The notes under the pieces: generated by a model
Told to the model about the DNA's origin: nothing
The model's input: only the letters and a program-made list of their open reading frames with translations
Databases searched by the model: none
Origin: a virus
Virus record (IMG/VR): IMGVR_UViG_3300037423_001547
Direction: 5' to 3' (one strand)
Length of the DNA: 64,000 nt
Position numbers and translations under genes: made by a program
In this document: one piece after another, positions 1 through 64,000 of the stretch
Numbering within the stretch: the stretch's first letter is position 1
Layout of the letters: the number at the start of each line of letters is the position of its first letter

Positions 1-18
1 CCTTCGGCGTAGATGGGG

Positions 19-204
19 TCAGGCGGCGTCGGCCGCCGGCGCCGTTGTCGGCTGGGCCACCGGGATGGGGCCGCCGGGGTTGGTCATGATTCGGCGGAGT
101 TCTTCGACGAGTTCGTCTGTGGGCTCCGGGGCCTGCGCTACGCGGGCGCGGATAGCGGCGACGACGTCGGGGCCGAGGATCGCGAGGCGCTCTTCGCGGG
201 TCAC
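19..204 (-). CDS. hypothetical protein, 61 aa
   Basis: GTG start overlaps the stop of the cro-like gene (GTGA at 201-204), so it is translationally coupled. Strong G/C third-position bias. No recognisable motif. Confidence 0.5.
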   Translation of the reverse strand: MTREERLAILGPDVVAAIRARVAQAPEPTDELVEELRRIMTNPGGPIPVAQPTTAPAADAA

Positions 205-431
205 GCCATGGCCTTGGCGGTCTCGGTGACCTCATCCATCACGTCGCGGATGTCGAAGTCGTACGTTTCCGACAGGCGGATCGCCGTGATCAGGTCAGGT
301 TGTGCGGCGCCTCGAAGGATTCGATAGACGGTGGTCGGGTTGATGCCGGTCCGCTTCTGGATGGCGTGGCCGCTCTTGTCGCCTGCTTCCTCTGCCTTTT
401 CGCGGAGCTTGGTGACGTTCAGCTGGTACAT
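201..431 (-). CDS. Cro-like XRE-family helix-turn-helix regulator, 76 aa
   Basis: ATG at 431 is preceded by GGAAGGAGG. HTH segment GHAIQKRTGINPTTVYRILRG. Divergent from a second HTH gene. The 103-aa ORF-track version carries an unlikely N-extension. Confidence 0.75.
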   Translation of the reverse strand: MYQLNVTKLREKAEEAGDKSGHAIQKRTGINPTTVYRILRGAAQPDLITAIRLSETYDFDIRDVMDEVTETAKAMA

Positions 432-668
432 GGGTGTGCGCCTCCTTCCGCAGGTAGCGGGGGGTTTCTGCCTCACGAGGAAGACTCTGACAGAAGAATG
501 CCTGCCGCGCAAGGCAGGTGTCAGGCAAGGCAGGTGCGAATTTCCAGCCGAATGCTTGTTCGATCCCGGGTGTGACCAGTGTTAATGCAGGTCAGTGGCC
601 GGATGGTGCACCTTCCTCGCGAGGCAGTCCCTAGCTACTGCCTACCTAGGCAGGTACTGTCTAGGGAC
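432..668. promoter_or_regulatory. divergent immunity-switch region with reiterated GGCAGG(T) operator-like elements
   Basis: AAGGCAGGTG at 511-520 and 527-536; TAGGCAGGTA at 647-656; CCTGCC-N6-GGCAGG at 501-518; 16-bp palindrome CTGCCTACCTAGGCAG at 638-653. Confidence 0.55.
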
Positions 669-1130
669 ATGACGGATGCCCCCCAGGGCCGCGTACAGCA
701 GTTCTTCGCGGTCGTCCTCCCCGCCCTCACAGAAGCCGGCTACACCGGCTACGGATCGCAGCAGCGCCTCGCCGACGCCACCGGCATGTCCCCCGGCACG
801 GTGTCCCGGCTCGTCCGCGGCAAGACGATTCCGGACATCCAGTTTTTCCCGGCCCTCGCCGAGGCGATTGGCATGTCCCCACTCAAGCTGCTCGTTCTCG
901 CGGGCGTCTTCCCCGAAGAGACGCTTGAGTCCCACCAGCCACTGTCCGAAACTAACCAGTCACAGGTAGGCTCCGAAGGAATCACTCCGGAGAAGGCTGC
1001 GGACCGGCTCGGCTTCCACGACGACGTCCGGCGCGCAATCTTCGTAGGATTCGTCGAATCCCTCAGAAAAACCGAACCCGAGGGCCCCGGCGAGACCAAG
1101 GACTCCGGAGACGCAGCAGCACAGATGTGA
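669..1130 (+). CDS. CI-like XRE-family HTH repressor candidate, 153 aa, no peptidase domain
   Basis: HTH QQRLADATGMSPGTVSRLVRGKTIP. Divergent to the cro-like gene and adjacent to int. ATG 669 has no SD, so the mRNA may be leaderless. ORF-track start 579 is the alternative. Confidence 0.75.
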   Translation: MTDAPQGRVQQFFAVVLPALTEAGYTGYGSQQRLADATGMSPGTVSRLVRGKTIPDIQFFPALAEAIGMSPLKLLVLAGVFPEETLESHQPLSETNQSQVGSEGITPEKAADRLGFHDDVRRAIFVGFVESLRKTEPEGPGETKDSGDAAAQM

Positions 1131-1137
1131 TGCGGGG

Positions 1138-1698
1138 GTGCGGTGGATGAGTCTCACAGGCAGTACGCGGACCACAACGACGGCAGGCATAGCGCTCCTG
1201 GCCGCCGGCCTGGCTCTCTGCACCAGCGGAGCCATCCGCGACAGCCTCCCCCACGCCCTCGGCGGAACGTGCCTCACCACTGTCGCGCTCACACTGATCG
1301 CACTGACCCTCATCCGGCAATGGGTCAGTGACACGCGGCACGAGCGGAAAGACTTGGCTGCCGCACGCCACGACGCCGAGGCGCAGCAGCGTAAGTTCTT
1401 CGCTCTTCAGGCGGCTAACGAAGGTGAGATGGCCCGTTTCAAACGGGACATGAACATGGAGAAGGCCCGCATCGTCGAGACGCTCAGGGTTGAGCGGGAG
1501 GCGATGCGGGCCCAGTTCGAAGAGGAACGCCTGCAAGTCAGCCAGAACGCGTTCCGGATGGGCGTTGAGATGGAGCGGTCCGGGGCGCTGAGGGCCGTGA
1601 AGCCGGTCCAGCTCGACAATCTCATCCCGTTCCCGGAGCAGGCCTCCCGAGCGTCGGAGCATCAGCGGTCTCGGGAGCACGGAGTGGTCGGTCCCTGA
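1138..1698 (+). CDS. membrane protein, two N-terminal TM helices plus a coiled-coil tail, 186 aa
   Basis: Hydrophobic AGIALLAAGLALC and LTTVALTLIALTLI, then a charged heptad-like region. Starts 7 nt after the repressor stop. Alternative ATG at 1147. The 3' end overlaps int by 77 nt (convergent). Confidence 0.6.
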   Translation: MRWMSLTGSTRTTTTAGIALLAAGLALCTSGAIRDSLPHALGGTCLTTVALTLIALTLIRQWVSDTRHERKDLAAARHDAEAQQRKFFALQAANEGEMARFKRDMNMEKARIVETLRVEREAMRAQFEEERLQVSQNAFRMGVEMERSGALRAVKPVQLDNLIPFPEQASRASEHQRSREHGVVGP

Positions 1699-3262
1699 AC
1701 CCTGGCTCTCCTGCAAACGCCAGCGTGACACGGCCGTCTTCAATTGTCCGGACAGTCGAACTACGCGCCTTCCACAGCCGCACAGTCACCACCTGCCTTA
1801 TGACTTCACGCTTCTGCTCCAGCGACAGCGCCCGCACCGCTGGCCGCCCCTCCTCTTCCGGCGCACCGTTCCACACCACGTCCGGGTCCGGCGCGTTGAT
1901 GAGCGCCAGGAGCACGGGGTCCACACCAGTGATCTCGCGCAGCTTCTTCCGTTCGGCTTCCAGCCTCGGCACGAGCCTCTGCTCCAGCGAGGCCAGCGAG
2001 GCCGCAGAGAGCCTGAACCGCCCCGTCTCCTCGTCGTACTCCTCGGCGGTGCGTCGGGCCTCGGCGAGCTGCTCCTCGAAGGCGTTGATGCGGCGCTGTG
2101 CGGCCGCCATCTCGTCCTCGACAGCACCATCGTCGGGGATCAGAGCGGAGATGGCTTTGGACTTGTCGCGGAACCAGTTGACCACTGCTTCTTCGACGTA
2201 GGCATCGAGCCAGCGTTCCCGGATCGACGTGTCCTTCTTCTCACCGCACTCCAACTTCGGGCCTCTCCCGGCATTGGGGTTCCCCCTCAGCAGCGCGTGG
2301 TCGCCGCAGGGGCCGCACAGGGCAATCAGCGACAGGAGGTGTACGGGCTCAGAGCCGCGCTGCGTGCGCCGAGTTGGGTCCGTCAGCTTGGCCGTGACCC
2401 GGTTGAACATGGCCCGGCCTTCTGGGGTTTCGAGTCCACGGATCGGGGGCCATGTCGCCTTCTTCCAGTCCCCTCCGTTCTTCCGCTCTCCCAAGTACGC
2501 GCGGTTGAGGAGCATCAGCCGGACGTTACGTGTGGTCCACGGGCGGCCGTCCGTGCGGGCCGCTTCCGGTTCGCCGTTCAGCCAGCGGATGAGGGAGGCG
2601 ACGGAGTCCCCGCGATCGATGTGCACGAGCGACTGGTACACGAACGGGCCGGTCGTCTTGTTCTCATACTGGCGGACGCACCTGAGCTGTCCGTTGACGA
2701 CCTCGTAGTCGCGGCTGTAGCCGAACAGGAGCCTGCCGTGCGGGTCGCCGGCCGCGGCCGTGCGCTGGGCGGTGCGCACGTTGCGGTCCCGGATGTCGTC
2801 TGCCTCCCCTTCCGCATTGATGGCGTCCATGGCGGTTGCCCTGCGGTCGTCGCTGCGGCTGAGGTCGTAGACGGTGCCCTTGTAGCAGAGGAGGACGCCG
2901 GCGTGGAGGCAGGCGGCGCGGAGCCTGACGTAGGCCTCAAGGTCGCGGTAGTACCTGCTGGCTTCGTAGGCGACGACGATGCGGGTGATGCCGGGGCGGG
3001 TGGGGGTGGTTTCGATGGCTTCGAGGAGGTCTTCGAAGTCGTCGCGTGCGCGGGTGGCGTGGCGGGATGCTGAGAGGCCGAGGTCTTTGAACTCTTCGAC
3101 GATGCGCCAGCCGTAGTTGTGGCAGATTGCCCGTCCTGCGATGAGCTGGTCTTCGACGCTGTCTCCGCGTTTGTTGGGGTCGCGGGAGGCGCGTCCGTAG
3201 AGCAGTGCTTCGAACTCGGTGTTGGGGAGTACGAGGTGCAGGTATGACGGGTCGTAGGGCAT
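1622..3262 (-). CDS. int: large serine recombinase (phage integrase), 546 aa
   Basis: Resolvase-type catalytic domain with YGRASRD (nucleophile Ser), a recombinase domain, a Cys-containing zinc-ribbon region (CGPCG...LECGE) and a C-terminal coiled-coil. This is the phiC31/Bxb1-type architecture. Confidence 0.95.
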   Translation of the reverse strand: MPYDPSYLHLVLPNTEFEALLYGRASRDPNKRGDSVEDQLIAGRAICHNYGWRIVEEFKDLGLSASRHATRARDDFEDLLEAIETTPTRPGITRIVVAYEASRYYRDLEAYVRLRAACLHAGVLLCYKGTVYDLSRSDDRRATAMDAINAEGEADDIRDRNVRTAQRTAAAGDPHGRLLFGYSRDYEVVNGQLRCVRQYENKTTGPFVYQSLVHIDRGDSVASLIRWLNGEPEAARTDGRPWTTRNVRLMLLNRAYLGERKNGGDWKKATWPPIRGLETPEGRAMFNRVTAKLTDPTRRTQRGSEPVHLLSLIALCGPCGDHALLRGNPNAGRGPKLECGEKKDTSIRERWLDAYVEEAVVNWFRDKSKAISALIPDDGAVEDEMAAAQRRINAFEEQLAEARRTAEEYDEETGRFRLSAASLASLEQRLVPRLEAERKKLREITGVDPVLLALINAPDPDVVWNGAPEEEGRPAVRALSLEQKREVIRQVVTVRLWKARSSTVRTIEDGRVTLAFAGEPGFRDRPLRAPETADAPTLGRPAPGTG

Positions 3263-3350
3263 GCGGTGAAGGTACCGCCCTGTGGGGGATGTTAGCTACA
3301 GATTCGGGGGACAGTGTCGCTTAGGTTCACTGGTGCCGTTTCCTGGTTTG

Positions 3351-3385
3351 CCGGGTCCGCCGCGCGGGGGTGGTGGCGGACCCGG
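3351..3385 (-). terminator. hairpin with 11-bp perfect stem CCGGGTCCGCC/GGCGGACCCGG and 13-nt loop
   Basis: Lies 18 nt downstream of the stop of 3403..3609. No U-tract. Confidence 0.45.
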
Positions 3386-3402
3386 CGAACTGCATGGGGT
3401 GC

Positions 3403-3609
3403 TCAGTCGCCGTTGATTTCCTCGACGAGGTTCAGCATGTCGTCGAGTCGGCCGCGCAGCGTCTCGACGAGGAGGATGAGGCCGGCGGCGTCGAGTTGTG
3501 CGAGGTCTTCGGATCGGGCGTATTCGTAGTCTCTACGCGCGTAGTCGACGCGGGTGCGCTGGAGGTCGGTGAGGGGTCCCGGGGGGTGTGGGGACGGCTC
3601 ATCGGTCAT
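3403..3609 (-). CDS. hypothetical protein, 68 aa
   Basis: ATG at 3609 (MTDEPSPH...). Coding-type G/C3 bias. The ORF-track N-extension runs into AT-rich non-coding DNA. Confidence 0.5.
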   Translation of the reverse strand: MTDEPSPHPPGPLTDLQRTRVDYARRDYEYARSEDLAQLDAAGLILLVETLRGRLDDMLNLVEEINGD

Positions 3610-3735
3610 GGTGTGCCACCTGTTTGACGTGCTCATCAGTGGTTGCTGTAACGGCCAATAGTTGACTGTTGAAGTCATATTTTTCAATGGGGCAAGGATC
3701 ACGTCACTCGAACGGGCGTTTTAATCATTCCGTGA

Positions 3736-4050
3736 TTGCGTTCTGGCCGGAAAGCGCACTCACGATGTACCAGAGATGGTACAGACATTGATCATCGCGG
3801 GCAGCAGCGTGTACCCGTGCCATCCGATCCGCTGCCCGACTGGGTACTCACCCGCCGCCGGGCCATCGGAGATGCCGTCCGCGCAGCCCGCACCGCCAAG
3901 AAGCTCAGCCAGGAGACCTTAGGCGAGCTGACGGGCCTCGACCGCAAAACCGTCAACCGGATCGAGCAAGGCACACACCCCACGACCATCGACCGCCTCC
4001 TCCTCATCGCCGACGCGCTTGACACACCTCTCGCTGACCTCGTCAGGTGA
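3736..4050 (+). CDS. XRE-family HTH protein, up to 104 aa
   Basis: HTH LSQETLGELTGLDRKTVNRIEQG. Start uncertain: TTG 3736 or GTG 3817. Followed by an intrinsic terminator. Confidence 0.7.
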   Translation: MRSGRKAHSRCTRDGTDIDHRGQQRVPVPSDPLPDWVLTRRRAIGDAVRAARTAKKLSQETLGELTGLDRKTVNRIEQGTHPTTIDRLLLIADALDTPLADLVR

Positions 4051-4083
4051 CGGACCGCCTCTCGTTCTACGCGGGAGGGCGGG

Positions 4084-4114
4084 GCGTCCGTCGCGTCGGA
4101 CGCGGACTTTTTTT
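4084..4114 (+). terminator. rho-independent terminator
   Basis: GCGTCCG-TCGCGT-CGGACGC stem-loop followed by GGAC and a run of seven T, which is conspicuous in this GC-rich DNA. Confidence 0.75.
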
Positions 4115-4305
4115 GGCGGGCTCCCGTAGCACGCCTCACCAGCACGTCCGCTGACCCAGCCTGTCGGCCCGTACAGGGTGCGGACATAGACCGGCCCGCT
4201 GCAAGGGATCACGGCGGCGTGTCTACGTCATGTCGCAGGCTCGCCAACAGGAGGCCCCGCCCATCCGCCACGGGGGAGGCAGACGGACGGGGCCAGCCAG
4301 TGGTG

Positions 4306-4758
4306 CTACACGGCCGCCGGGACGGGCACGAGAGCACGAGCCTGCTCCATCAGTCCCGCGTCCTCAACCGCGAACCTGCCGGCCGTCACCCGCAGGTGCC
4401 CGTAGTAGGCGCTGTCGAGGTCGACCGTGCGGGTCATGTCCAGCGACCACGAGGCCTCGGGGACGTCGATCGTCCCGGCCTTACGGACAGTGCGGGAGCC
4501 CGAGCCGGTGCACGCGAGCCAGCATCCGGCGCGCTGCTCATGCTGGCCCTTCCACTCGCCGACGAACCCATGCCGGGCGGCCATCGCGAACAGATCACCC
4601 GGTTCGTGGACGTTACCTTCGACGGGGATGACGCCGAGGACGGCGGTGAGTCCGCCGTCGGTGGTGGTGTAGGCGAGGACGCAGCGGGAGCTGGTTTCCC
4701 AGTCGTGGAGGAACGGGAAGATCGTGACGCGGCCGTGTCCCTTGATGTCTCTCGCCAT
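4306..4758 (-). CDS. hypothetical protein, 150 aa
   Basis: ATG 4758 preceded by GAGAGGA. Coding bias. No motif recognised. Confidence 0.6.
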   Translation of the reverse strand: MARDIKGHGRVTIFPFLHDWETSSRCVLAYTTTDGGLTAVLGVIPVEGNVHEPGDLFAMAARHGFVGEWKGQHEQRAGCWLACTGSGSRTVRKAGTIDVPEASWSLDMTRTVDLDSAYYGHLRVTAGRFAVEDAGLMEQARALVPVPAAV

Positions 4759-4822
4759 CGCGTGGTCCTCTCTTCGGGGTGTCGGCCCCGCCACTGTACG
4801 GGCGGGGACCGACACACTTATC

Positions 4823-5299
4823 TCAGTTGGCGTGCCCGCAGTCCGGAGGGTTGCCCGGAACGCCGTCGTCTCCGCAGGTGTCCTCGCAGTCGACGCGGGT
4901 GTCCTGCCACAGTTCCGGCAGCACCACGTAGCCGGCGCGCTCGATCGCTTCCACGGTCAGTGGCAGCACCGTGGCGGCCGGAGGGTACGCAACCCCCTGG
5001 CTGTCGCACGGGTTGTGATGGACCTTCGGCCAGCCGTGTGAGTCGAAGAACTGGTCGTACTCGCGGGTGTACTCCAGGAAGGCGTGCCAGCCCATGTCGA
5101 CGGCTGGGCTCATGTAGAGCGTCGGGCTTCCCGCTGGCTTCTGCGCGCAGGTGGCCAGGTAGGCGAAGATCTGGTCGGTGACCTGGACCGCCAGTTCCCG
5201 GGCTATGCCGTTCTTGGTCATGACCCGTCGGATGAGCCGCTCGAAGAAGACGGGCTCTGCCAGAGATCGGCCGGTCACGCGTACTGCGGTTGCTGCCAT
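4823..5299 (-). CDS. hypothetical protein, 158 aa, Cys-rich acidic C-terminus
   Basis: ATG 5299 preceded by AAGGAGAGAG. The ORF-track 261-aa version is an unlikely extension. Contains a WHAFLEYTREY segment; family not recognised with confidence. Confidence 0.6.
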   Translation of the reverse strand: MAATAVRVTGRSLAEPVFFERLIRRVMTKNGIARELAVQVTDQIFAYLATCAQKPAGSPTLYMSPAVDMGWHAFLEYTREYDQFFDSHGWPKVHHNPCDSQGVAYPPAATVLPLTVEAIERAGYVVLPELWQDTRVDCEDTCGDDGVPGNPPDCGHAN

Positions 5300-5451
5300 G
5301 CTCTCTCCTTGCGTAGGTGGAGTAGTGCACGTGCGGTGGGGTCTGCCGCCGGGACGGGGTAGCACCGGCGGCAGACCCGCGGCCTCCCACGAGGGGGTCG
5401 GCGAGGCCGCCCGGCACCGTCTTGCCGCGGTGCCGAGTCTGAGAGGGGCTG

Positions 5452-5613
5452 TCAGTGGCCGCGCGGCCGTGTCGGGTACCGCTGATGCGGCACAGCCTGG
5501 CAGCGCTCCTTGTGGACGTACACGGTGTGGCCTGGGCCAGTTGGCGCGATGTGGTCGACCCGCCGGTATTCCTCGTCGGGCAGGATCGGCTGGTCGCAGC
5601 GGGCGCACACCAT
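5452..5613 (-). CDS. small zinc-ribbon-like protein, 53 aa
   Basis: CARC...HKERC pattern. ATGA overlap with the stop of 5613..5951. Confidence 0.5.
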   Translation of the reverse strand: MVCARCDQPILPDEEYRRVDHIAPTGPGHTVYVHKERCQAVPHQRYPTRPRGH

Positions 5614-5951
5614 CAGCGGCGTCCTTCCCGGATGAGGCGGCGCAGCCCGCGCCCGACCTGGCAGTGGTCGGCGTTGTCGACGCACTGTTCGCACAGGGGG
5701 CCGTGGTCGAGGAGCGCCCGGTACGCGGCCGTGCCGGTACAGGAGCGGCAGCCGCGAGGGAACCAGGAAACAGGCTCGCCGACCCGCTTGAACTTGCGTG
5801 GGCCGAGGTCGACCGCCGTGCTGGGGGTGAGGGCGATGCCGTCCCATACGCAGGTGTAGCCGCGTACCTGGTCCTGCGACAGGCTGTTTATCGGCGGCAG
5901 GTCCAGTAGGGCGAGCACCTCCGTCAGGGTGCTCGCGGTCTCGCTCGGCAT
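5613..5951 (-). CDS. hypothetical Cys-rich protein, 112 aa
   Basis: Complete ORF with coding bias. CRSC...CEQC...HC cysteine pattern. Confidence 0.55.
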   Translation of the reverse strand: MPSETASTLTEVLALLDLPPINSLSQDQVRGYTCVWDGIALTPSTAVDLGPRKFKRVGEPVSWFPRGCRSCTGTAAYRALLDHGPLCEQCVDNADHCQVGRGLRRLIREGRR

Positions 5952-6020
5952 GGGTCAGGCCTCCACGGTCACGGTGATCCGTCTCACACCACCGACCGTA
6001 GAAGCCGGGCAACGCCGCAA

Positions 6021-6040
6021 CGCTCACAAATCTGTGAGCG
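6021..6040 (-). terminator. short hairpin CGCTCACA-N4-TGTGAGCG
   Basis: 8-bp stem 10 nt downstream of the stop of the XRE-TPR gene. Confidence 0.35.
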
Positions 6041-6049
6041 CTGTGAGTG

Positions 6050-7234
6050 TTACAGGCCGACCCAGGCCGCCATGTGGTTCAGCGTGTCCGGCGTCCGACG
6101 GGCCACATGTACCAGCCCGCGGATCGTCTCCCGCGCGCCAGGGTGGTAGCGGGTCTGCTCCGGCGCCGCGTGACGGGCATCGACCAGCGACTGCAACGCC
6201 GCCTCCGTGTGCCCAGTCTCCATCTCCGTGCGGGCCCGGTCGATGAAGAAGTGGGCGCGGCGGCTGGTGGCGAGCGACGGCGGCAGCTTGATCCTGCGGG
6301 CCTGCGTCAGTGCGGCGTCGTAGTGACGCATCTCCACGGCCGCCGACATCCGGTGCAACATCACATTGGTCGGGCCGAACGACAGCCAGTGAACGTCGGA
6401 GGCGTCCCCGATCCGCTGCGCGATCTGCCGTGCCTCGGAGATGTGGCTGACGACGGTGCTCGTCTGCCGGGCCCGTGCTGCGATGACGGACGCCCCGAGG
6501 TGCAGCTGTCCCATGACCGCGTGCGCTTCGCGGGTGGGTTCGGCCTGCGCAACGGTTGTGTGCCCGGACGCGATGAGTCGCTGGCCGATGGTGTACTCGC
6601 CCTCCCGGAAGTAGACGAGGGCGCGCATGTACTGGCGGACCGCCCCCAAGCACGGGTCCGAAGCACGCTCGGCAGCCCACGCCATCCGGTCCAGGGCGAC
6701 CGCCGACAGATCGTAGTAGCCGAGCTTCACGCTGATGTCGTGGGCGGTCCGGTACGTCGAAGCCAGCGCCTGCCACAGCTCGGTCGACGGCATTGCCCAA
6801 GCAGTGTGCGTGAGTTCGGCGATCGCGCCGGGCAGTGCGCGGGCGGCGTTGCGGAGGTGGGTGGCGCGCACCTGCTCGCACAGCCGGTCCGCCTCCGTGA
6901 TGAGGACGTCGGCCGGCCGGGCGCGCAGGTCCGGGTTGGCGCCGAGGTCGTACAGGTCGAGGGCCTCGCGGATCGGGCGGACCAGTTCGGCGAGCCGGTC
7001 GCGTTGGAGTTCGGTCACGTAGGGCTGTCCCGTGAGGGTGGTGACGTCGACCTTCAGGGCGTGTGCTACGGCTGCGACGAAGTCGGCTGTGGCGGGGCGG
7101 GCGCCGCACTCCACTTGGTTGAGGAGGCTGTACGAGTAGGGGATGCGGTCGGCGAGTGAGCGTTGGGTGAGCCTGGCCAGTTTGCGTTGTTCGCGGATCC
7201 GCGCGCCGGTGTGGTCGTCGTCCAGTGTGGGCAT
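6050..7234 (-). CDS. XRE-family HTH regulator with a long helical-repeat (TPR-like) C-terminal domain, 394 aa
   Basis: N-terminal GARIREQRKLARLTQRSLADRIPYSYSLLNQVECGAR, then about 320 aa of helical repeat. GGAGA RBS before ATG 7234. Confidence 0.85.
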   Translation of the reverse strand: MPTLDDDHTGARIREQRKLARLTQRSLADRIPYSYSLLNQVECGARPATADFVAAVAHALKVDVTTLTGQPYVTELQRDRLAELVRPIREALDLYDLGANPDLRARPADVLITEADRLCEQVRATHLRNAARALPGAIAELTHTAWAMPSTELWQALASTYRTAHDISVKLGYYDLSAVALDRMAWAAERASDPCLGAVRQYMRALVYFREGEYTIGQRLIASGHTTVAQAEPTREAHAVMGQLHLGASVIAARARQTSTVVSHISEARQIAQRIGDASDVHWLSFGPTNVMLHRMSAAVEMRHYDAALTQARRIKLPPSLATSRRAHFFIDRARTEMETGHTEAALQSLVDARHAAPEQTRYHPGARETIRGLVHVARRTPDTLNHMAAWVGL

Positions 7235-7298
7235 ACTGGTCTCCGTTCTAAGCAGCCACTTGGAACAGTACCCACGCAGGGCCGTGTGGGTGATGCTT

Positions 7299-7329
7299 CC
7301 GCCCCCGACTCCGCCCGGAGCGGGGGCGG
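7299..7329 (+). promoter_or_regulatory. GC hairpin in the flavoprotein 5' region
   Basis: CCGCCCCCGACTCCG-CC-CGGAGCGGGGGCGG (one bulge), ending 22 nt before ATG 7352. Confidence 0.4.
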
Positions 7330-7351
7330 TTGCATGTGATCAGATACCGGC

Positions 7352-7900
7352 ATGACCTCTCGTGTGCTGTACCTGTTCGGCTCGGCGGCTCCTCCGGTCT
7401 TCGACATCGCGGCCGTGATCCGGGATGCGCAAGCGCGTGGGTTCGACGTGTGCCTCGGCCTCACTCCCACCGCGAACCGGTGGCTCAGCGAGCAGCTCCC
7501 CGACCTGGAGGAGCTGACCGGGCGCCCAGTCCGGTCCGAGTACAAGCTGCCCGGCGAGCCCGACGTGTGGCCCAAGGCCGACGTCATCGCCGTCGCGCCG
7601 GCGACCTTCAACACGGTCAACGCGTGGGCGCTCGGCATCACCCGGGACTTCGTTGTCGGTGTCGTCGCCGAGGGCATCGGCAAGGGGATCCCGATCGTGA
7701 CCATGCCCTGTGTGAACGCGGCCTACGTGCAGCACCGGCAGTTCGAGCGGAGCGTCGGCGAGCTACGGGAGATGGGGGTGCAGGTGCTGTACGGGGAGGG
7801 CGGGTTCGTGCCGAACCTGCCGGGCCAGGGAAAGCCGAAGGAGTATCCGTGGCACCTGGTGCTCGACACGGCAGAGCGGATTGCGGCGTCAACCCCGTAG
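7352..7900 (+). CDS. flavoprotein of the HFCD / phosphopantothenoylcysteine-decarboxylase-like family, 182 aa
   Basis: Rossmann-like start VLYLFGSAAP and the family clamp motif VAPATFNTVNAWALGI (PASANT-type). Size typical of EpiD/CoaC-type proteins. Confidence 0.8.
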   Translation: MTSRVLYLFGSAAPPVFDIAAVIRDAQARGFDVCLGLTPTANRWLSEQLPDLEELTGRPVRSEYKLPGEPDVWPKADVIAVAPATFNTVNAWALGITRDFVVGVVAEGIGKGIPIVTMPCVNAAYVQHRQFERSVGELREMGVQVLYGEGGFVPNLPGQGKPKEYPWHLVLDTAERIAASTP

Positions 7901-7909
7901 GCTTGGATC

Positions 7910-8092
7910 ATGTCCCCCGACCCTGCCGTCTCTGGCACCGTGCGGTCGTCTGTCGTCCTCAACGCGCAGATACGGGCCCTGTGGCAGCGTGGCGGCGGCC
8001 AGTTGGGGACAGCCGAGCTGCGGGCGGAGTACGAGCGGCTTGTCGTCGAATGGGCGGCAGCAGTACGGCGCGAGACGGCTGAGGCGGTGTGA
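7910..8092 (+). CDS. hypothetical protein, 60 aa
   Basis: Starts 10 nt after the flavoprotein stop. Coding bias only. Confidence 0.4.
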   Translation: MSPDPAVSGTVRSSVVLNAQIRALWQRGGGQLGTAELRAEYERLVVEWAAAVRRETAEAV

Positions 8093-8104
8093 CGAAGCCC
8101 CGCC

Positions 8105-8121
8105 TCCGCCGCGCGGGCGGA
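8105..8121. terminator. short bidirectional hairpin TCCGCC-N5-GGCGGA
   Basis: Sits between convergent genes 7910..8092 and 8123..8323. Confidence 0.35.
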
Positions 8122-8122
8122 C

Positions 8123-8323
8123 TCACGGCTCCTCAGGCCACACAGACAGCTCCTCGCCGGTCTCCTCATCGACGAGGGCGACCCGGACGCCGGGCATGCT
8201 GCCGTACTCGCCGACCCAGCCGATGAACTTCCGGCGGGCGACTTCCTCGCTACCCCACCAGCCGTGCTGCACTGGCCGGCCGTGCGTGGCGAGCAGGAGG
8301 TGGTAGCGGCCTGGGCTGGTCAT
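8123..8323 (-). CDS. hypothetical protein, 66 aa
   Basis: ATGA overlap with the upstream LexA-like gene. No motif recognised. Confidence 0.5.
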   Translation of the reverse strand: MTSPGRYHLLLATHGRPVQHGWWGSEEVARRKFIGWVGEYGSMPGVRVALVDEETGEELSVWPEEP

Positions 8324-8538
8324 GCGAGCCGGATCCCGCGGTAGCGGCCGGGCTCGCGGACGATCGCGCGCTTCGCTTCGAGTTCGACGAGCTGGTAGTG
8401 GACGGAGGCGCGGCTACGCAGGCCGACGGCGGCGCCGATCTCCCGGATGCTCGGTGCTTCGCCGTGGTCGGTGATGTGCTGGCGGATGGCGCGGAGGATG
8501 CGCTCCTGGGTGTCGGTGAGGTGGTCTACGCGGTGCAT
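8320..8538 (-). CDS. LexA N-terminal DNA-binding-domain-only protein (winged helix), 72 aa
   Basis: LTDTQERILRAIRQHITDHGEAPSIREIGAAVGLRSRASVHYQLVELEAKRAIVREP matches the LexA DBD pattern (LT..Q..IL...G.PSIREIG.AVGL.S.SSV). No cleavage site and no S24 peptidase domain. Confidence 0.8.
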   Translation of the reverse strand: MHRVDHLTDTQERILRAIRQHITDHGEAPSIREIGAAVGLRSRASVHYQLVELEAKRAIVREPGRYRGIRLA

Positions 8539-8546
8539 GCAACGAC

Positions 8547-8562
8547 TAGAGCACGTGTTCGA
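8547..8562 (-). promoter_or_regulatory. SOS-box-like site TCGAAC-ACGT-GCTCTA
   Basis: Minus-strand reading: left half matches the actinobacterial LexA box TCGAAC-N4-GTTCGA perfectly, right half 4/6. It abuts a TAAAAT -10-like hexamer (8563-8568) and lies 8 nt before ATG 8538. Confidence 0.5.
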
Positions 8563-8621
8563 ATTTTATGGCAAGGTGACGCACCAGGCAGGGCCCCGCA
8601 CGCGCGCGGCGGACGGGGCCC

Positions 8622-8900
8622 TCACCGGTTGCTGATCGTGAGGTGGATCGACCGCTCGTCGATCAGCCCCCCGACAGTGGTGATCTGGCAGACCAGCGTG
8701 TACGCGCTGTCGACCGTCCCACCCGACACCCGCTGAGTCACCACCGTGCCCGTCACAACAGGCGCCCCGACAGCAGTAAGCCCGGCAGGCACGGTGACCG
8801 TCGCAGAACTGATCGTGTCAGCGACCTCCGCGAGCCACGCCGACCAGTCCCAGGTGTAATCCAGCAGCGCGGAAGGATCCTTGACGTAACTGTCGGCCAC
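8622..8900 (-). CDS. putative fibre-tail adaptor-like virion protein, 92 aa
   Basis: The pattern DP.ALLDYTWDWS.WL...DTI...TV...GLT...........V.GGT.....Y.L...ITT.GG....RSI.L.I resembles small phage fibre-adaptor proteins. Assignment is from memory only. Confidence 0.5.
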   Translation of the reverse strand: MADSYVKDPSALLDYTWDWSAWLAEVADTISSATVTVPAGLTAVGAPVVTGTVVTQRVSGGTVDSAYTLVCQITTVGGLIDERSIHLTISNR

Positions 8901-8905
8901 GCGAC

Positions 8906-9970
8906 CTACCTCCGGATTATCAGGGTTCGCGGCTCGGCAGCCACGGCCAGGGTTCGGGATTCGGCGGCCACAGTCAGGCGCCGCCGCTCGGCGGGAATCA
9001 TGAGGGTGCGCTCCGGGCTGGGCACGGTGGTGGACGGCACGGTGAGCGGGCGCGCCGTGTCGACCTCCAGTGCGGGCGTCAGAACCGCCGTCTTGACGCC
9101 TACGAGGGGTAGTGCCGTCTCCACGGATCCGGCGGCGGCCAGCGTCGCCGTGACAGTCGACGCGAGCGGCTGGGCGGCCTCGACGGATCCGGCTGCCCCG
9201 AGCGCACCTGCCTTCACGCCGACGAGGGCCTGCGCGGTGTCCTGTTCGACAACCGGTACGAGAGTAGCGGTCTTGGTACCGACGAGCGCCTGCGCGCCGT
9301 CGGTCTCCGAGGCGATGCCGAGCGTGACTGTCTTGCTGGCGACCAGTTGCTGCGCTGCCTCGGTGGCGGATGCGACGCTGAGCGTTGTCGTCTTGCTGCC
9401 GGTCAGCGTCTGTGCGGTCTCGGTGGCGGACGCGATGCCGAGGGTCGCGCCGTTGACCACATCCGCGGCGGTGAAGTCATCGAAGCGAAGGGAGGACGTG
9501 GATTCAGCGCGGACGCCGACGCTGGTGCCGGTCGTGACAGCCGAGTCGGTGACGGAGATCCGCAGGGTCCCGTTGATGTACCCCTTGATCGCGGTCCCGA
9601 CGACTTGAAGTTTCACGACGTCGCCCGCTACGGCGGCCGCGGCGTAACTGCCGATGCTGGTGAAGCTGCCGCCGACCACCGAGAAGAGGTTCCACGAGGT
9701 GCCGTCGTTACGGAGCAAGTAGCCCTGGGTGATGTTCGCGTTGCCTCTGGCCCATACGCCGTGGCTGACGGCTGCTGTGGCGGCGATGGTCATCTGGACT
9801 GAGTGGTCGGAAGTGGCCATCGCTCCGGCAGCGCGCAGGATGATCGTGCCGCCCGCCGAGCCGCTGCTGAGTTGGTTGGAGATGATCGACCAGTCGCCGG
9901 ACACCTCAACCCACCCGGCCCCCAGGTCGGTGGAGTTGGCGCGGTTGAAGTCGTCGCTGAAGCTGGCCAC
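8906..9970 (-). CDS. minor tail / fibre-like protein: LamG (concanavalin-like) N-domain plus tandem 20-aa repeats, 354 aa
   Basis: N-terminal FSDDFNRANSTDLGAGWVEVSGDWSI... is typical of actinophage minor tail jelly-roll domains. Followed by about 6.8 repeats of TLGIASATETAQ.LVG.KT. Confidence 0.75.
   Translation of the reverse strand: MASFSDDFNRANSTDLGAGWVEVSGDWSIISNQLSSGSAGGTIILRAAGAMATSDHSVQMTIAATAAVSHGVWARGNANITQGYLLRNDGTSWNLFSVVGGSFTSIGSYAAAAVAGDVVKLQVVGTAIKGYINGTLRISVTDSAVTTGTSVGVRAESTSSLRFDDFTAADVVNGATLGIASATETAQTLTGSKTTTLSVASATEAAQQLVASKTVTLGIASETDGAQALVGTKTATLVPVVEQDTAQALVGVKAGALGAAGSVEAAQPLASTVTATLAAAGSVETALPLVGVKTAVLTPALEVDTARPLTVPSTTVPSPERTLMIPAERRRLTVAAESRTLAVAAEPRTLIIRR
9038..9445 (-). 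repeat. about 6.8 tandem 60-bp (20-codon) coding repeats
   Basis: aa 176-311 of the 8906..9970 product: TLGIASATETAQTLTGSKTT / TLSVASATEAAQQLVASKTV / TLGIASETDGAQALVGTKTA and so on. Confidence 0.85.
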
Positions 9971-9997
9971 GGGTGCCTCCTGCTCGGGCCGCCGGCG

Positions 9998-10450
9998 TTA
10001 CGCGGTGGAGCTGGCCCGGAAGAAGTCGTTGATCGTCAGCGAGAAGTTGTTTCCGTCCGGCGTCCAGGTCAGGTCGTGCTTGGTGAGTGGGATGAGGTCG
10101 GCGTCGGTGCCGCCCGTGGTGTCGGGGTCGTAGCAGATGACGAGGGCGCCGATCGGGTTGCCGGTTGGCGACGTCCACGTGACGTCCGCGGCGTCCAAGG
10201 CGATGCGGTCGTTGGTGTCGTCGACGGTGACCGTGACGCTCGCGAGGGTCTTGCGGCCGACGGTGGTCTGTTCGTTCGTGGTCCCGGCAACCAGCGAGGC
10301 GAAGTCGTCCTTGTCGCGCAGGACGGAATCTGCCTCCAGACCGCTGGACTCCAGGGCGATCAGGATGAGGGCGTCGTTCGCGGCGGGCAGTGAGGCGTAG
10401 TACGCCACCTTGCCCAAGGCGATGTTGAAGGTGATGGTGGCCATGCTCAC
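9998..10450 (-). CDS. hypothetical protein, about 148-150 aa
   Basis: Complete ORF with coding bias, between the collagen-like and LamG fibre genes. Likely start at ATG 10444. Confidence 0.6.
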   Translation of the reverse strand: MSMATITFNIALGKVAYYASLPAANDALILIALESSGLEADSVLRDKDDFASLVAGTTNEQTTVGRKTLASVTVTVDDTNDRIALDAADVTWTSPTGNPIGALVICYDPDTTGGTDADLIPLTKHDLTWTPDGNNFSLTINDFFRASSTA

Positions 10451-10455
10451 TACTC

Positions 10456-11085
10456 CTATACGTACTGCCTGCGCTGGGGGTCCAGCGCCAAGGCCTGCGG
10501 ACTCTTACCGTCGTCGGGATCGCTGGGCTGCGGAGCGCCGTCCTTCCGGCACACCAGCGCATCCGGATCCCACGACGGCACCTGCGGCGAGTAGCCGGTC
10601 GGGCATGCGGGGCCCGCAGGGCCTCGCTCTCCCTGCGGCCCTTGCTCTCCCCTGGGACCAGCCGGTCCGGGCTCGCCTTGCGGGCCCTGCTGCCCGGCCG
10701 GCCCGACGGGACCCGTTGGGCCGGTCGAACCGGCGGGTCCCGTCGTACCGTCGGTCCCGTTCTTCCCGTTCTTGCCGGGGGAGCCAGAGGGGCCGGGTTC
10801 GCCCTGTGGTCCGGTCGGTCCTTCAGGACCCGGTGGACCAGTGACGGTCTTACCTGGTTCGCCGCGAGATCCGGGCGGTCCCGCGACGGGCTTCTCACCG
10901 AGCTGCTCCACCTGCCGGGCGAGCGCGTCACGGGCGGCATTGGCCGTGTGCAGTTCATTGGTGAGGCCCTGCACGCTCAGCACGATCCACGCAAGCGCAG
11001 CCCCGAGCATCAGCGCCGCTGTTATAGCCAGCACATCGCCGCGGCGCCACCGCCGCTCTTCCGCCCTGACTTGCACCCGGCTCAC
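10456..11085 (-). CDS. membrane-anchored collagen-like (Gly-X-Y) protein, 209 aa
   Basis: GTG 11085 sits 2 nt after the upstream stop. TM helix [21 protein letters not shown], a short coiled coil, about 30 uninterrupted GXY triplets (10609-10881), then a Cys-containing C-terminal domain. Confidence 0.8.
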
Positions 11086-11087
11086 GA

Positions 11088-11378
11088 TCAACGCCCCTGT
11101 GTCAGCAGGATGATGACGGGGAGAAGGATCCCGACGAGCGGCACGATCACCGCGCCGATCAGCCACCTGCGGGTGGCGACCAACTTCTCGGTGTCCTTCT
11201 CTCTCAGGGTCTCCAGCGTTGCGACCCGTGCGGCGAGTGCTTCGTGCCGCAGGTCGTAGATCCGCTGGTCGACTTTCTCGTCCATGCGGCGGCCGAGCTG
11301 CTGGATGTCGTCGCGGACGTCGGCGAACCTCTCGTCGAAGCGTCTGACGACTTCACCCAGCGTCGGCTCGTCCGGCAC
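11088..11378 (-). CDS. tail-anchored membrane protein with coiled coil (lysis-cassette accessory), 96 aa
   Basis: C-terminal [23 protein letters not shown]. Position directly after the holin. Confidence 0.6.
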
Positions 11379-11390
11379 GTGCAGCTCCGA

Positions 11391-11657
11391 TCAGACCCGG
11401 GGAGCGGAAGAAGCGGAGTTGGTGAAGCCGATCCCGCGGGCCAGCAGCCCCTTCACGAGGGACACGACAGCGGCGACCCCGGCCGTGCCCACCGCCTGCC
11501 AGAAGCTGACGTTGAACATGTCCGCCGGGCCGGCGGCAAGGGCGACGCTGGCGACCGCGGCAAGGAAGGTCCAGATGACGCGTTCGGTGAGGTCGATGGC
11601 GTAGGTCTTGGCGGTCTTCACGATCGTGTTGACGTCGGGCAGGGATGGAGTGGACAT
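11391..11657 (-). CDS. holin candidate, two TM segments, 88 aa
   Basis: Immediately downstream of the endolysin. TM segments VIWTFLAAVASVALAA and AVGTAGVAAVVSLVKGLLA. Resembles r1t-type holins. Confidence 0.7.
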   Translation of the reverse strand: MSTPSLPDVNTIVKTAKTYAIDLTERVIWTFLAAVASVALAAGPADMFNVSFWQAVGTAGVAAVVSLVKGLLARGIGFTNSASSAPRV

Positions 11658-11690
11658 GGGTTCTCTCTTCTGTGGGTTGGAGTGGGAGGG

Positions 11691-12635
11691 TTACTGGGCG
11701 AGGCGCGCGGCGAGTTTGGCCGCGACCTTCTCTGCGATCTGTTCGGCGAGTGCCGGGTTCGCGGCGACCGCTGCGGCGAGCGCCGTGATCTGCGCGTCCG
11801 ACACGACCGGCGTCGTCAGCGTGTCGACCTTCTTCGCGAGCTCGCGCAGGCGGGTGTTGGTGTCCTTGAGGTAGGACTGGGGCTGCCAGGTCGTGTTGGT
11901 GGCCGCGTCCGGCGCATCCGGCGGGGCGGCGACCTGGTCGGTCTTCCAGACGGCGTCGTAGATGTCGGCCTTGGTGATTCCGGCCATGGGGTCCTCTTCC
12001 TGGGTGGGTCCTGCACGGAGGGTGGAGGCCACGTCGGAGCGGACCGCAGGCATGGCCATGATCTTGCCCGGGGCGTAGCCGGGGTCCCACTTGTCGTCGG
12101 ACCATTCGCCGTGCGCGATGACCGAGCGTTCCGTCCAGCCGTGGAAATCGAGGACCGCCGCCGACAACCGGCGGGCCGCCGCATACTGCGCCGCGCTCAT
12201 CTCATGCGATCCGCTGTACTGGATCTCGACGCCGTAGAAGTGGGCGTTGCCGTCCACCCCGTCGCTGTTGCCGCGCGTCGGGTGCAACTGGCCCGTGTAG
12301 TCCTCGTTGATGACGTGCTGCAGCACCGCCGGGTCGCCGCCGCCAGCGTGGTTCGCTCGGCCCCAGCCGATCAGGTAGACGGTGCCGTCGGCGCCGATGG
12401 AGAAGTGGCAGAGCGGGCCCGGCAGGTCGGAGAGTCCGTTGTAGAGGGTGCCTGCGGCGTAGGCCTTGGCGTCTTTCACGTCGGCGCCGGTGTGGTGCCA
12501 GATGAAGCCGTTGACCGGCCCCCACGCGCCCTTGCTGTTGCGGTTGTGGGTGGCCCAGCCGGAGATCTCGACGTACCGGAGACCCCACTTCTTCAGCTGG
12601 GTGACGGCCTCCGTGGCCGTCATCGGGGTCGCCAT
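11691..12635 (-). CDS. endolysin, N-acetylmuramoyl-L-alanine amidase (PGRP/Amidase_2 type), 314 aa
   Basis: WHHTG...GPLCHF.IG.DG.VYLIGWGRANHAG...HFYGVEI...IAHGEW...K.DPG motif series. ATG 12635 preceded by GGAG. The ORF-track start 12734 lies inside the regulatory motif. Confidence 0.9.
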   Translation of the reverse strand: MATPMTATEAVTQLKKWGLRYVEISGWATHNRNSKGAWGPVNGFIWHHTGADVKDAKAYAAGTLYNGLSDLPGPLCHFSIGADGTVYLIGWGRANHAGGGDPAVLQHVINEDYTGQLHPTRGNSDGVDGNAHFYGVEIQYSGSHEMSAAQYAAARRLSAAVLDFHGWTERSVIAHGEWSDDKWDPGYAPGKIMAMPAVRSDVASTLRAGPTQEEDPMAGITKADIYDAVWKTDQVAAPPDAPDAATNTTWQPQSYLKDTNTRLRELAKKVDTLTTPVVSDAQITALAAAVAANPALAEQIAEKVAAKLAARLAQ

Positions 12636-12710
12636 CTCAGGCTCCGTTCGCGCTGGCGTGGCGGGCGAGTGACGATTCCGCGGGCATGCTGGCCTCCCAC
12701 AGGCTAGGTT

Positions 12711-12726
12711 CCTTTGAATCGTAGCC
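12711..12726 (-). promoter_or_regulatory. late-gene motif copy (minus strand GGCTACGATTCAAAGG)
   Basis: AT-rich 15-mer shared with 37112..37126 and 39609..39623. Lies 23 nt before an RBS-preceded ATG (12687). Confidence 0.5.
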
Positions 12727-12742
12727 TGTAGCACCCCATTGA

Positions 12743-12757
12743 CCTATGAATCGCAGG
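12743..12757 (-). promoter_or_regulatory. variant late-gene motif copy (minus strand CCTGCGATTCATAGG)
   Basis: Second tandem copy, 32 nt upstream (in the minus sense) of the first. Confidence 0.4.
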
Positions 12758-12877
12758 CTATAGTTCGTTCATCCCTGGCTCAGGGGATGGCGGCGGGAGC
12801 GTGTCCGTGCGGGTCGCGCTCTCGCCGCGCCAGGCACCGGCACCCCCACCCGCACAAACCCGCACGCAGGAGCAGCC

Positions 12878-13615
12878 ATGCATGACCCGCTCACCGTCGC
12901 GTTCGAGATCCGCCGCCCCTGGCCGGAGCGCTCCACCCTCCCCGCCGCAGGCGACAAGGCCGCGCGCTGGCGCATCCGCCTCCACCACGACTGTGGCACC
13001 TGGTGCGCCGACGACCCACCTCACAAGGGCGGCGCGTTCCCCTGGTGGAAGCCCTCCAGCTACAGCGCGTTCTGGCGCCTCGCAGGCCGGGACTACTACT
13101 TCCCGCCCGTGATCACCGTGTGGCACCGGGAGCCTGGTGGGCGTGACGGCCTGACGGTGTGCAGCAGACGTGTCCAGCGTCGCGACGGTACGTGGCGGCG
13201 CACGCGCGGCTGGCGTTGGCACATTCACCATTACAAGATCCAGTTGCGGCCCTTCCAGAAGTGGCGCCGACGCCTGCTCACCCGCTGCGCCTGGTGCGGT
13301 GGCCGCTCCGTGAAGGGCGACCAAGTCAACGTCTCCCACTCCTGGAACGGCTCGCGATCCCGCTGGTGGCAGGGCGAACGTGGCTTGTTCCACCGGGACT
13401 GCTCCCCGATCGAACGGGCCCACGCCACCTGCGTGTGCACGCGGCCCGTGCTGGACCACGACACCTACGGGAGGTGCGCCAGCTGCGGCCGGTTCCGGCC
13501 CTTCGGCCTCACCGACGCCAACCTCGCCCGCGCCCGCGACCTCCAGACCATCCCGAAGGGCAGCCGCCGCGCCGACGCCGAGGAGAAGCCCGTGGCGGAC
13601 GGGGACGAGTCGTGA
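12878..13615 (+). CDS. hypothetical Trp/Arg/Cys-rich protein, 245 aa
   Basis: ATG preceded by GCAGGAG. First gene of the plus-strand island. CAWCGG...FHRDC and CASCG cysteine pairs. No family recognised. Confidence 0.65.
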   Translation: MHDPLTVAFEIRRPWPERSTLPAAGDKAARWRIRLHHDCGTWCADDPPHKGGAFPWWKPSSYSAFWRLAGRDYYFPPVITVWHREPGGRDGLTVCSRRVQRRDGTWRRTRGWRWHIHHYKIQLRPFQKWRRRLLTRCAWCGGRSVKGDQVNVSHSWNGSRSRWWQGERGLFHRDCSPIERAHATCVCTRPVLDHDTYGRCASCGRFRPFGLTDANLARARDLQTIPKGSRRADAEEKPVADGDES

Positions 13616-13715
13616 GCTACCTGTGCGCCGCGTTGGCGTTCCTGTTCGCGTTCGTCGTCCTCGCCCCACACGCCGAAGTCCACGTAGAGCCCGTACCTGC
13701 CGCGTGGAGCGGCCG

Positions 13716-13874
13716 ATGAACACCGCCGTCACCATCACCGCGATCATCGCCGCCGTCGCCCTGCTGAACAGCGGCATCACCGCCCTACGCGACATCGCCA
13801 AAGCGAAACACCAGACCGTCACTAAGCACTGCAAGACCTGCACCTGCGACAACAGCAAGGAGTCAGAGGCATGA
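13716..13874 (+). CDS. small membrane protein, 52 aa
   Basis: TM VTITAIIAAVALLNSGI, then KHCKTCTC. Its stop overlaps the epimerase start. Confidence 0.45.
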   Translation: MNTAVTITAIIAAVALLNSGITALRDIAKAKHQTVTKHCKTCTCDNSKESEA

Positions 13875-15547
13875 AGGTTCTGATCACGGGTGGCAGCGGC
13901 TTCATCGCCTCATGGTGCCGCCGGGAACTCCTCGCGCGAGGCCACAGCGTGCTGGTCATGGACCACCAGGACCGCCGCCAGCACCTCGCAGACGGCGAGG
14001 AGTTCTTCCTCGGCGACGTCCGTGACGCAACCGCCGTCACCGAAGCCGCCGCCCACGTCGACGGGATCATCCACCTCGCCGCCGTCCTCGGCACCCAGGA
14101 GACCATCAGCAACCCGCGGCCCAGCGCCGAGACGAACATCCTCGGCAGCCTGAACGTCTTCGAGGCCGCCGTGCAGTACAACCTCCCTGCGGTCTATGCA
14201 GGGGTGGGGAACGCGTGGATGCGGGACCACGGAACCGGCTCCTACACGATCAGCAAGACGGCGGCCGAGGACTTCGTCCGCATGTTCAACGCCTACCGCA
14301 GCGGCCGTATCACGATCGTCCGCCCCGTCAACGCCTACGGGCCGGGGCAGAGCATCGCCGCCCCCTACGGCTGCGTCGATCCGAGCACACCCGTACTGTG
14401 CGCCGACCTCGTCTGGAGGCCGATCTCCAGCCTGCGGGAAGGTGACGAGATCGTCGGCATCGACGAGTACGCGCCAGCGAAGAAGCAGCGAAAGCTGCGT
14501 CGGTCCACCGTGACGGGCTCGTGGGCAACGCGAAAGCATGCCGTCCGTCTCCACTTCGACGACGGCCGGTCGGTCACCTGCTCGCTCGATCACCCCTGGC
14601 TCGCATCCTCACCGTCGGGGCAGATCCGCCAGTGGATCGAGGCGCGGAAGCTCCGCACAGGGGACCGCGTCGTGTGGGCCACGGATCAGACCTGGGACGC
14701 TGGGGACAGCCGTTCCCACGGCTACGTCTCTGGACTCCTCGACGGCGAGGGGCATGTAGGCGGCCACGGCCCGGTATTCACGCAGAACCCCGGCCCCGTG
14801 CTGGACGAGTACCTCTACCTCCTCAAAGAGTTCGGGTTCGAGCCCCAGACCCGGACGAAGGAGAACGGCCGGATCGTCGTGGACACGTCGGTCTCGGGAC
14901 TGACTTCACGACTTCGGCTGCTGGGCGAGTTCCGCCCCGTCCGTCTCCTTGCGAGGGCCTCGCAGCTCTGGGAAGACAAGGCGCCGAACGGCGGCCGGGC
15001 GACCATCACGGCCATCGAAGAGCTGGGCGAGACGGACCTGTGGGACGTCGAGACCACGTCGCACACCTACATCGCCAACGGGTTCGCGTCACACAACTCC
15101 AGCAAGGTCCGCAAGATCATGCCCGCCCTGACGTGCCGTGCGCTGACCGGTGCGGACATCGAGGTGTACGGCGACGGCACCCAGATCTCCGACTGCGTGT
15201 ACGTCGGCGACGTGGCGCGGACGTTCGTGACCGCGTTTGAGCACACCGCCGCGCACGGGCCGACGGAGAAGCCGGTGGAGGTCGGGCCGCTCACGTCGGT
15301 CACCGTCAACGACATCGCCCGCCTGGTCGCTGAGGAGGCCGCGCGGGTGACGGGGCGGGAGCCGGTCGGGTTGAAGCATCTGCCGATGCGGCCGGGTGAG
15401 GTCCCGAACGCTGTCGTCTCCTCCGACACCAGCACGCTGCAGCAGATCGGGATGACGGCCGCGGACTTCGTGCCGCTCGACGAGGGCATCCACCACACGG
15501 TCCGCTACTACGCCGAGCAGTGGCTCCCCGGCTACCTGGCCGCCTGA
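13871..15547 (+). CDS. NAD-dependent sugar epimerase/dehydratase (extended SDR) interrupted by an intein, 558-aa precursor
   Basis: GGSGFIAS Rossmann motif, catalytic YTISK (YxxxK) and NAYGPGQ. The exteins (167 + 149 aa) join into a normal 316-aa SDR. Confidence 0.9.
   Translation: MKVLITGGSGFIASWCRRELLARGHSVLVMDHQDRRQHLADGEEFFLGDVRDATAVTEAAAHVDGIIHLAAVLGTQETISNPRPSAETNILGSLNVFEAAVQYNLPAVYAGVGNAWMRDHGTGSYTISKTAAEDFVRMFNAYRSGRITIVRPVNAYGPGQSIAAPYGCVDPSTPVLCADLVWRPISSLREGDEIVGIDEYAPAKKQRKLRRSTVTGSWATRKHAVRLHFDDGRSVTCSLDHPWLASSPSGQIRQWIEARKLRTGDRVVWATDQTWDAGDSRSHGYVSGLLDGEGHVGGHGPVFTQNPGPVLDEYLYLLKEFGFEPQTRTKENGRIVVDTSVSGLTSRLRLLGEFRPVRLLARASQLWEDKAPNGGRATITAIEELGETDLWDVETTSHTYIANGFASHNSSKVRKIMPALTCRALTGADIEVYGDGTQISDCVYVGDVARTFVTAFEHTAAHGPTEKPVEVGPLTSVTVNDIARLVAEEAARVTGREPVGLKHLPMRPGEVPNAVVSSDTSTLQQIGMTAADFVPLDEGIHHTVRYYAEQWLPGYLAA
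14372..15097 (+). mobile_element. intein, 242 aa, with a single LAGLIDADG-like motif
   Basis: Starts with Cys1 (CVDPSTPVLCADL). Block-B-like SLDH. GYVSGLLDGEGHV. Ends ...YIANGFASHN followed by Ser(+1) at 15098. Confidence 0.85.
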
Positions 15548-15562
15548 ACGAAGGAGGCGGCC

Positions 15563-16165
15563 GTGGCCCGCTTGCAGATCCTGCAACTTCCCGAAGGCGC
15601 TGGCGACGACCGGCCGCCGTTCGTCCTCGTCATCGACCAGCACCAGCCGCAGCGCTACGCACTCGGCATCGGCGAGGACGAGCCCGAGATGGTCGACGAG
15701 TTCGCCGGCGTCGCCGAGCAGATCGGGGCCCGTGTCGTGTTGGTGTTCCAAGAGACCGTCGAGATCCCTGCGAATGAGACCGCCGTGCACGCGCAACCCC
15801 TGATGCGCGTCGCGGACTTCGCGGGGCTCGACGAGATCAAGCGGCTGACCGAAGAGCGTGACGAAGCCCGCCTGTGGGCCCGACACGGCTACGAGATCGG
15901 GCAACGCCACTGCGGCTGGTCCGACCACGGCGTCGCACCCGACTGGCTCACCGAAGGTTGGCCGCCCCACTTCGACGACTGCGAGCACTTCAAGCGTGCG
16001 GCGGACTACGACGAGGCGCTCACCCGCGTCCGCAACCTGCCCGAGGAGCCCAAGTTCATGGATGCCCTGCACTCCGACTCCGCTGGCTACCGGCACGGCT
16101 ACCGAGTGGCCATCGGCGATGCCAAGCGCGCCACCCGAGCCCGAGCCGCAGAGGACGGAGGCTGA
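15563..16165 (+). CDS. hypothetical protein, 200 aa
   Basis: GTG preceded by AAGGAGG. Coding bias. No motif recognised. Confidence 0.65.
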   Translation: MARLQILQLPEGAGDDRPPFVLVIDQHQPQRYALGIGEDEPEMVDEFAGVAEQIGARVVLVFQETVEIPANETAVHAQPLMRVADFAGLDEIKRLTEERDEARLWARHGYEIGQRHCGWSDHGVAPDWLTEGWPPHFDDCEHFKRAADYDEALTRVRNLPEEPKFMDALHSDSAGYRHGYRVAIGDAKRATRARAAEDGG

Positions 16166-16166
16166 C

Positions 16167-17180
16167 GTGCGCTGCCACTTCTGGTCCGCTGACCAGGCGG
16201 GTTCCAGTCTGTACAGGGCTACCCTGCCCGGGATGAGCTTGCAGTGGCTCGGTCACAATGTGTCCGGCGGCATGCGACTCCCCCAGGACTGGCCTGCCCT
16301 CGACGCGGTCGTTGGCTGCCGGGTGGCCAAGCGGGAGCCGTCCCTGATGTGGCACAAGCTGAAGGACGAGGGGAAGCGGCTCGTCCTCGACCTCGACGAC
16401 GACTACTTCCACATCGACCCCAGCAACGCCCACGCCCGCCAGGTCTGGGACACCGACATGCTCGGCAGGCTCGTCGCCAACATGCAGATCGCAGACCTCG
16501 TCACCTGCTGCTCCGAACCCCTCGCCGACGTCCTCCGCAACTACGCCGAAAACGTGCGAGTGATTCCGAACGGGCTGCCGGCGCAGTACCTGGGCACGCC
16601 CCGCGACTACGAGGCCGCGGATCGTCCGCTGTTCGTGGGCTGGGCTGGCACGTCGTCCACGGTGGCGGAGTTGCCAGAGACTGTTCGCGCCCTCAACCGG
16701 ATCGCCCAGTACCCGCGGCCCGGCGGCGGGGTGCAGGTCCGCATCGTTGGGATCAGCCCGGAGCACGCGATGGGCCTGGGGCTGCGCGGCCGGCGGGTCG
16801 GTGCGTTGGGTTGGGTGGAGCGGTTCGAGCACTACCTGCACGCGGTGTCCGAGTTCGACGTGTGGTGTGCGCCGTACAGGGACACGGCGTTCAACCGGGC
16901 GAAGTTCGCTACGAAGTGGCTGGAGGCCTCGGTGCTGGGGATCCCGCTGATCGCCTCCGATATCGAGCCGTACCGGCGGGTGATCCGGCATGGGGAGAAC
17001 GGGTTCCTCGTGAAGTACGAGCACGAGTGGGGACGCTGGCTTAAGCGGCTCGCCGACGACCCGGAGCTGCGCCAGCGGATCGGGATGACGGCGCGGGGTG
17101 AGGCGTCGGGCAGCATCATGCAGGCGTTGCATCACCAGTGGGAGGCGGCCGTCCGCATGCCTGCGGAGGTGACCGCATGA
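16167..17180 (+). CDS. GT-B fold glycosyltransferase (GT4/GT1-like), 337 aa
   Basis: GTG 16167 follows GGACGGAGG, 1 nt after the previous stop. C-terminal half FVGWAG...E..A..LGIP.IASD....R.VI.HGENGFLV is the retaining GT-B signature. Confidence 0.85.
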   Translation: MRCHFWSADQAGSSLYRATLPGMSLQWLGHNVSGGMRLPQDWPALDAVVGCRVAKREPSLMWHKLKDEGKRLVLDLDDDYFHIDPSNAHARQVWDTDMLGRLVANMQIADLVTCCSEPLADVLRNYAENVRVIPNGLPAQYLGTPRDYEAADRPLFVGWAGTSSTVAELPETVRALNRIAQYPRPGGGVQVRIVGISPEHAMGLGLRGRRVGALGWVERFEHYLHAVSEFDVWCAPYRDTAFNRAKFATKWLEASVLGIPLIASDIEPYRRVIRHGENGFLVKYEHEWGRWLKRLADDPELRQRIGMTARGEASGSIMQALHHQWEAAVRMPAEVTA

Positions 17181-17422
17181 TCGCCCGCCTGACCTGGATC
17201 CCTGACAACGGCGAGAGCGAGACCCTCACCGTAGACATCGCAGCACCCTGGCTCGAAGAGTTCCGCTCCTTGATCGGCACGCCCGAGTGGGCAAGCAGCG
17301 AAGCCGTCATGTGGATCCCCTGCCGTACCCGCGATGACCAGCCCATGACGAAGCGTCTGTTCCGGCTCGCACGCATCATCGCACTCGAACCCGTCCCAGC
17401 TGCGGAGAGGTCGACGCCTTGA
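17177..17422 (+). CDS. hypothetical protein, 81 aa
   Basis: ATGA overlap with the glycosyltransferase stop. GCGGAGG RBS. Confidence 0.5.
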   Translation: MIARLTWIPDNGESETLTVDIAAPWLEEFRSLIGTPEWASSEAVMWIPCRTRDDQPMTKRLFRLARIIALEPVPAAERSTP

Positions 17423-17604
17423 CCGGGCCAGATCATTACCGCGAAGGCGAGCACCTCCTCGGCCGCTGCCTGGAATGGGGCCACGGCGAGCAACGCCAAG
17501 CCCTGGCCGTCGAAGCCGTCGCCCACTTTCTTGCCGCGCTCGTCGCCGCCACAGCCACCCACCAGCACCCCGAATCCGTCCGATGGCAGGAGGCCACCGA
17601 ATGA
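17419..17604 (+). CDS. hypothetical protein, 61 aa
   Basis: TTG start overlapping the previous stop, GGAGAGG RBS. Confidence 0.4.
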   Translation: MTGPDHYREGEHLLGRCLEWGHGEQRQALAVEAVAHFLAALVAATATHQHPESVRWQEATE

Positions 17605-18470
17605 TCGACGGCAAAAGAGTCATTGCGTGGACCCCCTACGGCCGGGTCCGGACGTACAGCATCCTCTTCCAGTACCTGCGGCGGGACTTCGAGGATGGCC
17701 TCCTCGACGAGGTCTGGCTGTACATGAACACCGACCCGACCGGCCAGGAAGACGACATTGCCTACGCCCACCAGCTCGCCGAGGAGCACTCGACCTGGGT
17801 CAAGCTCAAGCACCGGCCCGAAGGCGTCCACCTCGGCCACCTGCCCAAGCAGAGGTACACCGGCCTGGCCTACCGGGAAATGATCGACCCGGACACGGTC
17901 TACCTGCGGCTCGACGATGATGTCGTCTACCTGCACGAGGACGCGATCGAGAACCTCGTGCGCGCCCGCATCGAGATGCCGGCGCCGACCGCCGTGTTCC
18001 CGATCATCGTCAACAACGCGATCTGCTCCCACTTCCTCCAGGTCTGCGGGAAGGTCCCCATGGAGTGGGGTGAGGTCAAGCCGTACTGCATGGACCCGAC
18101 CGGCTGGGCCAACGGGCCCTTCGCCGTCAAGCTGCACGAGATGCTCCTCGACCACATCGACGCCGGCACCGTCGACCAGCTCTACCTGTACCAGGACTTC
18201 CCGCTCCAGCCAGGCACGCAGTTCTCCGTGTCCTGCTTCGCGAGCCTCGGCAGCATGTACGCCGGCCTCCCGCACGGGCCCGGCATCCTCGTGCCGGATG
18301 AAGAGGAGAGCTGGCACACCATCCACCGGCCGCTCGCCACCGGCGCCCCGAACATCCTCCGCGGCGACGCGATCGTCAGCCACTGGTCGTTCTTCCCGCA
18401 GCATCCGTTCCTCAACAACACCACGCTCCTGGACCGGTACCGGGAGATCGCAGACAAGGCGGTGGCCTGA
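17601..18470 (+). CDS. putative nucleotide-diphospho-sugar transferase (GT-A-like, DxD), 289 aa
   Basis: ATGA overlap and GGCAGGAGG RBS. YLRLDDDVVYL DxD-type motif. Family not firmly recognised. Confidence 0.55.
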   Translation: MIDGKRVIAWTPYGRVRTYSILFQYLRRDFEDGLLDEVWLYMNTDPTGQEDDIAYAHQLAEEHSTWVKLKHRPEGVHLGHLPKQRYTGLAYREMIDPDTVYLRLDDDVVYLHEDAIENLVRARIEMPAPTAVFPIIVNNAICSHFLQVCGKVPMEWGEVKPYCMDPTGWANGPFAVKLHEMLLDHIDAGTVDQLYLYQDFPLQPGTQFSVSCFASLGSMYAGLPHGPGILVPDEEESWHTIHRPLATGAPNILRGDAIVSHWSFFPQHPFLNNTTLLDRYREIADKAVA

Positions 18471-18676
18471 TGGCCCAGATCAGCGTCGAGGACGCCCTCG
18501 AAGAGTTCCGGAAGCAGTACGGCAAGGCCGTCGACGAAAACGTCCTCCTCCGCGCGCAGAACACGGCCTTGGAGCGGCGGGTGACGGAGCTGGAGCAGCA
18601 ACTCGAAGGCCGCCCCGCACCCGCCGGCCCGGATCTGGCCGCGCAGCCCCCGTTCCTGGAGGGCGAGCAGGGTTAG
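18470..18676 (+). CDS. small coiled-coil protein, 68 aa
   Basis: ATG overlaps the previous TGA. Last gene of the plus-strand island. Its stop overlaps the stop of the convergent fibre gene. Confidence 0.45.
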   Translation: MAQISVEDALEEFRKQYGKAVDENVLLRAQNTALERRVTELEQQLEGRPAPAGPDLAAQPPFLEGEQG

Positions 18677-19740
18677 GCGATTCGGCGGATGTACATGTAG
18701 GAGCTGGTCAGCACCGATACGGCGGCCGCGTTCGACACGGACTGCGACCACTGGTAGGTGATGTTGCCTGCGCTGCCGACGGTGACGATGGACTCCTCGA
18801 TGATGGCGATCGACAGGGTGTCGGCCTGGTAGATGGTGGTGGTTGTGTAGCCGTGGCCGGAGAATCGGCCTTGGGTCTGCTGACGTGAGGTGAATCCGGC
18901 GGTGACGTCGCAGGGGCCGTGTACGAGTTTCAGGCCGGTGGTGCTGGCGGGTACGGCCCAGGCGGATTTGAAGTCGGTGTTGGCGGTGTCCGCGGTCGTC
19001 GCGAAGATCACGAAGCGGACGAGGTAGATGCCTCCGGAGACGACGCTTGCTGTCAGGTGGGGGTCGTCTGCGACGGTGGCGTTGTTGGTGCGGGCGGTGT
19101 CGGACGGTTTGAGAACGTATCGTTCCTGCCCGATTCCGGTGGCGGAGAGGTTCCCGCCGACGGCGAGGTTCCCGGTGATGTTGGCGCTGCTTGCCACGCT
19201 GAGGTTGATGCCGACGTTGAGGCTGTCGTCGGTGGCCAGTGTGTTGGCGGCGGATCGGTAGAGGTTGACGTCGGGGGCGGTGGACCCGCCTGGCCCCCAG
19301 TTGTGGGTGCCGTCGGTGTCGATCTCGAATCGGTCCTGGGTGTCTCCGGTGACGCGGCTGGAGATCAGGTCGGTGGTGGTGGCGGCGTTGACGACGGCGA
19401 GGCTGGCGCTGCTGCCGCTGGAGTTGATGTTGATCTGTTTGCCGGACGCCAGCCGCAGCGTGGAGTTGAAGCTTGCGCTGCCGTTGGGGATTTCCACCCA
19501 GGAGCCGGACGCCGGGCTGGTGCCGTTGGAGAAGTAGGTCCGGTAGCTGGTGTCGGTCTCGAAGATGCCCTTGCCCGAGTACGGAGACGAGGGCCGCGTC
19601 GACGACGTGCACGATGCGAAGCCGACTGCGGCGTCGACCTTGTCCCAGTTCTGGCCGATGTCCTGGCTGTAGTTGACCAGTTCGGAGCCGTCGCTCTTGC
19701 TCTTGTACAGGCCGAGGCGTGTGGTGGACGGGTCAGGCAT
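18673..19740 (-). CDS. tail fibre / minor tail protein, 355 aa
   Basis: The N-terminus PDPSTTRLGLYKSKSDGSELVNYSQDIGQNWDKVD is typical of actinophage fibre N-termini. Ser/Thr/Asn-rich beta-type body. Confidence 0.8.
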   Translation of the reverse strand: MPDPSTTRLGLYKSKSDGSELVNYSQDIGQNWDKVDAAVGFASCTSSTRPSSPYSGKGIFETDTSYRTYFSNGTSPASGSWVEIPNGSASFNSTLRLASGKQININSSGSSASLAVVNAATTTDLISSRVTGDTQDRFEIDTDGTHNWGPGGSTAPDVNLYRSAANTLATDDSLNVGINLSVASSANITGNLAVGGNLSATGIGQERYVLKPSDTARTNNATVADDPHLTASVVSGGIYLVRFVIFATTADTANTDFKSAWAVPASTTGLKLVHGPCDVTAGFTSRQQTQGRFSGHGYTTTTIYQADTLSIAIIEESIVTVGSAGNITYQWSQSVSNAAAVSVLTSSYMYIRRIA

Positions 19741-20203
19741 GCCGGGTCTCCTTTGCGGCCTTGGCGTGGCGGGTGCGTTCAGCGAGGACGGATCGGCGCA
19801 TGGCGGCGATCTCCTGGCCGGATGCGCGCGGCCATTGCCGGATCACGTCCAGGGGGTCCGCGGCGCGGGTCTTCTGTGGCGGAACCACGGCCTTGGCGAC
19901 TTCCTGTTTGGCGCGTTCCAGCAGTGTCAGGTGGCTGTCACGGGCGACCTGCACGCTGTCAGCAGTGAACAGCGCCGGGACTTCTCCGGGTTCGCGGAGG
20001 CGGGCGGCGAACGGTTCGTGCAGGATCATGTCGAGGGCGGTTTCCGCGTCGACGTCGTACTCGGCCATCCGCCAGTCGACGGCATTCTTCGGGAATACGT
20101 GCAGGTGAGTGCTGCCGTCGGGGCGTTCCATGACGATCATCCAGCAGGGTGTTTCCCGATCTGGTCGGTATTCCTTCACATCGGTGATGGTGTAGGTGTC
20201 CAT
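19733..20203 (-). CDS. hypothetical protein, 156 aa
   Basis: Complete ORF between the Tal-like and fibre genes. Coding bias. Confidence 0.6.
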   Translation of the reverse strand: MDTYTITDVKEYRPDRETPCWMIVMERPDGSTHLHVFPKNAVDWRMAEYDVDAETALDMILHEPFAARLREPGEVPALFTADSVQVARDSHLTLLERAKQEVAKAVVPPQKTRAADPLDVIRQWPRASGQEIAAMRRSVLAERTRHAKAAKETRHA

Positions 20204-20212
20204 GGGGTCTCC

Positions 20213-23122
20213 TCAGATCCGGAAGCACCAGAAGTAGATGGACCAGAGCCCGGATCCGGCGGGGCTGATGGTGGCGGTGAACCCGGTGGCGTCGGATGCA
20301 GTGCAAGAGTTCGAATGGACCACATCGTCACGAATGGTGTAGATGGGCAGCATTTGGGATGCCTTGGTGGAACCGAAGGAGATGGAGATGGACGATGAGC
20401 CGCTGGTGGCGTCGATGGACCCGGTGAAAAGTCCCATGTTCGTGCCGCGGTCGGTGAAGTCGTCCCACTTGCCGGTGTGGTGGGTGATGCTGTCGTTGCC
20501 GAACCAGAGCACGTTTTCGTTGCCGGTTCCCTGCCCGAACCCGACAAAGGCTTGGTTCGCGTCAGCGTAGAATTCCCCGCCTTGACCGTATGAGACCTGC
20601 GCTTTGTTCGAGTCGGCGTAAAAGTTTCCCCCCTCGGTTCCGCCTCTGTTGAACCCGGCGTAGAGGGCTCCCGGCGCGGCCCATACGTAGCCGCCGCGTC
20701 GTTGCTCGCTGGGGAACGTGATGCTTTCGAGGGCGGCGGCGGAACTGGTCAGATAGACGCGGTTGGCGCACGTGACGCCTGCGTCGTCGAAGGGGCTGGA
20801 GTTGACGCCGACGGAGACGTCCGTGCCTGCCGAGACGCCGTTGATGGACCCGTAGTCGGTGCCGGTGTTGGCGTAGAAGCGGATCTCGGGCAGGAGTGTG
20901 GCGGTTGGGTTGATCTCGATACGGCGGCCGCTGGTCCCGGATTTGAGCTGCCCGATGATGGACACCGACCCGTCAGCCGCCGCGATGTTCACCGTCTGCG
21001 TGCCTGAGCCGTTGTAGGCAAGCAGCCCTGCGCTGGAGAGTTCAACGCGCGCCCCGCTGTCGGCGGTCTTGATGCGCGAGCCGACGATCCAGTCCGCGCT
21101 GATCGTGCCAGCGGTGACCTTGGTGACGGTGAGATCAGAGATGTGGGCGTCGTCGATGAGGAGCGCGGTCGCCGTGGCCGCATCCGAGGGCCCGCTCTTG
21201 TTGCCCGCCTTGTCGACCGCGATCACCCGGACGTAGCGGGCCGATGTCTCCTCCACCTGCACCGTGAAGACGACCGGGATCTGCGCCTGCATCATGCCCG
21301 CGTTTGCGACGGCCTTGCCGAGCAGCGTCGAGGTGGACGGCGTGAACGTCGGCTCGTAGCTCACGTGGACTTCGAGGTGGTCGAGGTCCGCCTCCAGGTT
21401 GTACGTACCGCCACTGGACTTGCCAAGGGTGTGCGTGATCTGCACAGCGATCCGTGAGCCGGCCACCGACGGGGCCGCCGGCGTGGACGGCGGAATGTTG
21501 TCCGAGGTTGCCACGAACGTCGTGGTAGCCGACCAGGCGCCAGTGTTGCCGGTGGAGTCGACGCCACGGATCTGCACGTCGTAGCCGACACCAGGGCTGA
21601 GGTCGAGGAGTTCGGCGGTGGTGTGGTCCCAGGCCACCGTCATGTACTGCCACTGGGTGGACGGTGCGGCAAACGGCTGCTTCCAGACCTGCATGTCCTG
21701 CCAGCGGATCTGGCTGACCTGGGACCAGGTGGCCGGGTAGATCATGTCGGTGTCGATGGCCCAGCGGATGTCGTAGTGGTCGCCGTCCAGGACGGTGGAG
21801 CCGTCGACGTTGTTCGGGGCGTTCCAGGACAGGATCGTGCGGGCGCGGGTGAAACCGCGGTTGTCGAGGTAGGCGGCGCCGGTGAATGGGGTGATGAATA
21901 CCGGTACGCCTGGCGTCGAGGTGTCGCTGTTGGGGCGGGAGCCGACGGGTTCGGTGCTGGTGTTGGTGAGCTGGCGGGAGAAGTCGCCGACGGTCACCGT
22001 GGACGTGGCGTCGGTTTCCCATTCGACGTACTGGGTGAGATCAGTCCAGGTGCCGTTCGCGTCGCGGTAGGCGACCGTGTACTGCTCGGTGATCGCCCAC
22101 TGGGTTTCGGCGACTTGCAGTTTGATCGGGTTGATTCGTACGCCCCGGAACGTGATCTCCGTGCTCGTGTCGACGAGCCCACTGTCCGGGTCGTACACCC
22201 ACACTCGGTCACCGACGACGAAGCTGCCGTGGACGTCGTAGTCGGCCGTGCTGAGGGTGAGGGCGTTGCGGGTCGACGTGAACTGGGACAGGGCCAGTTG
22301 CGCCCGTGTGGCCGCGTTTGCGGTCGCCGTGTCCGACTCGGACACCAGCCGTGTCAGCTTCAGCGCGTTGCCGTGGATGTCCTTGTACGGAGTCGCCGGG
22401 CTGATGTTCGCCGACCCGGTGGCGATGCTGGAGCCCTCGCCCTCCGCGAGGAGCACCACCCGCGTGCTGTAGTCCTCCACATCCCGGGTGACGTCCACGC
22501 TGCCGGGCAGCGCACGGAGGAACATGTCCTCCCCGGTCTCCTTGGTGGTGATCACACAGGTGGGGTTGGTGACGAACAGGCTGCTGTCCGGGCCCGCGTC
22601 CAACGTCCCGTTGCCGTTGACCCGCCAGGACACCGGCACCGAAGTGGTGGACATGGTGTCGCACACGTAGGTGATCGCCTCACGGGGCGACTCGTACTGA
22701 TGCCGGCCGGTGTACTGCCCGGACACGCTGTAGATGGTGCCTGCGGTGACCGCGCCGCTGGCTGGCAGGAGCATGTTGATGGCGGTGGCGAAGGATGCGG
22801 ACGCGGGCTCAACCGCGTTCTCGTAGACGTCGCCCTTGCCGTCCTCGTCCCCCAGCCAGAACGCCATGCCGACCCCGCCGATGGACAGATCGTCTTGGGG
22901 AGCCGCGGTGCGGCCGTCGTCGCCGATGGTGCGGGTGCGGAGGACACCGACGTAGCGGGCGGCAGTCAGCAGGTTGTCGCCGTACTGGGCCGGGTCCAAC
23001 CGGCCGGGGATGATCGCGACATGCCCGAAGTAATCGAGGCGGTCGAGGACGTCGCGGGGCGTCCCAGGGAGGAGCTTGACCTCCCACGAGCCGAGGGCTT
23101 TGAGAACCTCCTGGACAGCCAC
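20213..23122 (-). CDS. large minor tail protein (Tal-like tip protein with FN3-type repeats), 969 aa
   Basis: Position after Dit. N-terminal tail-tip-like domain, FN3-like segments (PPSTPAAPSV...), Gly/Ser-rich C-terminal receptor-binding-like region. Confidence 0.85.
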   Translation of the reverse strand: MAVQEVLKALGSWEVKLLPGTPRDVLDRLDYFGHVAIIPGRLDPAQYGDNLLTAARYVGVLRTRTIGDDGRTAAPQDDLSIGGVGMAFWLGDEDGKGDVYENAVEPASASFATAINMLLPASGAVTAGTIYSVSGQYTGRHQYESPREAITYVCDTMSTTSVPVSWRVNGNGTLDAGPDSSLFVTNPTCVITTKETGEDMFLRALPGSVDVTRDVEDYSTRVVLLAEGEGSSIATGSANISPATPYKDIHGNALKLTRLVSESDTATANAATRAQLALSQFTSTRNALTLSTADYDVHGSFVVGDRVWVYDPDSGLVDTSTEITFRGVRINPIKLQVAETQWAITEQYTVAYRDANGTWTDLTQYVEWETDATSTVTVGDFSRQLTNTSTEPVGSRPNSDTSTPGVPVFITPFTGAAYLDNRGFTRARTILSWNAPNNVDGSTVLDGDHYDIRWAIDTDMIYPATWSQVSQIRWQDMQVWKQPFAAPSTQWQYMTVAWDHTTAELLDLSPGVGYDVQIRGVDSTGNTGAWSATTTFVATSDNIPPSTPAAPSVAGSRIAVQITHTLGKSSGGTYNLEADLDHLEVHVSYEPTFTPSTSTLLGKAVANAGMMQAQIPVVFTVQVEETSARYVRVIAVDKAGNKSGPSDAATATALLIDDAHISDLTVTKVTAGTISADWIVGSRIKTADSGARVELSSAGLLAYNGSGTQTVNIAAADGSVSIIGQLKSGTSGRRIEINPTATLLPEIRFYANTGTDYGSINGVSAGTDVSVGVNSSPFDDAGVTCANRVYLTSSAAALESITFPSEQRRGGYVWAAPGALYAGFNRGGTEGGNFYADSNKAQVSYGQGGEFYADANQAFVGFGQGTGNENVLWFGNDSITHHTGKWDDFTDRGTNMGLFTGSIDATSGSSSISISFGSTKASQMLPIYTIRDDVVHSNSCTASDATGFTATISPAGSGLWSIYFWCFRI

Positions 23123-23125
23123 CCG

Positions 23126-24334
23126 CTACCTCCGAACCCCATAGACGCTCTCCGGCATGCATGCCACGTACTGGTTCCGCAGATCCGTCGCCGCGTCCCC
23201 TGAGACCGCGCTGCCGCCGCCGGCTACGACTCCGATCCAGAAGTCCATGCTCGTCGTACTCGCCTTGGTGACGCCGCCGTTCGTGTGTGCGGTGAAGGTG
23301 CGGGCGGAGCCGACGGCGAACCGGTTGCCGTCGGAGTCGTTCGCCGTGGCGGTGACGTATCCGGATGCCGCGAAGCTGGTGTTGGTCTCCAGCGTGGACC
23401 GGTAGGCGGCCAACGTGGCGGAGGTGCCGGTCTGGAGGTAGCCCTCAACGAACCGGGAGCCGCGGCGGAGGGTGAGGTCGAGGGTGGTGCGCCCGGGGTT
23501 CTGGCTCTTGATGAGCCTCACGACGGCCATCTCGGGGTCGTTGCGGATGAGGGTGGCTGCGTCCCAGGTGGTGATGCTGCTGGCGGATCCGGCGACGGAG
23601 ACGTTCCACAGCTTCGAGTGGTAGGCGCCGCCGGTGTAGGCCTGTACGTCGAGGGTGGCCGAGGCGCTGGGTGTGACGTTGACGAGGCCGTTCGACAGGG
23701 CCCAACCAGCGGCCGAGAGCGGCACGTCGACGCCGTACACCTCCTGCGACGCCGTGGTGGTGACCTTCACGCGGCCCGTCAGGTAGCTGGTCGGGGCGCA
23801 GCCCCAGCGTGGGCTGATGTTGGCGGGGACGCTGCGGTAGACGGTGATCGTGCCGTCCGCGCTGGCGCGGGTCATCGTGGTCGGGTTGGTGGTGCCGGTG
23901 TAGTAGCCGTAGTGGCCGATCGGCGGGGCGTGCCAGCGCTCGCCGGTCAGGGAGAAGTCGTTCAACCGGACGGCGCCGGTGAGGCGGGACTGGAGGTCGG
24001 TCTCCGAGTCGGAGCCGACCCGGTCCAGGCTGACTTTCCAGTCGGCGGTCACCATGTCCGTGCGGTACTCGGTGTACGTGCTGCTCGCGGCCTTGACCGT
24101 GTAGTAGCCGTTCCGCTCCGGCTTGTCCGTCCACGTGACGGGGATGCACTGGCCCGGGATCAGCGCGTTGATCCCGTCGTGTCGGGCCACCACCTGCGCG
24201 CGGGTGAGCGGCGGATACGACTCCTGCCCTTCGATGTCGAGGCTACGGTCGTCGCCGCCAGACTCTCCGACGGCGAACGTCTCCCGCAATGGGATCCGCC
24301 CGAGCTGGACGTCGCCCCAGTTGTACAAGGCCAT
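23126..24334 (-). CDS. distal tail protein (Dit-like), 402 aa
   Basis: ATGA overlap with the tape-measure stop (ATG 24334). Synteny TMP-Dit-Tal. The ORF-track 499-aa version overlaps TMP and is unlikely. Confidence 0.75.
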   Translation of the reverse strand: MALYNWGDVQLGRIPLRETFAVGESGGDDRSLDIEGQESYPPLTRAQVVARHDGINALIPGQCIPVTWTDKPERNGYYTVKAASSTYTEYRTDMVTADWKVSLDRVGSDSETDLQSRLTGAVRLNDFSLTGERWHAPPIGHYGYYTGTTNPTTMTRASADGTITVYRSVPANISPRWGCAPTSYLTGRVKVTTTASQEVYGVDVPLSAAGWALSNGLVNVTPSASATLDVQAYTGGAYHSKLWNVSVAGSASSITTWDAATLIRNDPEMAVVRLIKSQNPGRTTLDLTLRRGSRFVEGYLQTGTSATLAAYRSTLETNTSFAASGYVTATANDSDGNRFAVGSARTFTAHTNGGVTKASTTSMDFWIGVVAGGGSAVSGDAATDLRNQYVACMPESVYGVRR

Positions 24335-27300
24335 CAGCGCGCCCTCTCCCGGTCGTAGGTCCGCAGCGCTTCCTTGATCTCGACGACCAGCTCCTGCGCG
24401 GCCTGCCTGCGCGCGGACCGGCTGGAGAAGTCGAAGCTGCCCGAGACGGTGATGTTCTCGATCGTGACGCTGCCGCCACCCCGACCGGAGACGAGCTGCT
24501 CGAACATCGCCGTCTGCCGGGCGTCCAGCACGCGCTCCGGGCGTCCGGTCCGGTTGATGGCCATCGTGGCGCCGGGCTGCAGCAGGCCACCGCTGTCGTA
24601 CTTGGCGGCCGGCGCGAAGCCCCACCGGCTGGTGAACAGGCTGTCGCGGTAGGAGCGGGCGCGCGGGCCGACGATGACGCCGGCGCCGCCCCGGGACTCG
24701 ACGTTGACGCCTGCGATGGTGCCTGCGGTGTGGCCGACACCGGAGTTGGTGATCCCGACCATGAAGGGGCTGTTGAGGTTGCGGACCCAGCCGGACGGGC
24801 CGTTGTTCCCGACGAACGCGCCGGTCGCCCAGCGGCGGTGCGGGCGCTCGCCACGGATCACAGACTCAATCGCCGACATGAACCCGGAGCAGTCCCAGCT
24901 GGGGTTCCCGTTTCCGGCCCACTGATAGGGCAGGCCAGCCTGGGTCTTCGCCCACGCCAGCGCCCGCTGTACGGCTGGCCCGCCCACGGCCTTCTTGTCC
25001 TCGTTGCCCAGGAAAGACAGCATCCCGTCGAGGGCCTTGTTGGAGAGGCCCTTCAGGAGGGAGCCGACGCCGCCGCCGGGGATCCGGCCGATGAGCGGGC
25101 GGACGATGGCGGCGATGGCTTTCTGCGCGGCCGACTTGAGTCCACCGATCACCAGGTCTTTCGCCCAGTCGACTGCGCCGCCGATGGCTCCTCCGATGCC
25201 GGAGGTGATGCTGCCGACGATGCCGCCGGAGGCGTAGTGCTGGGTGCCGCCTTGGTACCGGCGGCGTTCCTCTTGCCTGCTGGGGTTGCCGCCGGTTTTG
25301 GTGGGGTGGTCCTGGCCGAGCATGGCGTCGATGCCGCGGTGTCCGCCGAGCTGGGCGACCTGCTGCTTGGAGAGGATGCGCTCGCCGGGGGTGAGCATGG
25401 CGGGGACGGTGTCGGTGTTGCCGGTGCCGGGGACGACGCCGCCCTTGTTGAAGCCGAGGCTGATGGTGGGCAGCGTCAGCTTGGAGTTGATTTTTCCGGC
25501 GATGGTGTTCCACATCTTCCGGATGCCTGAGTTGTACACATGTGACACCACCCATTTCACGGGGGCCGCGAACTTGGACTGGATGCCCGCGAACAGGGTT
25601 CCGGTGCCGTCACGGATCGCGCGGACACCGTTGAGGAAGGCGTTCTTGAAGTCGCTGAGCTTGCCTCGCAGGGTGGAGAAGACGCTGGTGACCTTGGACA
25701 CGGCGCTGTTCCACAGCCCGTTCCAGGTGTTCGTGACCGAAGTCCTCAGCCCGGACACCCAGTTCACTACCGACGTCTTCGCGCCGGTGAGGGCCTTCCA
25801 CAGTCCGGACCAGAAGCTGTCCCACTTCGATCGGGCGCTGTTCCACAGGTTGTTCCAGGTGTCGACGACCCACTTGCGCAGGTTGTTGAAGATCTCCTTC
25901 GACTTCGTCCAGAGCTTGGTGAACCAGTCGATGATCGCGTGCACCAGATCCGGGATGATCGAGTGCCCGACGAGAACGTCATACAGCCACGTGAACTTGT
26001 CGACGATCCACTTGACGCCGTCCGTGATCGCCTTGGTGAACGTGGTGATCCACCCGATGACCGTCGTAATCGCCGGGACCAGCGTGGTGATCGCGCTCGT
26101 GAGTACGGTCGTCAGCATGGTCGCGAGCTGGAGGATCAGCGGCATCAAAGGTGTGAGCACCTGCAACGCCAGGTCCAACAGCGCGATCGTGAGCTGCGAC
26201 AGCGGCGGAATCAACGGCAACACCGCAAGCATCAGCTGCGGGAACAAAGGAGCCAACTGCCCGAGGAACTGGCCGAACTGCTGCACGATCGGCACCAGCG
26301 CCCCGACGACCGGCAACAAGCCCTGCGTCAACGCGCCGATCAGCGGCACCAACTGGGCGCCGAACGCCGAGATCATCGGCCCCAGCGCCTCGACGATAGC
26401 CCCGATCAGCTCACCGAGCGGCGGCAGCAGCGGCATGACCGCCTGCACCAGCCCGACGATGATGTCCCCGACATCCGACACGATCGGCAGCAGCGCGTCC
26501 ACGATCGGCATCAACGCCTTGCCCAGCGCAGCGGCGAGGTCGGCGAGGACGGGCCCGAACTTTTCCGCCAACTCGGTCACGACTGGCGCCAGCGCGGCGA
26601 GCAGCGGCAGCAGCGCCTCGATCACCGCACCCAGGGTTCCCGCGAACAGCTTCGCGATCGAGTTGACCGCCGTAAAGATCGACGTGAGGGCCTTCTGCAC
26701 CTCCGGCATCGCTGTGATCTTCCGCAGCTCCGCGAACACGGCCCCCAACGAACCGAGCGCGTCACCACCACCTGCGGATGCCGCCTTGAAGATGTTCTTG
26801 ACCGTGCCGAAGATGTCACCGAGGAGCTGCCCGAACTGCTTCGCGATGTCGACACCGTTGTTGATGGCGTCCTCAAGAGCACCCGACTTGAACGCGTCCG
26901 ACAACTTCTTCGAGATGCGGTCCGCCGCAGTGCCGGCCGCCGTCGTCAGCCGCTCGAACGCTGGCGACGCGGCGATGCTGATCTGCGTGAGCGCGGTGAC
27001 GATCTGCCCGGGGATCCGGGTCAGCTGGCTCGTGGCGTCGTTGAGGCCCTGGAACATCTTCCGCAGTTGGCCGGTCTTCGCCAGCTCGATCACAGCGTTC
27101 GCGGCGTTCGTCGCCATCGCGTTGAGATTGCTGGCCATGCCGACCAGCCCAGCCCGCAGCGAGGGGATCACCGCCGTGGACAGCTCGGTGAACTTCTGCC
27201 CCAACCCTTGGAAGAGGGCGTTCTGAACGTCCAGCTTCAGGCCCCGCCACGCATCCCGCTGCGCGAGCACAGAGTTGACGAAGGCCTGCGCGTTCGGCGC

Positions 27301-28776
27301 CAGGTTGGCGATCGCTGTACCCAGCTTGTCGGTGGCTGAGGCGCCGGCCTCCTGCGCGGCCGCGAGCGCCTCCGCGGCTTCCTTCGCTGCCTCCTGGGCG
27401 TCGGCGATCTGCCGGGCCCCGTCCTTGGCGGCCTGCGCTGCCGCGGCCTGGGCGTCCGCGACGTCCCGCTGGGCTTTCGCGATCCGCTGCGCCCCGTCTA
27501 CCTGGGCGCGGGCGGCGTCGATCTGGGCGTCCTTCAGCTCCTGGGTCTTGTCCTTGATCTCCTGGTTGGCGTCACGCTCCTTCTCTTTGGCGTCCTTGAC
27601 CTTCTTGCTGCCTTCGACCCCGGCCTCGTTCGCTGCGGTGGTCTGCTCCTGAAGGCGCTGCGTCTCGGTCTGCTGCTCGTTGAGTGCCTGCAGGGCTTTG
27701 TCGTAGGCCAGCTGCGCCTTGTCGATTTCCTCCTGCGTTGCCTTCGAGCCCTTGGCTTTGACCGCGGCCAGCTCCTGCTCGGCGTCCTGCAGGTCCAGCA
27801 CCTTCTGCCGCTGGTCCAACTGGGCGTCGGCGAGCCGGTCGTTCAAGTCCTGGAGATCTTCGGCGGCCTGCTTGCGAGCATCGTTGAGGTCTTCCTGTGC
27901 CCGCTTCGCTGCCCGCTGCGCATCCGCGAGGTCCCGCTCCGCCTGCTCCACCTGTTCGGCCGCCCGCCGGCTGGCGTCGGCCACGTCCTGGACGGTGTTC
28001 TTCAGGTTCTGCTGCGCGTCCTCGATGTCCCGGGCTGCCCTCACGCGGGCCTCGGCAGCGTTGACCTCGGCGTCCTTCACAGCCCGCTGTGCCTTCGCAA
28101 GGGACCGCTGCGCCGACTCCACCCGCCGCGTCGCGTTCTCCGCGGTGGCCGCGCTCTTCGTGGCCGGCGCGAACGCGGCCTTGAAAGCGTCCCCGATCCC
28201 GGACGTGCCGATCTTGATGGCGGCGAACGCGGCACCCAGCGACAGCACCGCCGGCGCGGCCAGCGCTGCGGCCGGACCCATCTGGATGATGGCCTGTCCG
28301 AGCGAAGCCAGCGTGGGGAGTGCGCCAGTGGCTAGGACTTTCAGGTTGGTCAGGGCAGAGGTGAGGCTGCCGATTCCGGCCGAGCTGCCTCCCGCTCCTC
28401 CCACGCTCCCGGTGAGGCGCGAGAGCGCGGACCGGTCGAGGTCGACGCGGACGTTGATGCGGCGGTCGCGGGTGAGGGTGTCGAGATCGGCGCGGGCGCG
28501 GCCGGTGTCGGCGTCTGCGGTGATCCGTGTGGTGCGGGCACGGGTGAGGAGTGCCAGGTCGTCGGCTGCCGCACGGGTGTCGACGTCGGCGGTGATCCGG
28601 GCGGTGCGGTCCCGCATCAAGGCGTCGAGGCGAGCGAGGGCGGACCGGTCGTCGAGTTCGACGCCCACCTTGACGATGTACCGGCGGGACTGGAGCCGCT
28701 GCATGGACCGGTTGAACGAGGTCTCATCGGCCGTGACCTCGACGAAACCCTCAGCGATCCGAAACGCGCCGGCCAT
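24334..28776 (-). CDS. tape measure protein with C-terminal NlpC/P60 peptidase domain, 1480 aa
   Basis: Long Ala/Gln/Lys coiled-coil, hydrophobic Gly/Ala/Leu/Pro-rich middle region, LPYQWAGNGNPSWDCSGF...GHTAG (NlpC/P60 Cys-His). Follows the G/GT chaperones. Confidence 0.95.
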   Translation of the reverse strand: MAGAFRIAEGFVEVTADETSFNRSMQRLQSRRYIVKVGVELDDRSALARLDALMRDRTARITADVDTRAAADDLALLTRARTTRITADADTGRARADLDTLTRDRRINVRVDLDRSALSRLTGSVGGAGGSSAGIGSLTSALTNLKVLATGALPTLASLGQAIIQMGPAAALAAPAVLSLGAAFAAIKIGTSGIGDAFKAAFAPATKSAATAENATRRVESAQRSLAKAQRAVKDAEVNAAEARVRAARDIEDAQQNLKNTVQDVADASRRAAEQVEQAERDLADAQRAAKRAQEDLNDARKQAAEDLQDLNDRLADAQLDQRQKVLDLQDAEQELAAVKAKGSKATQEEIDKAQLAYDKALQALNEQQTETQRLQEQTTAANEAGVEGSKKVKDAKEKERDANQEIKDKTQELKDAQIDAARAQVDGAQRIAKAQRDVADAQAAAAQAAKDGARQIADAQEAAKEAAEALAAAQEAGASATDKLGTAIANLAPNAQAFVNSVLAQRDAWRGLKLDVQNALFQGLGQKFTELSTAVIPSLRAGLVGMASNLNAMATNAANAVIELAKTGQLRKMFQGLNDATSQLTRIPGQIVTALTQISIAASPAFERLTTAAGTAADRISKKLSDAFKSGALEDAINNGVDIAKQFGQLLGDIFGTVKNIFKAASAGGGDALGSLGAVFAELRKITAMPEVQKALTSIFTAVNSIAKLFAGTLGAVIEALLPLLAALAPVVTELAEKFGPVLADLAAALGKALMPIVDALLPIVSDVGDIIVGLVQAVMPLLPPLGELIGAIVEALGPMISAFGAQLVPLIGALTQGLLPVVGALVPIVQQFGQFLGQLAPLFPQLMLAVLPLIPPLSQLTIALLDLALQVLTPLMPLILQLATMLTTVLTSAITTLVPAITTVIGWITTFTKAITDGVKWIVDKFTWLYDVLVGHSIIPDLVHAIIDWFTKLWTKSKEIFNNLRKWVVDTWNNLWNSARSKWDSFWSGLWKALTGAKTSVVNWVSGLRTSVTNTWNGLWNSAVSKVTSVFSTLRGKLSDFKNAFLNGVRAIRDGTGTLFAGIQSKFAAPVKWVVSHVYNSGIRKMWNTIAGKINSKLTLPTISLGFNKGGVVPGTGNTDTVPAMLTPGERILSKQQVAQLGGHRGIDAMLGQDHPTKTGGNPSRQEERRRYQGGTQHYASGGIVGSITSGIGGAIGGAVDWAKDLVIGGLKSAAQKAIAAIVRPLIGRIPGGGVGSLLKGLSNKALDGMLSFLGNEDKKAVGGPAVQRALAWAKTQAGLPYQWAGNGNPSWDCSGFMSAIESVIRGERPHRRWATGAFVGNNGPSGWVRNLNSPFMVGITNSGVGHTAGTIAGVNVESRGGAGVIVGPRARSYRDSLFTSRWGFAPAAKYDSGGLLQPGATMAINRTGRPERVLDARQTAMFEQLVSGRGGGSVTIENITVSGSFDFSSRSARRQAAQELVVEIKEALRTYDRERAR

Positions 28777-29576
28777 CTACCCTCCCTGTGCCACGCTCAC
28801 GAGTCCCGGGAATTGCGCCCGGAACTGGGTCAGCGAGACTTCCGTCTTCTCGCTGCTGCCGCGTCCCTGAGGCGCGGCGGTTGTGCTCGTGCGGGTTTGG
28901 GTGGTGTTAGTCGGCTGCCGGTCCTCGCGTTCGGCTTCGACGCGGGCGGCCATCACGCCTTGGTAGGCGGTCAGCCGGTGCGCCAGTGCAAAGTAGCGTC
29001 GGGCGCTGATGTCGACTTGCTCAAGGTCGATGCGGTAGATGGCCAGGAAGTCGGCGTCCAAGTCGTCTTCGTGGTCGAGGACCCAGCCGATCTCATCGAT
29101 CCGGTCCAGTACCGGTCGGGAAAAGTCTCGGCGGCGAAACCCCTCATCCAGGAGCCGCGCCCATGCAGGTCCTACGCTTTTCCCTCCTTCTTCTCTCCCC
29201 GGCCGAGGGCCAGGTCGATGACGATCTGGATGATCCGTTCGAGCTGTTCGCCCTTCAGCCCCCGGGACTTCTCCAGCGCCTTGTACGCCTCCGTACCAAG
29301 GACCCGGGTCAAGAGGGCCGGGGCGGCGAGCTCCTGGCCGATCTCGGCTGCGATCCGCAGGTATTCGAGGCCGACACCGACGGGGATCTCCTTGGGGATC
29401 GTGTACTCGGTGTCGCCGATGTAGAAGAGCGGGACACGTTCCTCGACGACGTCCTCGTCGGCCTCGATGTGGATCGGTTCGAAGTCCAGGGCCGCCGCGG
29501 GGCCGGTCGGCTTGCTTGCCGGGCGCTTCCGGGCGGCCGTGGTCTGGCGGGTACGGGCGGGGGTGGTGGATGCCAT
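28777..29576 (-). CDS. tail assembly chaperone G-T fusion made by -1 programmed frameshift
   Basis: The open -1 frame continues from the slippery site to the stop at 28777: ...GKSVGPAWARLLDEGFRRRDFSRPVLDRIDEIGWVLDHEDDLDADFLAIYRIDLEQ... Confidence 0.8.
29172..29576 (-). CDS. tail assembly chaperone (G product), 134 aa
   Basis: Lies between the major tail and tape-measure genes. Ends ...GRGEKKEGKA with the slippery heptamer 4 nt before the stop. Confidence 0.85.
   Translation of the reverse strand: MASTTPARTRQTTAARKRPASKPTGPAAALDFEPIHIEADEDVVEERVPLFYIGDTEYTIPKEIPVGVGLEYLRIAAEIGQELAAPALLTRVLGTEAYKALEKSRGLKGEQLERIIQIVIDLALGRGEKKEGKA
29178..29184 (-). other. -1 ribosomal slippery heptamer G GGA AAA
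   Basis: Minus strand reads GAG GGA AAA GCG TAG. This is the X XXY YYZ pattern in the zero frame, and the downstream ORF is in the -1 frame. Confidence 0.8.
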
Positions 29577-29614
29577 GGGTGGTGCTCCTCGCTACGGGCA
29601 GGGACAGGCGCCGG

Positions 29615-30175
29615 TCAGCTGGTCTGGTCGACGATGTGGAACGGCGTGATACTGGCGCTGACGTAGTGGCCGGCGAATTTGATCGGGATGAGCGTCTGCT
29701 TGTCCTTGGTGTAGGCCAGCTCGCTGCTGTCGGTGTTCAGCATGCGCCGGCCGATCACGCGGCGCCGGAACTGGGACGGGGCGTAGCCGTCCATGATGAT
29801 CGCGAAGTATGTCGGCTGGGTGGCTGAGCTGCTGACGTTCGGGTCGTAGCTCTTCCAGCCGGAGCCGCTGGCTGCGGTGCCGCCGTTGAGGCTGAGCGAC
29901 AGGTTCTCCAACGTGGGCTCGGCCAGGGAGGTCTCGATCGTGAAGTCGGCCTTGGTCAGTCGGGAGCCGACGCGGAGGGTGATCTGGTCGACTTCCAGCT
30001 CCGAGTAGGTCTGGTCGACGGACAGCTTGACGCCGTCCTGGGTCCCGCCCAGGTCGGTCCAGCTGGACGCGGCCGGGGTGGTGTTGACCTGGGTGTCGGT
30101 CGGCTCAACGGCACCGAAAGCGCCCTGGTAGAGGGTCGCGGGCCCCTGGATGAGGTTGGTGGTGGTGACGGCCAT
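29615..30175 (-). CDS. major tail protein, 186 aa
   Basis: Position before the chaperones. Thr/Ser-rich beta-type sequence beginning MAVTTTNLIQGPATLYQG. Confidence 0.85.
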   Translation of the reverse strand: MAVTTTNLIQGPATLYQGAFGAVEPTDTQVNTTPAASSWTDLGGTQDGVKLSVDQTYSELEVDQITLRVGSRLTKADFTIETSLAEPTLENLSLSLNGGTAASGSGWKSYDPNVSSSATQPTYFAIIMDGYAPSQFRRRVIGRRMLNTDSSELAYTKDKQTLIPIKFAGHYVSASITPFHIVDQTS

Positions 30176-30176
30176 G

Positions 30177-30356
30177 TCAGCTCTCCTTGTTTCCGGCCGA
30201 CGTCTTCTTGGTGGTGACCGGCGGCGCGGAGGCGGCCGGGGCTTCGGTGGTGTGGGCGTCTTCGACGAGGAGGCCCTGCGCCTTCAGGTCGGCGTACTCG
30301 ACGTCCCCGACCTCGATCGGCTGATCGGGGCGCATGGTGGTCCGGACGATGGGCAT
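30177..30356 (-). CDS. hypothetical protein, 59 aa
   Basis: ATGA overlap with the upstream gene. Its stop is 1 nt before the major tail start. Confidence 0.45.
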   Translation of the reverse strand: MPIVRTTMRPDQPIEVGDVEYADLKAQGLLVEDAHTTEAPAASAPPVTTKKTSAGNKES

Positions 30357-30583
30357 CAGGGGTAGTCCTCCCGACGAAGTGGGAACCGGTGGTGGGCGAA
30401 CTGCGGCAGGAGCGGCAGCGCGATGGTCTGCTCGGGCGGGATACTCCGCGGGCACTCGACGATCCGGATGTCCCCGGTCAGGAGGAACTCCAGCTCCCCA
30501 CGGGAGTTGTGGACGATGACCCGTCCGTTCCAGGTGAGGAGGTCGCCGCCGAGCCCGGCGTCCTGGATGGCGTAGCGGCTCAC
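30356..30583 (-). CDS. hypothetical protein, 75 aa
   Basis: GTGA overlap with the stop of 30580..31029. Confidence 0.5.
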   Translation of the reverse strand: MSRYAIQDAGLGGDLLTWNGRVIVHNSRGELEFLLTGDIRIVECPRSIPPEQTIALPLLPQFAHHRFPLRREDYP

Positions 30584-31029
30584 GACGGCACCTCCGTCCA
30601 CGCGATGACGAGGCCGGGGATGCTGTACCGGGCATACGAGGAGGCGTCGTCGTGGATACGGCGGTGCTCGCCTGTGGTGTACGCGGACAGCACCCGCGCC
30701 TGCGGGTAGCCGGTCGGCAGCGTGAGCGTCTGAGGGATCGCTGGGTGGTCGTAGCAGGCGGCCTGGATCGCCTCAGCCAACGCGGCGGCCTTGTTCCATG
30801 GCGGCTTCTGCGACTGCGGGTTGTTGGCCCAGCAGTCCACGCCGACCGCGGGCTCGCGCAACGGCACGTACAGGTTCGGGGTGCCGCCGGCCACGACGAG
30901 CGTGCAGAACCCGGACGCCGCCCACGAGGTGTTGTCCTTCGGGAGGGTGGTGGCGACGCGGTCGCCGACGACGGTCTTCAGCCAGGCGGTGGCCACGAGT
31001 TCCGGGGTCGGGCGCAGGCGGAGGCTCAT
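30580..31029 (-). CDS. tail terminator-like protein (DUF3168-like), 149 aa
   Basis: Synteny between the gp10-like and major tail genes, with a general sequence pattern like tail terminators. Confidence 0.6.
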   Translation of the reverse strand: MSLRLRPTPELVATAWLKTVVGDRVATTLPKDNTSWAASGFCTLVVAGGTPNLYVPLREPAVGVDCWANNPQSQKPPWNKAAALAEAIQAACYDHPAIPQTLTLPTGYPQARVLSAYTTGEHRRIHDDASSYARYSIPGLVIAWTEVPS

Positions 31030-31397
31030 GGCGTCCTCCGTTGGAACAGGGCCGGCCGGAGGTACGGCATGGGCTGTGTGCCGGGGTGGTTGACGCGGGC
31101 CACGGGGTGGTCCGCGCCGGGCCAGTACAGGGCCTTCTTGTTGCGGGGCAGGATCACGTGCGGGCTGGTGCCCATTTCCACGTCGGTGGCGTAGTTGCAG
31201 TCGAGGGAGCCGACCCTGAGCACTTTGTCGTGGACTTCGCGGCGGAGGCTGTCGTGGAGGCGGCCGGTGCGCTTGTGCACGTAGTTCCGGGCGTCGCCGA
31301 GGATGGCGTCGCCGATGGTGTCCTGGAGCCAGTCGTTGATCGCCTGGTCGACGTGTGCGCGCGCTGAAGGGTCGATCCGCACACCGGATCGCGCCAT
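31026..31397 (-). CDS. HK97 gp10-like head-tail joining / tail completion protein, 123 aa
   Basis: ARNYVHKRTGRLHDSL...MGTSPHVI.P....ALYWPG...PV..V.HPGT is the gp10-family pattern. ATG 31397 follows GGAGAGGAGG. Confidence 0.75.
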   Translation of the reverse strand: MARSGVRIDPSARAHVDQAINDWLQDTIGDAILGDARNYVHKRTGRLHDSLRREVHDKVLRVGSLDCNYATDVEMGTSPHVILPRNKKALYWPGADHPVARVNHPGTQPMPYLRPALFQRRTP

Positions 31398-31472
31398 GGC
31401 CGCCTCCTCTCCGAAGGTGGTCTCGTGCCGGCCGCCCGGTCTCCCCGAGCTGTGTGGCCCTGTTCGGTTGTT

Positions 31473-31502
31473 GATCGCGTTGCGGACAGCCGCAAAGCGA
31501 TC
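31473..31502 (-). terminator. 13-bp-stem hairpin inside the late operon
   Basis: GATCGCGTTGCGG-ACAG-CCGCAAAGCGATC (one mismatch), overlapping the stop of 31501..31830. Confidence 0.4.
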
Positions 31503-31830
31503 AAGTCGTGCGCCGCAGATCCAGCCGGCGGTCGACCCTGATGGCCGGGTTATCCATCCCAGACACCGCGTCGACGATGTACTTCGCGCCCGTGCACTCA
31601 TCGAGCACCCGGTCCTGATCCGTCACGTCCGTATCCGCCGGCACCCGGGCGACGGCGTAGCGGACGATGCGAGGCGTCGGATCGTCCCTGGTCGTCACCC
31701 GCCGGGACTGCTCGGTCAGCGACGCGGGAATGCCCGTGTAGACCGCGGTGTCGGTGTCCTGCTCGTCGCCATAGGCGTCGGTGGTGGTGCCGCGGAGGAC
31801 GCTGATCCGGGTGGTCGCGACTGCCTGCAT
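31501..31830 (-). CDS. head closure / head-tail adaptor protein, 109 aa
   Basis: ATGA overlap with the connector gene. Size and synteny. Confidence 0.6.
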   Translation of the reverse strand: MQAVATTRISVLRGTTTDAYGDEQDTDTAVYTGIPASLTEQSRRVTTRDDPTPRIVRYAVARVPADTDVTDQDRVLDECTGAKYIVDAVSGMDNPAIRVDRRLDLRRTT

Positions 31831-32276
31831 CACGCACCTCCGTGGTACGGGGCCCAGACGAGCGAGTCGTCCATGCTGTCCGACAGCGCGTCCCCGACCA
31901 GCGGGCCAGCGCCCTCGACCGCGGACCGGATGTGCACGGTCCTCGACCGCATCCACGACACTCGCTTCAGTGCGCGGGCGGCCATGGGTGCGAGGACCAG
32001 GCCGTCGCCCTGCAGCGTGGTGGAGACCTGGTCCTGCTGGATCTGCGTGGCATCCAGCCGCGTCTCCAGCCCGAACTGCCCCGCGATCCATGCTGCTTGG
32101 TAGGCGACGGCCTGGCCCAGCCAGTGAAGGTCCCGTGTACGCATCCGGTCCTGGTCGGTGTAGATGCGGTTGCTGAAGACCTCGATTGCAGCCTGCGCCT
32201 GAACAAGCTGCTGACCCGTCACCGACACCCCAGTGGTGTCGAGGACGTCCTGCACAGTCGCCCAGGCGTTGACCAC
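31830..32276 (-). CDS. head-tail connector (gp6-like), 148 aa
   Basis: The start WATVQDVLDTTGVSVTGQQLVQAQAAIEVFSNR is typical of gp6-like connectors. Synteny after the capsid gene. Confidence 0.7.
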   Translation of the reverse strand: MVNAWATVQDVLDTTGVSVTGQQLVQAQAAIEVFSNRIYTDQDRMRTRDLHWLGQAVAYQAAWIAGQFGLETRLDATQIQQDQVSTTLQGDGLVLAPMAARALKRVSWMRSRTVHIRSAVEGAGPLVGDALSDSMDDSLVWAPYHGGA

Positions 32277-32277
32277 G

Positions 32278-32655
32278 TCAGCCCTCGCCCTCGATCACAT
32301 CGCGCGGGGTGGTGGTGTCCTCCGGGTGGTGATCGACAGAGGCCGGGGCCGTCTCCACCGAGTACGTCAGCACCAGAGACAGACCGTCCGCATGCTGTTC
32401 GGCGCCATCGAAGGCCACGCCACCGTGAGGGTGCAGGCCGCGCTGGATCGCCTCGTTGACGACGCCGGCGCGGTTGGCCTCGTGCTGGTAGTCCTCGTCG
32501 TTCCACCGTGCGGCAAGCACGACGAACTGCTTGACGAACCGCATGCCTTGCGCGCCGTCGGCGGTCCGCTCGTCGACCTCGACTTCGGGCTCACCGGCCT
32601 TCGCCGGATGCTGTCGGGCCCGCGCGCTGGCGGTGGTCTTCTTCGCTGCTGCCAC
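32278..32655 (-). CDS. hypothetical structural-region protein, 125 aa
   Basis: Complete ORF between the capsid and connector genes. Confidence 0.55.
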   Translation of the reverse strand: MAAAKKTTASARARQHPAKAGEPEVEVDERTADGAQGMRFVKQFVVLAARWNDEDYQHEANRAGVVNEAIQRGLHPHGGVAFDGAEQHADGLSLVLTYSVETAPASVDHHPEDTTTPRDVIEGEG

Positions 32656-32676
32656 GGCTCGCCTCCCTGCCTGCTG

Positions 32677-32707
32677 CTGTACCGCCCGGAGCCGTCGGGC
32701 GGTACAG
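32677..32707 (-). terminator. 12-bp perfect hairpin just after the capsid gene
   Basis: CTGTACCGCCCG-N7-CGGGCGGTACAG, 14 nt downstream of the capsid stop at 32722. Confidence 0.6.
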
Positions 32708-32721
32708 CGTCGTGAGGTGGG

Positions 32722-33636
32722 TCAGCCGACGAGGATGGACGCGCCGTTGGGGTGGCCGTAGGCGAAGCCGCGGCGGGCGCGCATCTTCAGGATCGACTCG
32801 TCCGTCAACGCGCTGAGGCCGTCGCGTCCGTCGATGAACACCGACTCCGGGCCTGAGCGGATACCGAGGAGCATCAGCTCCGGGTTGACGAACGCCATGA
32901 TCGACCGGCCGGTCGGCGCCGAGGTGGCGGTCGCGGCGAGCTTCGCACCCAGCGACCAGCGGATCGGCACGCTGAAGATGGTGTCGGGGGTTCCGGCCGT
33001 GCCCTGGATGAAGATCGGGCGGGACTGGCCGTCGAGGACACCGCGGAGGCTCTTACGGAACGACGGGTGCGCGATGGCGACCATGCTGCCGGGGTCGAAG
33101 TAGTCGCCGGACTCGACGTTGCCGATCGCGGTGGAGAACTCCGCGTAGGTCGGTGCGCCCGAGCTGGCGGCGGTGGTGATGTTCGCGCCACCGGTGTAGG
33201 AGAGGGTCGCGTCGGTGGTGTTCAGCAACTGATACAGCGACGTGAACGGGACCGTCGTACCGTTGCTGGCCGCGCTGACGGCGAGGCTCGCGTTGTCGAT
33301 CATCTTGGCGTAGGACTTGCCCCAGCCCATCATCTTCGACTCGATGACGTTCGCCACCGAGTCATCGATGTCCTCCTCGGCGATACGGACGGCCTTGCCG
33401 AACTTCACCGCGGACAGGAGGACTTCGTCGTTGAGGGAGGTGTCCTCGCCGTAGGTGCCGCCCTTCGCGACGACCGCGACGTCCATGCCCGCGGTGCGGG
33501 GAACGTGCTTGGTGTCGGAGCCCATGGGGATACGGGCGGCGAGGGATTCGACGGCGGAGATCTGGGTGATGGACTGGACGACCTTGGACGTCTCCCACTC
33601 TTCGGGAATCCACGGTTCCATGGTGTTGCGGGCCAC
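32722..33636 (-). CDS. major capsid protein (HK97 fold), 304 aa
   Basis: GTG 33636 follows AGGAGGG. Follows the scaffold gene. Sequence pattern typical of actinophage major capsid proteins. Confidence 0.9.
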   Translation of the reverse strand: MARNTMEPWIPEEWETSKVVQSITQISAVESLAARIPMGSDTKHVPRTAGMDVAVVAKGGTYGEDTSLNDEVLLSAVKFGKAVRIAEEDIDDSVANVIESKMMGWGKSYAKMIDNASLAVSAASNGTTVPFTSLYQLLNTTDATLSYTGGANITTAASSGAPTYAEFSTAIGNVESGDYFDPGSMVAIAHPSFRKSLRGVLDGQSRPIFIQGTAGTPDTIFSVPIRWSLGAKLAATATSAPTGRSIMAFVNPELMLLGIRSGPESVFIDGRDGLSALTDESILKMRARRGFAYGHPNGASILVG

Positions 33637-33656
33637 GGTTGCCCTCCTGTGGGCGT

Positions 33657-33695
33657 CGTGATGGGGAAGCGTTTGTCGGCTCGGGCCCCATCACG
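33657..33695 (-). promoter_or_regulatory. 10-bp perfect hairpin in the capsid 5' leader
   Basis: CGTGATGGGG-N19-CCCCATCACG, ending 20 nt upstream of the capsid start and directly 5' of its RBS. Confidence 0.45.
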
Positions 33696-33773
33696 GGCGC
33701 CTACAAGCAAAGGGCGGTGGTTGGCTCCGATCACCGGAGTTATTTCACCTGATGATGAATATACCTCTGTACG

Positions 33774-34496
33774 TCAAGCCTTACCCAAGATCCGGGCCGC
33801 GTGCTGTTCCGCCGTCGACTTCGGCTTGTCCGGGGCCGCCGGGCGAGGCGCACCCGTCGGCCGCGCCTTCGGCTTCGGCCGTTCCTGCGGCAGCAGCTCC
33901 GGGTAGTCCGACTTCACCCGGTCCACCTCCGCCTCGACACCGAGGAGGTCGCCGTCGTCGTCGACGCTGATGGCATCCCAGTCGATCAGCTTCATCAGCC
34001 GGTCCGGGCTCGTGAACCCCGCTTCGGCCAGCGCCGCGCGGACACCGGACTTCTTCATCGGCTCCCGGAACCGGCGCTCCCCCTCCTCACGGGCCTCGCG
34101 TAGCGCCTTCTCGTGCTCGGTCTCGTCGCCGCGGGCCTTCTCCTCCAACTCCTTGTTGCGGAGCCGGTGCCGCTTCGCGTCGTCGTTGGCCTTCTTCAAA
34201 GCGGCCTGCGTCCGCGCCCACTCGTCCTTCGACGGCGGCTTGAAGTCGTCCCCGGTGTCGTCGGTCTTCTTGGCCGGAGGCTTCGGCTTCGGCGTCTCGT
34301 CGGGCTCCGGCTCGTAGTCCGGGCCAGGCTCGGTCTCCGGCTCCTCCTCGTCGGAGACCTCGACGTCCGGCTCGTCGTCGGTTTCGGCGCCGCCGGCGAT
34401 GACGTGGATCGGGCGGCCGTCTGCGCGGTAGCCGAGGATCGTGCCCGGGGGCAGGCTGATGCCTTCAGCCTGCTCAGTGTTGGGGTGGATGCCCAT
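33774..34496 (-). CDS. scaffolding protein, 240 aa
   Basis: Acidic and charged helical sequence (EEPETEPGPDYEPEPDE, KRHRLRNKELEEKARGDETEHEKALREAREEGERR), immediately upstream of the capsid gene. Confidence 0.8.
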   Translation of the reverse strand: MGIHPNTEQAEGISLPPGTILGYRADGRPIHVIAGGAETDDEPDVEVSDEEEPETEPGPDYEPEPDETPKPKPPAKKTDDTGDDFKPPSKDEWARTQAALKKANDDAKRHRLRNKELEEKARGDETEHEKALREAREEGERRFREPMKKSGVRAALAEAGFTSPDRLMKLIDWDAISVDDDGDLLGVEAEVDRVKSDYPELLPQERPKPKARPTGAPRPAAPDKPKSTAEQHAARILGKA

Positions 34497-34546
34497 GGTG
34501 TTCTCCCATCACGGGGTTGGCGACGCCCATCGTCGGGCGCCGGGGT

Positions 34547-35563
34547 TCATGCGGCGGCCGGGAAGCGGCCGGTCCTGATCGCGGTGCGGGCGCGGGCCTC
34601 GACCGCGGGCAGCAGATCGTCGACGGTGCGCAACAACTCGCGGGCGGCGCGCAGCCGTACCGCACGGGACTCGGACGGGCGGGCGGTGCCGTAAGCGAGG
34701 GAACGGTGTGCCTCCCGCTGCAGTGCCAGCGGGAACGGCACGCCCTCGGTGGTCCACGCGTCGTCCCAGGGGACTGCTCTGCACCTGCAGTGCGCGTGCA
34801 AGGGCGGCCCGTCCACGCCCGGACGGTGCGCACCACGCTGCCGGGGATCCCAGGACAAGCCGCCCGGGAACGGCTCGTCCTTCTTGACGACGCGGCCGGT
34901 GTACGCGCTGCAACGAACGCAGGCATCCGCTTCCGATACCCACACCCTGAGCGGAGCCGCCGCCCGCACCACCGCGTCCAGGCCCTCGTGCACGGCGGTG
35001 TTGATGACCCACGCGATATGCGCACGCACCGCAGGCAGCGCGGCGCGGGCTGCGCCGAGCCCGGCCAGCATGTGCGACCAGCGCGACACCCGGTCCGGAT
35101 GCAGCAAGAACAGTGCACGGTCGCGGCGCTCGGTCACCATCTCCCGGATCCGGCGCGCCTCGTCCCGCAGCGAACGGCTGACGGACGGGACACGCGGTTC
35201 CCGGCGCCGTCGGCCCGACGCGGCTCGAACGAACTCGGTGCCCTGCCGCACCCCCATCGCGAGCGCCGGGCCGAGCCCGTCGGCGAGTGCGGCGGGGGCC
35301 CGGTCGGCGATGCCGGCGAGGAGTCGCTGGACGGCTGCCTTCGCGGTGGCAAGGATCCGGCGCAGCGCGTCAGCCGAGGCAGCCGCATGGTGGGGTCCGC
35401 CGAACGCGCGGGTCCACGCATCGAGGATGCGACGGATCAGCTCCTCGAACGCCCGGTCGGCGCCGCGGAGCGCACGGGCGGCGATCCCGTTCTCCAGGTC
35501 AACGACCTCGCCCGTGTGCTCGTCCTGCACCAGGTTCATGAGGCGGTCGCTGGAGTACGGCAT
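34547..35563 (-). CDS. MuF-like minor capsid / head morphogenesis protein, 338 aa
   Basis: C-terminal WVSEADACVRCSAYTG...PPLHAHCRCRAVPW is the Phage_Mu_F / SPP1 gp7 signature. ATGA overlap with the portal stop. Confidence 0.85.
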   Translation of the reverse strand: MPYSSDRLMNLVQDEHTGEVVDLENGIAARALRGADRAFEELIRRILDAWTRAFGGPHHAAASADALRRILATAKAAVQRLLAGIADRAPAALADGLGPALAMGVRQGTEFVRAASGRRRREPRVPSVSRSLRDEARRIREMVTERRDRALFLLHPDRVSRWSHMLAGLGAARAALPAVRAHIAWVINTAVHEGLDAVVRAAAPLRVWVSEADACVRCSAYTGRVVKKDEPFPGGLSWDPRQRGAHRPGVDGPPLHAHCRCRAVPWDDAWTTEGVPFPLALQREAHRSLAYGTARPSESRAVRLRAARELLRTVDDLLPAVEARARTAIRTGRFPAAA

Positions 35564-37152
35564 CAGCCCTCCTCCTGCACCTGCGCGAGGGCTTCGAGGT
35601 CGTCGATCGCCCCAGACAGCAGTGCGGTGACCTGCTCGCCGGTGATGACCCCGAGCGCGGCCGCAGACCCCAGCTTCTGAGCGGAGTCGGCCAGGGAGGC
35701 GAGGACATCGACACGGCGCTGCAACTCGGCATCATCGGTACCCGCGAGCCACGCGTCGACCTGCTCGGCCCGGTAGCCGGCCTCCATGAGGGCCTGCTTA
35801 CGCGGCACACCAGCATCGATCTTCGCCTTGACGGTCTGCCAGCCTTCGACGCTCGACACGGACCGGGCCGGCACCCAGTCGACGGTTACGACCGGGTTCT
35901 CGACGCCGAGGCGGCGCAGCGCGAACACGAACGCCTCATGCAAGGATGCGCCGTAGCTGGTCTGCCGGTTCTCCACCTTCGAGATGAACGGGCCGTCCTC
36001 CTCGCGGTAGGACTCGCCCGAGCGCTGGCTGGAGGACTGGGGGTCGAACATGCGCAGCGGGGTGTCGGTGATCTGTGCCATCGCCCGAACGTTGAAGTTG
36101 ATCGGGTCGAGGAACACGTCAGGTTGGGCGGCGTCGAACTGCCCGACCTGCTTGAAGCCGCGTAGCAGCAGCATCTCGCCCGGCCCGGCTTTCAGGCTGC
36201 TGTCGTCACCGGAGTCGGAGGGGCCGGTGCCGTTCTCGTTGAGGGGCCAATCGTCGTCGTCGAAGTCGCCGGGTTCCAGATCGCTGGTGTCGGTGTTGGC
36301 GGTCTCGGTGAGCGCGTACCGCTGCGGGAAACCCTGGTAGTCGACGGTACCCATGTGGGTGGCCTGGAGCTTGGTGATGGCGTTCTGCGGGCCGTAGGCG
36401 CCGTAATGCTCAGGACATCCGTAAGGGCGATCGTTCCTGAAGTGGAAGACGGGCTGCTCGCCCCAGTCATGGTCGATGACCCACGACTCAGGGTCGTCCG
36501 GGTCTGCGGGCCAATGGTTCCAGTCGGCCGGCTTGTCGCCTCGGGAGTTCTCTCCGGTGGTCCAGCGTTCGGTGCGGTCGTCGTACAGCAGCTCGGCCCG
36601 CTGGTATCTGCCCTCACACCATCGCTTGATCGTGAAGTCTTTGCGGCGCGGGTTGTCCTCGGCGTAGATGACGCGGACGGTCTGCGGGGAGTTGTAGAAC
36701 ATCTCGACCCGCAGCACGTTGCCCTGCTCGTCCTCGACAGGCAGGACCATCAGGTAGGCGTCGCCGTACTCGCCGGCCCGGCGGAACAGGTCGGGGAGTT
36801 CGAGGTTGAGCTGGTTGTCCTTCCAGATTTTGGAGATGAGGGTGTTCGTGGCTGGGTCGGGGCTGGTGATCGAGGCGACCTTGAGCCGGTTGGTGACCGC
36901 GTTGACGGGGGTTTTGGCGAAGTTGAGGTCGAAGTCGATGTGGTGGGCGCGGAGGGCGCGGCGGATCCGGGTCGACGTGAAGACTTCGGGGACTTTGCCG
37001 TCGTAGTAGATCTGGGCCTGGTCGTAGCCGGGGCGGGCTTCCTTCAGCTCTTCGATTCCGAGCATGAGGTCGGCGCGTGACTCGTCCACCAGTGCGACCT
37101 CCCACCCTTGACCTTTGAATCGAAGGATAGACGGTCGATCGAGTCGCGTCAC
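35563..37152 (-). CDS. portal protein, 508-529 aa
   Basis: Size and synteny (terL-portal-MuF). The start is probably GTG 37089 (GGGAGG 8 nt upstream) rather than GTG 37152. Confidence 0.9.
   Translation of the reverse strand: MTRLDRPSILRFKGQGWEVALVDESRADLMLGIEELKEARPGYDQAQIYYDGKVPEVFTSTRIRRALRAHHIDFDLNFAKTPVNAVTNRLKVASITSPDPATNTLISKIWKDNQLNLELPDLFRRAGEYGDAYLMVLPVEDEQGNVLRVEMFYNSPQTVRVIYAEDNPRRKDFTIKRWCEGRYQRAELLYDDRTERWTTGENSRGDKPADWNHWPADPDDPESWVIDHDWGEQPVFHFRNDRPYGCPEHYGAYGPQNAITKLQATHMGTVDYQGFPQRYALTETANTDTSDLEPGDFDDDDWPLNENGTGPSDSGDDSSLKAGPGEMLLLRGFKQVGQFDAAQPDVFLDPINFNVRAMAQITDTPLRMFDPQSSSQRSGESYREEDGPFISKVENRQTSYGASLHEAFVFALRRLGVENPVVTVDWVPARSVSSVEGWQTVKAKIDAGVPRKQALMEAGYRAEQVDAWLAGTDDAELQRRVDVLASLADSAQKLGSAAALGVITGEQVTALLSGAIDDLEALAQVQEEG
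37112..37126 (-). promoter_or_regulatory. late-gene motif copy (minus strand CCTTCGATTCAAAGG)
   Basis: Lies 22 nt upstream of the RBS-preceded GTG 37089. Confidence 0.5.
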
Positions 37153-37191
37153 ACCTCACCACAGGTAGCCCCTACCTTCGAAAGCGAGGCG

Positions 37192-38799
37192 CTACGCATA
37201 CGTGGCGGCCCGAGCCGACGGCGCCGCCTTCTTCACCGGCGGCATGAATCGCCGGACGGCCGACCCCACCGCATCGACCATGTCGTCGTTCGGGCCCTTG
37301 GGGAACGTGCACATCTGCTGCTCCAACTCCGGCAGCCTGCGCGCGTGAAACACCCGGCCACGCTGATACAGCCCGAGCAACCCCTCAGCCCGCGTGAACT
37401 TCGGCTCGCTCTGGTGAACCGTCTTCACCCTCACCGGCAAGCTGTGGAGGATCGCCTGCCACGCGTCGCCGCCCTGGTTGACCTCGATCAGGACCAGTCC
37501 GATCCGCGGGAACTCATCCAGCAACGCCAGCACCCGCTCCCTCAGCTCCGGGCCCGGGCGGACCTTAAGCGCCATCGCCGCGTGCACGGTGCACCGCTTA
37601 TGCTGCGCCGACCACGACACCACGGCCAGCCCGGTGAAGTCGGACGCCCTCTTGGCGGTGGTGGCCGGGTCGATGCTGAGCATCATGTGGGTAATCGGGT
37701 CGGCGCCGGTGACCGGGTCGACGCGGTCTTCGATGTTCAGGGCGCCGTTGAGGCGTTCCAGTGCGGTCGGCGGTGTCGGGTAGCGGAAGTCGTCCGGTGT
37801 CCACAGTGCGCCGTCCGCGGCCAGCGGATCGTTCGCCATGTTCTTCGCATAAGACCTGGTGTGCCGTATCTCGGTCAGGTACCCGATGGGCCACTTCGCC
37901 GGCCACATGGACCGCTCCGTGCCGTCGGGGCGTTCCACGATCGGCAGGCTGTGGTGCGCGCGGATCCCCTCGTCCTGGATCCACTGGGCGACGTTGACAC
38001 CCTTCGCGGCCCGGACCAGCTGGTGGATGATGCTGCCCGGCATGGTGACGGTCCCGCAGATCGCGACGCGGGCGTAGATGTTCAGCGGCAGGATTGCGTC
38101 CAGCAGGGTGGTGAGTCGCTTCGAGGCGAGGGCGGCGGAGTAGCTGCTCTCGTCGGGCTCCACATCGTCGCAGAGAAGCAGGTCAGGTCGCTTCTCCTCC
38201 ACCTTCATACCGAGGGCACTCGAATCGATGCCGTGAGCTGCGAAGATGAACCCGCTCTTGGCGATGTACATGCTGTGCGTGTCCGCGATGTTCTGCCCGG
38301 ACGGCCGTTTCGCCGCGGTGCATAGGTCTGGGAAGTCACGGCGCAGCAAGGCGTTACCGTCCAGCTCCCGCTTGAACGTGCTGAGATGCCGTTCCGCCTG
38401 GGTGGCGGCCGATGCGAATGCTGCTGCGAACTTCACGTGCCCGTGCGCGGCAGCCCACATCGGCAGGATCAGGAACCACCACGTCGTCTTGCCGGTGTTG
38501 CGGGGCGCGATCCAGGCGTCGCGCTCCTCGGCCGGCCCGGTGGGCGGTCGTACCCAGCGGCGGCCGGCCCTGCACCAGTCGAGGTGGGCGTCACCGAAGG
38601 TGATCCGACCTTCCTCGTCTTTGAGATGGTGCCTGAGGTAAACGAGGGCGAACAGCAGGGGATCGAGCCGGGTGAGGGTGCGCCGGCCTTCGGGGTCGGC
38701 GAGGAGCCGCGCGTCGAACTGGGCGAGGTAGGCGTCCAGGTTGAAGGTCTCTGCGTCGAGGCCTTCGAGGTAGCCGACCGTGCGGGTTGCGGTCGTCAC
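37192..38799 (-). CDS. terL: terminase large subunit, 535 aa
   Basis: Walker A-like APRNTGKTTW, ATPase and nuclease halves, synteny. GTG 38799 lies 4 nt after the upstream stop. ORF-track start 38901 overlaps the previous gene. Confidence 0.9.
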   Translation of the reverse strand: MTTATRTVGYLEGLDAETFNLDAYLAQFDARLLADPEGRRTLTRLDPLLFALVYLRHHLKDEEGRITFGDAHLDWCRAGRRWVRPPTGPAEERDAWIAPRNTGKTTWWFLILPMWAAAHGHVKFAAAFASAATQAERHLSTFKRELDGNALLRRDFPDLCTAAKRPSGQNIADTHSMYIAKSGFIFAAHGIDSSALGMKVEEKRPDLLLCDDVEPDESSYSAALASKRLTTLLDAILPLNIYARVAICGTVTMPGSIIHQLVRAAKGVNVAQWIQDEGIRAHHSLPIVERPDGTERSMWPAKWPIGYLTEIRHTRSYAKNMANDPLAADGALWTPDDFRYPTPPTALERLNGALNIEDRVDPVTGADPITHMMLSIDPATTAKRASDFTGLAVVSWSAQHKRCTVHAAMALKVRPGPELRERVLALLDEFPRIGLVLIEVNQGGDAWQAILHSLPVRVKTVHQSEPKFTRAEGLLGLYQRGRVFHARRLPELEQQMCTFPKGPNDDMVDAVGSAVRRFMPPVKKAAPSARAATYA

Positions 38800-38803
38800 C
38801 GGG

Positions 38804-39043
38804 TCAGCCCTCGTCGTCGCGGCTGCTGACGTAGCCGCCGTTCTCGATCTCCAAGGCGGCCGTGAGCATGCCGAGCGTGGTGATCCAGTCGAGGGATTCA
38901 CTGGCCGCCTTGACGAGGCTGACGACCCCGTCAGCCTTTACGATCTTCAGGATGACGTGGGCGTCGGTCGGCATGTCACCCTCGTCCAGGTCGACGGTGA
39001 CGCCGAGCGCGTCGAGGAGCTGCCCGATCTTCTGGTCAGGCAT
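38804..39043 (-). CDS. hypothetical protein between terS and terL, 79 aa
   Basis: Complete ORF overlapping the terS end by 8 nt. Confidence 0.55.
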   Translation of the reverse strand: MPDQKIGQLLDALGVTVDLDEGDMPTDAHVILKIVKADGVVSLVKAASESLDWITTLGMLTAALEIENGGYVSSRDDEG

Positions 39044-39584
39044 TGGCGCCTCCGTCGAGGATCTGCTGCTCTTCCAACTGGGTGCGGGCCTTGGCCTCGC
39101 GGAGCATCTCCTGCAGCTCCACGTCCTGCTGCGTGACCTGGTGGACGGTGGCGTCGACCTTGACGGGCTGATTGAGGCCCATCATGATCCGGAAGCTGTC
39201 GAGGGTCTGCCGGGCTTCGCGGAGCGCGGCAAGCACTGGCGCGTGGTCGCGGAGGGGCTTGCCGTCCTCGTCGCAGATGACCTTGCCGTGGGAGACCATC
39301 ACATGGTCCGCTTCGGCGATCTCGATGGCCTTGGCGTAGGCGTACTCCAGGCGGCTGGCGTGGACTCGGATGGCCTCTTGGCCGGCGTCTTGGACGACGG
39401 CTTGGACGGCGCGTTGGACGCTGCGCATGGCGGTCCATTTACTGACGCCGAGCTGTTCGCCGATCTCCCTGTAGTTGAGGCCCTGGCTGAAGAGGCGCGC
39501 TGCTTGGGCGTCTTGTTCTGCGGTCTCGATGGTGCGGGTGTACTTGCCTTTGCCGTTGCGGGCGTCCTGGTTGGGGTTGGCCAT
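39036..39584 (-). CDS. terS: terminase small subunit with N-terminal HTH, 182 aa
   Basis: LFSQGLNYREIGEQLGVSKWTAMRSV HTH, then a coiled-coil oligomerisation-type region. Directly upstream of terL. GAGGAGG RBS. Confidence 0.8.
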   Translation of the reverse strand: MANPNQDARNGKGKYTRTIETAEQDAQAARLFSQGLNYREIGEQLGVSKWTAMRSVQRAVQAVVQDAGQEAIRVHASRLEYAYAKAIEIAEADHVMVSHGKVICDEDGKPLRDHAPVLAALREARQTLDSFRIMMGLNQPVKVDATVHQVTQQDVELQEMLREAKARTQLEEQQILDGGANA

Positions 39585-39608
39585 GGTGGGTGCCTCCTCA
39601 AGCCTGTA

Positions 39609-39623
39609 CCTTTGAATCGTAGG
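39609..39623 (-). promoter_or_regulatory. late-gene motif copy (minus strand CCTACGATTCAAAGG)
   Basis: Lies 24 nt upstream of the terS ATG 39584. Confidence 0.5.
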
Positions 39624-39667
39624 TCAGAGTGCCATCTCATCTTCGATTCCAGCGTGAGGCGGGTTTG

Positions 39668-39874
39668 ATGGCCAGCAAGCGGAGCAGCAAGAAGAAGACG
39701 CCGAAGCTCGGCACCGGCAAGCGGTTCGCCGCGGTCGAAGCCAGCGCCGCGAAGTCCGGCGCCCGCAACCCGGCGGCCGTCGCCGCGGCGATGGGGCGGA
39801 AGAAGTTCGGGGCGAAGAAGATGGCCGCACTCGCGGCGGCCGGCCGACGGCGCGCCGCGCGCAAGGGGCGCTGA
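39668..39874 (+). CDS. highly basic Lys/Arg/Ala-rich small protein, 68 aa
   Basis: MASKRSSKKKTPKLGTGKRFAA...GRKKFGAKKMAALAAAGRRRAARKGR. Divergent from terS. Confidence 0.55.
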   Translation: MASKRSSKKKTPKLGTGKRFAAVEASAAKSGARNPAAVAAAMGRKKFGAKKMAALAAAGRRRAARKGR

Positions 39875-39877
39875 GCC

Positions 39878-40075
39878 TTGGTCTCTTCGAAGGGCGGTCG
39901 CGCCGGCTTCGTGTACCGCGCGCGCTTCGCCGTGTACCGCGCTCTGCGGCGGCAGGGTGCGTCGAAGTCGAAGGCGGCGAGGATCTCGAACGCGGGTCGG
40001 ACCCACGCTCAGCGTTCGGCCATGAGTCGCAAGGCGGCCCGCACGCGGCAGGCACGCGGGCGCAAGCGTCACTGA
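39878..40075 (+). CDS. highly basic small protein, 65 aa
   Basis: TTG start 3 nt after the previous stop. Arg/Lys-rich throughout. Confidence 0.4.
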   Translation: MVSSKGGRAGFVYRARFAVYRALRRQGASKSKAARISNAGRTHAQRSAMSRKAARTRQARGRKRH

Positions 40076-40093
40076 GGGCAGTGGCGGGTGGCA

Positions 40094-40129
40094 GAGGCCC
40101 CGGAGGCTGTGGCGGCGCTCCGGGGCCTC
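40094..40129. terminator. bidirectional terminator hairpin with 12-bp perfect stem
   Basis: GAGGCCCCGGAG-N12-CTCCGGGGCCTC between convergent genes 39878..40075 and 40137..40763. Confidence 0.7.
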
Positions 40130-40136
40130 GCCATGT

Positions 40137-40763
40137 TCAGGGGCAGTGCTCGCCGTACTTGACCGCGTTCAGCGTGACCGGCTGCCCGTTCAGCTTCGTC
40201 CCGGCGGCCGGTTCCTGGGAGCAGACCTGCCAGTTGGACTCGATGAGGACCAGCCGCCCGGCCTTGGTCGCGTCGTTGACGGTGATCGACGTGCTGGAGT
40301 CAAGGGCGCCCCGTGCGGCCTTGACGCTCTTGCCGTGGAAGTCGGGCATCGTCCCGCCAGCAGCCGATGGCGGAGCCTGGTCGTGGGCCGGGCAGGTCTC
40401 GTCGAGCTTGACCGCGCCGAAGTCCAGCTCGGTGTTCGTCGCGGCCTGGCTGCCGGCCTTGATGTTCTGGGAGCAGACCTTCCAGTCGCGGTCGAGGATT
40501 TGCATGCGGGCGCGGCCGGATGAGTCGTGGCTCTTGAGGCTGTAGAAGCCGACCTCTTGGGCCTTGTCTTGGGCGGATTGGAGACCCATGCCGACGAAGT
40601 TGGGCACGGTCTCCTTGGTGCCGGTCTTGCTGTCGCTGCTGGTGGTTGCCGTCGCGGTGGCGGTGCTGCCGCTGCTGCCCGTCGTCGTGGCGGGATCGCA
40701 GGCGGTGGCCGCGCCGAGGATGGCGATGACGGCGGTGGTGCAGGCGAGTGTTCTGCGGTGCAT
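40137..40763 (-). CDS. secreted lipoprotein with two PASTA-like repeats, 208 aa
   Basis: Signal peptide plus lipobox AILGAATA-C. Two roughly 70-aa repeats: VPNFVGMGLQSAQ...WKVCSQNIKAGS...CP and MPDFHGKSVKAAR...WQVCSQEPAAGT...CP. AGGGGGG RBS. Confidence 0.8.
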   Translation of the reverse strand: MHRRTLACTTAVIAILGAATACDPATTTGSSGSTATATATTSSDSKTGTKETVPNFVGMGLQSAQDKAQEVGFYSLKSHDSSGRARMQILDRDWKVCSQNIKAGSQAATNTELDFGAVKLDETCPAHDQAPPSAAGGTMPDFHGKSVKAARGALDSSTSITVNDATKAGRLVLIESNWQVCSQEPAAGTKLNGQPVTLNAVKYGEHCP

Positions 40764-40782
40764 GGTGGTCCCCCCTGGGTGT

Positions 40783-40818
40783 GCGGGTGTCGGGGGTGAG
40801 GGTACGGCGGGTGTCGGG
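40783..40818 (-). promoter_or_regulatory. direct 12-bp repeat GCGGGTGTCGGG x2 upstream of the lipoprotein gene
   Basis: Copies at 40783-40794 and 40807-40818, 24 bp apart, 20-55 nt upstream of ATG 40763. Confidence 0.4.
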
Positions 40819-40867
40819 TGTGTGGGGGTTATGTGATGGTGCTGTGACCGGATCGGGTGGTGCGCGA

Positions 40868-41098
40868 TCAGGAGTAGTTCCGCGGCGGGAGTGGCTCGGC
40901 CTGCGACTCGTCGATGATCCAAACGCAGCTGATGTAGTTCGGGTTGATCAGCACGTCCTGATCCCGGTCCGCCACATGCACCGCAATCGGTTTCCCGGAG
41001 TCGTGGTGTTGAGTGACAGTGCCTTCGATCGTGACACCGCTCGACAGGACAAACTCGTAGCGGCCGCCCTTCTTCACCTTGCGGTCCATCAAATCCAT
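40868..41098 (-). CDS. hypothetical protein, 76 aa
   Basis: ATG 41098 follows AGGAG. The ORF-track 128-aa version is unlikely. Confidence 0.5.
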   Translation of the reverse strand: MDLMDRKVKKGGRYEFVLSSGVTIEGTVTQHHDSGKPIAVHVADRDQDVLINPNYISCVWIIDESQAEPLPPRNYS

Positions 41099-41215
41099 GA
41101 GGGTGCTCCTGTCACAGGATGTTGGGCTGGACGTCGCCACTGGGCATGGCTGCTCCTTGTGCGGGTTAGTGTTGCGGTGGAGGAGAGCGACAGGCTTTGG
41201 GCCTGTGCTGCGTGG

Positions 41216-41246
41216 AGCCCCCGCCGGGTTGTTGGAGGCGGGGGCT
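41216..41246 (-). terminator. hairpin with 10-bp stem AGCCCCCGCC/GGCGGGGGCT
   Basis: Lies 16 nt downstream of the stop of 41262..41501. Confidence 0.6.
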
Positions 41247-41261
41247 TCGGCCATGCAGGGG

Positions 41262-41501
41262 TCAGGCGCCCTGGCGGGTCTGCTTGGCGTGCCGCCGGGA
41301 CTCGGTGAGGGGGCACAGGTAGACGCAGGTGCTCTCCCGGCATAGGGGGCAGATATCCGTGTGGAGCGCCGTGTCGATGTTCTGAGCGACCGTGAGGAGC
41401 CGGGCCCGGTCCTCGGGGCCCTCCAGGTGCTCGGCTGCCAGGCGCAGCGCGGCGGCGACCATCGCGTCGACGGGTACGCGGGTTCCGGTCATGTCTCGCA
41501 T
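41262..41501 (-). CDS. hypothetical protein, 79 aa
   Basis: Complete ORF with a CPLCRESTCVYLC cysteine cluster. Confidence 0.5.
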   Translation of the reverse strand: MRDMTGTRVPVDAMVAAALRLAAEHLEGPEDRARLLTVAQNIDTALHTDICPLCRESTCVYLCPLTESRRHAKQTRQGA

Positions 41502-41731
41502 GGGTGGCTCCCGAGGTGGTTGGGCTGGATGTCGAAGGTAAGCGTGACGGGGGTTGCTCCGTCGGAGAGTCCGGCTTCGTCGAGTACGGCGGACCGGATC
41601 CGCAGGTACAGGTCGTAGCGGGTCTCGTCTGGCTCCCAGTTGCAGGTGCCGGAGCGGGAGCCGATGCCGTCGAGGGTGATCAGCCAGTGGTGGGTGCCCT
41701 GTTCGTGGAGGGGGTCGATTCTGTTGGGCAT
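41489..41731 (-). CDS. hypothetical protein, 80 aa
   Basis: ATG 41731 follows AAAGGAGGGG. Confidence 0.5.
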   Translation of the reverse strand: MPNRIDPLHEQGTHHWLITLDGIGSRSGTCNWEPDETRYDLYLRIRSAVLDEAGLSDGATPVTLTFDIQPNHLGSHPCET

Positions 41732-41750
41732 CAGCCCCTCCTTTGATCGT

Positions 41751-42122
41751 TCAGGTGGTGCTGGCGTGAACTCGGGGGTGCCAGCGCACTGTCAGGATCA
41801 CTGATGGGGCGAGTGCTTGCCAAGCGTGGCGAACGCCGGGGCCGAAGTACACGAACTGGCCCTGTTCGTGGAGGGTGACGTGGTTGGGGGTTTGGTCGGG
41901 GAAGTCGAGGCGGAATCGGCCGTCGATGAGGACGGCGATGCTGGCGGTTTCGGCGGCTGCTGAGAGTTCGTGGCGGTGGTCGCCGATGGGGTGCCGGCTC
42001 CATTTGAGTTCGAGGTCGTTGGTTTTGAGGGGGCCGTGGGTGTCGTCGAGGAATGCGCCGACGAACCAGCCGCGGGTTTCGGGGAAGTTTTCGGCGTTGC
42101 CGATGTGGATGGTGCCGGTCAT
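41751..42122 (-). CDS. cupin-fold protein, 123 aa
   Basis: GWFVGAF...LELKWSRHPIGD...AVLIDGRF...V.L...G.FVYFGPGVRHAW is a cupin-type motif pair. Confidence 0.65.
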   Translation of the reverse strand: MTGTIHIGNAENFPETRGWFVGAFLDDTHGPLKTNDLELKWSRHPIGDHRHELSAAAETASIAVLIDGRFRLDFPDQTPNHVTLHEQGQFVYFGPGVRHAWQALAPSVILTVRWHPRVHASTT

Positions 42123-42207
42123 GGGGTTCGTCCTGTCGTGTCGGGCGGTCAGACGGCGGGTGGTCAGCGGACGCGGCGGTCGGGGCCTTCGGGGTTGTGG
42201 TGGCCTG

Positions 42208-42468
42208 CTACTGCTTGCGGTAGTAGCCGTCGAGGAACTCGCGCGTGCCACGGATCGACCGTGCGAGGTCCTCGTCGAACTCGTCGGCGCGTTCAGCCAG
42301 GTCGTCGAGCATGGTGAGGGTGCCGTCGATGCCGTACTCCAGGCTGGAGATGCGCTGCTGGTAGCTGCGGTAGAGGCGTTCGTCGGCCTCGGCTTTGGCT
42401 TCGGCGGCGTCGCGGGCGGTGAACTCGTCGTCCACTTCGGTGTCTGTGTGCTGCGAGTTGATGGTCAT
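42208..42468 (-). CDS. small strongly acidic helical protein, 86 aa
   Basis: About 22 Asp/Glu versus 11 Lys/Arg by count. Complete ORF. Confidence 0.55.
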   Translation of the reverse strand: MTINSQHTDTEVDDEFTARDAAEAKAEADERLYRSYQQRISSLEYGIDGTLTMLDDLAERADEFDEDLARSIRGTREFLDGYYRKQ

Positions 42469-42495
42469 GGTGGGTACTCCTGTCAGGTCGGGCGG

Positions 42496-42765
42496 TCAGG
42501 CGAGCTGTGTTGCGGTGATCAGCGGGTGCGGCTCCAAGGAGACCCAGTCGCAGCCACCGTGGGCGTGGACCGCGCCGCTCTCCTCGTCCTGCCACGCGCT
42601 GTCCAGGTCGAACGGGATGCGGCGCGCGGCTTCAGCGAACGGGCCCTTAGCGGCGTCCTTGCTGGCGTACACGCCGAGGACTTCGCCGCCCTCGTGGTCC
42701 TCGCCCGTGGAGAGAACCCAGACGATCGGTTCGGACGGCTGCTGGCAGTGGGCGAGTTCGGACAC
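42496..42765 (-). CDS. hypothetical protein, 89 aa
   Basis: GTG 42765 follows AAAGGA. The longer ORF-track version is unlikely. Confidence 0.5.
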   Translation of the reverse strand: MSELAHCQQPSEPIVWVLSTGEDHEGGEVLGVYASKDAAKGPFAEAARRIPFDLDSAWQDEESGAVHAHGGCDWVSLEPHPLITATQLA

Positions 42766-42809
42766 GGCTGGGGTCCTTTCGTGGCGGTGGGTTGAGCGTA
42801 TGGCGGGGG

Positions 42810-42986
42810 TCAGAGGGCGCGGACGCCCCACTTGCATTCGGTGCAACGCCAGATGGGGCCGAGGCTGAGCCGGCACCCGTGATAGTCGGTGTAGTCCTCG
42901 ACGCGGACGAACGTGATGGAGCCGCATTCGGGGCACAGGTCGGGCTCGTCGTCGTACTCGACCGGCTGGGGGCTGGTGGCGGTCAT
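42810..42986 (-). CDS. zinc-ribbon protein, 58 aa
   Basis: CPECG...CTEC pair. ATG 42986 follows GAGAGGAA. Confidence 0.5.
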   Translation of the reverse strand: MTATSPQPVEYDDEPDLCPECGSITFVRVEDYTDYHGCRLSLGPIWRCTECKWGVRAL

Positions 42987-43020
42987 GGCGGTTCCTCTCG
43001 GTGGGTTGAGCGTATGGGGG

Positions 43021-43179
43021 TCAAACGGCGACACGGGCGGCGCGCTTCCACTGCTGCCGCTCGGAGCGCTTCACACGCCGGCGGGCGGTCTTGCGGTCAC
43101 GGCCGGGGGCCTGACCGCAGCAGTGGCAGTCGCGGCCGCCGGGTCCGTCAGGGGCGTGGCGGCCGATCATGCGGGGCAT
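43021..43179 (-). CDS. small basic protein, 52 aa (not in the ORF track)
   Basis: ATG 43179 follows AAGGAGAA. Sequence MPRMIGRHAPDGPGGRDCHCCGQAPGRDRKTARRRVKRSERQQWKRAARVAV. Confidence 0.4.
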   Translation of the reverse strand: MPRMIGRHAPDGPGGRDCHCCGQAPGRDRKTARRRVKRSERQQWKRAARVAV

Positions 43180-43191
43180 CGGGTTCTCCTT

Positions 43192-43536
43192 TCAGGCGGC
43201 GGGCCGGTAGGGGCCCCAGTCGCCGCGCAGCATCGGGTTGTACGGGCGGTCCTCCAGCTCCAACGGCAGGTCGGACCAGACCAGCATGGTGATGCCGAGG
43301 TCGACGGCGGCGGCCACACGGTGGTGACCGTCGACCAGCCACGGCCGGCCGTTGAAGGTGCGGACCATGACGGGGAGGGCGATGCCGTCCCGGCGGATCT
43401 CCTCCAGCAGGCCGGCGTAGTGCTCGGAGGTTTGCTTGTGGTTGAGGACGTCGCGGACGTACAGGGCGTCGGGGGTCTCGTCGTCGTCGACGGTGAGCAT
43501 GTCCAGGACGGTTGCGGTGGGGATGATGCCAAGCAC
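43192..43536 (-). CDS. ParB-like nuclease-domain (ParB/Srx fold) protein, 114 aa
   Basis: GIALPVMV....GRPWLVDGHHRVAAA is the ParB N-domain signature. GTG follows AAGGAG. Confidence 0.8.
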   Translation of the reverse strand: MLGIIPTATVLDMLTVDDDETPDALYVRDVLNHKQTSEHYAGLLEEIRRDGIALPVMVRTFNGRPWLVDGHHRVAAAVDLGITMLVWSDLPLELEDRPYNPMLRGDWGPYRPAA

Positions 43537-43560
43537 GTCGGGGCTCCTTACGCGGCGCGG

Positions 43561-43737
43561 TCAGGTGTTGTTTCGGCGGTCGAGTTCGTCGCTGATGCGG
43601 TCGGCGTAGTCGGCGTGGAACTCGACCACGGAGGGGCTGCACATGTCGTAGCGGGGGTCGATCAACCGCAGGCAAGCGGCGCGTTCGTCGTGGAGTCCGT
43701 TGGTGGTCATGGTGGCGAGGTGTTCGGAACGGGTCAT
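43561..43737 (-). CDS. small hypothetical protein, 58 aa (not in the ORF track)
   Basis: ATG 43737. Fills the gap between the SWIM and ParB-like genes in the coding-biased frame. Confidence 0.35.
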   Translation of the reverse strand: MTRSEHLATMTTNGLHDERAACLRLIDPRYDMCSPSVVEFHADYADRISDELDRRNNT

Positions 43738-43746
43738 GGCGGGTTC

Positions 43747-44103
43747 CTAGGCGGCGAGGCTGAGGATGTGGGCGGCGATGCGGTGCTTGCAGGGGTGGAG
43801 GCCCTTGATGCCGGCCGGGCATGAGCAGGCGGTGCGGTGGGCCTTGTAGGTGCGCGTGCCGTCGGAGGAGGGGGCGAGGTAGATGCCGGCGCGGAGGGGG
43901 ATGAGGGCGCCCTGCTCGATGAGTTCTTCGGCCTTGGCGACCTGGTGGGGCTTGTACTGGGCGACGACCTCGGCCTTGGCTGCCTCGCGGACCTTGCGGT
44001 GGCAGGTGGGGCCGTAGCCGAGAGCGGTCGACTTGGCGGACCGGAGCCCCCTGCCGCAGCGGAGGCAGTTGGTGTGCTGGTGGGTGGTGGCTGCGGCGTT
44101 CAT
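43747..44103 (-). CDS. SWIM zinc-finger protein, 118 aa
   Basis: CSCPAGIKGLHPCKHRIA (CxC...CxH SWIM motif) plus an N-terminal CLRCGR...CHRK ribbon. Start at ATG 44103. Confidence 0.75.
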   Translation of the reverse strand: MNAAATTHQHTNCLRCGRGLRSAKSTALGYGPTCHRKVREAAKAEVVAQYKPHQVAKAEELIEQGALIPLRAGIYLAPSSDGTRTYKAHRTACSCPAGIKGLHPCKHRIAAHILSLAA

Positions 44104-44237
44104 GTCGTTCCCCTCACTTCGTCGTGCTGATATAGACAAGGTAGTTCCGTAGCCCTAACCTTGTCAATATGAATGCAGCGAAGTTCCTGGAGGGTGTGGC
44201 GCTAGACTTTGTCTACGCCACATCGACAGGGGGAACC

Positions 44238-44480
44238 ATGGCCGACCCGAACGCCGACTACTGGACCGTCGCCGACATCGCCGAACACTGGGGGGTCACC
44301 GCGCAGACGATCCGCACCTACCGCTCACGCAAGCGCGGTGAACTGCCCGAGCCCGACAACGTCTTCGGCCGCTCCCCGGTCTGGCGGCCGGCCACCATCA
44401 TCAACTTCCAGCGGCCCGGCCAAGGCGCACGGACCGACCTGCCGGAGCGCCCGGTGAGCAGCGAGGAGAAGACCGGATGA
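44238..44480 (+). CDS. MerR/excisionase-type (HTH_17-like) DNA-binding protein, 80 aa
   Basis: YWTVADIAEHWGVTAQTIRTYRSR....LPEPD.....SPVWRPATI pattern. Plus strand, divergent from the SWIM gene. Confidence 0.7.
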   Translation: MADPNADYWTVADIAEHWGVTAQTIRTYRSRKRGELPEPDNVFGRSPVWRPATIINFQRPGQGARTDLPERPVSSEEKTG

Positions 44481-44728
44481 ACAGTGTTGGCATCCAGCTC
44501 GTCGGCGGCCCGGCCGACGGCAGGCTCCTCGTGATCCCCGGCGATCCGGCGAACCCGCCCCGCGTCTATGACGGGCTGATCTATGAGATGGGCAAGCGCA
44601 GGCTGATCTATCGGCGCGCGGACGGCCGGGGTGTCCTGGGAAGGCGGACGCCGGGCGCCGAGGGACTGCCGTGGCGCTACCAGTACGACGGCGACCGCCC
44701 GGTGCGCCCGGACGAGGAGCCCACATGA
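44477..44728 (+). CDS. hypothetical protein, 83 aa
   Basis: ATGA overlap with the previous gene. Confidence 0.55.
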   Translation: MNSVGIQLVGGPADGRLLVIPGDPANPPRVYDGLIYEMGKRRLIYRRADGRGVLGRRTPGAEGLPWRYQYDGDRPVRPDEEPT

Positions 44729-45126
44729 CCGCCCTCGCCGTCCGTGCCCTGCCGCACTGTCCGAACCCGCGCCGTATCCCCGCATCGGACCGCTGGACCG
44801 GTGACTACATCGCCGAAGTCTGCGACTGCCCGCGCGACCACCCCCACCACTGGCGCGTCCACTGGGTCCACCAGGACGGCCGCCCCATGCACTGCCCGTG
44901 CGGGCTGAGGCAGCGCGTGAACGCCCCGCCGGACGACTACCTGATCACCATGAACGACGGCTACGTCTGCGCCGCGTGCGTGCCACGCGTGCCATCCACG
45001 GTCCGATTGCAGGGAACACCGCTGGTAGCTGATCTGCCCTGCTGCTACTGCCCGGGAACAGCTCGGGCAGGCAGCGGATACGGGATCGACGGGCCGTACC
45101 ACCCCGAGCTGGAGCCCACCGCATGA
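44725..45126 (+). CDS. Cys/His-rich hypothetical protein, 133 aa
   Basis: ATGA overlap. CDCPRDHPHH, HCPCG, CAAC and CCYC clusters. Confidence 0.55.
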   Translation: MTALAVRALPHCPNPRRIPASDRWTGDYIAEVCDCPRDHPHHWRVHWVHQDGRPMHCPCGLRQRVNAPPDDYLITMNDGYVCAACVPRVPSTVRLQGTPLVADLPCCYCPGTARAGSGYGIDGPYHPELEPTA

Positions 45127-45129
45127 CGA

Positions 45130-45156
45130 CGGCCCCGCCCAACCCGGGCGGGGCCG
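45130..45156. terminator. bidirectional terminator hairpin with 11-bp perfect stem
   Basis: CGGCCCCGCCC-N5-GGGCGGGGCCG between convergent genes 44725..45126 and 45176..45592. Confidence 0.7.
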
Positions 45157-45175
45157 CTGCATGTCGAGGCGGACG

Positions 45176-45592
45176 CTAGCTGCCGAGACTCTCCACCATC
45201 TTCAGCTTGTCGAACCGACCATCCTTGCCCGTCCAACCCAACCCATCAAGCGCCTTCGCCATCAGCAGCACGGTGTAGTCATCCTCCGAAAGCGACTCGC
45301 ACGCCCCCGGCCGGCCCTTCCCGCCCTCCTTGGTCTTCTTGCCGAGCGTGTCGAACGCGTCGTTGGCCACGCCCTCGTACCCGGACCGGACCATGCCGGC
45401 GAGCGTCTTGTCGAAGGCATCGACCCGCTTCTTCGCCTCGCCGACGGTCGGCTTGTCTGCGGTATCGCCTCCGGTCCGCTCGGTGAGCGCGGCGGCGCAG
45501 TCCGTGGCTTTCTCGTCGCCGGACTTCGAGCAGCCGGCCGCCCCTACGGCGAGCAGGGCGGCGGCGAGCAGGGCGGTGGTGGTGTAGCGCAT
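45176..45592 (-). CDS. secreted lipoprotein, 138 aa
   Basis: Signal peptide with lipobox LLAVGAAG-C. ATG 45592. The ORF-track 253-aa version is unlikely. Confidence 0.8.
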   Translation of the reverse strand: MRYTTTALLAAALLAVGAAGCSKSGDEKATDCAAALTERTGGDTADKPTVGEAKKRVDAFDKTLAGMVRSGYEGVANDAFDTLGKKTKEGGKGRPGACESLSEDDYTVLLMAKALDGLGWTGKDGRFDKLKMVESLGS

Positions 45593-45686
45593 GGTCCCCC
45601 CATTGGCGCGTGAGATCTGTCGCCGCATCATCCGCCCGTGTGAACGCGGCGTGGAGGCGGTGTCACCGGACTGTGACCGAATGGGC

Positions 45687-45723
45687 GAGAGCCCCACCGG
45701 ACGGGGAGGCCAGTGGGGCTCTC
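45687..45723 (-). terminator. 11-bp perfect hairpin GAGAGCCCCAC-N15-GTGGGGCTCTC
   Basis: Lies in the 360-bp non-coding stretch between the translocase and lipoprotein genes. Confidence 0.55.
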
Positions 45724-45859
45724 TCAGGGGGTAGCCGTGGCGCTCGAAACCCGACCACGAACCCAGTGTCCCAACACTGTCAAACGGTGTCCGCGGGATC
45801 CGGTTGCGCGTCCCTGGCTTCCGGGGCGGCGGAACAGGGCGGCCGATCCTCCCGGAACC

Positions 45860-45940
45860 GTGAACACGGGGGTTGACCTGCATGGATGCGTGTTCACCGC
45901 GCAGGGCGGGGTGTTCAACGGCGGCCGCGCTGAACACCCC
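45860..45940. repeat. cluster of GTGAACAC / GTGTTCA(C) half-sites
   Basis: GTGAACAC 45860-45867; GTGTTCAC 45890-45897; perfect 10-bp inverted repeat GGGGTGTTCA-N13-TGAACACCCC at 45908-45940. Directly downstream of the translocase stop. Confidence 0.5.
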
Positions 45941-45953
45941 GTGAGCGGGCCTC

Positions 45954-47846
45954 TCAGAGGCTCTTGATGATGGCGTTGACCTTCCCGAGGGACACCCCGG
46001 TCGCCTCCGCCGTAGCGCGCTGCGTCGCCCCCGGGTTGGCCGTGAGGAACGCCCGCACCTTGTCTTCGGGGGACGCGCCGAACGCTGGCGTGGCCGTGTC
46101 CACGGCGGCGGCCGGCAGCTCCCGGACCGCGTTGTCGTCCATGGTCCAGGTGCGGATCAGGACGGGACCGTAGCCCTTGAGGAAGCCGTGGCCGCGGAAT
46201 GCTCGGTCGTCGGGGATCGACTGGGGTTCGTAGTAGGCGCAGTCGTCCAGTGCGACCTGGGCGTGGGTGCCGTTCGCGACGCGCAGGGAGAAGCGTTGCA
46301 GCATGTTCGGGGCGATCATCTTGTGAATGCCGGGCGCATCACCGCTGGTCACGCCGTACTGGGTCTGCCACCACAGCACCACGCCACGGGACCGGCCGAG
46401 CGATGACAGCTCGATCAGCTTCTGCAGAAGGTCGTCCTTCCCCTTCTTCAACCCCGCGATCACCGCGAGGATGACCTGACCCTCGTCGATGTTCACGGTG
46501 AGCTGCCGGCCGTCCCATACGGACAGGCCGCGGGCTCGCATCTCGCTCTTTCGGCTGGTCATCACGTCGTGCGCGTACTCGATCGCGTCGACGACCTCGG
46601 GCGTGTCGGTGGCGCAGCGGCAGATCCCGTCCCACACGTTGGCCTCCTCGCCCTTGCCGTCGATCAGGATCAGCTCGCCACGCAGGTGCGCGTGCGCCAT
46701 CAACGGGCGTGTCGACCACGACTTGCCAGTACCGGACGCGCCGGTGATCAGGAGCCGCTCGTCGAACCTGATGAGGACTTCCTCACCGGTCTCCGTGTCC
46801 GTGCCGAGGGACACCATCAGGCCTTCCGGCGGCGGCATGACGTCCGCTGTCCACGCTGTCCGGACACCGGTCGCGGCATGGCTGGACACGAACTTGACCA
46901 GCAGTTCGTTCGTGACACGGCCCTCGGAGACGATGAACCGGCCGTCGGCACGCATCGCGGTCTGGATCTTGTCCCAGCCTGTCCGGGCTTCCTTCCTGGA
47001 CAGCTTGGACAGGCCGACGGTGGCCTTCCACCCGGACAAGGTCGACGTGACCTCGCAGGTCAGCACCTGCTCGCTGAACACCTGCCAGAACGCTTCACGG
47101 AGCGCACGTTCCTCACCCGTCGATCCGCCAAGGTAAGGGGCCTGTTCCTGCTGCATGAGGGTCTGCAGCCGGGCCAGGTCGAGGGCGGTCTTCACCTGGG
47201 ACTGTGCTGCGATGGCGTCACCGCGGAACGTCTCGGTACGCGTCCGGGCCTGCTTGAGCCGGATGTCTTCCCGCTTCTCTTCGAGGTCAAGGCGGTGCCC
47301 GGCATTGTTGCGCTCATACATCAGCTTGAAGCCGAGCGCGGCCGCCGTCCCGCCGAGCCACGCGAAGAAGTCGACCCAGCCGCTTCCGGTGGCTGCGGTG
47401 GTCCAGGTGATCCCACCGACCGCGAGGCCGAGGACGACGGAGTTGAAGCCCTGCGGCCACGATCGGTTCATGCCGGCGATCCCGGCGATGGTGCCGATGA
47501 CGGTGGCCGTACCGCCGCAGAGGGACGGCCAAAGAGGGCCGTAGGCGTGGACGGCGATGTTCGCGCAGCCGGTGACCAGGGTTGGTACGGCGACAGTCCA
47601 GTAGCTGGTCTTCGCAGTGTCGGACTTCGCCCAGTCGGGGACCTTGCCGGCGTGTTGGGCGGGCTCGGGTGCGGCGTCCTTGACGACCCGTTGAGCGGCC
47701 ACCAGCGCAGCCGTGAGGGCTTGGATGTCGAGTTCCCCCACGCGGGGTGCGGCAGGCGCTCCAGCGGCCTCCAGGGGGCTGGCGTGCCCGTCCACGAAGT
47801 CATCCCACGCCGGATCAGGGGCACCCGGGAACGGGTCGACAGCCAT
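45954..47846 (-). CDS. FtsK/SpoIIIE-family dsDNA translocase with TraB-like architecture, 630 aa
   Basis: N-terminal TM helices, Walker A GASGTGKSW, Walker B-like LTVNIDEGQ, C-terminal wHTH ATQRATAEATGVSLGKVNAIIKSL. GAGGAG RBS. Confidence 0.9.
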   Translation of the reverse strand: MAVDPFPGAPDPAWDDFVDGHASPLEAAGAPAAPRVGELDIQALTAALVAAQRVVKDAAPEPAQHAGKVPDWAKSDTAKTSYWTVAVPTLVTGCANIAVHAYGPLWPSLCGGTATVIGTIAGIAGMNRSWPQGFNSVVLGLAVGGITWTTAATGSGWVDFFAWLGGTAAALGFKLMYERNNAGHRLDLEEKREDIRLKQARTRTETFRGDAIAAQSQVKTALDLARLQTLMQQEQAPYLGGSTGEERALREAFWQVFSEQVLTCEVTSTLSGWKATVGLSKLSRKEARTGWDKIQTAMRADGRFIVSEGRVTNELLVKFVSSHAATGVRTAWTADVMPPPEGLMVSLGTDTETGEEVLIRFDERLLITGASGTGKSWSTRPLMAHAHLRGELILIDGKGEEANVWDGICRCATDTPEVVDAIEYAHDVMTSRKSEMRARGLSVWDGRQLTVNIDEGQVILAVIAGLKKGKDDLLQKLIELSSLGRSRGVVLWWQTQYGVTSGDAPGIHKMIAPNMLQRFSLRVANGTHAQVALDDCAYYEPQSIPDDRAFRGHGFLKGYGPVLIRTWTMDDNAVRELPAAAVDTATPAFGASPEDKVRAFLTANPGATQRATAEATGVSLGKVNAIIKSL

Positions 47847-47917
47847 TGCAGTGTGCTCCTCAGATGGCGGGTGCGGGCGGGCCCGAGACGCGGTAGTCCC
47901 GGGCCGGCAGGGGTGGG

Positions 47918-48862
47918 TTAGCTGTACGGGTTGCCGATCCGCTTGGCGGTGCGGCGGATACTGTCGGCGTTCATGTCCGGGCGGAGCCGTGTGGCTGTCC
48001 GGACCAGGTCGTCGTGACGGACACCGTTGTCCGAGAGTGCCCGGACGAGGGCGGCCGGCCCGGACGCCTTGTCGGCAAGCGCCCGGAGAGCGTCCGAGTA
48101 TGTGTCCGTGCCGGTCAGGACGTTGTTCGCGTCTGCTGTCCGGATGCTGCCGGATACCTCATCCGGACTGTCTGGGGACGTGTCCGGGCGGTCTCCGGAC
48201 AGCATGTCCAGGGTGTCCGCCCCGACCTCCGCGACGGTGTCCGAAGGGGCCGGCCGGGCCGCGCTGACGGTGATGCCGAGAGGGGATCGGCGGGACAGCT
48301 CGTCCCGCTTCCGGATCCGCTCCAACCCGACCTGGAAGGTGACGTCGTCCCGCTCCAGGGCGACCTTCCCCTGAGCGCGGATCAGGGCGACCTCCTCGGC
48401 AGCCTCCCGCTCGATCTCCGCCGCGCGCCGCCGGGAGATGTATTCGCTGTCCCGGATGACGGCGTTGATCTCCGCCTCCTGCTCTGCGGTGAGTGCGGTC
48501 GGATCCCGGCGGAGCCTGATGTCACCAACCCATGCGATCTTCGCGACGATCGGGGGGAGGGCGCCGGCGAACGCGGCGGCTGGGGTGATGTGCCAGCCGT
48601 GCCAGGCGAGGAGGGTGCAGGCGACGCCGAGGGTGATCCACTCGACGACCTCGATGATGCGGCCGCCGATGCCCTTGTAGGACAGGTATTGGACTACGCC
48701 CCACAGGCCGTCGACGGAGACGGCGGCGAGGAGTCCCCACGCGCCGGACTGCACCAGGTCGGTGATGGACCATCCGGTCCAGCCGAGGGATACGAGGGTG
48801 AACAGGATGGCGACGGGCGTGAGGGCGGTCGTGCGGGGCGCGGGTGCGTCGGCGGTCTTCAC
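47918..48862 (-). CDS. polytopic membrane protein (DUF2637-like N-half) with a charged C-terminal half, 314 aa
   Basis: Four hydrophobic helices in the first 125 aa, then a coiled-coil and charged tail. GTG follows GGAGA. Family assignment is from memory. Confidence 0.6.
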   Translation of the reverse strand: MKTADAPAPRTTALTPVAILFTLVSLGWTGWSITDLVQSGAWGLLAAVSVDGLWGVVQYLSYKGIGGRIIEVVEWITLGVACTLLAWHGWHITPAAAFAGALPPIVAKIAWVGDIRLRRDPTALTAEQEAEINAVIRDSEYISRRRAAEIEREAAEEVALIRAQGKVALERDDVTFQVGLERIRKRDELSRRSPLGITVSAARPAPSDTVAEVGADTLDMLSGDRPDTSPDSPDEVSGSIRTADANNVLTGTDTYSDALRALADKASGPAALVRALSDNGVRHDDLVRTATRLRPDMNADSIRRTAKRIGNPYS

Positions 48863-48883
48863 GGTCGTCTCCGGGTGGGTGGG

Positions 48884-49123
48884 TCAGTGGATGTGGGGTC
48901 GGTGGGTGAGGGCGTTATGGGCGATCAGGGCGAGGCCGACAACGAGGGCGGTGGCGCCGAGGTGCTGGACGGCGGCCGTGGCGACGCCTTCGACGATGGC
49001 GAGGAGCAGGCCGGTGACGAGTTGGGCGAGGTGGCGGGTGCCGTCGGGGTGCATGGCGGCGAGGATGATCAGGCTGGCGTAGAGCAGGTTGCGGATGAGG
49101 TGGTCGGGGCGGCGGCGTCGCAT
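48884..49123 (-). CDS. small two-TM membrane protein, 79 aa
   Basis: ATG 49123 follows CAGGAGG. Hydrophobic LLYASLIILAA and LVTGLLLAIV...LVVGLALIA. Confidence 0.55.
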   Translation of the reverse strand: MRRRRPDHLIRNLLYASLIILAAMHPDGTRHLAQLVTGLLLAIVEGVATAAVQHLGATALVVGLALIAHNALTHRPHIH

Positions 49124-49377
49124 CGGAGCCTCCTGAGCGGGTCGGGTGGGTGGCTGGCGGTTCTCCTTGGCACCCCCGCGGGTCGGGTGCCGCGGGCAGC
49201 CGTCAGTCGTCGGGGTTGTCGGCTTGGCGGCAGCCTTCGCTGCAGTAGGGGTGTCCGCCGGGGGCGCCACAGTTGATGCATTCGTTGTCCACGGGCTACT
49301 TCTCCTCAGGGTTTGGGCCGGGCTGGCGGGACGGGAGGGGACCGGTCTGGCCGCCAGCCCGGCGGCATGGGGTGGGG

Positions 49378-49545
49378 TTAGCGGGTGCGGGCTTCTTGCG
49401 CGGCGAGGGTTTGCCGGACGTCGGCGGCGGCCGCGTAGTCGGCGGCGCACGCCTGGACGGTGGCCGGCTCGGCGAGGATCCGGTTCGGTTGCGGCGCGAG
49501 GGACACGGGGGTGGGCTCACCTTGGGTTTGGCCGTTACGCTGCAT
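49378..49545 (-). CDS. small hypothetical protein, 55 aa (not in the ORF track)
   Basis: ATG 49545 follows AGGAGAG. Confidence 0.35.
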   Translation of the reverse strand: MQRNGQTQGEPTPVSLAPQPNRILAEPATVQACAADYAAAADVRQTLAAQEARTR

Positions 49546-49645
49546 GCGGTCATCTCTCCTGGTAGGCAGGCGGATGGCTGGCCCGACGGGAGGTGCAACT
49601 CCCGCCGGGCCGTTCTGTTGGTGCCGGAATCAAAGTACCGACCTT

Positions 49646-49661
49646 GTTGCCACGTGGCAAC
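49646..49661. promoter_or_regulatory. 16-bp perfect palindrome GTTGCCACGTGGCAAC
   Basis: Lies in the divergent region 50 nt upstream of the plus-strand HTH gene at 49711. Overlaps a TTGCCA -35-like hexamer. Confidence 0.5.
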
Positions 49662-49710
49662 TAGGTCAGACAGGATGGTGTCCATGGGCGAGGCCGAAGG
49701 AGGGCCGGAC

Positions 49711-49950
49711 ATGGTGTCGTTCCGCGAACTCGCGCGAAGACTGGTAGCCGATGGGATCGTTGAGACGATCTCGCATCAGCGGTTGTCGAAGATCTCGCGC
49801 GACGATCCGGACTTCCCGCCCGTGGTGAAGGTCGGCAGTTCGAATGCTGTCGACTATCGGCTTGCCGTGCCGTACTTCCGAAGCCGGGTGACGCGGCCCG
49901 GGTGGCGGACGGACGTGAAGGGCAAGCCGCCGAGAGCAGAGTCGGAGTAG
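49711..49950 (+). CDS. excisionase/MerR-like small DNA-binding protein, 79 aa
   Basis: ATG follows GAAGGAGGG. VSFRELARRLVADGIVETISHQRLSKISRDDPDFPPVV pattern. Isolated plus-strand gene. Confidence 0.6.
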   Translation: MVSFRELARRLVADGIVETISHQRLSKISRDDPDFPPVVKVGSSNAVDYRLAVPYFRSRVTRPGWRTDVKGKPPRAESE

Positions 49951-49969
49951 CCGCGCCCGGACAGACGAG

Positions 49970-49992
49970 AGCCCCGGTCGTCGGCCGGGGCT
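49970..49992 (+). terminator. hairpin AGCCCCGG-N7-CCGGGGCT
   Basis: Lies 20 nt after the stop of 49711..49950. A second hairpin, CCGGGCGG-N7-CCGCCCGG at 50017-50039, serves the convergent gene. Confidence 0.55.
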
Positions 49993-50088
49993 TCGTCGTG
50001 CCCGAGGTGCTGTCCACCGGGCGGGTAGCGGCCGCCCGGCGCGAGCCAGAGTGTGGCGCCGGCGGTTGGGTTCAGGGTAGGCGGGCTG

Positions 50089-50439
50089 TCAAACGGGGCG
50101 GTAGAACGGAGATGCCTCGCACTCACCCATCGTGCAGACCACCCTCTCGTCGCCCGGAGTGTCTGGGGAGGCGCCGCGGCGGAGGCTCCAGCATCCGCAC
50201 TCGGGGCAGGGCTCTTGCGGGCCGGGCTTGGTCGTAGCAAGCCATTCGGCGAACGGCTGGGGCATGGGCCAGCGCTCGCGAGCGGGTTGCGGCCCGTTGG
50301 CCATCCACTCGTTGACGCTGCTGACGATCTGGTCGTCGCTGAGCTGGTCGTTCCAAGGGGTGTGCGGAACGGTGATGGTGTAGCGGGTGCCGTCGTCGTC
50401 TTCGCGGCTGACGATGCGGTGGTCGTCGTGTTCGGTCAT
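50089..50439 (-). CDS. hypothetical protein with C-terminal CPECGC zinc-ribbon-like motif, 116 aa
   Basis: ATG 50439 follows GAGGGA. Confidence 0.55.
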   Translation of the reverse strand: MTEHDDHRIVSREDDDGTRYTITVPHTPWNDQLSDDQIVSSVNEWMANGPQPARERWPMPQPFAEWLATTKPGPQEPCPECGCWSLRRGASPDTPGDERVVCTMGECEASPFYRPV

Positions 50440-50638
50440 GGCTGGTTTCCCTCTGGTGGCGTGAGGGTTCATGGTGCGCTCGGGTTGGGGGAGGTTCAAG
50501 GGTGCATACATCTACCGCTTGCCGTCGTGTGGGCGTAGCGTCTGCTTCCCCGCGAAGGGGCGCCCTTCGAGGCACCATGGCCCGCTGGCTGGCGGGGTAC
50601 CAGCCGGCGGGCCGCGCCATGCCCGGGTGCCACGACCG

Positions 50639-50770
50639 TCAAGCCGGGTGCGTGCTGCCTTGGTTCATCGGCCAGCGGCGGCCGCAGCGGACGCATTCGT
50701 ACTGGCCGCCCTTGATGACCTTGACGGCTCCGGGGCGGCCTTTGCTGCTGCATGGGGCGACGCTGGTCAC
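50639..50770 (-). CDS. mini zinc-ribbon protein, 43 aa (not in the ORF track)
   Basis: GTGA overlap with the nuclease gene stop. C...CVRCG pattern. Confidence 0.3.
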   Translation of the reverse strand: MTSVAPCSSKGRPGAVKVIKGGQYECVRCGRRWPMNQGSTHPA

Positions 50771-51132
50771 GGCTGCGGTTCCTTCACATGCTCGGCTGCG
50801 CGGGGCCAGGGGACCGCGTGCCCGGTGGCGAGTAGCTCGGTGTTGAGGCAGGCCCCGTCGGGTGCGGTGATGGTGCCGAGGAGCCGTCCGTATGCGTCGT
50901 TGCGGTCCTTCTGCGTGCGGACGGTGAGTATGCCGTCGGGGCAGTGCTGCCCGAACCAGTCGATGACCCAGGCGAGGGCGGCGCTTCCCTCCACCGTGGA
51001 GAGTTCGGGGGCGTTGAGGCCGGCGGCGCGGATGCGGATGCCGTGCTGCCAGACGTGCATTCCGAGATCCACGTCGAGGATCAGGGTGTCTGCGTCGACC
51101 AGGCGGACGAGGCGGGCGGTGTACTCATACAC
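50767..51132 (-). CDS. staphylococcal-nuclease-like (thermonuclease fold) protein, 121 aa
   Basis: ARLVRLVDADTLILDV.......IRIRAAGLNAPE matches the SNase pattern V.RV.DGDT...RL.GIDAPE. AAGGAG RBS. Confidence 0.8.
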   Translation of the reverse strand: MYEYTARLVRLVDADTLILDVDLGMHVWQHGIRIRAAGLNAPELSTVEGSAALAWVIDWFGQHCPDGILTVRTQKDRNDAYGRLLGTITAPDGACLNTELLATGHAVPWPRAAEHVKEPQP

Positions 51133-51343
51133 GGGGCTGCTCCTTGCGTCGGGCGGCGCGCTGCATGGCGCGCCGGGTTGCGCGGTTCGCGGCGGGCGGG
51201 GCGGGGAGTTCGCGCCAGCCGAAGGGGCTTTCGTCGTCGTCCAGGTCGACGACTTGCTCGCCGAGGCTGACGAGGTGGGTGTTCCAGGTGGCCGGGACGG
51301 TTCCGGCGCGTTCTCCGCGGGGTGTGCTGGATGGCCCGGTCAT
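51125..51343 (-). CDS. hypothetical protein, 72 aa
   Basis: ATGA-type coupling with neighbouring genes. Coding bias. Confidence 0.45.
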   Translation of the reverse strand: MTGPSSTPRGERAGTVPATWNTHLVSLGEQVVDLDDDESPFGWRELPAPPAANRATRRAMQRAARRKEQPRV

Positions 51344-51732
51344 GCGTGCTGCTCCTGGTGCTCCTCGGTGACGTGCCGGTCGCGGGCGCGTTCGGCGGAC
51401 TGCTGGCTGGTGTGGTCGAGGGAGAGCCAGCCGTCGCAGGTGTCGGCGCCCCAGCAGCGGAACACCCAGGCGGGGTCGCCTCGGTCGGTGCGGTAGGGCT
51501 GGACGACGAGGCCGGTGGTGACGGCGGGCTGGGGCTGCTCCTGTGCGGCTGCTTGGCGTCGGGTGTCACGCAGGCCGGCGACCAACTCTTCGATGCGGTC
51601 GACGGGGATGCGGACGGGGATGGTGGCGAACTCGCCGCGGGCCCAGATCGTGACGACGGGCTCGTTGCCCCAGTGGGTTTCGGGGGTGGTTTCGATCTCG
51701 TGGCCGTCGGGGTCGGTGTAGTGGAAGGTCAC
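51340..51732 (-). CDS. hypothetical protein, 130 aa
   Basis: Complete ORF, first gene after the hairpin at 51846-51871. Confidence 0.55.
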   Translation of the reverse strand: MTFHYTDPDGHEIETTPETHWGNEPVVTIWARGEFATIPVRIPVDRIEELVAGLRDTRRQAAAQEQPQPAVTTGLVVQPYRTDRGDPAWVFRCWGADTCDGWLSLDHTSQQSAERARDRHVTEEHQEQHA

Positions 51733-51845
51733 GGTGTGGCTCCTGAGGGGCTGTGCGCCTCAGTGGGGCGCGTTGAGGGTGCGGGGTGATGTCGGGGGCT
51801 TACGCGAGCTGTGAGGCCGTCAGGCGCCCGTACAGCCGCCTCCGT

Positions 51846-51871
51846 GGGGCCGCGCTGCTCCACGCGGCCCC
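51846..51871 (-). terminator. hairpin GGGGCCGCG-N8-CGCGGCCCC
   Basis: Lies 7 nt downstream of the stop of 51879..52118. Confidence 0.55.
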
Positions 51872-51878
51872 GGCAGGC

Positions 51879-52118
51879 TCAGCTCTGGCGGGCCTCGGTC
51901 TGGAACTCGATGACGATCTCTTCGTCCCGGACGTGGAACCGGAGCGCGTCGTCGGCGATCGTCTGTCCCTCCGTCAGCCCGTGTGCCTCCCGGTAGGCGC
52001 GGCAGGCGGCTGCGCAGGCGGCGTTGATGTCGCCGATGCAGGCACCCCAGGGTTCGGCCGCGGGGATGATCCAGCGGTGCACGGTGCTGGTGACGGTCTC
52101 GGTGGTGTAGGTGGCCAC
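51879..52118 (-). CDS. hypothetical protein, 79 aa
   Basis: GTG 52118 follows GGAGG, 2 nt after the upstream stop. Confidence 0.5.
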   Translation of the reverse strand: MATYTTETVTSTVHRWIIPAAEPWGACIGDINAACAAACRAYREAHGLTEGQTIADDALRFHVRDEEIVIEFQTEARQS

Positions 52119-52120
52119 GG

Positions 52121-53194
52121 TCAGGCCTCCGTGTCGGGCTGGCCGGACCGCGCCACGGCGGCGGGGTCCTCCACGGTGTACGTCGTGGTCGCACGGACGA
52201 GGCGGCGCTGAACGGGCGTGCCGTCCTTCCACTTCGGTCCGATGGCGCTGGCGTGGGCCAGGTGCTTCACGGCGCGGTCGCGGTCGGGGTATCGGGTGCC
52301 TGGCACCCACTCGTCGGCGACTGGGTCATACAGCTCGGCAGCCCACCTGTGTTCAGCCGGGTGCGCCTCCGTGCCGTCCTGTGTCGGGTCCTGCCGCGCC
52401 TCGCGGGCTGACTCCGGAAGCGGCTGCACAACGACCGTCGTGGTCTGCCGGGCCACCCGGTACTCGAAGTGCGGCATCTCACCTCGATACGCGGCCAACT
52501 GACGATTCGCTTCGTCGAGGTCTTCCAACGTGAGAATGGGCGATTCCCACCCGCCGTCCTCGGCGCGGCATTCGAGGAAGTACAGGACCGTCTCACGGCG
52601 AACAGCATCCGGCTCGGAGCCCTCCGAGTCCTCGGCGGTCAGAGGACGCAGCTCGTCGGGGTCCTGCGGCTGCGGCTGCTCCCCGGGCTCGGGCTGTTCC
52701 TCTGGCTGCCAGACCGGATGCTCGGCCCGCTTGCTGATCGTCAGCATCTCCAGCAGCCGCTCCGCCATGAAGCGGGCCACGGTCGACGTGAGTTCGATGG
52801 GGTAGGGCGTCGAGTTGTCCAGGGCGTGGGCGAGTTCGTCGACGGTGACGGCGGTCTGCTGGTCGGGCGCGGGCAGCTCGGCCCGGCTCGCGTCGTAGGC
52901 GGCGAGCAGCTCCTCCGGCGTTCCGTAGCCGAGGCCCTGGCAGTACGAGAAGTCCAGCGCATGCAGCAGTTGGGCGCGGACGTCGTCGGTGGCGGGCGCC
53001 GGGCCGGCAGGAGCGGCGGCAACGGTCAGCCTCGGCAGCAGCCAGCGGGCAGCCTTCCGGTAGTCGTCCTGACCGCGCCCGTGCTGAGCGACGGACAACT
53101 GCTGCCAGGTCGGGTGGTCGCCGTCGTGGACGTGGACGTCGGCGGCGCACAGCATGCGCGCCCACACTTCGATGGCGGCGGTCGGGTCGGTCAT
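52121..53194 (-). CDS. hypothetical acidic protein with a Pro/Glu/Gln linker, 357 aa
   Basis: Complete ORF with strong coding bias. Central EEQPEPGEQPQPQDPDE linker. No family recognised. Confidence 0.65.
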   Translation of the reverse strand: MTDPTAAIEVWARMLCAADVHVHDGDHPTWQQLSVAQHGRGQDDYRKAARWLLPRLTVAAAPAGPAPATDDVRAQLLHALDFSYCQGLGYGTPEELLAAYDASRAELPAPDQQTAVTVDELAHALDNSTPYPIELTSTVARFMAERLLEMLTISKRAEHPVWQPEEQPEPGEQPQPQDPDELRPLTAEDSEGSEPDAVRRETVLYFLECRAEDGGWESPILTLEDLDEANRQLAAYRGEMPHFEYRVARQTTTVVVQPLPESAREARQDPTQDGTEAHPAEHRWAAELYDPVADEWVPGTRYPDRDRAVKHLAHASAIGPKWKDGTPVQRRLVRATTTYTVEDPAAVARSGQPDTEA

Positions 53195-53514
53195 CGCTGG
53201 TCACTTCCGTCGGCGAAGAGGATCGGGGTGGCAGGGCAGGCGTCGTCACCGCGCGCCTGCCGGACGGCCTCACGCCCGGCCTCGATGCCTCGCAGGTTGG
53301 TCGCTCGCGGCTCCGGGTAGGCCGGGTTCGGCGCAGCGGTGTCGGCATCGGTGTGGATCGGGTGATCGGCCGGGTAGGCGCACACGCACAGGTTGCTGCG
53401 GTAGGCCTGCGTGTAGGCGTGGGGGTGGGCTCGGGATTCCTCGGCCATGCCGCACTCGCAGTTGCCTGCGTTGCTGTGGCGAGAGCGCTGGTACGGGTGC
53501 AAGGTCACGGTCAC
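53191..53514 (-). CDS. hypothetical protein, 107 aa
   Basis: ATGA overlap with the downstream gene. CECG and CVC motifs. Confidence 0.5.
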   Translation of the reverse strand: MTVTLHPYQRSRHSNAGNCECGMAEESRAHPHAYTQAYRSNLCVCAYPADHPIHTDADTAAPNPAYPEPRATNLRGIEAGREAVRQARGDDACPATPILFADGSDQR

Positions 53515-53536
53515 TCCTGGTGGCTGGTGCGGGCGG

Positions 53537-53866
53537 TCAGGCGGCAGCGTTGACTGAGTTCACGGCGCATCCGTGGTGTGGCTCGGTGCACCAGTGGCGT
53601 CCGGCCCAGGTGATTCCGCCGGGCTGCAGTGCTCCGAGGGCGATGGCGCCGGCGAGAGCGGTGAGCGCTGCGGCTCGCTCCCGCCGGTCTTCGAAGTTGC
53701 CGGGTGCGGTGAGCCGGTCGGCTCCGGCCGCGAGTTCGTCGGCGTAGTGGACGGCGAGACGCTGCCGGGCCCGGTCGGTCAGGTCGGCGAGCTGGACGAG
53801 GTGCAGGGGGATCAGGCCCTCGATGGCGGTGAGCAGCATCGGCGGGATCCCGGTGCTGGCGGTCAT
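53537..53866 (-). CDS. hypothetical protein, 109 aa
   Basis: ATGA overlap at 53863-53866. Confidence 0.5.
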   Translation of the reverse strand: MTASTGIPPMLLTAIEGLIPLHLVQLADLTDRARQRLAVHYADELAAGADRLTAPGNFEDRRERAAALTALAGAIALGALQPGGITWAGRHWCTEPHHGCAVNSVNAAA

Positions 53867-54129
53867 CGGCCGTCTCCGATCTCGTCGAGGGCGGTGCGGA
53901 TGGCGTGCTGCTGCTCGCGGTCGGGGTAGCCGAGGCCGGAGAGTTGAGCGGCGGCGATCAGGTCGGCGTGGGTGGGGGTGTCGGGGTCGGTGTGGCCGTG
54001 GTCGGCGAGGATGCGGGCTGCGTCGGCCGGGGTGGCGGTCACGTCGGTCCTTTCGGTCGTGGTGTGGGAGGCTGGGGCCGGCCCGGGCGTGGTAACGACA
54101 CGCCCGGGCTCTTGCGTGGGTGCGGTCAT
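53863..54129 (-). CDS. hypothetical protein, 88 aa
   Basis: ATGA overlap at 54126-54129. Confidence 0.45.
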   Translation of the reverse strand: MTAPTQEPGRVVTTPGPAPASHTTTERTDVTATPADAARILADHGHTDPDTPTHADLIAAAQLSGLGYPDREQQHAIRTALDEIGDGR

Positions 54130-54410
54130 GCGGCACGCTTGGCGGCCGAAGCTCGACGCGGGCTCCCGCCGGACCGGCCAGTGCGCTTGTCGTAGTCCCG
54201 CATGTAGGGCCGCATGTAGGCCGAGTTCGCGGCCCTCGACTCCTCGCAGGCGGGCAGGTTCCCTGTGCGCTGGTGCCACTGGTAGCCGCGCCGATCTCCC
54301 GTGCAGCAGCTGAGCGTTGCGTGCTCCGGCTCGGGCTCCGGCTCGGGCCGGGCGGTCGGCTTCATCGGGATGGCTCGGAGTTCGGCGAGCGCCCGCTGGA
54401 TCGGGTCCAT
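54126..54410 (-). CDS. hypothetical protein, 94 aa
   Basis: ATG 54410 lies 1 nt after the upstream stop. The CCTGDRRGYQWHQRTGNLPACEESRAAN motif is common in actinophage proteins of unknown role. Confidence 0.5.
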   Translation of the reverse strand: MDPIQRALAELRAIPMKPTARPEPEPEPEHATLSCCTGDRRGYQWHQRTGNLPACEESRAANSAYMRPYMRDYDKRTGRSGGSPRRASAAKRAA

Positions 54411-54411
54411 G

Positions 54412-54597
54412 TCAGTCCTCGCATTCGTGGTCGTGGCCTGCTCCGGCACATTGGCCGCAGTCGAGGCAGGTGTCGCAGTGGGTGCAGTGGCCGCAGGGGC
54501 GTCGGGTGGGCGGGGTGCAGGTGCAGGTGGTGAGGGTGGGTGCGGGGTCGGGCCAGATGGGGAGTTCGATCTGACCGGGGCAGAGAGTGCGGGTCAC
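54412..54597 (-). CDS. Cys-rich mini-protein, 61 aa
   Basis: 11 Cys, including CTCT, CGHCTHCDTCLDCGQC and HDHEC. Confidence 0.5.
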   Translation of the reverse strand: MTRTLCPGQIELPIWPDPAPTLTTCTCTPPTRRPCGHCTHCDTCLDCGQCAGAGHDHECED

Positions 54598-54631
54598 CTG
54601 GTCTCTCCGTTCGGTGTGTGGTGGCTGCTGG

Positions 54632-54994
54632 TCACGGCCGGGCGGCGGCAGACACGGCGGCGGGGTCCTCGATTGCGCGGCGGACGGCGACGATCCACTC
54701 GGGCGTGGGCAGTTCGAACAGGCGGGCCGCCATGTCCTGCTCGTCGCACAGGGCGGTGACGGCGGTCAGCTGGGCGCGGAGGCGGCGGATCTCGGCGGCC
54801 ATGGCGGTTACGTCCTCCGGCGCGTGGACGATGAACTCGCCGTCGGCGGTGTGCCAGTAGCTGGCGAGGTGGTCGCCTTCCGCGTTGTGGATGTCGTTGA
54901 AGTCCTCAGACAGCCGCCACGGCCCCTTGCTGGCGGCGCTGGCGCGGGCTTGGATCGCGTCGAGGTTGAGGGGCTGGCTGGTGGTCATGGGCAT
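54632..54994 (-). CDS. hypothetical protein, 120 aa
   Basis: ATG 54994. The ORF-track 352-aa version overlaps the methyltransferase gene in another frame and is unlikely. Confidence 0.55.
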   Translation of the reverse strand: MPMTTSQPLNLDAIQARASAASKGPWRLSEDFNDIHNAEGDHLASYWHTADGEFIVHAPEDVTAMAAEIRRLRAQLTAVTALCDEQDMAARLFELPTPEWIVAVRRAIEDPAAVSAAARP

Positions 54995-55026
54995 CTCCAG
55001 GGGTGTGTGACGGGACGGGCGGGCGG

Positions 55027-55836
55027 TCAGGCGGAGGCGAACAGGTCGGCGGCATACGGCTCGGACAGCCGGCGGGCAGCGGCCTCGGCGTGCGGCTCGT
55101 GACCCTCGACGGCTATCGCCCGGAGGCCGAGCTGGCGGGCGGCGAGCAGGGTGCTGCAGGAGCCGCCGAACGGATCCACCACCAGACCGGCGGGAGGGCA
55201 GGCGTAACGGATCAGCGGCAGCAGCAGCGGGACGGGCTTCTCGGTGGGGTGGATGCCGCCGTTGCGGTGCATCGACCGGACCTTGATGACGGAGGTCATC
55301 AACCGGGTGCCGTTGTCGGTCCAGCTGCCGGTGGCGTACTCGCCTCGGTGCCCGATCTCCTTCGGCCCCTGCTTGACGACTCGGCCGCGTTCGATGACGC
55401 CGGTGGTGATGCGCTGCGGCTGCCGGTACACGTCCCGCCACGCGCCCTGGTAGAAGAACCCGGCCTGCTCGTGGACGCGGCGGAAGCGGTCGTTGTTCGG
55501 GCCGGACGCGTTGTGCTTCTCCCAGATGACGTCGACGTCGTCGGGGTCGTCTTTGCCGATGGTGTCGTGGGAGAGGTGCCAGCCGGCGGCGCGGAACTGG
55601 TCGGCAAACCGCATGAACGTTCGCAGGCCGCCGAAGCACCACATCGACGGGGCCACGGGCGCGACAGCGTCGAGCCAGCCGTCGGGCCAACGATCCCAGC
55701 CGTGGGAGGTCTCTTCGTAGGGCGGGTCGGCAACGATCAGTTCTGCCTGCAGGCCGAGTTCGGGCAGGATGTCCCGGCAGTCGCCGAGGTAGAGGGTGAG
55801 GCCGCTGTCGGGGTCCTCCCAGTACGGGGTGGGCAT
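55027..55836 (-). CDS. DNA methyltransferase, N6-adenine/N4-cytosine (beta-class, DPPY), 269 aa
   Basis: Motif IV IVADPPYE near the N-terminus and motif I VVDPFGGSCST near the C-terminus, plus HPTEKP. No adjacent restriction gene seen. Confidence 0.9.
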   Translation of the reverse strand: MPTPYWEDPDSGLTLYLGDCRDILPELGLQAELIVADPPYEETSHGWDRWPDGWLDAVAPVAPSMWCFGGLRTFMRFADQFRAAGWHLSHDTIGKDDPDDVDVIWEKHNASGPNNDRFRRVHEQAGFFYQGAWRDVYRQPQRITTGVIERGRVVKQGPKEIGHRGEYATGSWTDNGTRLMTSVIKVRSMHRNGGIHPTEKPVPLLLPLIRYACPPAGLVVDPFGGSCSTLLAARQLGLRAIAVEGHEPHAEAAARRLSEPYAADLFASA

Positions 55837-55879
55837 CGTGTCCTCCGGGTGTGGTGGGTGGTGGTGACGGGGGCGGGGA

Positions 55880-56029
55880 TCAGGCGCGGCGCTGCTGCCA
55901 GTGGCTGGGGTCGTTGCCCGTGCCGCAGCAGGTGGGGCAGTTCCCGGTGTCGGGGTCGCAGTCGTGGCAGCCGTTGCCGTTGCAGTCGGGGTGGGCTCCG
56001 TCGCCGTGGCAGGTGCGGCAGTCGTTCAT
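55880..56029 (-). CDS. Cys-rich mini-protein, 49 aa (not in the ORF track)
   Basis: ATG follows AGGAG. Sequence MNDCRTCHGDGAHPDCNGNGCHDCDPDTGNCPTCCGTGND is a DnaJ-type CxxCxGxG-like zinc finger. Confidence 0.45.
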   Translation of the reverse strand: MNDCRTCHGDGAHPDCNGNGCHDCDPDTGNCPTCCGTGNDPSHWQQRRA

Positions 56030-56092
56030 GGAGTGCTCCTGGTTTTGTACGGACTGGTCAGTTGGGTGCGGCGGTCATTTGGTGCACCGGGG

Positions 56093-56248
56093 TCAGGCGG
56101 CGGGCTCGTAGGCGGTGCGGAGCCGGTTGGTGATCCAGGCGTGGCCGCAGTGGGGGCAGCGGTAGGCGGAGCGGATCTGGGTGTCGTCTCGGCGTTCGGC
56201 GCGGGGGCGTATGCCGCAGCGGCAGCAGTTGGGGCAGGTGTCGGTCAC
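56093..56248 (-). CDS. zinc-ribbon mini-protein, 51 aa (not in the ORF track)
   Basis: GTG follows GGAGA. CPNCC...CPHCG pair. Confidence 0.4.
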   Translation of the reverse strand: MTDTCPNCCRCGIRPRAERRDDTQIRSAYRCPHCGHAWITNRLRTAYEPAA

Positions 56249-56261
56249 GGTTGGTCTCCGT

Positions 56262-56630
56262 TCAAGCGGAGGGTTCGGCGAGGGGGAGCTGGCCGCTGGC
56301 TTCGATGGCGGCGCGTCGGGTGGCGGCTGCCGTCTGTGCGTGGTGGTCGCGGTCGTAGTGGAGGTGGCAGCCCTGGCACATGGCGCGGAGGTTGTCGTCG
56401 TGGCAGTTCTCGGGGGTGTGGTCGAGGTGGGCGACGGTGAGCACCACCTTCGAGCCGGTGCCGTACGCCTGACCGCCGTTGACGTTGGGGCAGCGGCCGA
56501 CGTGTGTGCCGCGTCCGCATTCGCCGTGGCATTCGCAGCGGCCGGCGGCGCGTTCGGTGCGGATGCGGAGGCTGATGGTTTTCCAGTCGGCGGGGTACCG
56601 GTGGCGGTTTTCGGGCCGGATGGGGCTCAT
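56262..56630 (-). CDS. HNH endonuclease, 122 aa
   Basis: CECHGECG...VAHLDH.PENC...NL.AMCQGCHL.YD is an HNH-with-zinc-ligands pattern. Confidence 0.85.
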   Translation of the reverse strand: MSPIRPENRHRYPADWKTISLRIRTERAAGRCECHGECGRGTHVGRCPNVNGGQAYGTGSKVVLTVAHLDHTPENCHDDNLRAMCQGCHLHYDRDHHAQTAAATRRAAIEASGQLPLAEPSA

Positions 56631-56643
56631 GGCTGGTGTCCTG

Positions 56644-58473
56644 TCAGGCGGCGTCGTGGGGTGCGTCGGGGTGGCCGTGGTTGGGCCTGTCGGGGTGGCT
56701 GCCGGTTTCGGGGTCGCAGCCGAGGTGGGTGTCGTAGCCGCGGTCGAGTCGGTAGCCGGTGAGGGGTTCGGTGCAGACGGTGCAGCAGCGTTCTGAGTGC
56801 TGCGCTGTTCCCGGTGTTCCCTCCCCGTTCCCCCTCTTCGAGGGGGGAACGTGGGGAACGGGGGGCGTTCCCGGTGTTTCCCCGAGCGTTCCCGGAAACG
56901 TCTGACCTGCGGTTTCTTCTGTTCCCGGTGTGTTCCGGGAAACGTTTCCGGGAAACGTGGGTTGGGGAACGTCGGGGAAACGTTGCTGGGAAACGTCGAT
57001 ACCGGGCTTTTCGGACCGCGCCTTGCGGTGCTTCACAGCCTCCGCGATCTTTTCGTTGCGGGCGGAGATCTGAAGTTCTGCCAGCTTTGCGCGGACCTGC
57101 CGGTTGCCCGCGTCGTCGGGGACTCCTGCACGGTCCAGGGCGGCGATGATGTGCTCGACGGTGCCGGGGACGGCCGCCATGCCGGCGTCCTGGCCGGGCT
57201 CGGTGTCGTAGGTCATTAGGACGTGCCGGGTGCCGCCCAACGCCCAGTTGTCGCCGTCACGCTGGGACTGGCGCAGCAGGGTGAAGGAGTCGGGGCCGAT
57301 GCCGGTGCGGGTGTGGGTGCGCTTCAGTACGAGGGTGCCGCCGCCCTGGTAGGTCAGCTCCCATACGTGGTCGACGTCCTGCGTCTTTGCTGAGGAGCCC
57401 CGGCCGCCGCGCTCTTTGTCCTTGCCGAAGTGGTCCAGGCGCACGCTCGCGATCCGGTCCCGCTTCAATGGCAGCAGGGTGTGCCGGTACAGCGACAGCC
57501 ACGTATCGGCGTCGTTCTCGGGTCCGCCGATGAATCGGGACACGGTGTCGATGACGACGAGTTCGGCTCCGGTGGCCTTCACCAGGGCCATGAGGTCGGC
57601 GCCGCCGCCGGCTGTGTCGAGGGGGCGGACGGGTGGGAAGGATGCGTACCTCAGTTCGCCCATGCGGAGCGGGCCTGCGCCGAAGGACAGGAACCGTTCC
57701 TGTACCTGTTCCTGTCCGTTTTCGGCGTCGAGGTACAGCACCTTCACGGGGTCCTGTGCGGTGTCGCCGAGGAACGGCTGGCCGGTGGCCATCCGCCACA
57801 TCCACTCTTGCGTGAAGAGGGACTTGCCGGCCTTGCCGTCGCCGACGAGGGTGATCTGCTGGCCGGGGCCCATGAGTTTGCCGGGCAGGAGCTGGATGGC
57901 GCCGAAGTCGGTCGCGAAGAACGTGCCCCAGTTCAGGAGAGAGGCGACGAGGTGGGCGGGTCCGCGACCGGTGTTCTCGCGGAGCTGTTCGCCCTGTTGG
58001 AACTCGGCGACTATGGCGGCGAGTTCGTCACCGCTGACGCCGCGGTCGATGGCGGCTTTCAGCGCGGTGGAGTGGGCGTCGTAGCGGCGTTGCCGCGCGG
58101 TTTCGGCGATGCGTTCGGCGAACGCGGCGGCCATCATCGACGGGATGGTCTCGTTGCCGAGCCGGTAGATGAGGTTGCCGCCCTCGACGCGGTGGAGCTG
58201 CCCCTGCTTTTCGATCTCAGCGCGCACGAGGGCCGGGTGGCATTCCTGGCCGGTGGCGTACAGGCCGGCGGCGATGTCCCAGATGAGCTGGTGCGCGGGC
58301 CGGTACAAGTCGTCGCGGCTGATGAGGAGGGAGCATTCCTCGTAGGCGAGGCGGGAGTGCATGACGACGCCGACGACGTACTGTTCGGCCTCGATGTCGT
58401 GGGGAGGCGGGTTTCGGTTGAGGCCGTCCTGGTCCGCCGTGTCGCGCGGGCTCATGTGGCGGACGTTCTCCAC
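56644..58473 (-). CDS. replicative helicase-like protein: DnaB N-terminal domain + RecA/RepA-type ATPase + wHTH/zinc C-terminus, 609 aa
   Basis: PPHDIEAEQYVVGVVM (DnaB-N), Walker A GDGKAGKS, Walker B LVVIDTVSRF. GTG 58473 lies 7 nt after GAGGAG. Confidence 0.85.
   Translation of the reverse strand: MENVRHMSPRDTADQDGLNRNPPPHDIEAEQYVVGVVMHSRLAYEECSLLISRDDLYRPAHQLIWDIAAGLYATGQECHPALVRAEIEKQGQLHRVEGGNLIYRLGNETIPSMMAAAFAERIAETARQRRYDAHSTALKAAIDRGVSGDELAAIVAEFQQGEQLRENTGRGPAHLVASLLNWGTFFATDFGAIQLLPGKLMGPGQQITLVGDGKAGKSLFTQEWMWRMATGQPFLGDTAQDPVKVLYLDAENGQEQVQERFLSFGAGPLRMGELRYASFPPVRPLDTAGGGADLMALVKATGAELVVIDTVSRFIGGPENDADTWLSLYRHTLLPLKRDRIASVRLDHFGKDKERGGRGSSAKTQDVDHVWELTYQGGGTLVLKRTHTRTGIGPDSFTLLRQSQRDGDNWALGGTRHVLMTYDTEPGQDAGMAAVPGTVEHIIAALDRAGVPDDAGNRQVRAKLAELQISARNEKIAEAVKHRKARSEKPGIDVSQQRFPDVPQPTFPGNVSRNTPGTEETAGQTFPGTLGETPGTPPVPHVPPSKRGNGEGTPGTAQHSERCCTVCTEPLTGYRLDRGYDTHLGCDPETGSHPDRPNHGHPDAPHDAA
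56807..56996. repeat. iteron-like array inside the 3' part of the helicase gene
   Basis: GTTCCCGGTGT at 56807, 56867 and 56921. GGG(G/A)AACGT at 56845, 56937, 56950, 56964, 56974 and 56988 (five copies about 12-14 bp apart). 17-bp palindrome ACGTTTCCGGGAAACGT at 56942-56958. Confidence 0.7.
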
Positions 58474-58484
58474 GGGCGGTCTCC

Positions 58485-58790
58485 TCAGAAGAGCGTTGTC
58501 GTCGGGCACTGGTGCGATATGAGGTGCTGGTGCGGGCAGTCCGGCGGGTGTCGGGTGCCGGTCCAGCGCAGGCGTAGGGGCCGGAAGCGTTGGCGAGGCA
58601 GGCACCAGACGAGGTCGTGTGGTGTGCTTGCTGCGGCGGCCGGCCCGTAGGGGCGGGGCTCGTCGGCGGGTGGGAGGTCGACGCTGGCTTTGATGGCGGC
58701 GACGTGGCCGACCCACTGGGTGAGGACGGGCGCGGAGCAGGCCGGGCAGCGGCTGGTGCTGCTGCCCTTTCCGCTCGCGCGCCCGCTCAT
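58485..58790 (-). CDS. zinc-ribbon hypothetical protein, 101 aa
   Basis: ATGA overlap with the upstream gene. CPAC...C...C...C pattern. Only the last 101 codons of the long ORF-track frame are plausible. Confidence 0.5.
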   Translation of the reverse strand: MSGRASGKGSSTSRCPACSAPVLTQWVGHVAAIKASVDLPPADEPRPYGPAAAASTPHDLVWCLPRQRFRPLRLRWTGTRHPPDCPHQHLISHQCPTTTLF

Positions 58791-59617
58791 CAGGCGGAGG
58801 TCCCGTTCATGACCGCGGTGTCGATCTGTTCGCTGATGGCCTTGACCACGTCCGCGAACGCGGTCTTGCGGATCTCGTCGGGACGTTCCAGCTTGTAGCC
58901 GAGTTGGAGCCCGTTCTGCCCGATGCGGTGGCGGAGGCGGGCGGTGAGCTTGTAGCCCTCGCTGCCGTCGAACGGGACCAGGCCGATGATGAACGTCTCG
59001 GGGACGGTGAGCTGTCCCTTCTGTCCGGCCTTGGACTGGACGGTCTCGACGTACTGGAACTGCCGCTGCCCTGAGGAGAGTCGGCTGGCGGACTGGAAGT
59101 CGACCTTGACGGCGGCCTGGAAGGACTGAGCGATCTCCAGCATGTCCGCGGAGTTCGGCTCCAGCAGTTCGGGGAGGTGGTCCTCCAGGAACTCGGCGAA
59201 CTCCTCCTGTTTCATCAGCTGGCCGTCCTGCTGGGTCCACTGCTGCCAGGCGGTGGTCGGGCGCAGCGCGAGGTGGAGGCGGTGGTCACCCCAGCGGGCG
59301 GCGTCCGCGGCGTTGGCGTTGAGGACGGCGGTGACGGTGAGGCGCTCGCTGTCGGCGTACACCTCGGAGGCGTCGTCGTGGTGCTTGGTCCAGTAGGCGA
59401 GGAAGGACTCGGCGTCGCGGACGGTGGTGGTGCCGGTCTTCCGGGACGGCTGGTCCTTGTACTCCTCGCCGGTGAGGTCGATCTTCTGGACGCCGGCCGG
59501 GGTGCGGAAGGCGTAGACCTTGCCGATCTCCAGCTGGGCGGGCTCGGCCGCGAGGAGCGCGGTGTCGACGATGACCTGCGCTTCGCCGGGCGTGGCGGTG
59601 AGGTTGCTGTAGCTCAC
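58790..59617 (-). CDS. DUF2303 (YfdQ-like) prophage protein, 275 aa
   Basis: Size and the central EEFAEFLEDHLPELLEPNSADMLEIAQSFQA...F.SA.RL.SG...F.Y segment resemble YfdQ-family proteins. Assignment is from memory. Confidence 0.6.
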   Translation of the reverse strand: MSYSNLTATPGEAQVIVDTALLAAEPAQLEIGKVYAFRTPAGVQKIDLTGEEYKDQPSRKTGTTTVRDAESFLAYWTKHHDDASEVYADSERLTVTAVLNANAADAARWGDHRLHLALRPTTAWQQWTQQDGQLMKQEEFAEFLEDHLPELLEPNSADMLEIAQSFQAAVKVDFQSASRLSSGQRQFQYVETVQSKAGQKGQLTVPETFIIGLVPFDGSEGYKLTARLRHRIGQNGLQLGYKLERPDEIRKTAFADVVKAISEQIDTAVMNGTSA

Positions 59618-59620
59618 GGA

Positions 59621-60016
59621 TCAGGCTTCCTTGTAGTCGGTGGTGGTGTCGGCCATGCGGAACTCGGTGGTGCCGTCGGCGTTGCGGTAAACGCCGGGGG
59701 TCATCTGGCGGGGGTCCTCGCGGACGGGCTGGCCGTCGTCGTTGAGGAAGTAGAGGCTCTTGACCGGGGTGGGCTTGGGGGCCTTGACGGCGGACTCGAC
59801 GCCGATGGGCAGCGGCGCGGACTCGACGCCGTTGGCGGGGGGTTCGACGACGATGGTGATCGTCATTTGGCCCTTCTTTCCGTGGGCGCGGACGGCGTCG
59901 AGGAGGGTGTGGAACTCGGCGGAGAGTTCTTCCTCGGTGCGGCCGTTGAGGTGGCTGGCGAGGAATGCGGCGACGGGGGCCTGCATGATTTCGCCGGTGT
60001 CGGGCTGGATGGTCAT
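59621..60016 (-). CDS. hypothetical protein, 131 aa
   Basis: Complete ORF, first gene of this minus-strand operon. Confidence 0.55.
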   Translation of the reverse strand: MTIQPDTGEIMQAPVAAFLASHLNGRTEEELSAEFHTLLDAVRAHGKKGQMTITIVVEPPANGVESAPLPIGVESAVKAPKPTPVKSLYFLNDDGQPVREDPRQMTPGVYRNADGTTEFRMADTTTDYKEA

Positions 60017-60113
60017 ACGGTGGTGCCTTTCTGAGTGGTGTATCCGAGTGAATGTGCTGGTCAGGGCGTGATGCAGTGCCGTGCGCTACGGGCTTCTGAC
60101 GCACATCCATGAT

Positions 60114-60134
60114 GCCACATTGATGTGGCCACAT
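60114..60134. promoter_or_regulatory. overlapping perfect palindromes GCCACATTGATGTGGC and ATGTGGCCACAT
   Basis: 60114-60129 and 60123-60134, with a further TGTGGCCAC at 60171-60179. Lies in the divergent region before the plus-strand gene at 60202. Confidence 0.5.
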
Positions 60135-60201
60135 GCGAGTATCGGAAACGGTTGGGAGGCTGGACTTCCGTGTGGCCACCCTGATGTGCGAACATGTCGA
60201 C

Positions 60202-60429
60202 ATGCCCGCCACCGAGGAGACCGTCGCTGCCCTGCGGAAGGCAGTGCGCGCCAAGACCGCAGCTGAGAAGCGCGCTGATGACGCGCGCGCCGCGCTGGCC
60301 GTTGCCATGGCCGACGCCATACGGGAGGGCATGCGGCAAGGCGAGGTGGTTGAGCTGACCGGGTACACCCGGGAGCATGTCCGCCGGCTGGTGCGTGAGG
60401 TCGAGGAGCAACGCTCCGCTACTTCCTGA
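60202..60429 (+). CDS. small helical DNA-binding-like protein, 75 aa
   Basis: ATG 60202. C-terminal GEVVELTGYTREHVRRLVRE is HTH-like. Isolated plus-strand gene followed by a terminator. Confidence 0.5.
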   Translation: MPATEETVAALRKAVRAKTAAEKRADDARAALAVAMADAIREGMRQGEVVELTGYTREHVRRLVREVEEQRSATS

Positions 60430-60454
60430 CACCGTTCCCTCTCCTTCTCTCCGG

Positions 60455-60479
60455 GCCCCGCACCGCGTTGGTGCGGGGC
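60455..60479. terminator. bidirectional terminator hairpin with 10-bp perfect stem
   Basis: GCCCCGCACC-GCGTT-GGTGCGGGGC between convergent genes 60202..60429 and 60501..60914. Confidence 0.7.
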
Positions 60480-60500
60480 TTCGCTGCGTGCGTCAGGCGG

Positions 60501-60914
60501 TCAGTCGTCGAGTTCGGCGTCGGTCATCAGGTCGTGCGGGATCCGGCCGTTGATGAGGACTTCACGCAGGTCGGCGGCGGCCTTGCGGTAGACGCGGCCC
60601 CGCTCGCCGACTTCGGCGTCCAACGTGGCGGCGGCCGGGCCGGAGAAGCTGCCGATGGCGACATCGCCGTGGTCGGCCATCTGCTGCCAGCGGTCGGCGA
60701 GCAGGTTGAGGGCGGTCAGGGTGGCGCTCTGGTCGCCGTTGCCGCCGTCCCACTGGTTGGCGACGTGGCGGAGGACGTAGGCGGCGCTGTGCTGGTCCAG
60801 GCCGTTCGCGGCGGCCTCGATGGAGACGCCGCCGTCGGTCTGGCCGGGGCGGATGATGACGAAGGCGAGGGCGTCGGTGCCGTCGACGGCGGTGATCGTG
60901 ACGTTGTCGGTCAT
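60501..60914 (-). CDS. hypothetical protein, 137 aa
   Basis: ATG 60914 with ATGA overlap to the upstream gene. Confidence 0.6.
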   Translation of the reverse strand: MTDNVTITAVDGTDALAFVIIRPGQTDGGVSIEAAANGLDQHSAAYVLRHVANQWDGGNGDQSATLTALNLLADRWQQMADHGDVAIGSFSGPAAATLDAEVGERGRVYRKAAADLREVLINGRIPHDLMTDAELDD

Positions 60915-61105
60915 CGGGTGTCCTTCTGTGGTCCCGGGCAGAGGTCCCGGTGTTGAGTGATCGGATCGGATGCGACTAGGTCGGCGACAGCGCGGTGGCC
61001 GGTGGCTCGGCGGTGGTGCCAGCACTGGGTGCAGAGCAGGTCCGCGACGGGGACCTGACCCTTCTCCATGCGGTGCACGTGCAACCCGCCGAGCCAGCCG
61101 GACAT
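60911..61105 (-). CDS. hypothetical protein, 64 aa
   Basis: ATGA overlap with the whiB-like gene stop. Confidence 0.45.
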   Translation of the reverse strand: MSGWLGGLHVHRMEKGQVPVADLLCTQCWHHRRATGHRAVADLVASDPITQHRDLCPGPQKDTR

Positions 61106-61380
61106 CAGGCCGCGTACCGGGCGGCCTTGCGCCGGTTGGCGTGGGTGCGGAGCTGGGTTTGGGTCATGCCGCCCCACACGCCCCACCATTCGCCGTTGGC
61201 GAGGGCGAAGGCCTGGCACTGCACGCGGACGGGGCAGCCGAAGCAGATCGTCTTGGCGCGCTGCACGAGGCTCGTGTTGTCCGTGAAGAACATGTCGGGG
61301 TCGGCGGTGCGGCATGCCGCGTCATCCCGCCAGTCCGCCTTACGCTCGGTCTCGGGGACCGAGCCGCTGTAGTGGCTCAT
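61105..61380 (-). CDS. whiB: WhiB-like (Wbl) iron-sulfur transcription factor, 91 aa
   Basis: Four-Cys pattern C-x24-C-x2-C-x5-C (AACR...ICFGCPVRVQC) followed by the GVWGG turn and a basic tail. Confidence 0.9.
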   Translation of the reverse strand: MSHYSGSVPETERKADWRDDAACRTADPDMFFTDNTSLVQRAKTICFGCPVRVQCQAFALANGEWWGVWGGMTQTQLRTHANRRKAARYAA

Positions 61381-61817
61381 GCTGCTACTCCGAAGATCGT
61401 GCTGAACAAGGCGTCCGCCCGACGCATCGACGCGTCCGTGGCGTGCTCCGGAGCCACACACCACGACTGGCCGCAGCCCGGCATCACACGGCCGACAGGC
61501 GGCCGGCCGTGACCGAGTTCGAACGCGACGCGGCGGGCGCTGTAGTTGCGGTTCCGGTGGACGAGGTTGGGGGTGCATCCGCGGAGGCCGCCCGTCCATC
61601 GGACGTGGCCGCCGGTTACTGACCTGGCGTGGGTGGCCCATTTCTGTTCGAGGGTCAGGCCGCTGGGCCGTGCGGTTTTGGGGAGGCCGAGTTCGGCGCG
61701 GATTTCGCGGGGGCGTGCGGGGCCGACGTGGAGGGTGCGGGCTATGTACTTGTCCGAGTGGCCGTCTTGGAGGAGGGCGATGATGTCGGCGCGGGAGACG
61801 CCTCGGGGTCCGGGCAT
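61377..61817 (-). CDS. HTH plus HNH_3-like (degenerate HNH) DNA-binding protein, 146 aa
   Basis: N-terminal SRADIIALLQDGHSDKYIARTL HTH. C-terminal GGHVRWTGG...RRVAFELGHGRPP.G.V.P.CG...CVAPEH pattern. Confidence 0.6.
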   Translation of the reverse strand: MPGPRGVSRADIIALLQDGHSDKYIARTLHVGPARPREIRAELGLPKTARPSGLTLEQKWATHARSVTGGHVRWTGGLRGCTPNLVHRNRNYSARRVAFELGHGRPPVGRVMPGCGQSWCVAPEHATDASMRRADALFSTIFGVAA

Positions 61818-62404
61818 CAGACGGTCACCGCCTCGCGCTCGGGCCACTGGCAGCCGGCCAGCGCCGCACGGTGCCCCGCGGGGACTTCGGCGAGCGGCTG
61901 TCCGATCCAGTCGAGGCCCATCGCGCGGAGGATCAGCGCGTCGGCTTCGTCGTCGGTCGGGAGGATCGCCCCGTACCGGCGCTGCGCCGCGTCGAGGACC
62001 GCGGCTTTGCGGGAGCCGCCGTTGCCGGTGGCGTACTTGGCGCGGGACATCGGCGGGATAACGGCTACGGGGATGTTCCGTCCGCAGAGGGCGTCAACGA
62101 TGAGCCACCACAGTCCGCCGCGGTCCCAGACCGAGCCGCCCACGGAGTGGTGGGAGGGGCCTTCGACGCAGGCGAGGTGGACGTCGCCGACCTCGGTGAG
62201 GACGGTGTCGGTGATGTGCTTCATGCGGGTGCGGCGCTGGGCAATGGTGTCTTTGCGGCGGCCGGTGGTGGGTACGCGGGTGGTGCCGCCGAGGGTGGCG
62301 ATGCCGGTTCCGGTCAGGCTGATGTCGAGTCCTGCGACTCGGTAGAGCCGGGGCCCGGCCGCCGGGGTAGCGGCCGGGATCTTGGTGTCGAACAGGGTGC
62401 TCAC
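61817..62404 (-). CDS. ruvC: RuvC-like Holliday junction resolvase, 195 aa
   Basis: VAGLDISLTGTG (first catalytic Asp), ACVEGPS (Glu), DEADALILRAMG (terminal acidic pair). GTGA overlap at 62401-62404. Confidence 0.85.
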   Translation of the reverse strand: MSTLFDTKIPAATPAAGPRLYRVAGLDISLTGTGIATLGGTTRVPTTGRRKDTIAQRRTRMKHITDTVLTEVGDVHLACVEGPSHHSVGGSVWDRGGLWWLIVDALCGRNIPVAVIPPMSRAKYATGNGGSRKAAVLDAAQRRYGAILPTDDEADALILRAMGLDWIGQPLAEVPAGHRAALAGCQWPEREAVTV

Positions 62405-62643
62405 TGCTCCCCCTTCTGCTGTTCGTCGCGGATGGCGGCCCATAGCCGGTCGGTGTCGAGGTCGAGGTCGGCGGGCTCGCCGTAGGCGGGCATCGCCCAC
62501 AGGAGTTCGCAGATGTCGTGGTCGCGGGCGGTGGCGGGCTGGGTGTCGCTGTGGCGTGGGGTGCGTCCGACCCGCCAGATCGCGACGGCCAGCAGCAGGA
62601 ACGCGGCCGCGTAGAAGGCGTCGATGACGATGACGGCGGTCAC
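62401..62643 (-). CDS. small membrane protein, 80 aa
   Basis: GTGA overlap. TM VIVIDAFYAAAFLLLAVAIW. Confidence 0.45.
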   Translation of the reverse strand: MTAVIVIDAFYAAAFLLLAVAIWRVGRTPRHSDTQPATARDHDICELLWAMPAYGEPADLDLDTDRLWAAIRDEQQKGEQ

Positions 62644-62870
62644 TGGTCGCCTCCGATCCGGTGGCCCTCGCCGCACAGCAGTGCGGTGCCGTGGACGGTG
62701 GCCCCAGTCAGGCCGCAGGTCGGGCAGTGGGCGAGCGTCTGTGGCACGGCGGCCCCGTAGGCGCGGCGGTGCCGGCCGCGTGCGGGTGTGGGGCTGACAG
62801 CCCAGCGGGTGGCCAGAACGGCGGTGATCACCACGAGGGAGGTGGCTCCGGCAGTGAAGCGGTCGATCAC
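62640..62870 (-). CDS. small membrane protein with CPTCG motif, 76 aa
   Basis: TM ATSLVVITAVLATRWAV. Coupled to flanking genes. Confidence 0.45.
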   Translation of the reverse strand: MIDRFTAGATSLVVITAVLATRWAVSPTPARGRHRRAYGAAVPQTLAHCPTCGLTGATVHGTALLCGEGHRIGGDQ

Positions 62871-63196
62871 GACGCCACCCCCTGCCGGACGTCCTGCAGC
62901 TCAGCCGTCAGACCCTCGTTCGCCCGCTGCAGGTCGTCGAGTTGCTGGGTCATCGAGGCCATCGCGCGCCGCGCCAGGTGCAGTTGGCGACGCAGCTCCG
63001 CATCGCCCTCGGCCGGCCGCGGGTACTGCACCGGGCTGTCCGGCATGGTGTCGCGGAGCCGGGTGATCTCTTCGGCCTGCCGAGTGATCGTGGACAGCCG
63101 CTCGGCGGCGAGCTTCTCCGCGGCCTCGCGGGCTTCGCTGGCACGCTGGTAGCGGTACTGGAGGTCGACGTACTTGCTGGCGGAGACGAGTCTCAT
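62867..63196 (-). CDS. coiled-coil protein, 109 aa
   Basis: Heptad-like charged sequence. ATGA overlap with the exonuclease stop. Confidence 0.5.
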   Translation of the reverse strand: MRLVSASKYVDLQYRYQRASEAREAAEKLAAERLSTITRQAEEITRLRDTMPDSPVQYPRPAEGDAELRRQLHLARRAMASMTQQLDDLQRANEGLTAELQDVRQGVAS

Positions 63197-63942
63197 GCGG
63201 ACTCACCCCCGACCGGGCGCAGCGGCCACGTGCCATCCACGACCGCGCCCGGCTTCCCGGACCGGCGGAGGAAGCCCTGATAGTTCGCGGCCCACCGTTC
63301 GTGCATGGTCACCTGCCAGCCATGCAGCACCCTCGCGGGCACCTGCAGTTGCTCGTGCCGGTCGGCGATTGCCCGGGCGACATCCAAGGCGGCCTGCGCG
63401 TCCGCGTCCGCGGTGTGCGCATCCGTCAACGCCACCCCGTAGTGCTCGGCCAGCGAGCCCAGGTTCCGGCGCCCCTTACGGAACTTGTCGGCCGCGCGGT
63501 CCAGGACAAGGGGGTCCACGACCGGCTGCACCGTGCCGATCCGGTCGGCGACCGTCGGCACGCCGTGGCGCGCGCACTCGGCGTCCAGCAGGCTGAGGTC
63601 GAATGGCGCGTTCATCACGACCAGCGCCGCCCGCCCAGCCGACAACTCACCCGCGAGCGCGTCGGCGATTTCCTCAACGACCTGCTTCGCCGGGCGGCCA
63701 TGCGCGCGGGCGTGCTCGGTGGTGATCCCGTGCACGGCGGTCGCGGCGGCGGGGATCTCGACGCCGTCCACGTCAGTCAGCCAGCGCAGTGTTTCGCCGT
63801 TCGGCCGGATCAGCGCGGCGGACACGATCCGGTCGGTGCCGATCACGGTGCCGGTCGTCTCGCAGTCGTATGCGGCGAGCGGGCCGCGGTGCCAGGGCAC
63901 TTCGACGTGCCCGGTCAGGTCGGGCTGTACGGGGGCGGTCAT
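63193..63942 (-). CDS. DnaQ-like 3'-5' exonuclease (DEDDh), 249 aa
   Basis: ExoI YDCETTG, ExoII VVMNAPFDLSLL, ExoIII HTADADA. Confidence 0.85.
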   Translation of the reverse strand: MTAPVQPDLTGHVEVPWHRGPLAAYDCETTGTVIGTDRIVSAALIRPNGETLRWLTDVDGVEIPAAATAVHGITTEHARAHGRPAKQVVEEIADALAGELSAGRAALVVMNAPFDLSLLDAECARHGVPTVADRIGTVQPVVDPLVLDRAADKFRKGRRNLGSLAEHYGVALTDAHTADADAQAALDVARAIADRHEQLQVPARVLHGWQVTMHERWAANYQGFLRRSGKPGAVVDGTWPLRPVGGESA

Positions 63943-64000
63943 TCGGCACCTCCGGCGGTGAGTTCGGGCAGGACGGCGGCGGTGAGACGGCCCTCGCGCC
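63939..64000 (-). CDS. 3' end of an upstream early gene (partial, runs off the window)
   Basis: The open frame ends ...LTAGGAE with TGA overlapping the exonuclease ATG (ATGA). Confidence 0.3.
   Translation of the reverse strand, partial: REGRLTAAVLPELTAGGAE

Follow-up and report, generated by a model that had tools for sequence, protein, structure and literature searches.

A stand-alone LexA-type DNA-binding domain gene behind a putative SOS-controlled promoter in a Streptomyces-type temperate phage

The locus and its phage setting

The 64,000-nt viral DNA analyzed here (IMG/VR record IMGVR_UViG_3300037423_001547, hereafter the window) is a Streptomyces-type temperate phage, with a G+C content of about 68% and GC3 values near 0.9 in real genes. 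Reading along the minus strand, early genes are followed by structural genes (~39.6–20.2 kb), a plus-strand glycosylation block and a lysis cassette made by an amidase and a holin-like gene. Three small tail-associated genes come after the lysis cassette, the last being a Gp77-like gene. Beyond it lie two small minus-strand genes, encoding a 72-aa LexA-type protein and a 66-aa partner, and then an accessory block, a serine integrase and a CI-like/cro-like pair (Table 1). The cassette made by the two small genes sits in the accessory (lysogeny-side) arm, past the late and lysis genes, and the phage context of the 72-aa gene includes integrase, lysis and structural genes. A terminator-like hairpin is found past the Gp77-like gene, and therefore the cassette is considered a transcription unit of its own, apart from the late/tail operon.

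The cassette faces a convergent 60-aa gene, for which no match was found in Pfam, NCBIfam and further family searches. Homologues of this gene occur in 10 genomic loci at the same relative position and orientation, gene and cassette being found together also in other elements of Streptomyces. No match to the cassette region was found among isolated phages by megablast against INPHARED, and tblastn searches of isolated phages retrieved only ~40%-identical proteins from Firmicutes phages, none from an actinophage.

Table 1. Coordinates of genes and sequence elements in the window
Feature	Position	Strand	Remarks
cro-like gene	201-431	-
Third SOS-like box, TCGAAC-AAGC-ATTCGG	548-563	-	cI/cro-like intergenic region
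CI-like repressor	669-1130	+	HTH_3 domain only
Serine integrase	1622-3262
Second SOS-like box, TCGAAC-GGGC-GTTTTA	3708-3723	+	divergent intergenic region between 68-aa/integrase genes and 77-aa HTH gene
77-aa HTH_3 (Xre-type) regulator	3817-4050	+	HTH_3, E=1.8e-13; probable start GTG 3817
60-aa gene	7910-8092	+	convergent to the LexA-DBD cassette; no family match
66-aa partner gene	8123-8323	-	beta-beta-alpha-beta-beta fold, invariant GWW motif; start overlaps stop of 72-aa gene (ATGA)
72-aa stand-alone LexA-type winged-helix gene	8320-8538	-	PF01726, partial TIGR00498, AF2 model
-10-like hexamer TCTAGT	8545-8550	-	TCTAnT conserved; 6 nt before ATG
SOS box TCGAAC-ACGT-GCTCTA (TCGAACACGTGCTCTA)	8547-8562	-	candidate host-LexA operator, within promoter spacer, overlaps -10
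-35-like hexamer TTGCCA	8569-8574	-	TTGC among most conserved upstream positions
Terminator-like hairpin past Gp77-like gene	8584-8629	-	RNA fold -37.4 kcal/mol, z=-3.3; 0/200 shuffles fold as well
Gp77-like gene	8622-8900		last of three small tail-associated genes
Holin-like gene (lysis cassette)	11391-11657
Amidase (lysis cassette)	11691-12734

The 72-aa protein is confined to the LexA DNA-binding domain

The open reading frame, its translation (MHRVDHLTDTQERILRAIRQHITDHGEAPSIREIGAAVGLRSRASVHYQLVELEAKRAIVREPGRYRGIRLA) and the two SOS-like boxes singled out in the original prediction were all found at the positions given there. The product had been viewed, by eye, as the LexA DNA-binding domain (DBD) alone, and profile and structural data agree with this. 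The search with Pfam PF01726 (LexA_DNA_bind), proposed as a check, gave E=5e-18 and 65 bits (cutoff 23.7), covering profile positions 3–65 of 65. In contrast, the NCBIfam lexA model (TIGR00498) was matched at positions 3–68 of 203 only, with 59 bits, below the 110.95 cutoff. Since the match is confined to this region, the Ala-Gly cleavage site and the C-terminal S24 peptidase/dimerization domain are missing, as had been predicted; the protein stops at residue 72, and no S24 similarity was detected by Pfam or NCBIfam in the next, 66-aa open reading frame either. The AF2 model (pLDDT 90.4) consists of three helices and a two-strand wing, is wholly winged helix, and carries no extra segment. Its best Foldseek matches are the DBDs of E. 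coli and Thermotoga LexA (1LEA and 3JSO; TM 0.85–0.89, rmsd 1.1–1.3 A). The gene has a GC3 of 0.90.

The 72-aa protein and the DBD of Streptomyces LexA are 49% identical. The recognition helix retains the S-x-x-S-V-x-x-Q-L-x-x-L-E-x-K pattern, but reads SRASVHYQL instead of STSSVAHQL. Within the family these four changes (T to R, S to A, A to H, H to Y) are fixed, H46 and Y47 being invariant. Two of the changed positions, once aligned with E. coli LexA, are positions which we take to contact bases. Given these four changes, the target of the 72-aa protein may be other than the SOS box.

Having neither a cleavage site nor a protease domain, the protein is out of reach of RecA-dependent inactivation. 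It was previously proposed that it could act as a poison subunit for host LexA. The LexA dimer interface resides in the C-terminal domain, as established by structural work, and we know of no dimerization surface in a lone LexA DBD. A poison subunit is unlikely, because the domain through which LexA dimerizes is the one missing here. The other role suggested in the original prediction, a mimic occupying SOS boxes, is possible.

An old and selected family

Homologues of the 72-aa protein were sought among 5.8 billion proteins, and fall into 265 clusters, nearly all from Streptomyces, labeled in their sources as 'LexA family protein' or 'repressor LexA'. The possibility had been raised that close homologues could prove to be full-length LexA, truncated here by mutation. 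The clusters are instead almost all 72–74 aa in length. Together with a median dN/dS of 0.28, calculated on 22 ungapped genes of the family, this rules out a truncated pseudogene or a broken LexA. The sequences indicate that the truncation is ancestral and selected, and not a recent mutation. The recognition helix SRASVHYQL is nearly invariant throughout the family. The identical 72-aa protein was found in 11 JGI metagenome contigs, with unchanged neighbors.

A conserved two-gene cassette

Rather than being solitary, the 72-aa gene opens a conserved operon of two genes. The analysis drew on Streptomyces genomes and on viral contigs of IMG/VR, which together supplied 104 full-length loci. The 66-aa gene is located directly 3' of the 72-aa gene in 86 of them, and flanks it in 41/43 viral contigs. 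Homologues of the 66-aa protein make up 107 clusters, all from Streptomyces and with no Pfam family; a profile search with the family gave 228 representative clusters, mostly ~65–75 aa long. The 66-aa protein was modeled by AF2 with a pLDDT of 89.3 as a beta-beta-alpha-beta-beta fold. Foldseek detected no significant PDB match, and the BFVD matches were to uncharacterized phage proteins only. Pfam, NCBIfam and PADLOC, toxin, antitoxin and defense families included, gave no match.

The cassette resides in unrelated prophages, plasmids and chromosomal islands, and may be present in several copies per genome. A DUF6233 gene is divergently oriented upstream of it in 75/104 loci, often with Ku nearby. 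This gene is absent from the window phage, where the hairpin past the Gp77-like gene takes its place. In several viral contigs the cassette is again found a few kb past an endolysin, and in one of these contigs (L131) it follows the same three tail-associated genes as in the window.

The first gene of the cassette can be replaced. In the IMG/VR contigs L133 and L135 the same promoter module is followed by a gene encoding a Cys-rich protein of 87–92 aa, and then by the 66-aa gene. Natural fusions between the Cys-rich protein and the 66-aa domain exist. The sole fusion found between the LexA-DBD and the 66-aa domain (P0397) looks like a frameshift product. Retention of the 66-aa gene when the first gene is swapped, as the fusions with the Cys-rich protein, point to a physical coupling of the two products.

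Literature searches on a Streptomyces stand-alone LexA-DBD family, as on prophage LexA and actinobacteriophage LexA-DBD topics, retrieved nothing on these genes, and the cassette, which accounts for more than 260 protein clusters, appears uncharacterized.

The promoter module and its SOS box

The DNA upstream of the 72-aa gene reads, on the minus strand, TTGCCA (8574–8569), TAAAAT (8568–8563), TCGAAC ACGT GCTCTA (8562–8547), GTCGTTGC, and ATG (8538). The alignment of 65 distinct upstream sequences yielded the consensus gcTTGCcc..aAAtTCGAACA.G.gcTCTAaT-(6–7 nt)-ATG, in which TTGC, TCGAACA and TCTAnT are invariant. In 99 of the 104 full-length loci TCGAAC precedes the start codon by 24–25 nt, and the distance between TCTAnT and ATG is always 6–7 nt, also when the module precedes a different cargo gene. 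In the window, TTGCCA and TCTAGT are separated by an 18-nt spacer, and 6 nt separate the latter from ATG. No Shine-Dalgarno sequence is found ahead of the ATG. The region is probably a sigma-70-type promoter giving rise to a leaderless mRNA. The -10-like hexamer has a C in second position, which is poor for the housekeeping sigma factor. A consensus scan of the 3300–9000 interval revealed no canonical sigma-70 promoter, and it is therefore from conservation that the promoter is recognized.

The arrangement TAAAAT-box-N8-ATG, as described in the original prediction, is correct as a sequence. TAAAAT was rejected as the -10 element, being variable among the 65 upstream sequences and abutting the conserved TTGCCA with no spacer. 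TCTAGT, which overlaps the second half of the box, is the likelier -10.

The presence of an actinobacterial SOS box within the promoter, with a perfect TCGAAC half and 4/6 matches in the second, had been correctly called. The S. venezuelae LexA motif is tCGAAC-N4-GNNCGa (Stratton et al. 2022, PMC9380542). When compared with it, the first half of the box is perfect, and the second half matches at G, C and A, but not at G15, a strong position of the consensus. The box is placed between the conserved -35 and the -10-like element, overlapping the latter, so that LexA bound there would obstruct the promoter. Covariation between the second half of the box and the recognition helix was not observed across subfamilies, as the second half varies and the helix is invariant. 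The whole module measures no more than 38 bp, is probably leaderless and under LexA control, and has been placed by mobile elements in front of several different cargo genes.

Host LexA at an identical site on plasmid pSVJI1

The same box has been identified as a LexA site in vivo. In Table 1 of the S. venezuelae study, the box TCGAACACGTGCTC is assigned to the plasmid gene pvnz_37140 (PMC9380542). When located on NZ_CP018075.1, the site reads GAATTCGAACACGTGCTCTAATCGAATTATG, and is identical at 16/16 positions to the window box. The pSVJI1 box spans 74157–74170, and the summit of the LexA ChIP-seq peak falls inside it, at 74160, with a log2 enrichment of 3.26 (PMC9380542 supplement). In the presence of mitomycin C pvnz_37140 is induced 15-fold (log2FC +3.94), and the divergent DUF6233 gene is also induced (log2FC +2.38; PMC9380542). 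Mitomycin C lowered LexA occupancy at the site only slightly, from 3.26 to 2.97, and the site is outside the set of LexA sites confirmed by SPR (PMC9380542). pSVJI1 is 158 kb long, and no DBD-only homologue was found in its first 150 kb; host LexA therefore recognizes the module by itself.

As the identical 16-mer is LexA-bound and precedes a mitomycin-induced operon on pSVJI1, control of the cassette by host LexA is, by analogy, well supported. By the same analogy the 72-aa and 66-aa proteins are very probably made only after DNA damage.

Additional SOS-like boxes in the window

Sites differing at no more than two positions from TCGAAC-N4-GTTCGA number 5 in the whole window. The difference from the 2.5 expected is not significant, since 11/100 shuffles reach 5. 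The intergenic DNA, 8.4 kb in total, accounts for three of the five sites, against an expectation of 0.26 (P=0.0015 from 2000 dinucleotide shuffles). As a bare hexamer, TCGAAC is present at 51 places in the window.

The second box is located midway in the 207-nt region separating the 68-aa/integrase genes from the HTH gene. Its sequence and position were correctly given in the original prediction; the distance of 12 nt from an HTH gene starting at 3736 was not. The TTG at 3736 was rejected as start codon in favor of the GTG at 3817. The gene call of the source contig is 77 aa long, homologues align from residue 1 of this product, and the 3736–3816 interval has a GC3 of ~44%, against ~88% in genes. 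The HTH gene probably starts at 3817, and so the box is 109 nt upstream of it. Homologues of the HTH gene at genomic loci feature SOS boxes 130–150 nt upstream.

The second and third boxes were compared with two sites of S. venezuelae validated by SPR, over the 14-mer listed in PMC9380542. The second box matches the lexA-2 box TCGAACGTGTGTTT at the specified positions (TCGAAC-N4-GTTT), the third box the recA box TCGAACATCCATTC (TCGAAC-N4-ATTC). In a related phage (L158), with a CI protein 71% identical, CCGAAC-AAGC-GTTCGC is found at the position of the third box, within diverged flanks. A link of the SOS response to the lysis-lysogeny switch is plausible, because the related phage retains the third box at its place in the cI/cro region, and so is a direct role of host LexA in the phage switch. 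The CI-like repressor features the HTH_3 domain only, in keeping with the earlier claim that it lacks a peptidase.

Comparison with known systems

The closest known counterpart is gp6 of GIL01, a tectivirus of Bacillus thuringiensis, which is a truncated LexA homologue (Fornelos et al. 2018, PMC6182141). It is 44% identical to host LexA, binds a palindrome unlike the LexA box, and activates the late promoter (PMC6182141). Both gp6 and the window protein are temperate-phage proteins of ~66–72 aa, made by the LexA winged helix only, and both are encoded next to a small gene (gp7 in GIL01, the 66-aa gene in the window). The gp6 promoter is repressed by host LexA; the corresponding control of the window cassette is suggested by a box identical to an in vivo LexA site found elsewhere. 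The two proteins appear to have a separate origin, as the window protein is 49% identical to Streptomyces LexA, but 33% identical to gp6. The 66-aa partner is unrelated to gp7, with which it shows no similarity. In GIL01, gp6 resides in an early operon of a phage with no repressor of its own, whereas the window features a CI-like repressor and the cassette is past the lysis genes. The window promoter is dedicated, probably leaderless, and includes the box. Unlike the GIL01 genes, the cassette is found on prophages, plasmids and chromosomal islands alike, and is mobile among them. An activator role, and a target site of its own, have been established for gp6 only. A truncated LexA homologue in a temperate phage is already known. 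What is new is the actinobacterial version, which seems to derive from a separate capture in Actinobacteria and comes as a mobile cassette of two genes.

Host LexA itself (TIGR00498) and the window protein share the same DNA-binding fold, and both genes are preceded by an SOS box. The window protein differs in the four residues of the recognition helix, as in missing the linker cleavage site, the S24 Ser/Lys protease/dimerization domain, and RecA-dependent inactivation. The pvnz_37140-37135 operon of pSVJI1 features the same promoter module as the cassette, in terms of box (16/16), -10-like element and ATG spacing. It is divergent from a DUF6233 gene, is near Ku, is bound by LexA in vivo, and is induced by mitomycin C. 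The cargo differs, being an 83-aa hypothetical protein and a fragment of an ImuB-like Y-family polymerase.

Prophage induction controlled by LexA in the presence of non-cleavable repressors is known for coliphage 186 (Tum), the Gifsy antirepressors, and CTXphi (RstR/LexA). These circuits and the window share a repressor with no peptidase, and SOS boxes before small phage genes and in the switch region. In contrast to them, the window cassette is found also outside prophages, and an antirepressor role is not indicated for either protein.

A proposed circuit and alternative interpretations

We consider it reasonably probable that the cassette is a portable SOS-inducible operon, in which the 72-aa protein is a RecA-proof regulator acting at GAAC-type sites during the damage phase, along with the 66-aa partner. 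In the undamaged lysogen, host LexA sitting on the box within TTGCCA-18 nt-TCTAGT would prevent access of RNA polymerase to the promoter, a step which is well supported. Upon damage, RecA would become active, LexA would cleave itself, and the promoter would fire, as expected from LexA biology and the published identical site; the resulting mRNA would probably be leaderless, starting at the ATG. By sequence, this mRNA is predicted to encode the RecA-proof winged-helix protein and, by translational coupling, the 66-aa partner. The last step is the least certain. The 72-aa protein may be a DNA-binding regulator persisting in the damage phase, as long as LexA is absent. Its likeliest targets would be GAAC-type sites, i.e. 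the promoter of the cassette, giving negative feedback, and the SOS-like boxes at the cI/cro switch and in the HTH/integrase region; the timing of induction would be adjusted in this way. The 66-aa protein may be a functional partner, possibly providing in trans the oligomerization ensured in LexA by the C-terminal domain. A stricter version, in which the protein pair is a split, RecA-proof LexA, the 66-aa partner assembling the DBDs in lieu of the C-terminal domain and the pair, after destruction of LexA, returning to GAAC-type boxes at the phage switch and perhaps to host boxes, is viewed as unlikely. If true, Streptomyces mobile elements would carry a portable brake or timer acting on the SOS response and prophage induction.

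The 72-aa protein might alternatively function as gp6 does, being induced by SOS, having a DNA specificity of its own, and switching on, instead of repressing, particular promoters of the phage or element, as a delay relay separating loss of LexA from a later step. This is less probable than the circuit above, but still carries substantial weight. The precedent is direct, as gp6 is also a DBD-only LexA homologue encoded behind a LexA-repressed promoter, which binds GaCACAnnTGTGaC and activates P3 (PMC6182141). The family profile matches gp6 (hhalign 95.6%, 33% identity), and the four helix residues differing from host LexA include the invariant H46 and Y47. A private target would however need to travel with the cassette among unrelated prophages, plasmids and chromosomal islands, but the only strongly conserved adjoining DNA is the SOS-box promoter of the cassette itself, and the alignment of 65 upstream sequences revealed no separate conserved palindrome near the cassette. 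The location downstream of the late and lysis genes, and not in an early operon, also differs from what is expected of such an activator. A further interpretation assigns the main role to the 66-aa protein, which would be a payload, for instance a toxin or a modulator of host targets such as RecA or LexA; the LexA-DBD protein would serve it as an exchangeable partner or autoregulator. A module of this type, either toxin-antitoxin-like or SOS-modulating, would fit two small overlapping genes with the DNA-binding one first, residing on mobile elements in several copies per genome. It would also fit the replacement of the first gene, but not of the 66-aa gene, by an unrelated Cys-rich protein, the fusions of the latter to the 66-aa domain, and the damage-related cargo found at the same promoter (the ImuB-like Y-family polymerase fragment). 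We regard it nonetheless as improbable, given that neither Pfam, NCBIfam nor PADLOC reports a match to a toxin, antitoxin or defense family, that the 66-aa model has no structural match to known toxins, and that the 72-aa protein is all winged helix, with no toxin-neutralizing segment. A known defense or toxin-antitoxin system finds no support in these searches, and the features of type II toxin-antitoxin pairs (a toxin-family match or PDB fold in the 66-aa protein, a neutralizing segment in the 72-aa protein) were not found.

That the box is fortuitous, and the gene a decaying, functionless remnant of a plasmid or phage lexA paralogue, is highly improbable. The number of box-like sites in the whole window is not significant, TCGAAC is frequent, and the second half-site, with 4/6 matches, coincides with the -10 element, all of which would be compatible with chance. 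This reading is already contradicted by conservation and ChIP data: protein length is conserved in 265 clusters, with a dN/dS of 0.28 and a GC3 of 0.90, the box register is kept in 99/104 loci, the identical site is bound by LexA in vivo on pSVJI1, and box-like sites are enriched in intergenic DNA (P=0.0015).

To our knowledge, the way in which Streptomyces prophages sense DNA damage is largely unexplained. The portable SOS-inducible operon favored here provides a concrete circuit, made by three SOS-type boxes (at the switch, the HTH/integrase region and the cassette) and a putative damage-induced, RecA-proof LexA-like protein. The 38-bp module should help to predict SOS-regulated accessory genes in Streptomyces, and may be used as a genetic tool. 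In one IMG/VR contig (L142) the module is followed by a pvnz_37140-like gene and then by the LexA-DBD gene.

Accessory genes shared with chromosomal islands

The accessory arm of the window carries an ordered gene set common to Streptomyces chromosomal islands and prophage ends, as seen by comparison with homologue loci L020, L030, L053, L058 and L069. The shared set comprises the LexA-DBD gene, its 66-aa partner gene, a convergent 60-aa gene and a 77-aa HTH gene. Conserved inverted repeats, CATGATCA...TGATCATG, mark the 5' regions of the homologues of the latter. A 394-aa HTH_31 protein and a flavoprotein are encoded between the LexA-DBD cassette and the integrase gene.

In Streptomyces genomes and plasmids, a divergent DUF6233 gene is usual beside the cassette; genes for Ku, often, and for an ATP-dependent ligase, sometimes, are found near the two. 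The DUF6233 gene of the S. venezuelae plasmid pSVJI1 is itself induced by mitomycin C.

Alternative cargo and fused products

The LexA-box promoter module also precedes other cargo, and in these loci the distance from TCTAAT to ATG is always 6–7 nt. The module is followed by a Cys-rich protein (87–92 aa) and then the 66-aa partner, or by a 69–83-aa protein resembling the pSVJI1 product pvnz_37140 and then either a LexA-DBD gene or an ImuB-like polymerase fragment. Some units occur as single polypeptides (proteins P0385, P0443, P0495 and P0397): the Cys-rich protein is found fused to the 66-aa domain, and a LexA-DBD to the 66-aa domain in one case, P0397, whose junction looks as if a single base had shifted the reading frame at the ATGA overlap.

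Other features of the window

The CI-like/cro-like intergenic region contains several GGCAGG(T) repeats, which are probably CI operators, and an SOS-like box, conserved in the related phage L158 as CCGAAC-AAGC-GTTCGC.

The product of the NAD-dependent epimerase/dehydratase gene matches LAGLIDADG_3 (E=2.6e-5) and, weakly, Intein_splicing, and the Epimerase model is split along it into two matched stretches; these matches suggest that an intein interrupts the gene. The epimerase and glycosyltransferase block, placed between tail and lysis genes, lies on the strand opposite to its neighbours.

Coordinates of features in the window and in homologue loci
Feature	Sequence	Position	Strand	Remark
CI-like/cro-like intergenic region	window	432-668
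SOS-like box	window	548-563		within 432-668
Accessory arm	window	3817-8538
394-aa HTH_31 protein	window	6050-7234	-
Flavoprotein, CoaC/Dfp-like	window	7352-7900	+	weak match
Epimerase/dehydratase	window	13871-15547	+	inside plus-strand block 12878-19537
Group-1 glycosyltransferase	window	15858-17180		adjoins epimerase/dehydratase gene
DUF6233/Ku/ligase setting	L003-L082			genomic loci
DUF6233/Ku/ligase setting	L083	9609-9947
DUF6233/Ku/ligase setting	L087	24442-25930
Module, other cargo	L087	22900-24170
Module, other cargo	L133	~6615-7081
Module, other cargo	L135	21-766
Module, other cargo	L142	2152-2580

Follow-up and report, generated by a model that had tools for sequence, protein, structure and literature searches.

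A plus-strand sugar-modification island with an intein-containing SDR gene and a conserved structured leader beside the tail genes of a temperate phage

Known phage glycosylation systems and the position of the island

Actinophages, temperate F1-cluster phages among them, use transferases that they encode themselves to glycosylate proteins of the capsid and tail tube. In mycobacteriophages, as described in papers that cite the original work (PMC11256854, PMC12363180, PMC13313380), virion glycosylation is assigned to the Che8 glycosyltransferases gp108-110 and to Corndog genes 35-38. Corndog virions are reported to carry glycans, and glycosylation of the capsid reportedly requires gp38 (Freeman 2023, as cited in PMC12363180). 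The products of Corndog genes 35-38, gp36 among them, match methyltransferase and glycosyltransferase families. Sugar-transfer genes of prophages near tail or attachment functions are also represented by the gtrABC operons and by TarP, a GT-A enzyme which acts in the cytoplasm.

The island described here occupies positions 12878-18676 of a 64,000-nucleotide viral sequence (IMG/VR record IMGVR_UViG_3300037423_001547, hereafter the window). It consists of nine tightly packed plus-strand genes, g1 to g9, set in an otherwise minus-strand late region; a fibre-like gene and an endolysin gene, both on the minus strand, flank it (Table 1). The genes were defined from GC3-supported open reading frames, translations and inspection of start sites, and the same nine products were called independently by JGI/Logan on contigs of identical sequence; these agree with the coordinates and gene content proposed in a sequence-only reading of this DNA, of whose "nine or ten" genes nine stands and ten does not. 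g3 is a single gene with an intein. Successive gaps from g1 to g9 are 100, -4, 15, 1, -4, -4, -4 and -1 nt, and the stop of the fibre-like gene overlaps that of g9, with no terminator at this convergent overlap. GC skew and AT skew switch sign over the island, which at 0.681 has the GC content of the window as a whole (0.684). The phage is temperate, with a serine integrase gene (1622-3262) and a repressor-like gene (6050-7234) in the window.

As in Che8 and Corndog, as far as the citing papers describe them, several soluble actinophage glycosyltransferases lie in or beside structural genes, in temperate and lytic phages alike; a methyltransferase, as in the Corndog set, occurs in the type-B relatives of the island. 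Unlike both, the island adds an SDR sugar-nucleotide enzyme and a GT4 transferase, is on the opposite strand and has its own leader, and no C-terminal acceptor tails were seen on the capsid or tail tube. No similarity of island proteins to Che8 gp108-110 or to Corndog gp35, gp37 or gp38 was detectable. The island shares its position near tail genes with gtrABC and TarP, but pairs two transferases with a sugar-tailoring SDR and lacks the GtrA flippase, GtrB bactoprenol transferase and GtrC membrane transferase; the earlier likening to gtr operons therefore fails on content, because no GtrA-, GtrB- or GtrC-like membrane protein is encoded.

The nearest phage homologues of the g3 SDR, 68-75% identical to its extein, are in BM-cluster Streptomyces phages (Frankenweenie gp170/gp171, Kela, Satis, JustBecause). 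The genome inspected was that of Frankenweenie, where the SDR and glycosyltransferase genes form a pair that directly adjoins minor-tail genes and is encoded on the other strand; the partner of the SDR is a different, weakly GT2-like protein, and GT4, g8 and intein are absent. Frankenweenie lacks both integrase and repressor (PMC10652959) and its SDR adjoins minor-tail genes, so a lysogeny-only role is impossible in that phage. The label of gp170, "UDP-glucose dehydrogenase", is at odds with its SDR-type sequence.

Table 1. Features of the island and its flanks (positions in the window)
Feature	Position	Strand	Basis or context
Amidase_2 endolysin	11691-12635	-	divergent from island; first gene of lysis unit
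15-bp near-palindrome CCTnYGAwTCRnAGG, 2 copies	12711-12725, 12743-12757	.	endolysin/island divergent intergenic region
Conserved 5' leader of island	12757-12880	+	covariance model R1
-10-like TAnnnT element (TATAGT)	12759-12764	+	leader inspection
Leader hairpin 1	12770-12789	+	conserved leader
Leader hairpin 2, loop GUGCGGGU at 12807-12814	12790-12828	+	conserved leader
ACCCGCAC repeats	12848-12855, 12858-12865; degenerate copy 12836-12843	+	
SD, then ATG at 12878	12869-12872	+	g1 start
g1, 245 aa, Trp/Arg/Cys/His-rich	12878-13615	+	variable accessory
g2, 52 aa, one hydrophobic helix	13716-13874	+	stop overlaps g3 start
g3, 558 aa, extended-SDR NAD-dependent sugar-nucleotide epimerase/dehydratase family	13871-15547	+	PF01370, phrog_540
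Class-1 intein, 242 aa (g3 aa 168-409)	14372-15097	+	in-frame insertion relative to intein-less homologues
g4, 200 aa, frequent island accessory	15563-16165	+	homologues in many islands
g5, GT4-type (GT-B) glycosyltransferase, soluble	16167-17180	+	Pfam, phrog_7162
g6, 81 aa, small protein	17177-17422	+	
g7, 61 aa, one hydrophobic helix	17419-17604	+	
g8, 289 aa, predicted GT-A-fold glycosyltransferase, unannotated family	17601-18470	+	AF2 model, Foldseek
g9, 68 aa	18470-18676	+	weak matches only, to coiled-coil families
Fibre-like protein, 355 aa, Ser/Thr-rich (26%)	18673-19740	-	convergent on island

Enzymes, intein and accessory genes

The Pfam match of g3 (121 bits) is split in two pieces, and the 316-aa extein that is left without the intein matches the UDP-glucose 4-epimerase 4zrm (E 6e-25). 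It contains TGGSGFI and YxxxK (Y125, K129), and in alignments an invariant Val112 replaces the canonical catalytic Ser/Thr. The sequence-only reading had called an SDR enzyme here, a GT4-like enzyme in g5 and a DxD-containing GT-A-like transferase in g8. The family of g3 is borne out by a Pfam score above the gathering threshold, though not as an ordinary uninterrupted SDR; both transferase assignments agree with the results below.

The insertion in g3 is precise and in frame when compared with intein-less homologues. It begins with Cys1, has block B (CSLDH) and a terminal SHN followed by Ser+1, and carries one LAGLIDADG motif (GLLDGEGH); LAGLIDADG_3 scores above its cutoff, and Intein_splicing and TIGR01445 fall short of theirs. 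From Cys1 to the terminal SHN it is 33% identical (E 9e-40) to the intein in the terminase large subunit (TerL) of Ralstonia phage Claudette. Terminase large-subunit inteins of the Ralstonia phages Claudette, Gervaise and GP4 and of mycobacteriophages belong to the same family, with shared splicing blocks and a single GxLDGEGH LAGLIDADG motif; the host protein differs, being a terminase in those phages and an SDR sugar-nucleotide enzyme here. An intein is found at the identical SDR site in seven protein clusters and at loci L010, L011, L170 and L200, and only approximately 5% of SDR alleles carry this type. SDR enzymes are absent from the 19 types of actinophage intein host protein in a 2025 survey (bioRxiv 10.1101/2025.01.02.630785) and likewise from the intein host proteins in a second actinophage survey, Kelley 2016; the nearest precedent in sugar-nucleotide metabolism is an archaeal UDP-glucose dehydrogenase (PMC4760082). 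The intein had been overlooked in the sequence-only reading.

For g5, Glyco_trans_1_4 (44.5 bits) and Glycos_transf_1 (38.9 bits) both exceed their Pfam cutoffs, and phrog_7162 matches at E 4e-41. The protein is 33-34% identical to glycosyltransferases of Zukovirus phages (KimJongPhill gene 6), whose genes stand immediately before terS/TerL, on the structural-gene strand, in a group that also contains a methyltransferase and a dehydratase-like SDR. No Pfam match was obtained for g8, which has an invariant DDD motif (D105-D106-D107). Its AF2 model (pLDDT 88.7, pTM 0.89) supports assignment as a GT-A-fold glycosyltransferase: Foldseek matches in the PDB are GT-A enzymes at E ~1e-5 (CvHAS, LH3, ColGalT1, GalNAc-T), with TarP not among the best 50 matches listed, and the best BFVD match is a Pithovirus glycosyltransferase/methyltransferase fusion (TM 0.76). 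Similarity to Corndog gp36 (phrog_4447) is remote (hhalign E 1.6e-4), and the two share DDD, NN..C..F and H..F.PQ motifs. No transmembrane segment was found in g3, g5 or g8, and the island encodes no flippase.

The first gene, g1 (W 6.1%, R 15.1%, C 4.1%), is a variable accessory and not a sugar enzyme. It has no match in Pfam, PHROGs, NCBIfam or PADLOC, and its AF2 model is poor (pLDDT 56), confident only at aa 170-230 and without a fold match. A search for homologues gave 700 hits; homologues adjoin RusA genes in Arthrobacter phages, occur in Gordonia phages and lie elsewhere within islands L014 and L018. Homologues of g2 are directly upstream of the SDR in L015, L019 and L024; g7 is directly upstream of g8 in L004 and L012, and g9 follows g8 in most islands. 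No family match was found for g4 (Pfam, PHROGs, NCBIfam, PADLOC), and its N-terminal 78 aa resemble Streptomyces phage VWB gp31.

Structured leader and conservation of the locus

A separate divergent regulatory region, proposed earlier at 12636-12877, is real and conserved. Its two near-palindromes are spaced 32 bp apart and are interleaved with the island promoter. The motif is otherwise found only at terS, portal and lysis units: it lies just 5' of the ribosome-binding sites of terS (39609) and portal (37112), is kept at or near these positions in 31 of 33 loci (related IMG/VR contigs, TerL at least 64% identical), and is likewise conserved where islands of type A and type B meet the lysis genes. 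This distribution implies coupling of the island to the late programme. The leader was overlooked in the sequence-only reading. Of 83 sequences searched with covariance model R1, 51 contain the leader, each of them once and invariably 5' of the island. Compensatory changes are present in 18 of its 28 pairs, and 94.8% of cells form pairs, as against 43-51% with the partners slid; the observed values were reached by none of 500 shuffles. There is no matching Rfam family, and the host-type TAnnnT -10 element is kept in the leader sequences inspected.

The extended SDR, GT4 and g8 form a core trio, in the same order and convergent on tail genes. Every actinobacterial prophage locus reached by way of g8 or the SDR (approximately 25) has it, as do 36 of the 79 IMG/VR loci reached by way of the tail protein, and order and convergence hold down to 39% g8 identity. 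The trio occurs in Streptomyces, Actinomadura and Acrocarpospora genomes and in unclassified Actinomycetota assemblies. The cassette is common in actinobacterial prophages, and the abundance of homologues weakens the earlier view that it would be notable in a phage of Streptomyces type: searches gave 373 hits for g8 and 1465 for g3, many of them in Streptomyces genomes, the g3 count taking in other SDR enzymes and matches to the intein itself.

Homologues of the fibre-like protein flank g8 in nearly all loci. At L163 the fibre is 83% identical yet the cassette is type B, so fibre sequence and cassette type do not co-vary. In some relatives the slot holds a GT4, O-methyltransferase-type, SDR and GT2 set; this variability was also overlooked in the sequence-only reading. 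In L182 the set is GT4, a P4H-like 2OG-Fe(II) oxygenase and GT2, a type of combination known for hydroxylation-coupled protein glycosylation. It resembles the collagen-type pairing, for which Mimivirus L230 is known, and the LH3 and ColGalT1 domains are among the top fold matches of g8, but with TM-scores of just 0.43-0.48, which are generic for GT-A folds; the window has no oxygenase, and the structural proteins read have no collagen-like Gly-X-Y repeats.

Possible targets of the cassette

The cassette probably puts sugars on the virus particle, or else on the host surface. Our preferred reading, held tentatively at a little under an even chance, is that the island is a self-contained cytoplasmic module which glycosylates the phage's own virion proteins during lytic growth. 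As to timing, sugar and acceptor, we infer that the island would be transcribed from its own promoter through the structured leader, and that the g3 precursor would splice out its intein to give an SDR enzyme able to turn a host NDP-sugar into a tailored donor; g5 and g8 would then transfer sugars sequentially onto the acceptor, with g2, g4, g6, g7 and g9 as accessories and g1 as an unrelated passenger. The most plausible targets are the tail or tail-fibre components encoded alongside, and possibly the capsid; the 355-aa fibre-like protein is a candidate acceptor, or has a linked function. Virion glycosylation is favoured because the trio converges on tail genes across loci, the enzymes are soluble with no flippase, the slot in relatives holds the methyltransferase-type or oxygenase sets, and actinophages are known to modify their own virions in this way. 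It is also favoured by four observations that count against lysogenic conversion as well: the closest SDR homologue adjoins tail genes in a non-temperate phage, the Zukovirus GT4 homologues precede packaging and structural genes, the g8 relative is encoded within the putative glycosylation set of Corndog, whose virions reportedly carry glycans, and the late-unit near-palindrome overlaps the island promoter.

Several features sit less well with virion glycosylation. The remote g8/gp36 match is the sole similarity to validated mycobacteriophage enzymes, and cassette type does not track the fibre sequence. No Ser/Thr-rich C-terminal extension was seen on the capsid (32722-33636) or the major tail protein (29615-30175), such extensions reportedly being the glycosylation sites in Che8, and the convergent overlap with the fibre-like gene would cause transcriptional collision if both were strongly expressed late. 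The opposite strand, long leader and host-type -10 are as in morons, and the small membrane-type g2 and g7, which are coupled to the enzyme genes, could indicate a membrane-associated acceptor. These last points would also fit a moron expressed from the prophage, whose soluble enzymes would work at the cytoplasmic face of the membrane, adding sugars to a host envelope polymer or to its lipid-linked precursor, as TarP does for wall teichoic acid, thereby changing the receptor and blocking superinfection by related phages. The phage is temperate, the island has an autonomous promoter and occupies the tail-fibre/lysis junction, a classic moron slot, and gene content varies greatly among relatives as in serotype-converting loci; linkage to receptor-binding genes fits receptor modification too, gtr adjoining the tailspike gene in P22. 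Against this, the island encodes no GtrA/GtrB/GtrC-type or other membrane transferase, there is no PADLOC defence match, and lysogenic conversion by glycans is, as far as we know, without precedent in Streptomyces. We consider it rather unlikely, and less likely than virion glycosylation.

Modification of a non-virion host target in the lytic cycle would fit the occurrence in lytic and temperate phages, the soluble enzymes and the coupling to late and lysis units. Such a target might be surface receptors or wall polymers of the infected cell, masked or altered to keep progeny from being lost on debris; it might also be a host protein or small molecule. Nothing supports this specifically, it leaves the conserved adjacency to tail rather than lysis genes unexplained, and to our knowledge it has no precedent in actinophages; we regard it as improbable. 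Glycosylation of phage DNA, a hypermodification of hydroxymethylated bases for which other phages use GT-A/GT-B and sugar-nucleotide enzymes, as outlined in PMC6024577 and bioRxiv 10.1101/2023.12.21.572611, is very improbable indeed. Among the ORFs scanned, which are part of those in the window, there is no TET/JBP dioxygenase, C5-methyltransferase or dNMP hydroxymethylase; the sole DNA-modification gene is an N6/N4 methylase, and the cassette is tail-linked, with approximately 27 kb between it and the closest replication-type gene identified.

The island and its enzymes

The island consists of nine plus-strand genes (g1-g9) within a 68% GC temperate siphophage genome or prophage in which nearly all genes lie on the minus strand, in the order replication genes, terS/TerL, portal, capsid, tail, tape measure, minor tail, lysis, repressor-like gene and serine integrase. 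It is flanked by a fibre-like gene and the endolysin. The nine ORFs have GC3 values of 0.86-0.90 and their boundaries overlap or sit 1-15 nt apart, with the single exception of a 100-nt gap. Across the island both GC skew and AT skew invert and GC content is unchanged. Gene calling by JGI and by Logan, carried out independently on identical metagenome contigs, gave the same nine products. The sequence-only reading had described a sugar-modification operon here with an SDR, a GT4-like and a GT-A-like enzyme; the ORFs, GC3 and independent gene calls bear out both the operon and its coordinates, and the enzymes had been named correctly, as judged by Pfam for g3 (SDR) and g5 (GT4) and by structural model and Foldseek for g8 (GT-A). 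The island had no megablast match in 50,697 phage records, and no close cultured phage was found (tail protein at most 32% identical over 31% of its length). PADLOC assigned no defence family to any island protein.

Features of the window and of related loci (L-numbers: prophages or contigs; coordinates are those of the window unless a locus is named)
Feature	Coordinates	Strand	Remarks
Island, g1-g9	12878-18676	plus	
g3, SDR	13871-15547	plus	
Predicted class-1 intein in g3	14372-15097	plus	g3 aa 168-409; 242 aa, in-frame
g5, GT4	16167-17180	plus	
g8, GT-A fold	17601-18470	plus	
Last fibre-like gene	18673-19740	minus	one flank of island
Amidase_2 endolysin	11691-12635	minus	other flank of island
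Candidate cis-regulatory leader RNA	12757-12880	plus	51 loci (alignment A8)
15-bp near-palindrome CCTnCGATTCAnAGG	12711-12725, 12743-12757		divergent region; copies 32 bp apart
15-bp near-palindrome, other copies	37112-37126 (portal), 39609-39623 (terS)		7-12 nt upstream of RBS
uORF before endolysin	12687-12637	minus	16 codons
Small basic ORF	39669-39870	plus	divergent from terS
PASTA-domain protein	40137-40922	minus	
Repeat protein	8906-9970	minus	
L191 slot	14522-19623	opposite to tail genes	GT4, methyltransferase, SDR, GT2
L182 slot	14505-20291	opposite to tail genes	GT4, P4H-like 2OG-Fe(II) oxygenase, GT2
L211 intein	13679-14160	plus	
L004 HNH_3 gene	8506-9045		

The g3 product belongs to the extended-SDR NAD-dependent epimerase/dehydratase family (PF01370, 121 bits against a cutoff of 20.9; phrog_540). 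It carries the Rossmann GxxGxxG NAD-binding motif (TGGSGFI, aa 6-12), and its spliced extein (316 aa) aligns full-length with GalE-type epimerase structures. In the YxxxK motif, neither Y125 nor K129 varies among the 10 homologues aligned. The canonical catalytic Ser/Thr, around 24 residues before the Tyr, is replaced by a family-invariant Val112 in the alignment to 4zrm, and an alternative alignment to 6wjb again did not supply it; the family loop preceding YxxxK (aa 108-129 region) is also about 13 residues shorter. Because of this valine and the shorter loop, g3 is assigned neither a reaction nor a substrate. Several database records of the family are named 'UDP-glucose dehydrogenase' or 'UDP-glucose 4-epimerase', names that are unsupported.

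The g5 product is a GT4 enzyme of GT-B type (PF13692, 44.5 bits, cutoff 27; PF00534, 38.9 bits, cutoff 26.4; phrog_7162, E 4e-41). By eye, the second Glu of its EX7E motif (LEASVLGIPLIAS) is present and the first is off the canonical spacing.

For g8, no Pfam or NCBIfam match was obtained at E <= 0.1 and 0.01, respectively, and its profile gave only noise against PDB sequences (fucose lectins, E > 0.07). Its sequence-family matches were to phrog_4447 (E 0.004) and, by hhalign, to Corndog gp36 (E 1.6e-4). The AF2/AlphaFold model (pLDDT 88.7) has a GT-A (Rossmann-like) fold, for which Foldseek returned 67 PDB matches at E <= 1e-3, with GT-A enzymes at E ~1e-5; the best 50 of the 67 are GT-A enzymes and related nucleotidyltransferases. 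The best BFVD match is a Pithovirus glycosyltransferase/methyltransferase fusion (TM 0.76). In the motif VYLRLDDD, residues D105, D106 and D107 are invariant in 34 homologues and are placed by the model at the end of a central strand (E99-104). Judged by this predicted fold, g8 would represent an unannotated GT-A family, recognised here for the first time.

The Trp/Arg/Cys-rich g1 product is a passenger and not a sugar enzyme. It belongs to a large unannotated family whose members lie beside RusA genes in Arthrobacter phages, occur also in Gordonia phages, and are found at other positions within related islands. It gave no family match, no Foldseek match and only noise in a PDB profile search, and its AF2 model (pLDDT 56) is too poor to interpret.

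An intein in the SDR gene

The 558-aa length of g3 is due to an in-frame element of 242 aa, a predicted intein, which the sequence-only reading had overlooked. It is inserted between AAPYG and SKVRK, a conserved motif directly after the NAYGPGQ segment, so that g3 reads AAPYG|C...SHN|SSKVRK where intein-less alleles read AAPYG-(T/P)SKVRK. Nearly all g3 homologues are intein-less, including alleles 84-91% identical in the extein flanks. The element has a Cys1 (C168), block B (CSLDH), one LAGLIDADG motif (GLLDGEGH) and a terminal SHN409 followed by S410. It matches LAGLIDADG_3 (24.8 bits, cutoff 22.5) and the intein region of NF038136 (E 6e-19), with Intein_splicing and TIGR01445 matching below their cutoffs. 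An intein is present at the same SDR site in seven protein clusters (55-100% identity) with every splicing residue conserved; C168, CSLDH, SHN409 and S410 are invariant in all seven. At the level of loci it was found in L010, L011, L170, L200 and the window's own contigs, among approximately 60 islands examined that carry the SDR, GT4 and g8 genes (type A). As there is only a single LAGLIDADG motif, the activity of its endonuclease is uncertain.

From Cys1 to the terminal SHN the intein is 33% identical (E 9e-40) to that in the TerL of Ralstonia phage Claudette, which has the same splicing blocks. Weaker matches were to mycobacteriophage sequences, and the one inspected is an annotated terminase. 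On these sequence comparisons, the SDR intein was apparently derived by transfer from terminase genes. Approximately 800 actinophage inteins were surveyed in 2025 (bioRxiv 10.1101/2025.01.02.630785), and neither an SDR nor a sugar enzyme is among the 19 host-protein types given there; the 2016 survey of mycobacteriophage inteins (Kelley 2016) makes no mention of either as a host. The nearest precedent found for an intein in a sugar-nucleotide enzyme is an archaeal UDP-glucose dehydrogenase (PMC4760082). The SDR sugar enzyme is apparently a new type of intein host protein, and is relevant to the way in which inteins move from one host gene to another.

In the sister island of L004, the GT4 gene and g8 are separated by a free-standing HNH_3 endonuclease gene, which together with the g3 intein indicates that the locus is a frequent target of selfish elements. 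Separately, L211 contains an intein of the same family (38% identical, with the same Cys1 and GMFDGEG motifs) that lies within another protein, encoded downstream of the tail genes, and is cut off by the contig end.

A variable slot behind a conserved divergent region

Context look-ups and three collection scans showed that the SDR, GT4 and g8 genes, usually followed by g9, occur in that order on one strand and converge on homologues of the fibre, a 156-aa protein and the 969-aa and 499-aa tail proteins. Every actinobacterial prophage locus found via g8 or the SDR has this arrangement; of the 79 IMG/VR loci found via the tail protein, 36 have it. Among the hosts are genomes of Streptomyces, Actinomadura and Acrocarpospora, as well as unclassified Actinomycetota assemblies. 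The accessory genes vary between islands (g1, g2, g4, g7, DUF6221, an HNH endonuclease and a second SDR paralogue). In 14 close relatives g8 is absent and other sugar genes occupy the same slot; two of these cassettes were annotated and are included in the table. No cassette was detected by these probes in more distant relatives. This variation makes the slot a variable glycosylation locus, of which the window carries the commonest version, and the exchange of whole sugar-tailoring sets is a signature of diversifying selection on a surface glycan. Co-variation of the fibre sequence with cassette type was looked for and none was found.

The 240-bp divergent region between the island and the endolysin is conserved even where the flanking genes differ. 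It contains two copies of a 15-bp near-palindrome with a -10-like hexamer, TACGAT. The only other good copies in the window are at terS and portal, and the motif is also placed 7-12 nt upstream of the lysis-unit ribosome-binding site. In a survey covering loci L036-L067 and L094, the motif was present in 31 of the 33 IMG/VR loci with a TerL at least 64% identical, at or close to the terS position, the portal position or both, and it was absent from 27 more distant IMG/VR contigs. In the tail-side loci it occurs at the island/lysis junction only, save for a further, weak match in L182. A late promoter/operator and an RNA element are both conceivable; as no copy lies near the repressor gene, we infer a late-unit element and not an immunity operator. 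Attempts to decide its orientation relative to the island failed and, since it is nearly palindromic, it could couple the island to the late genes either positively or negatively.

A conserved TAnnnT directly follows the second palindrome copy and is itself followed by a leader of approximately 105 nt with two covarying hairpins. Of 83 sequences searched with a covariance model, 51 have the leader, in every case as a single copy 5' of the island; this holds for both cassette types and irrespective of which gene comes first. Compensatory changes occur at 18 of the 28 pairs, and many G-U pairs are compatible with the plus strand only. Paired cells amount to 94.8%, against 43-51% with slid partners, and none of the shuffles attains the values observed; pairing is inflated because the alignment had been fitted to the model, though the diversity of pair types is high. 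The Shine-Dalgarno sequence is abutted by two or three ACCCGCAC repeats, to which the loop of hairpin 2 (GUGCGGGU) is complementary, and in five loci the loop variant UUGCGGGUU goes with AACCCGCAA repeats. This match, in which most columns are invariant and a single position co-varies, in five loci that may be related to one another, suggests a putative pseudoknot or alternative pairing; a DNA-level inverted-repeat binding site would account for the pattern equally well. Against Rfam the leader matched no family, with only sub-threshold matches inside coding sequence. No promoter emerged from a scan for the sigma-70 consensus, and terminator-like sites did not exceed the chance level.

Two small ORFs were also noted. 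A uORF with its own GGGAGG ribosome-binding site ends 1 nt before the endolysin ATG (12635), which suggests translational coupling to the endolysin. A very basic ORF (MASKRSSKKKTPK...), outside the GC3-filtered list, is divergent from terS with the palindrome between them, the same layout as at the island/lysis junction.

The likely target of the sugar

No transmembrane segment was predicted in g3, g5 or g8, and the only hydrophobic helices in the island are one each in the small g2 and g7 products. The results support a module of three soluble enzymes that produce a tailored sugar and transfer it to an acceptor, which we infer from comparison and context. When the nine proteins were compared with families, the island differed from a gtrABC operon in having no GtrA flippase, GtrB bactoprenol glucosyltransferase or GtrC integral-membrane transferase. 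There is no TarP entry among the best 50 of the 67 PDB fold matches of g8. The Che8/Corndog virion-glycosylation type is matched by g8 only, and remotely (Corndog gp36); no island protein matches phrog_8858, 1721 or 854.

Glycosylation of the virion in the lytic cycle is the reading we favour, tentatively and at a little under an even chance. The closest phage SDRs (68-75% identity) are in BM-cluster Streptomyces phages; one of these, Frankenweenie, is stated to be without integrase and repressor (PMC10652959), and its SDR gene, with a weakly GT2-like gene after it, adjoins minor-tail genes and is on the strand opposite to theirs. In Zukovirus phages the GT4 homologues, accompanied by a dehydratase-like SDR and a methyltransferase, shortly precede the terminase genes. 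The invariant motifs of g8 are shared with Corndog gp36, the archetype of phrog_4447, which is one of Corndog genes 35-38, a group with matches to methyltransferase and glycosyltransferase families. The virions of Corndog carry glycans, for which gp38 is reported to be essential (Freeman 2023, as cited in PMC12363180). Virion glycosylation is established in both temperate and lytic actinophages. The oxygenase-containing slot variant points to a protein acceptor, and the island promoter is interleaved with late-unit motifs. Against a virion target, Ser/Thr-rich C-terminal acceptor tails were looked for on capsid and tail tube and none were seen.

Lysogenic conversion, in which the host envelope would be modified, had been favoured by the sequence-only reading and emerges as the weaker of the two; we consider it rather unlikely. 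The phage is temperate, and the island has the opposite orientation with an autonomous host-type promoter, a classic moron position with variable content, and small membrane-type proteins, all of which are consistent with conversion, but none of the membrane proteins that define the gtr type is present. The Samy prophage paper (PMC11302927) makes no mention of glycosyltransferase or epimerase genes, and so offers no expression data for the cassette. Some other lytic-cycle target is improbable. Glycosylation of DNA is highly improbable, as no hypermodification partner enzyme was found among the ORFs scanned. Some probability lies outside all four readings.

Developing the virion reading further, the tail-fibre/lysis slot would be a hypervariable virion-glycan locus with interchangeable sets (SDR, GT4 and the new GT-A; methyltransferase; prolyl/lysyl-hydroxylase-like) decorating tail proteins and so setting host range or resistance to host defences. 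All sets would be driven through one undescribed leader RNA whose loop pairs with the ribosome-binding-site repeats, and some alleles would be gated post-translationally by a terminase-derived SDR intein. As a whole this model is speculative and improbable.

The cassette is common and not exceptional. Homologue searches returned 373 hits for g8 and 1465 for g3, the latter including matches to the intein and to other SDR enzymes. Many of the hits are in Streptomyces genomes, among which are several named culture-collection strains. Given this abundance, either outcome would hold for a broad set of soil prophages and would be directly testable in those strains. We know of no glycan-based lysogenic conversion in Streptomyces. 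As far as the accessible literature shows, phage-encoded virion glycosylation has been proven experimentally in only a few mycobacteriophages. Defined here are the unannotated, predicted GT-A family of g8, the conserved leader as a candidate cis-regulatory RNA (51 loci) and, with the SDR intein, an apparently new intein host type; the variable-slot architecture and the late-unit palindrome are also new.

Other features were observed elsewhere in the window. Encoded just upstream of the late operon is a phage protein that has, at its C-terminus, a PASTA domain, which binds peptidoglycan or beta-lactams. The holin-like genes are followed by two more small proteins of unknown function, one of which is in a PHROG family. 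Downstream of the lysis genes, a structural-type protein contains approximately eight tandem repeats of about 14 aa with the consensus A-S/G-x-x-E-A/T-A-Q-x-L-x-G-x-K-T.
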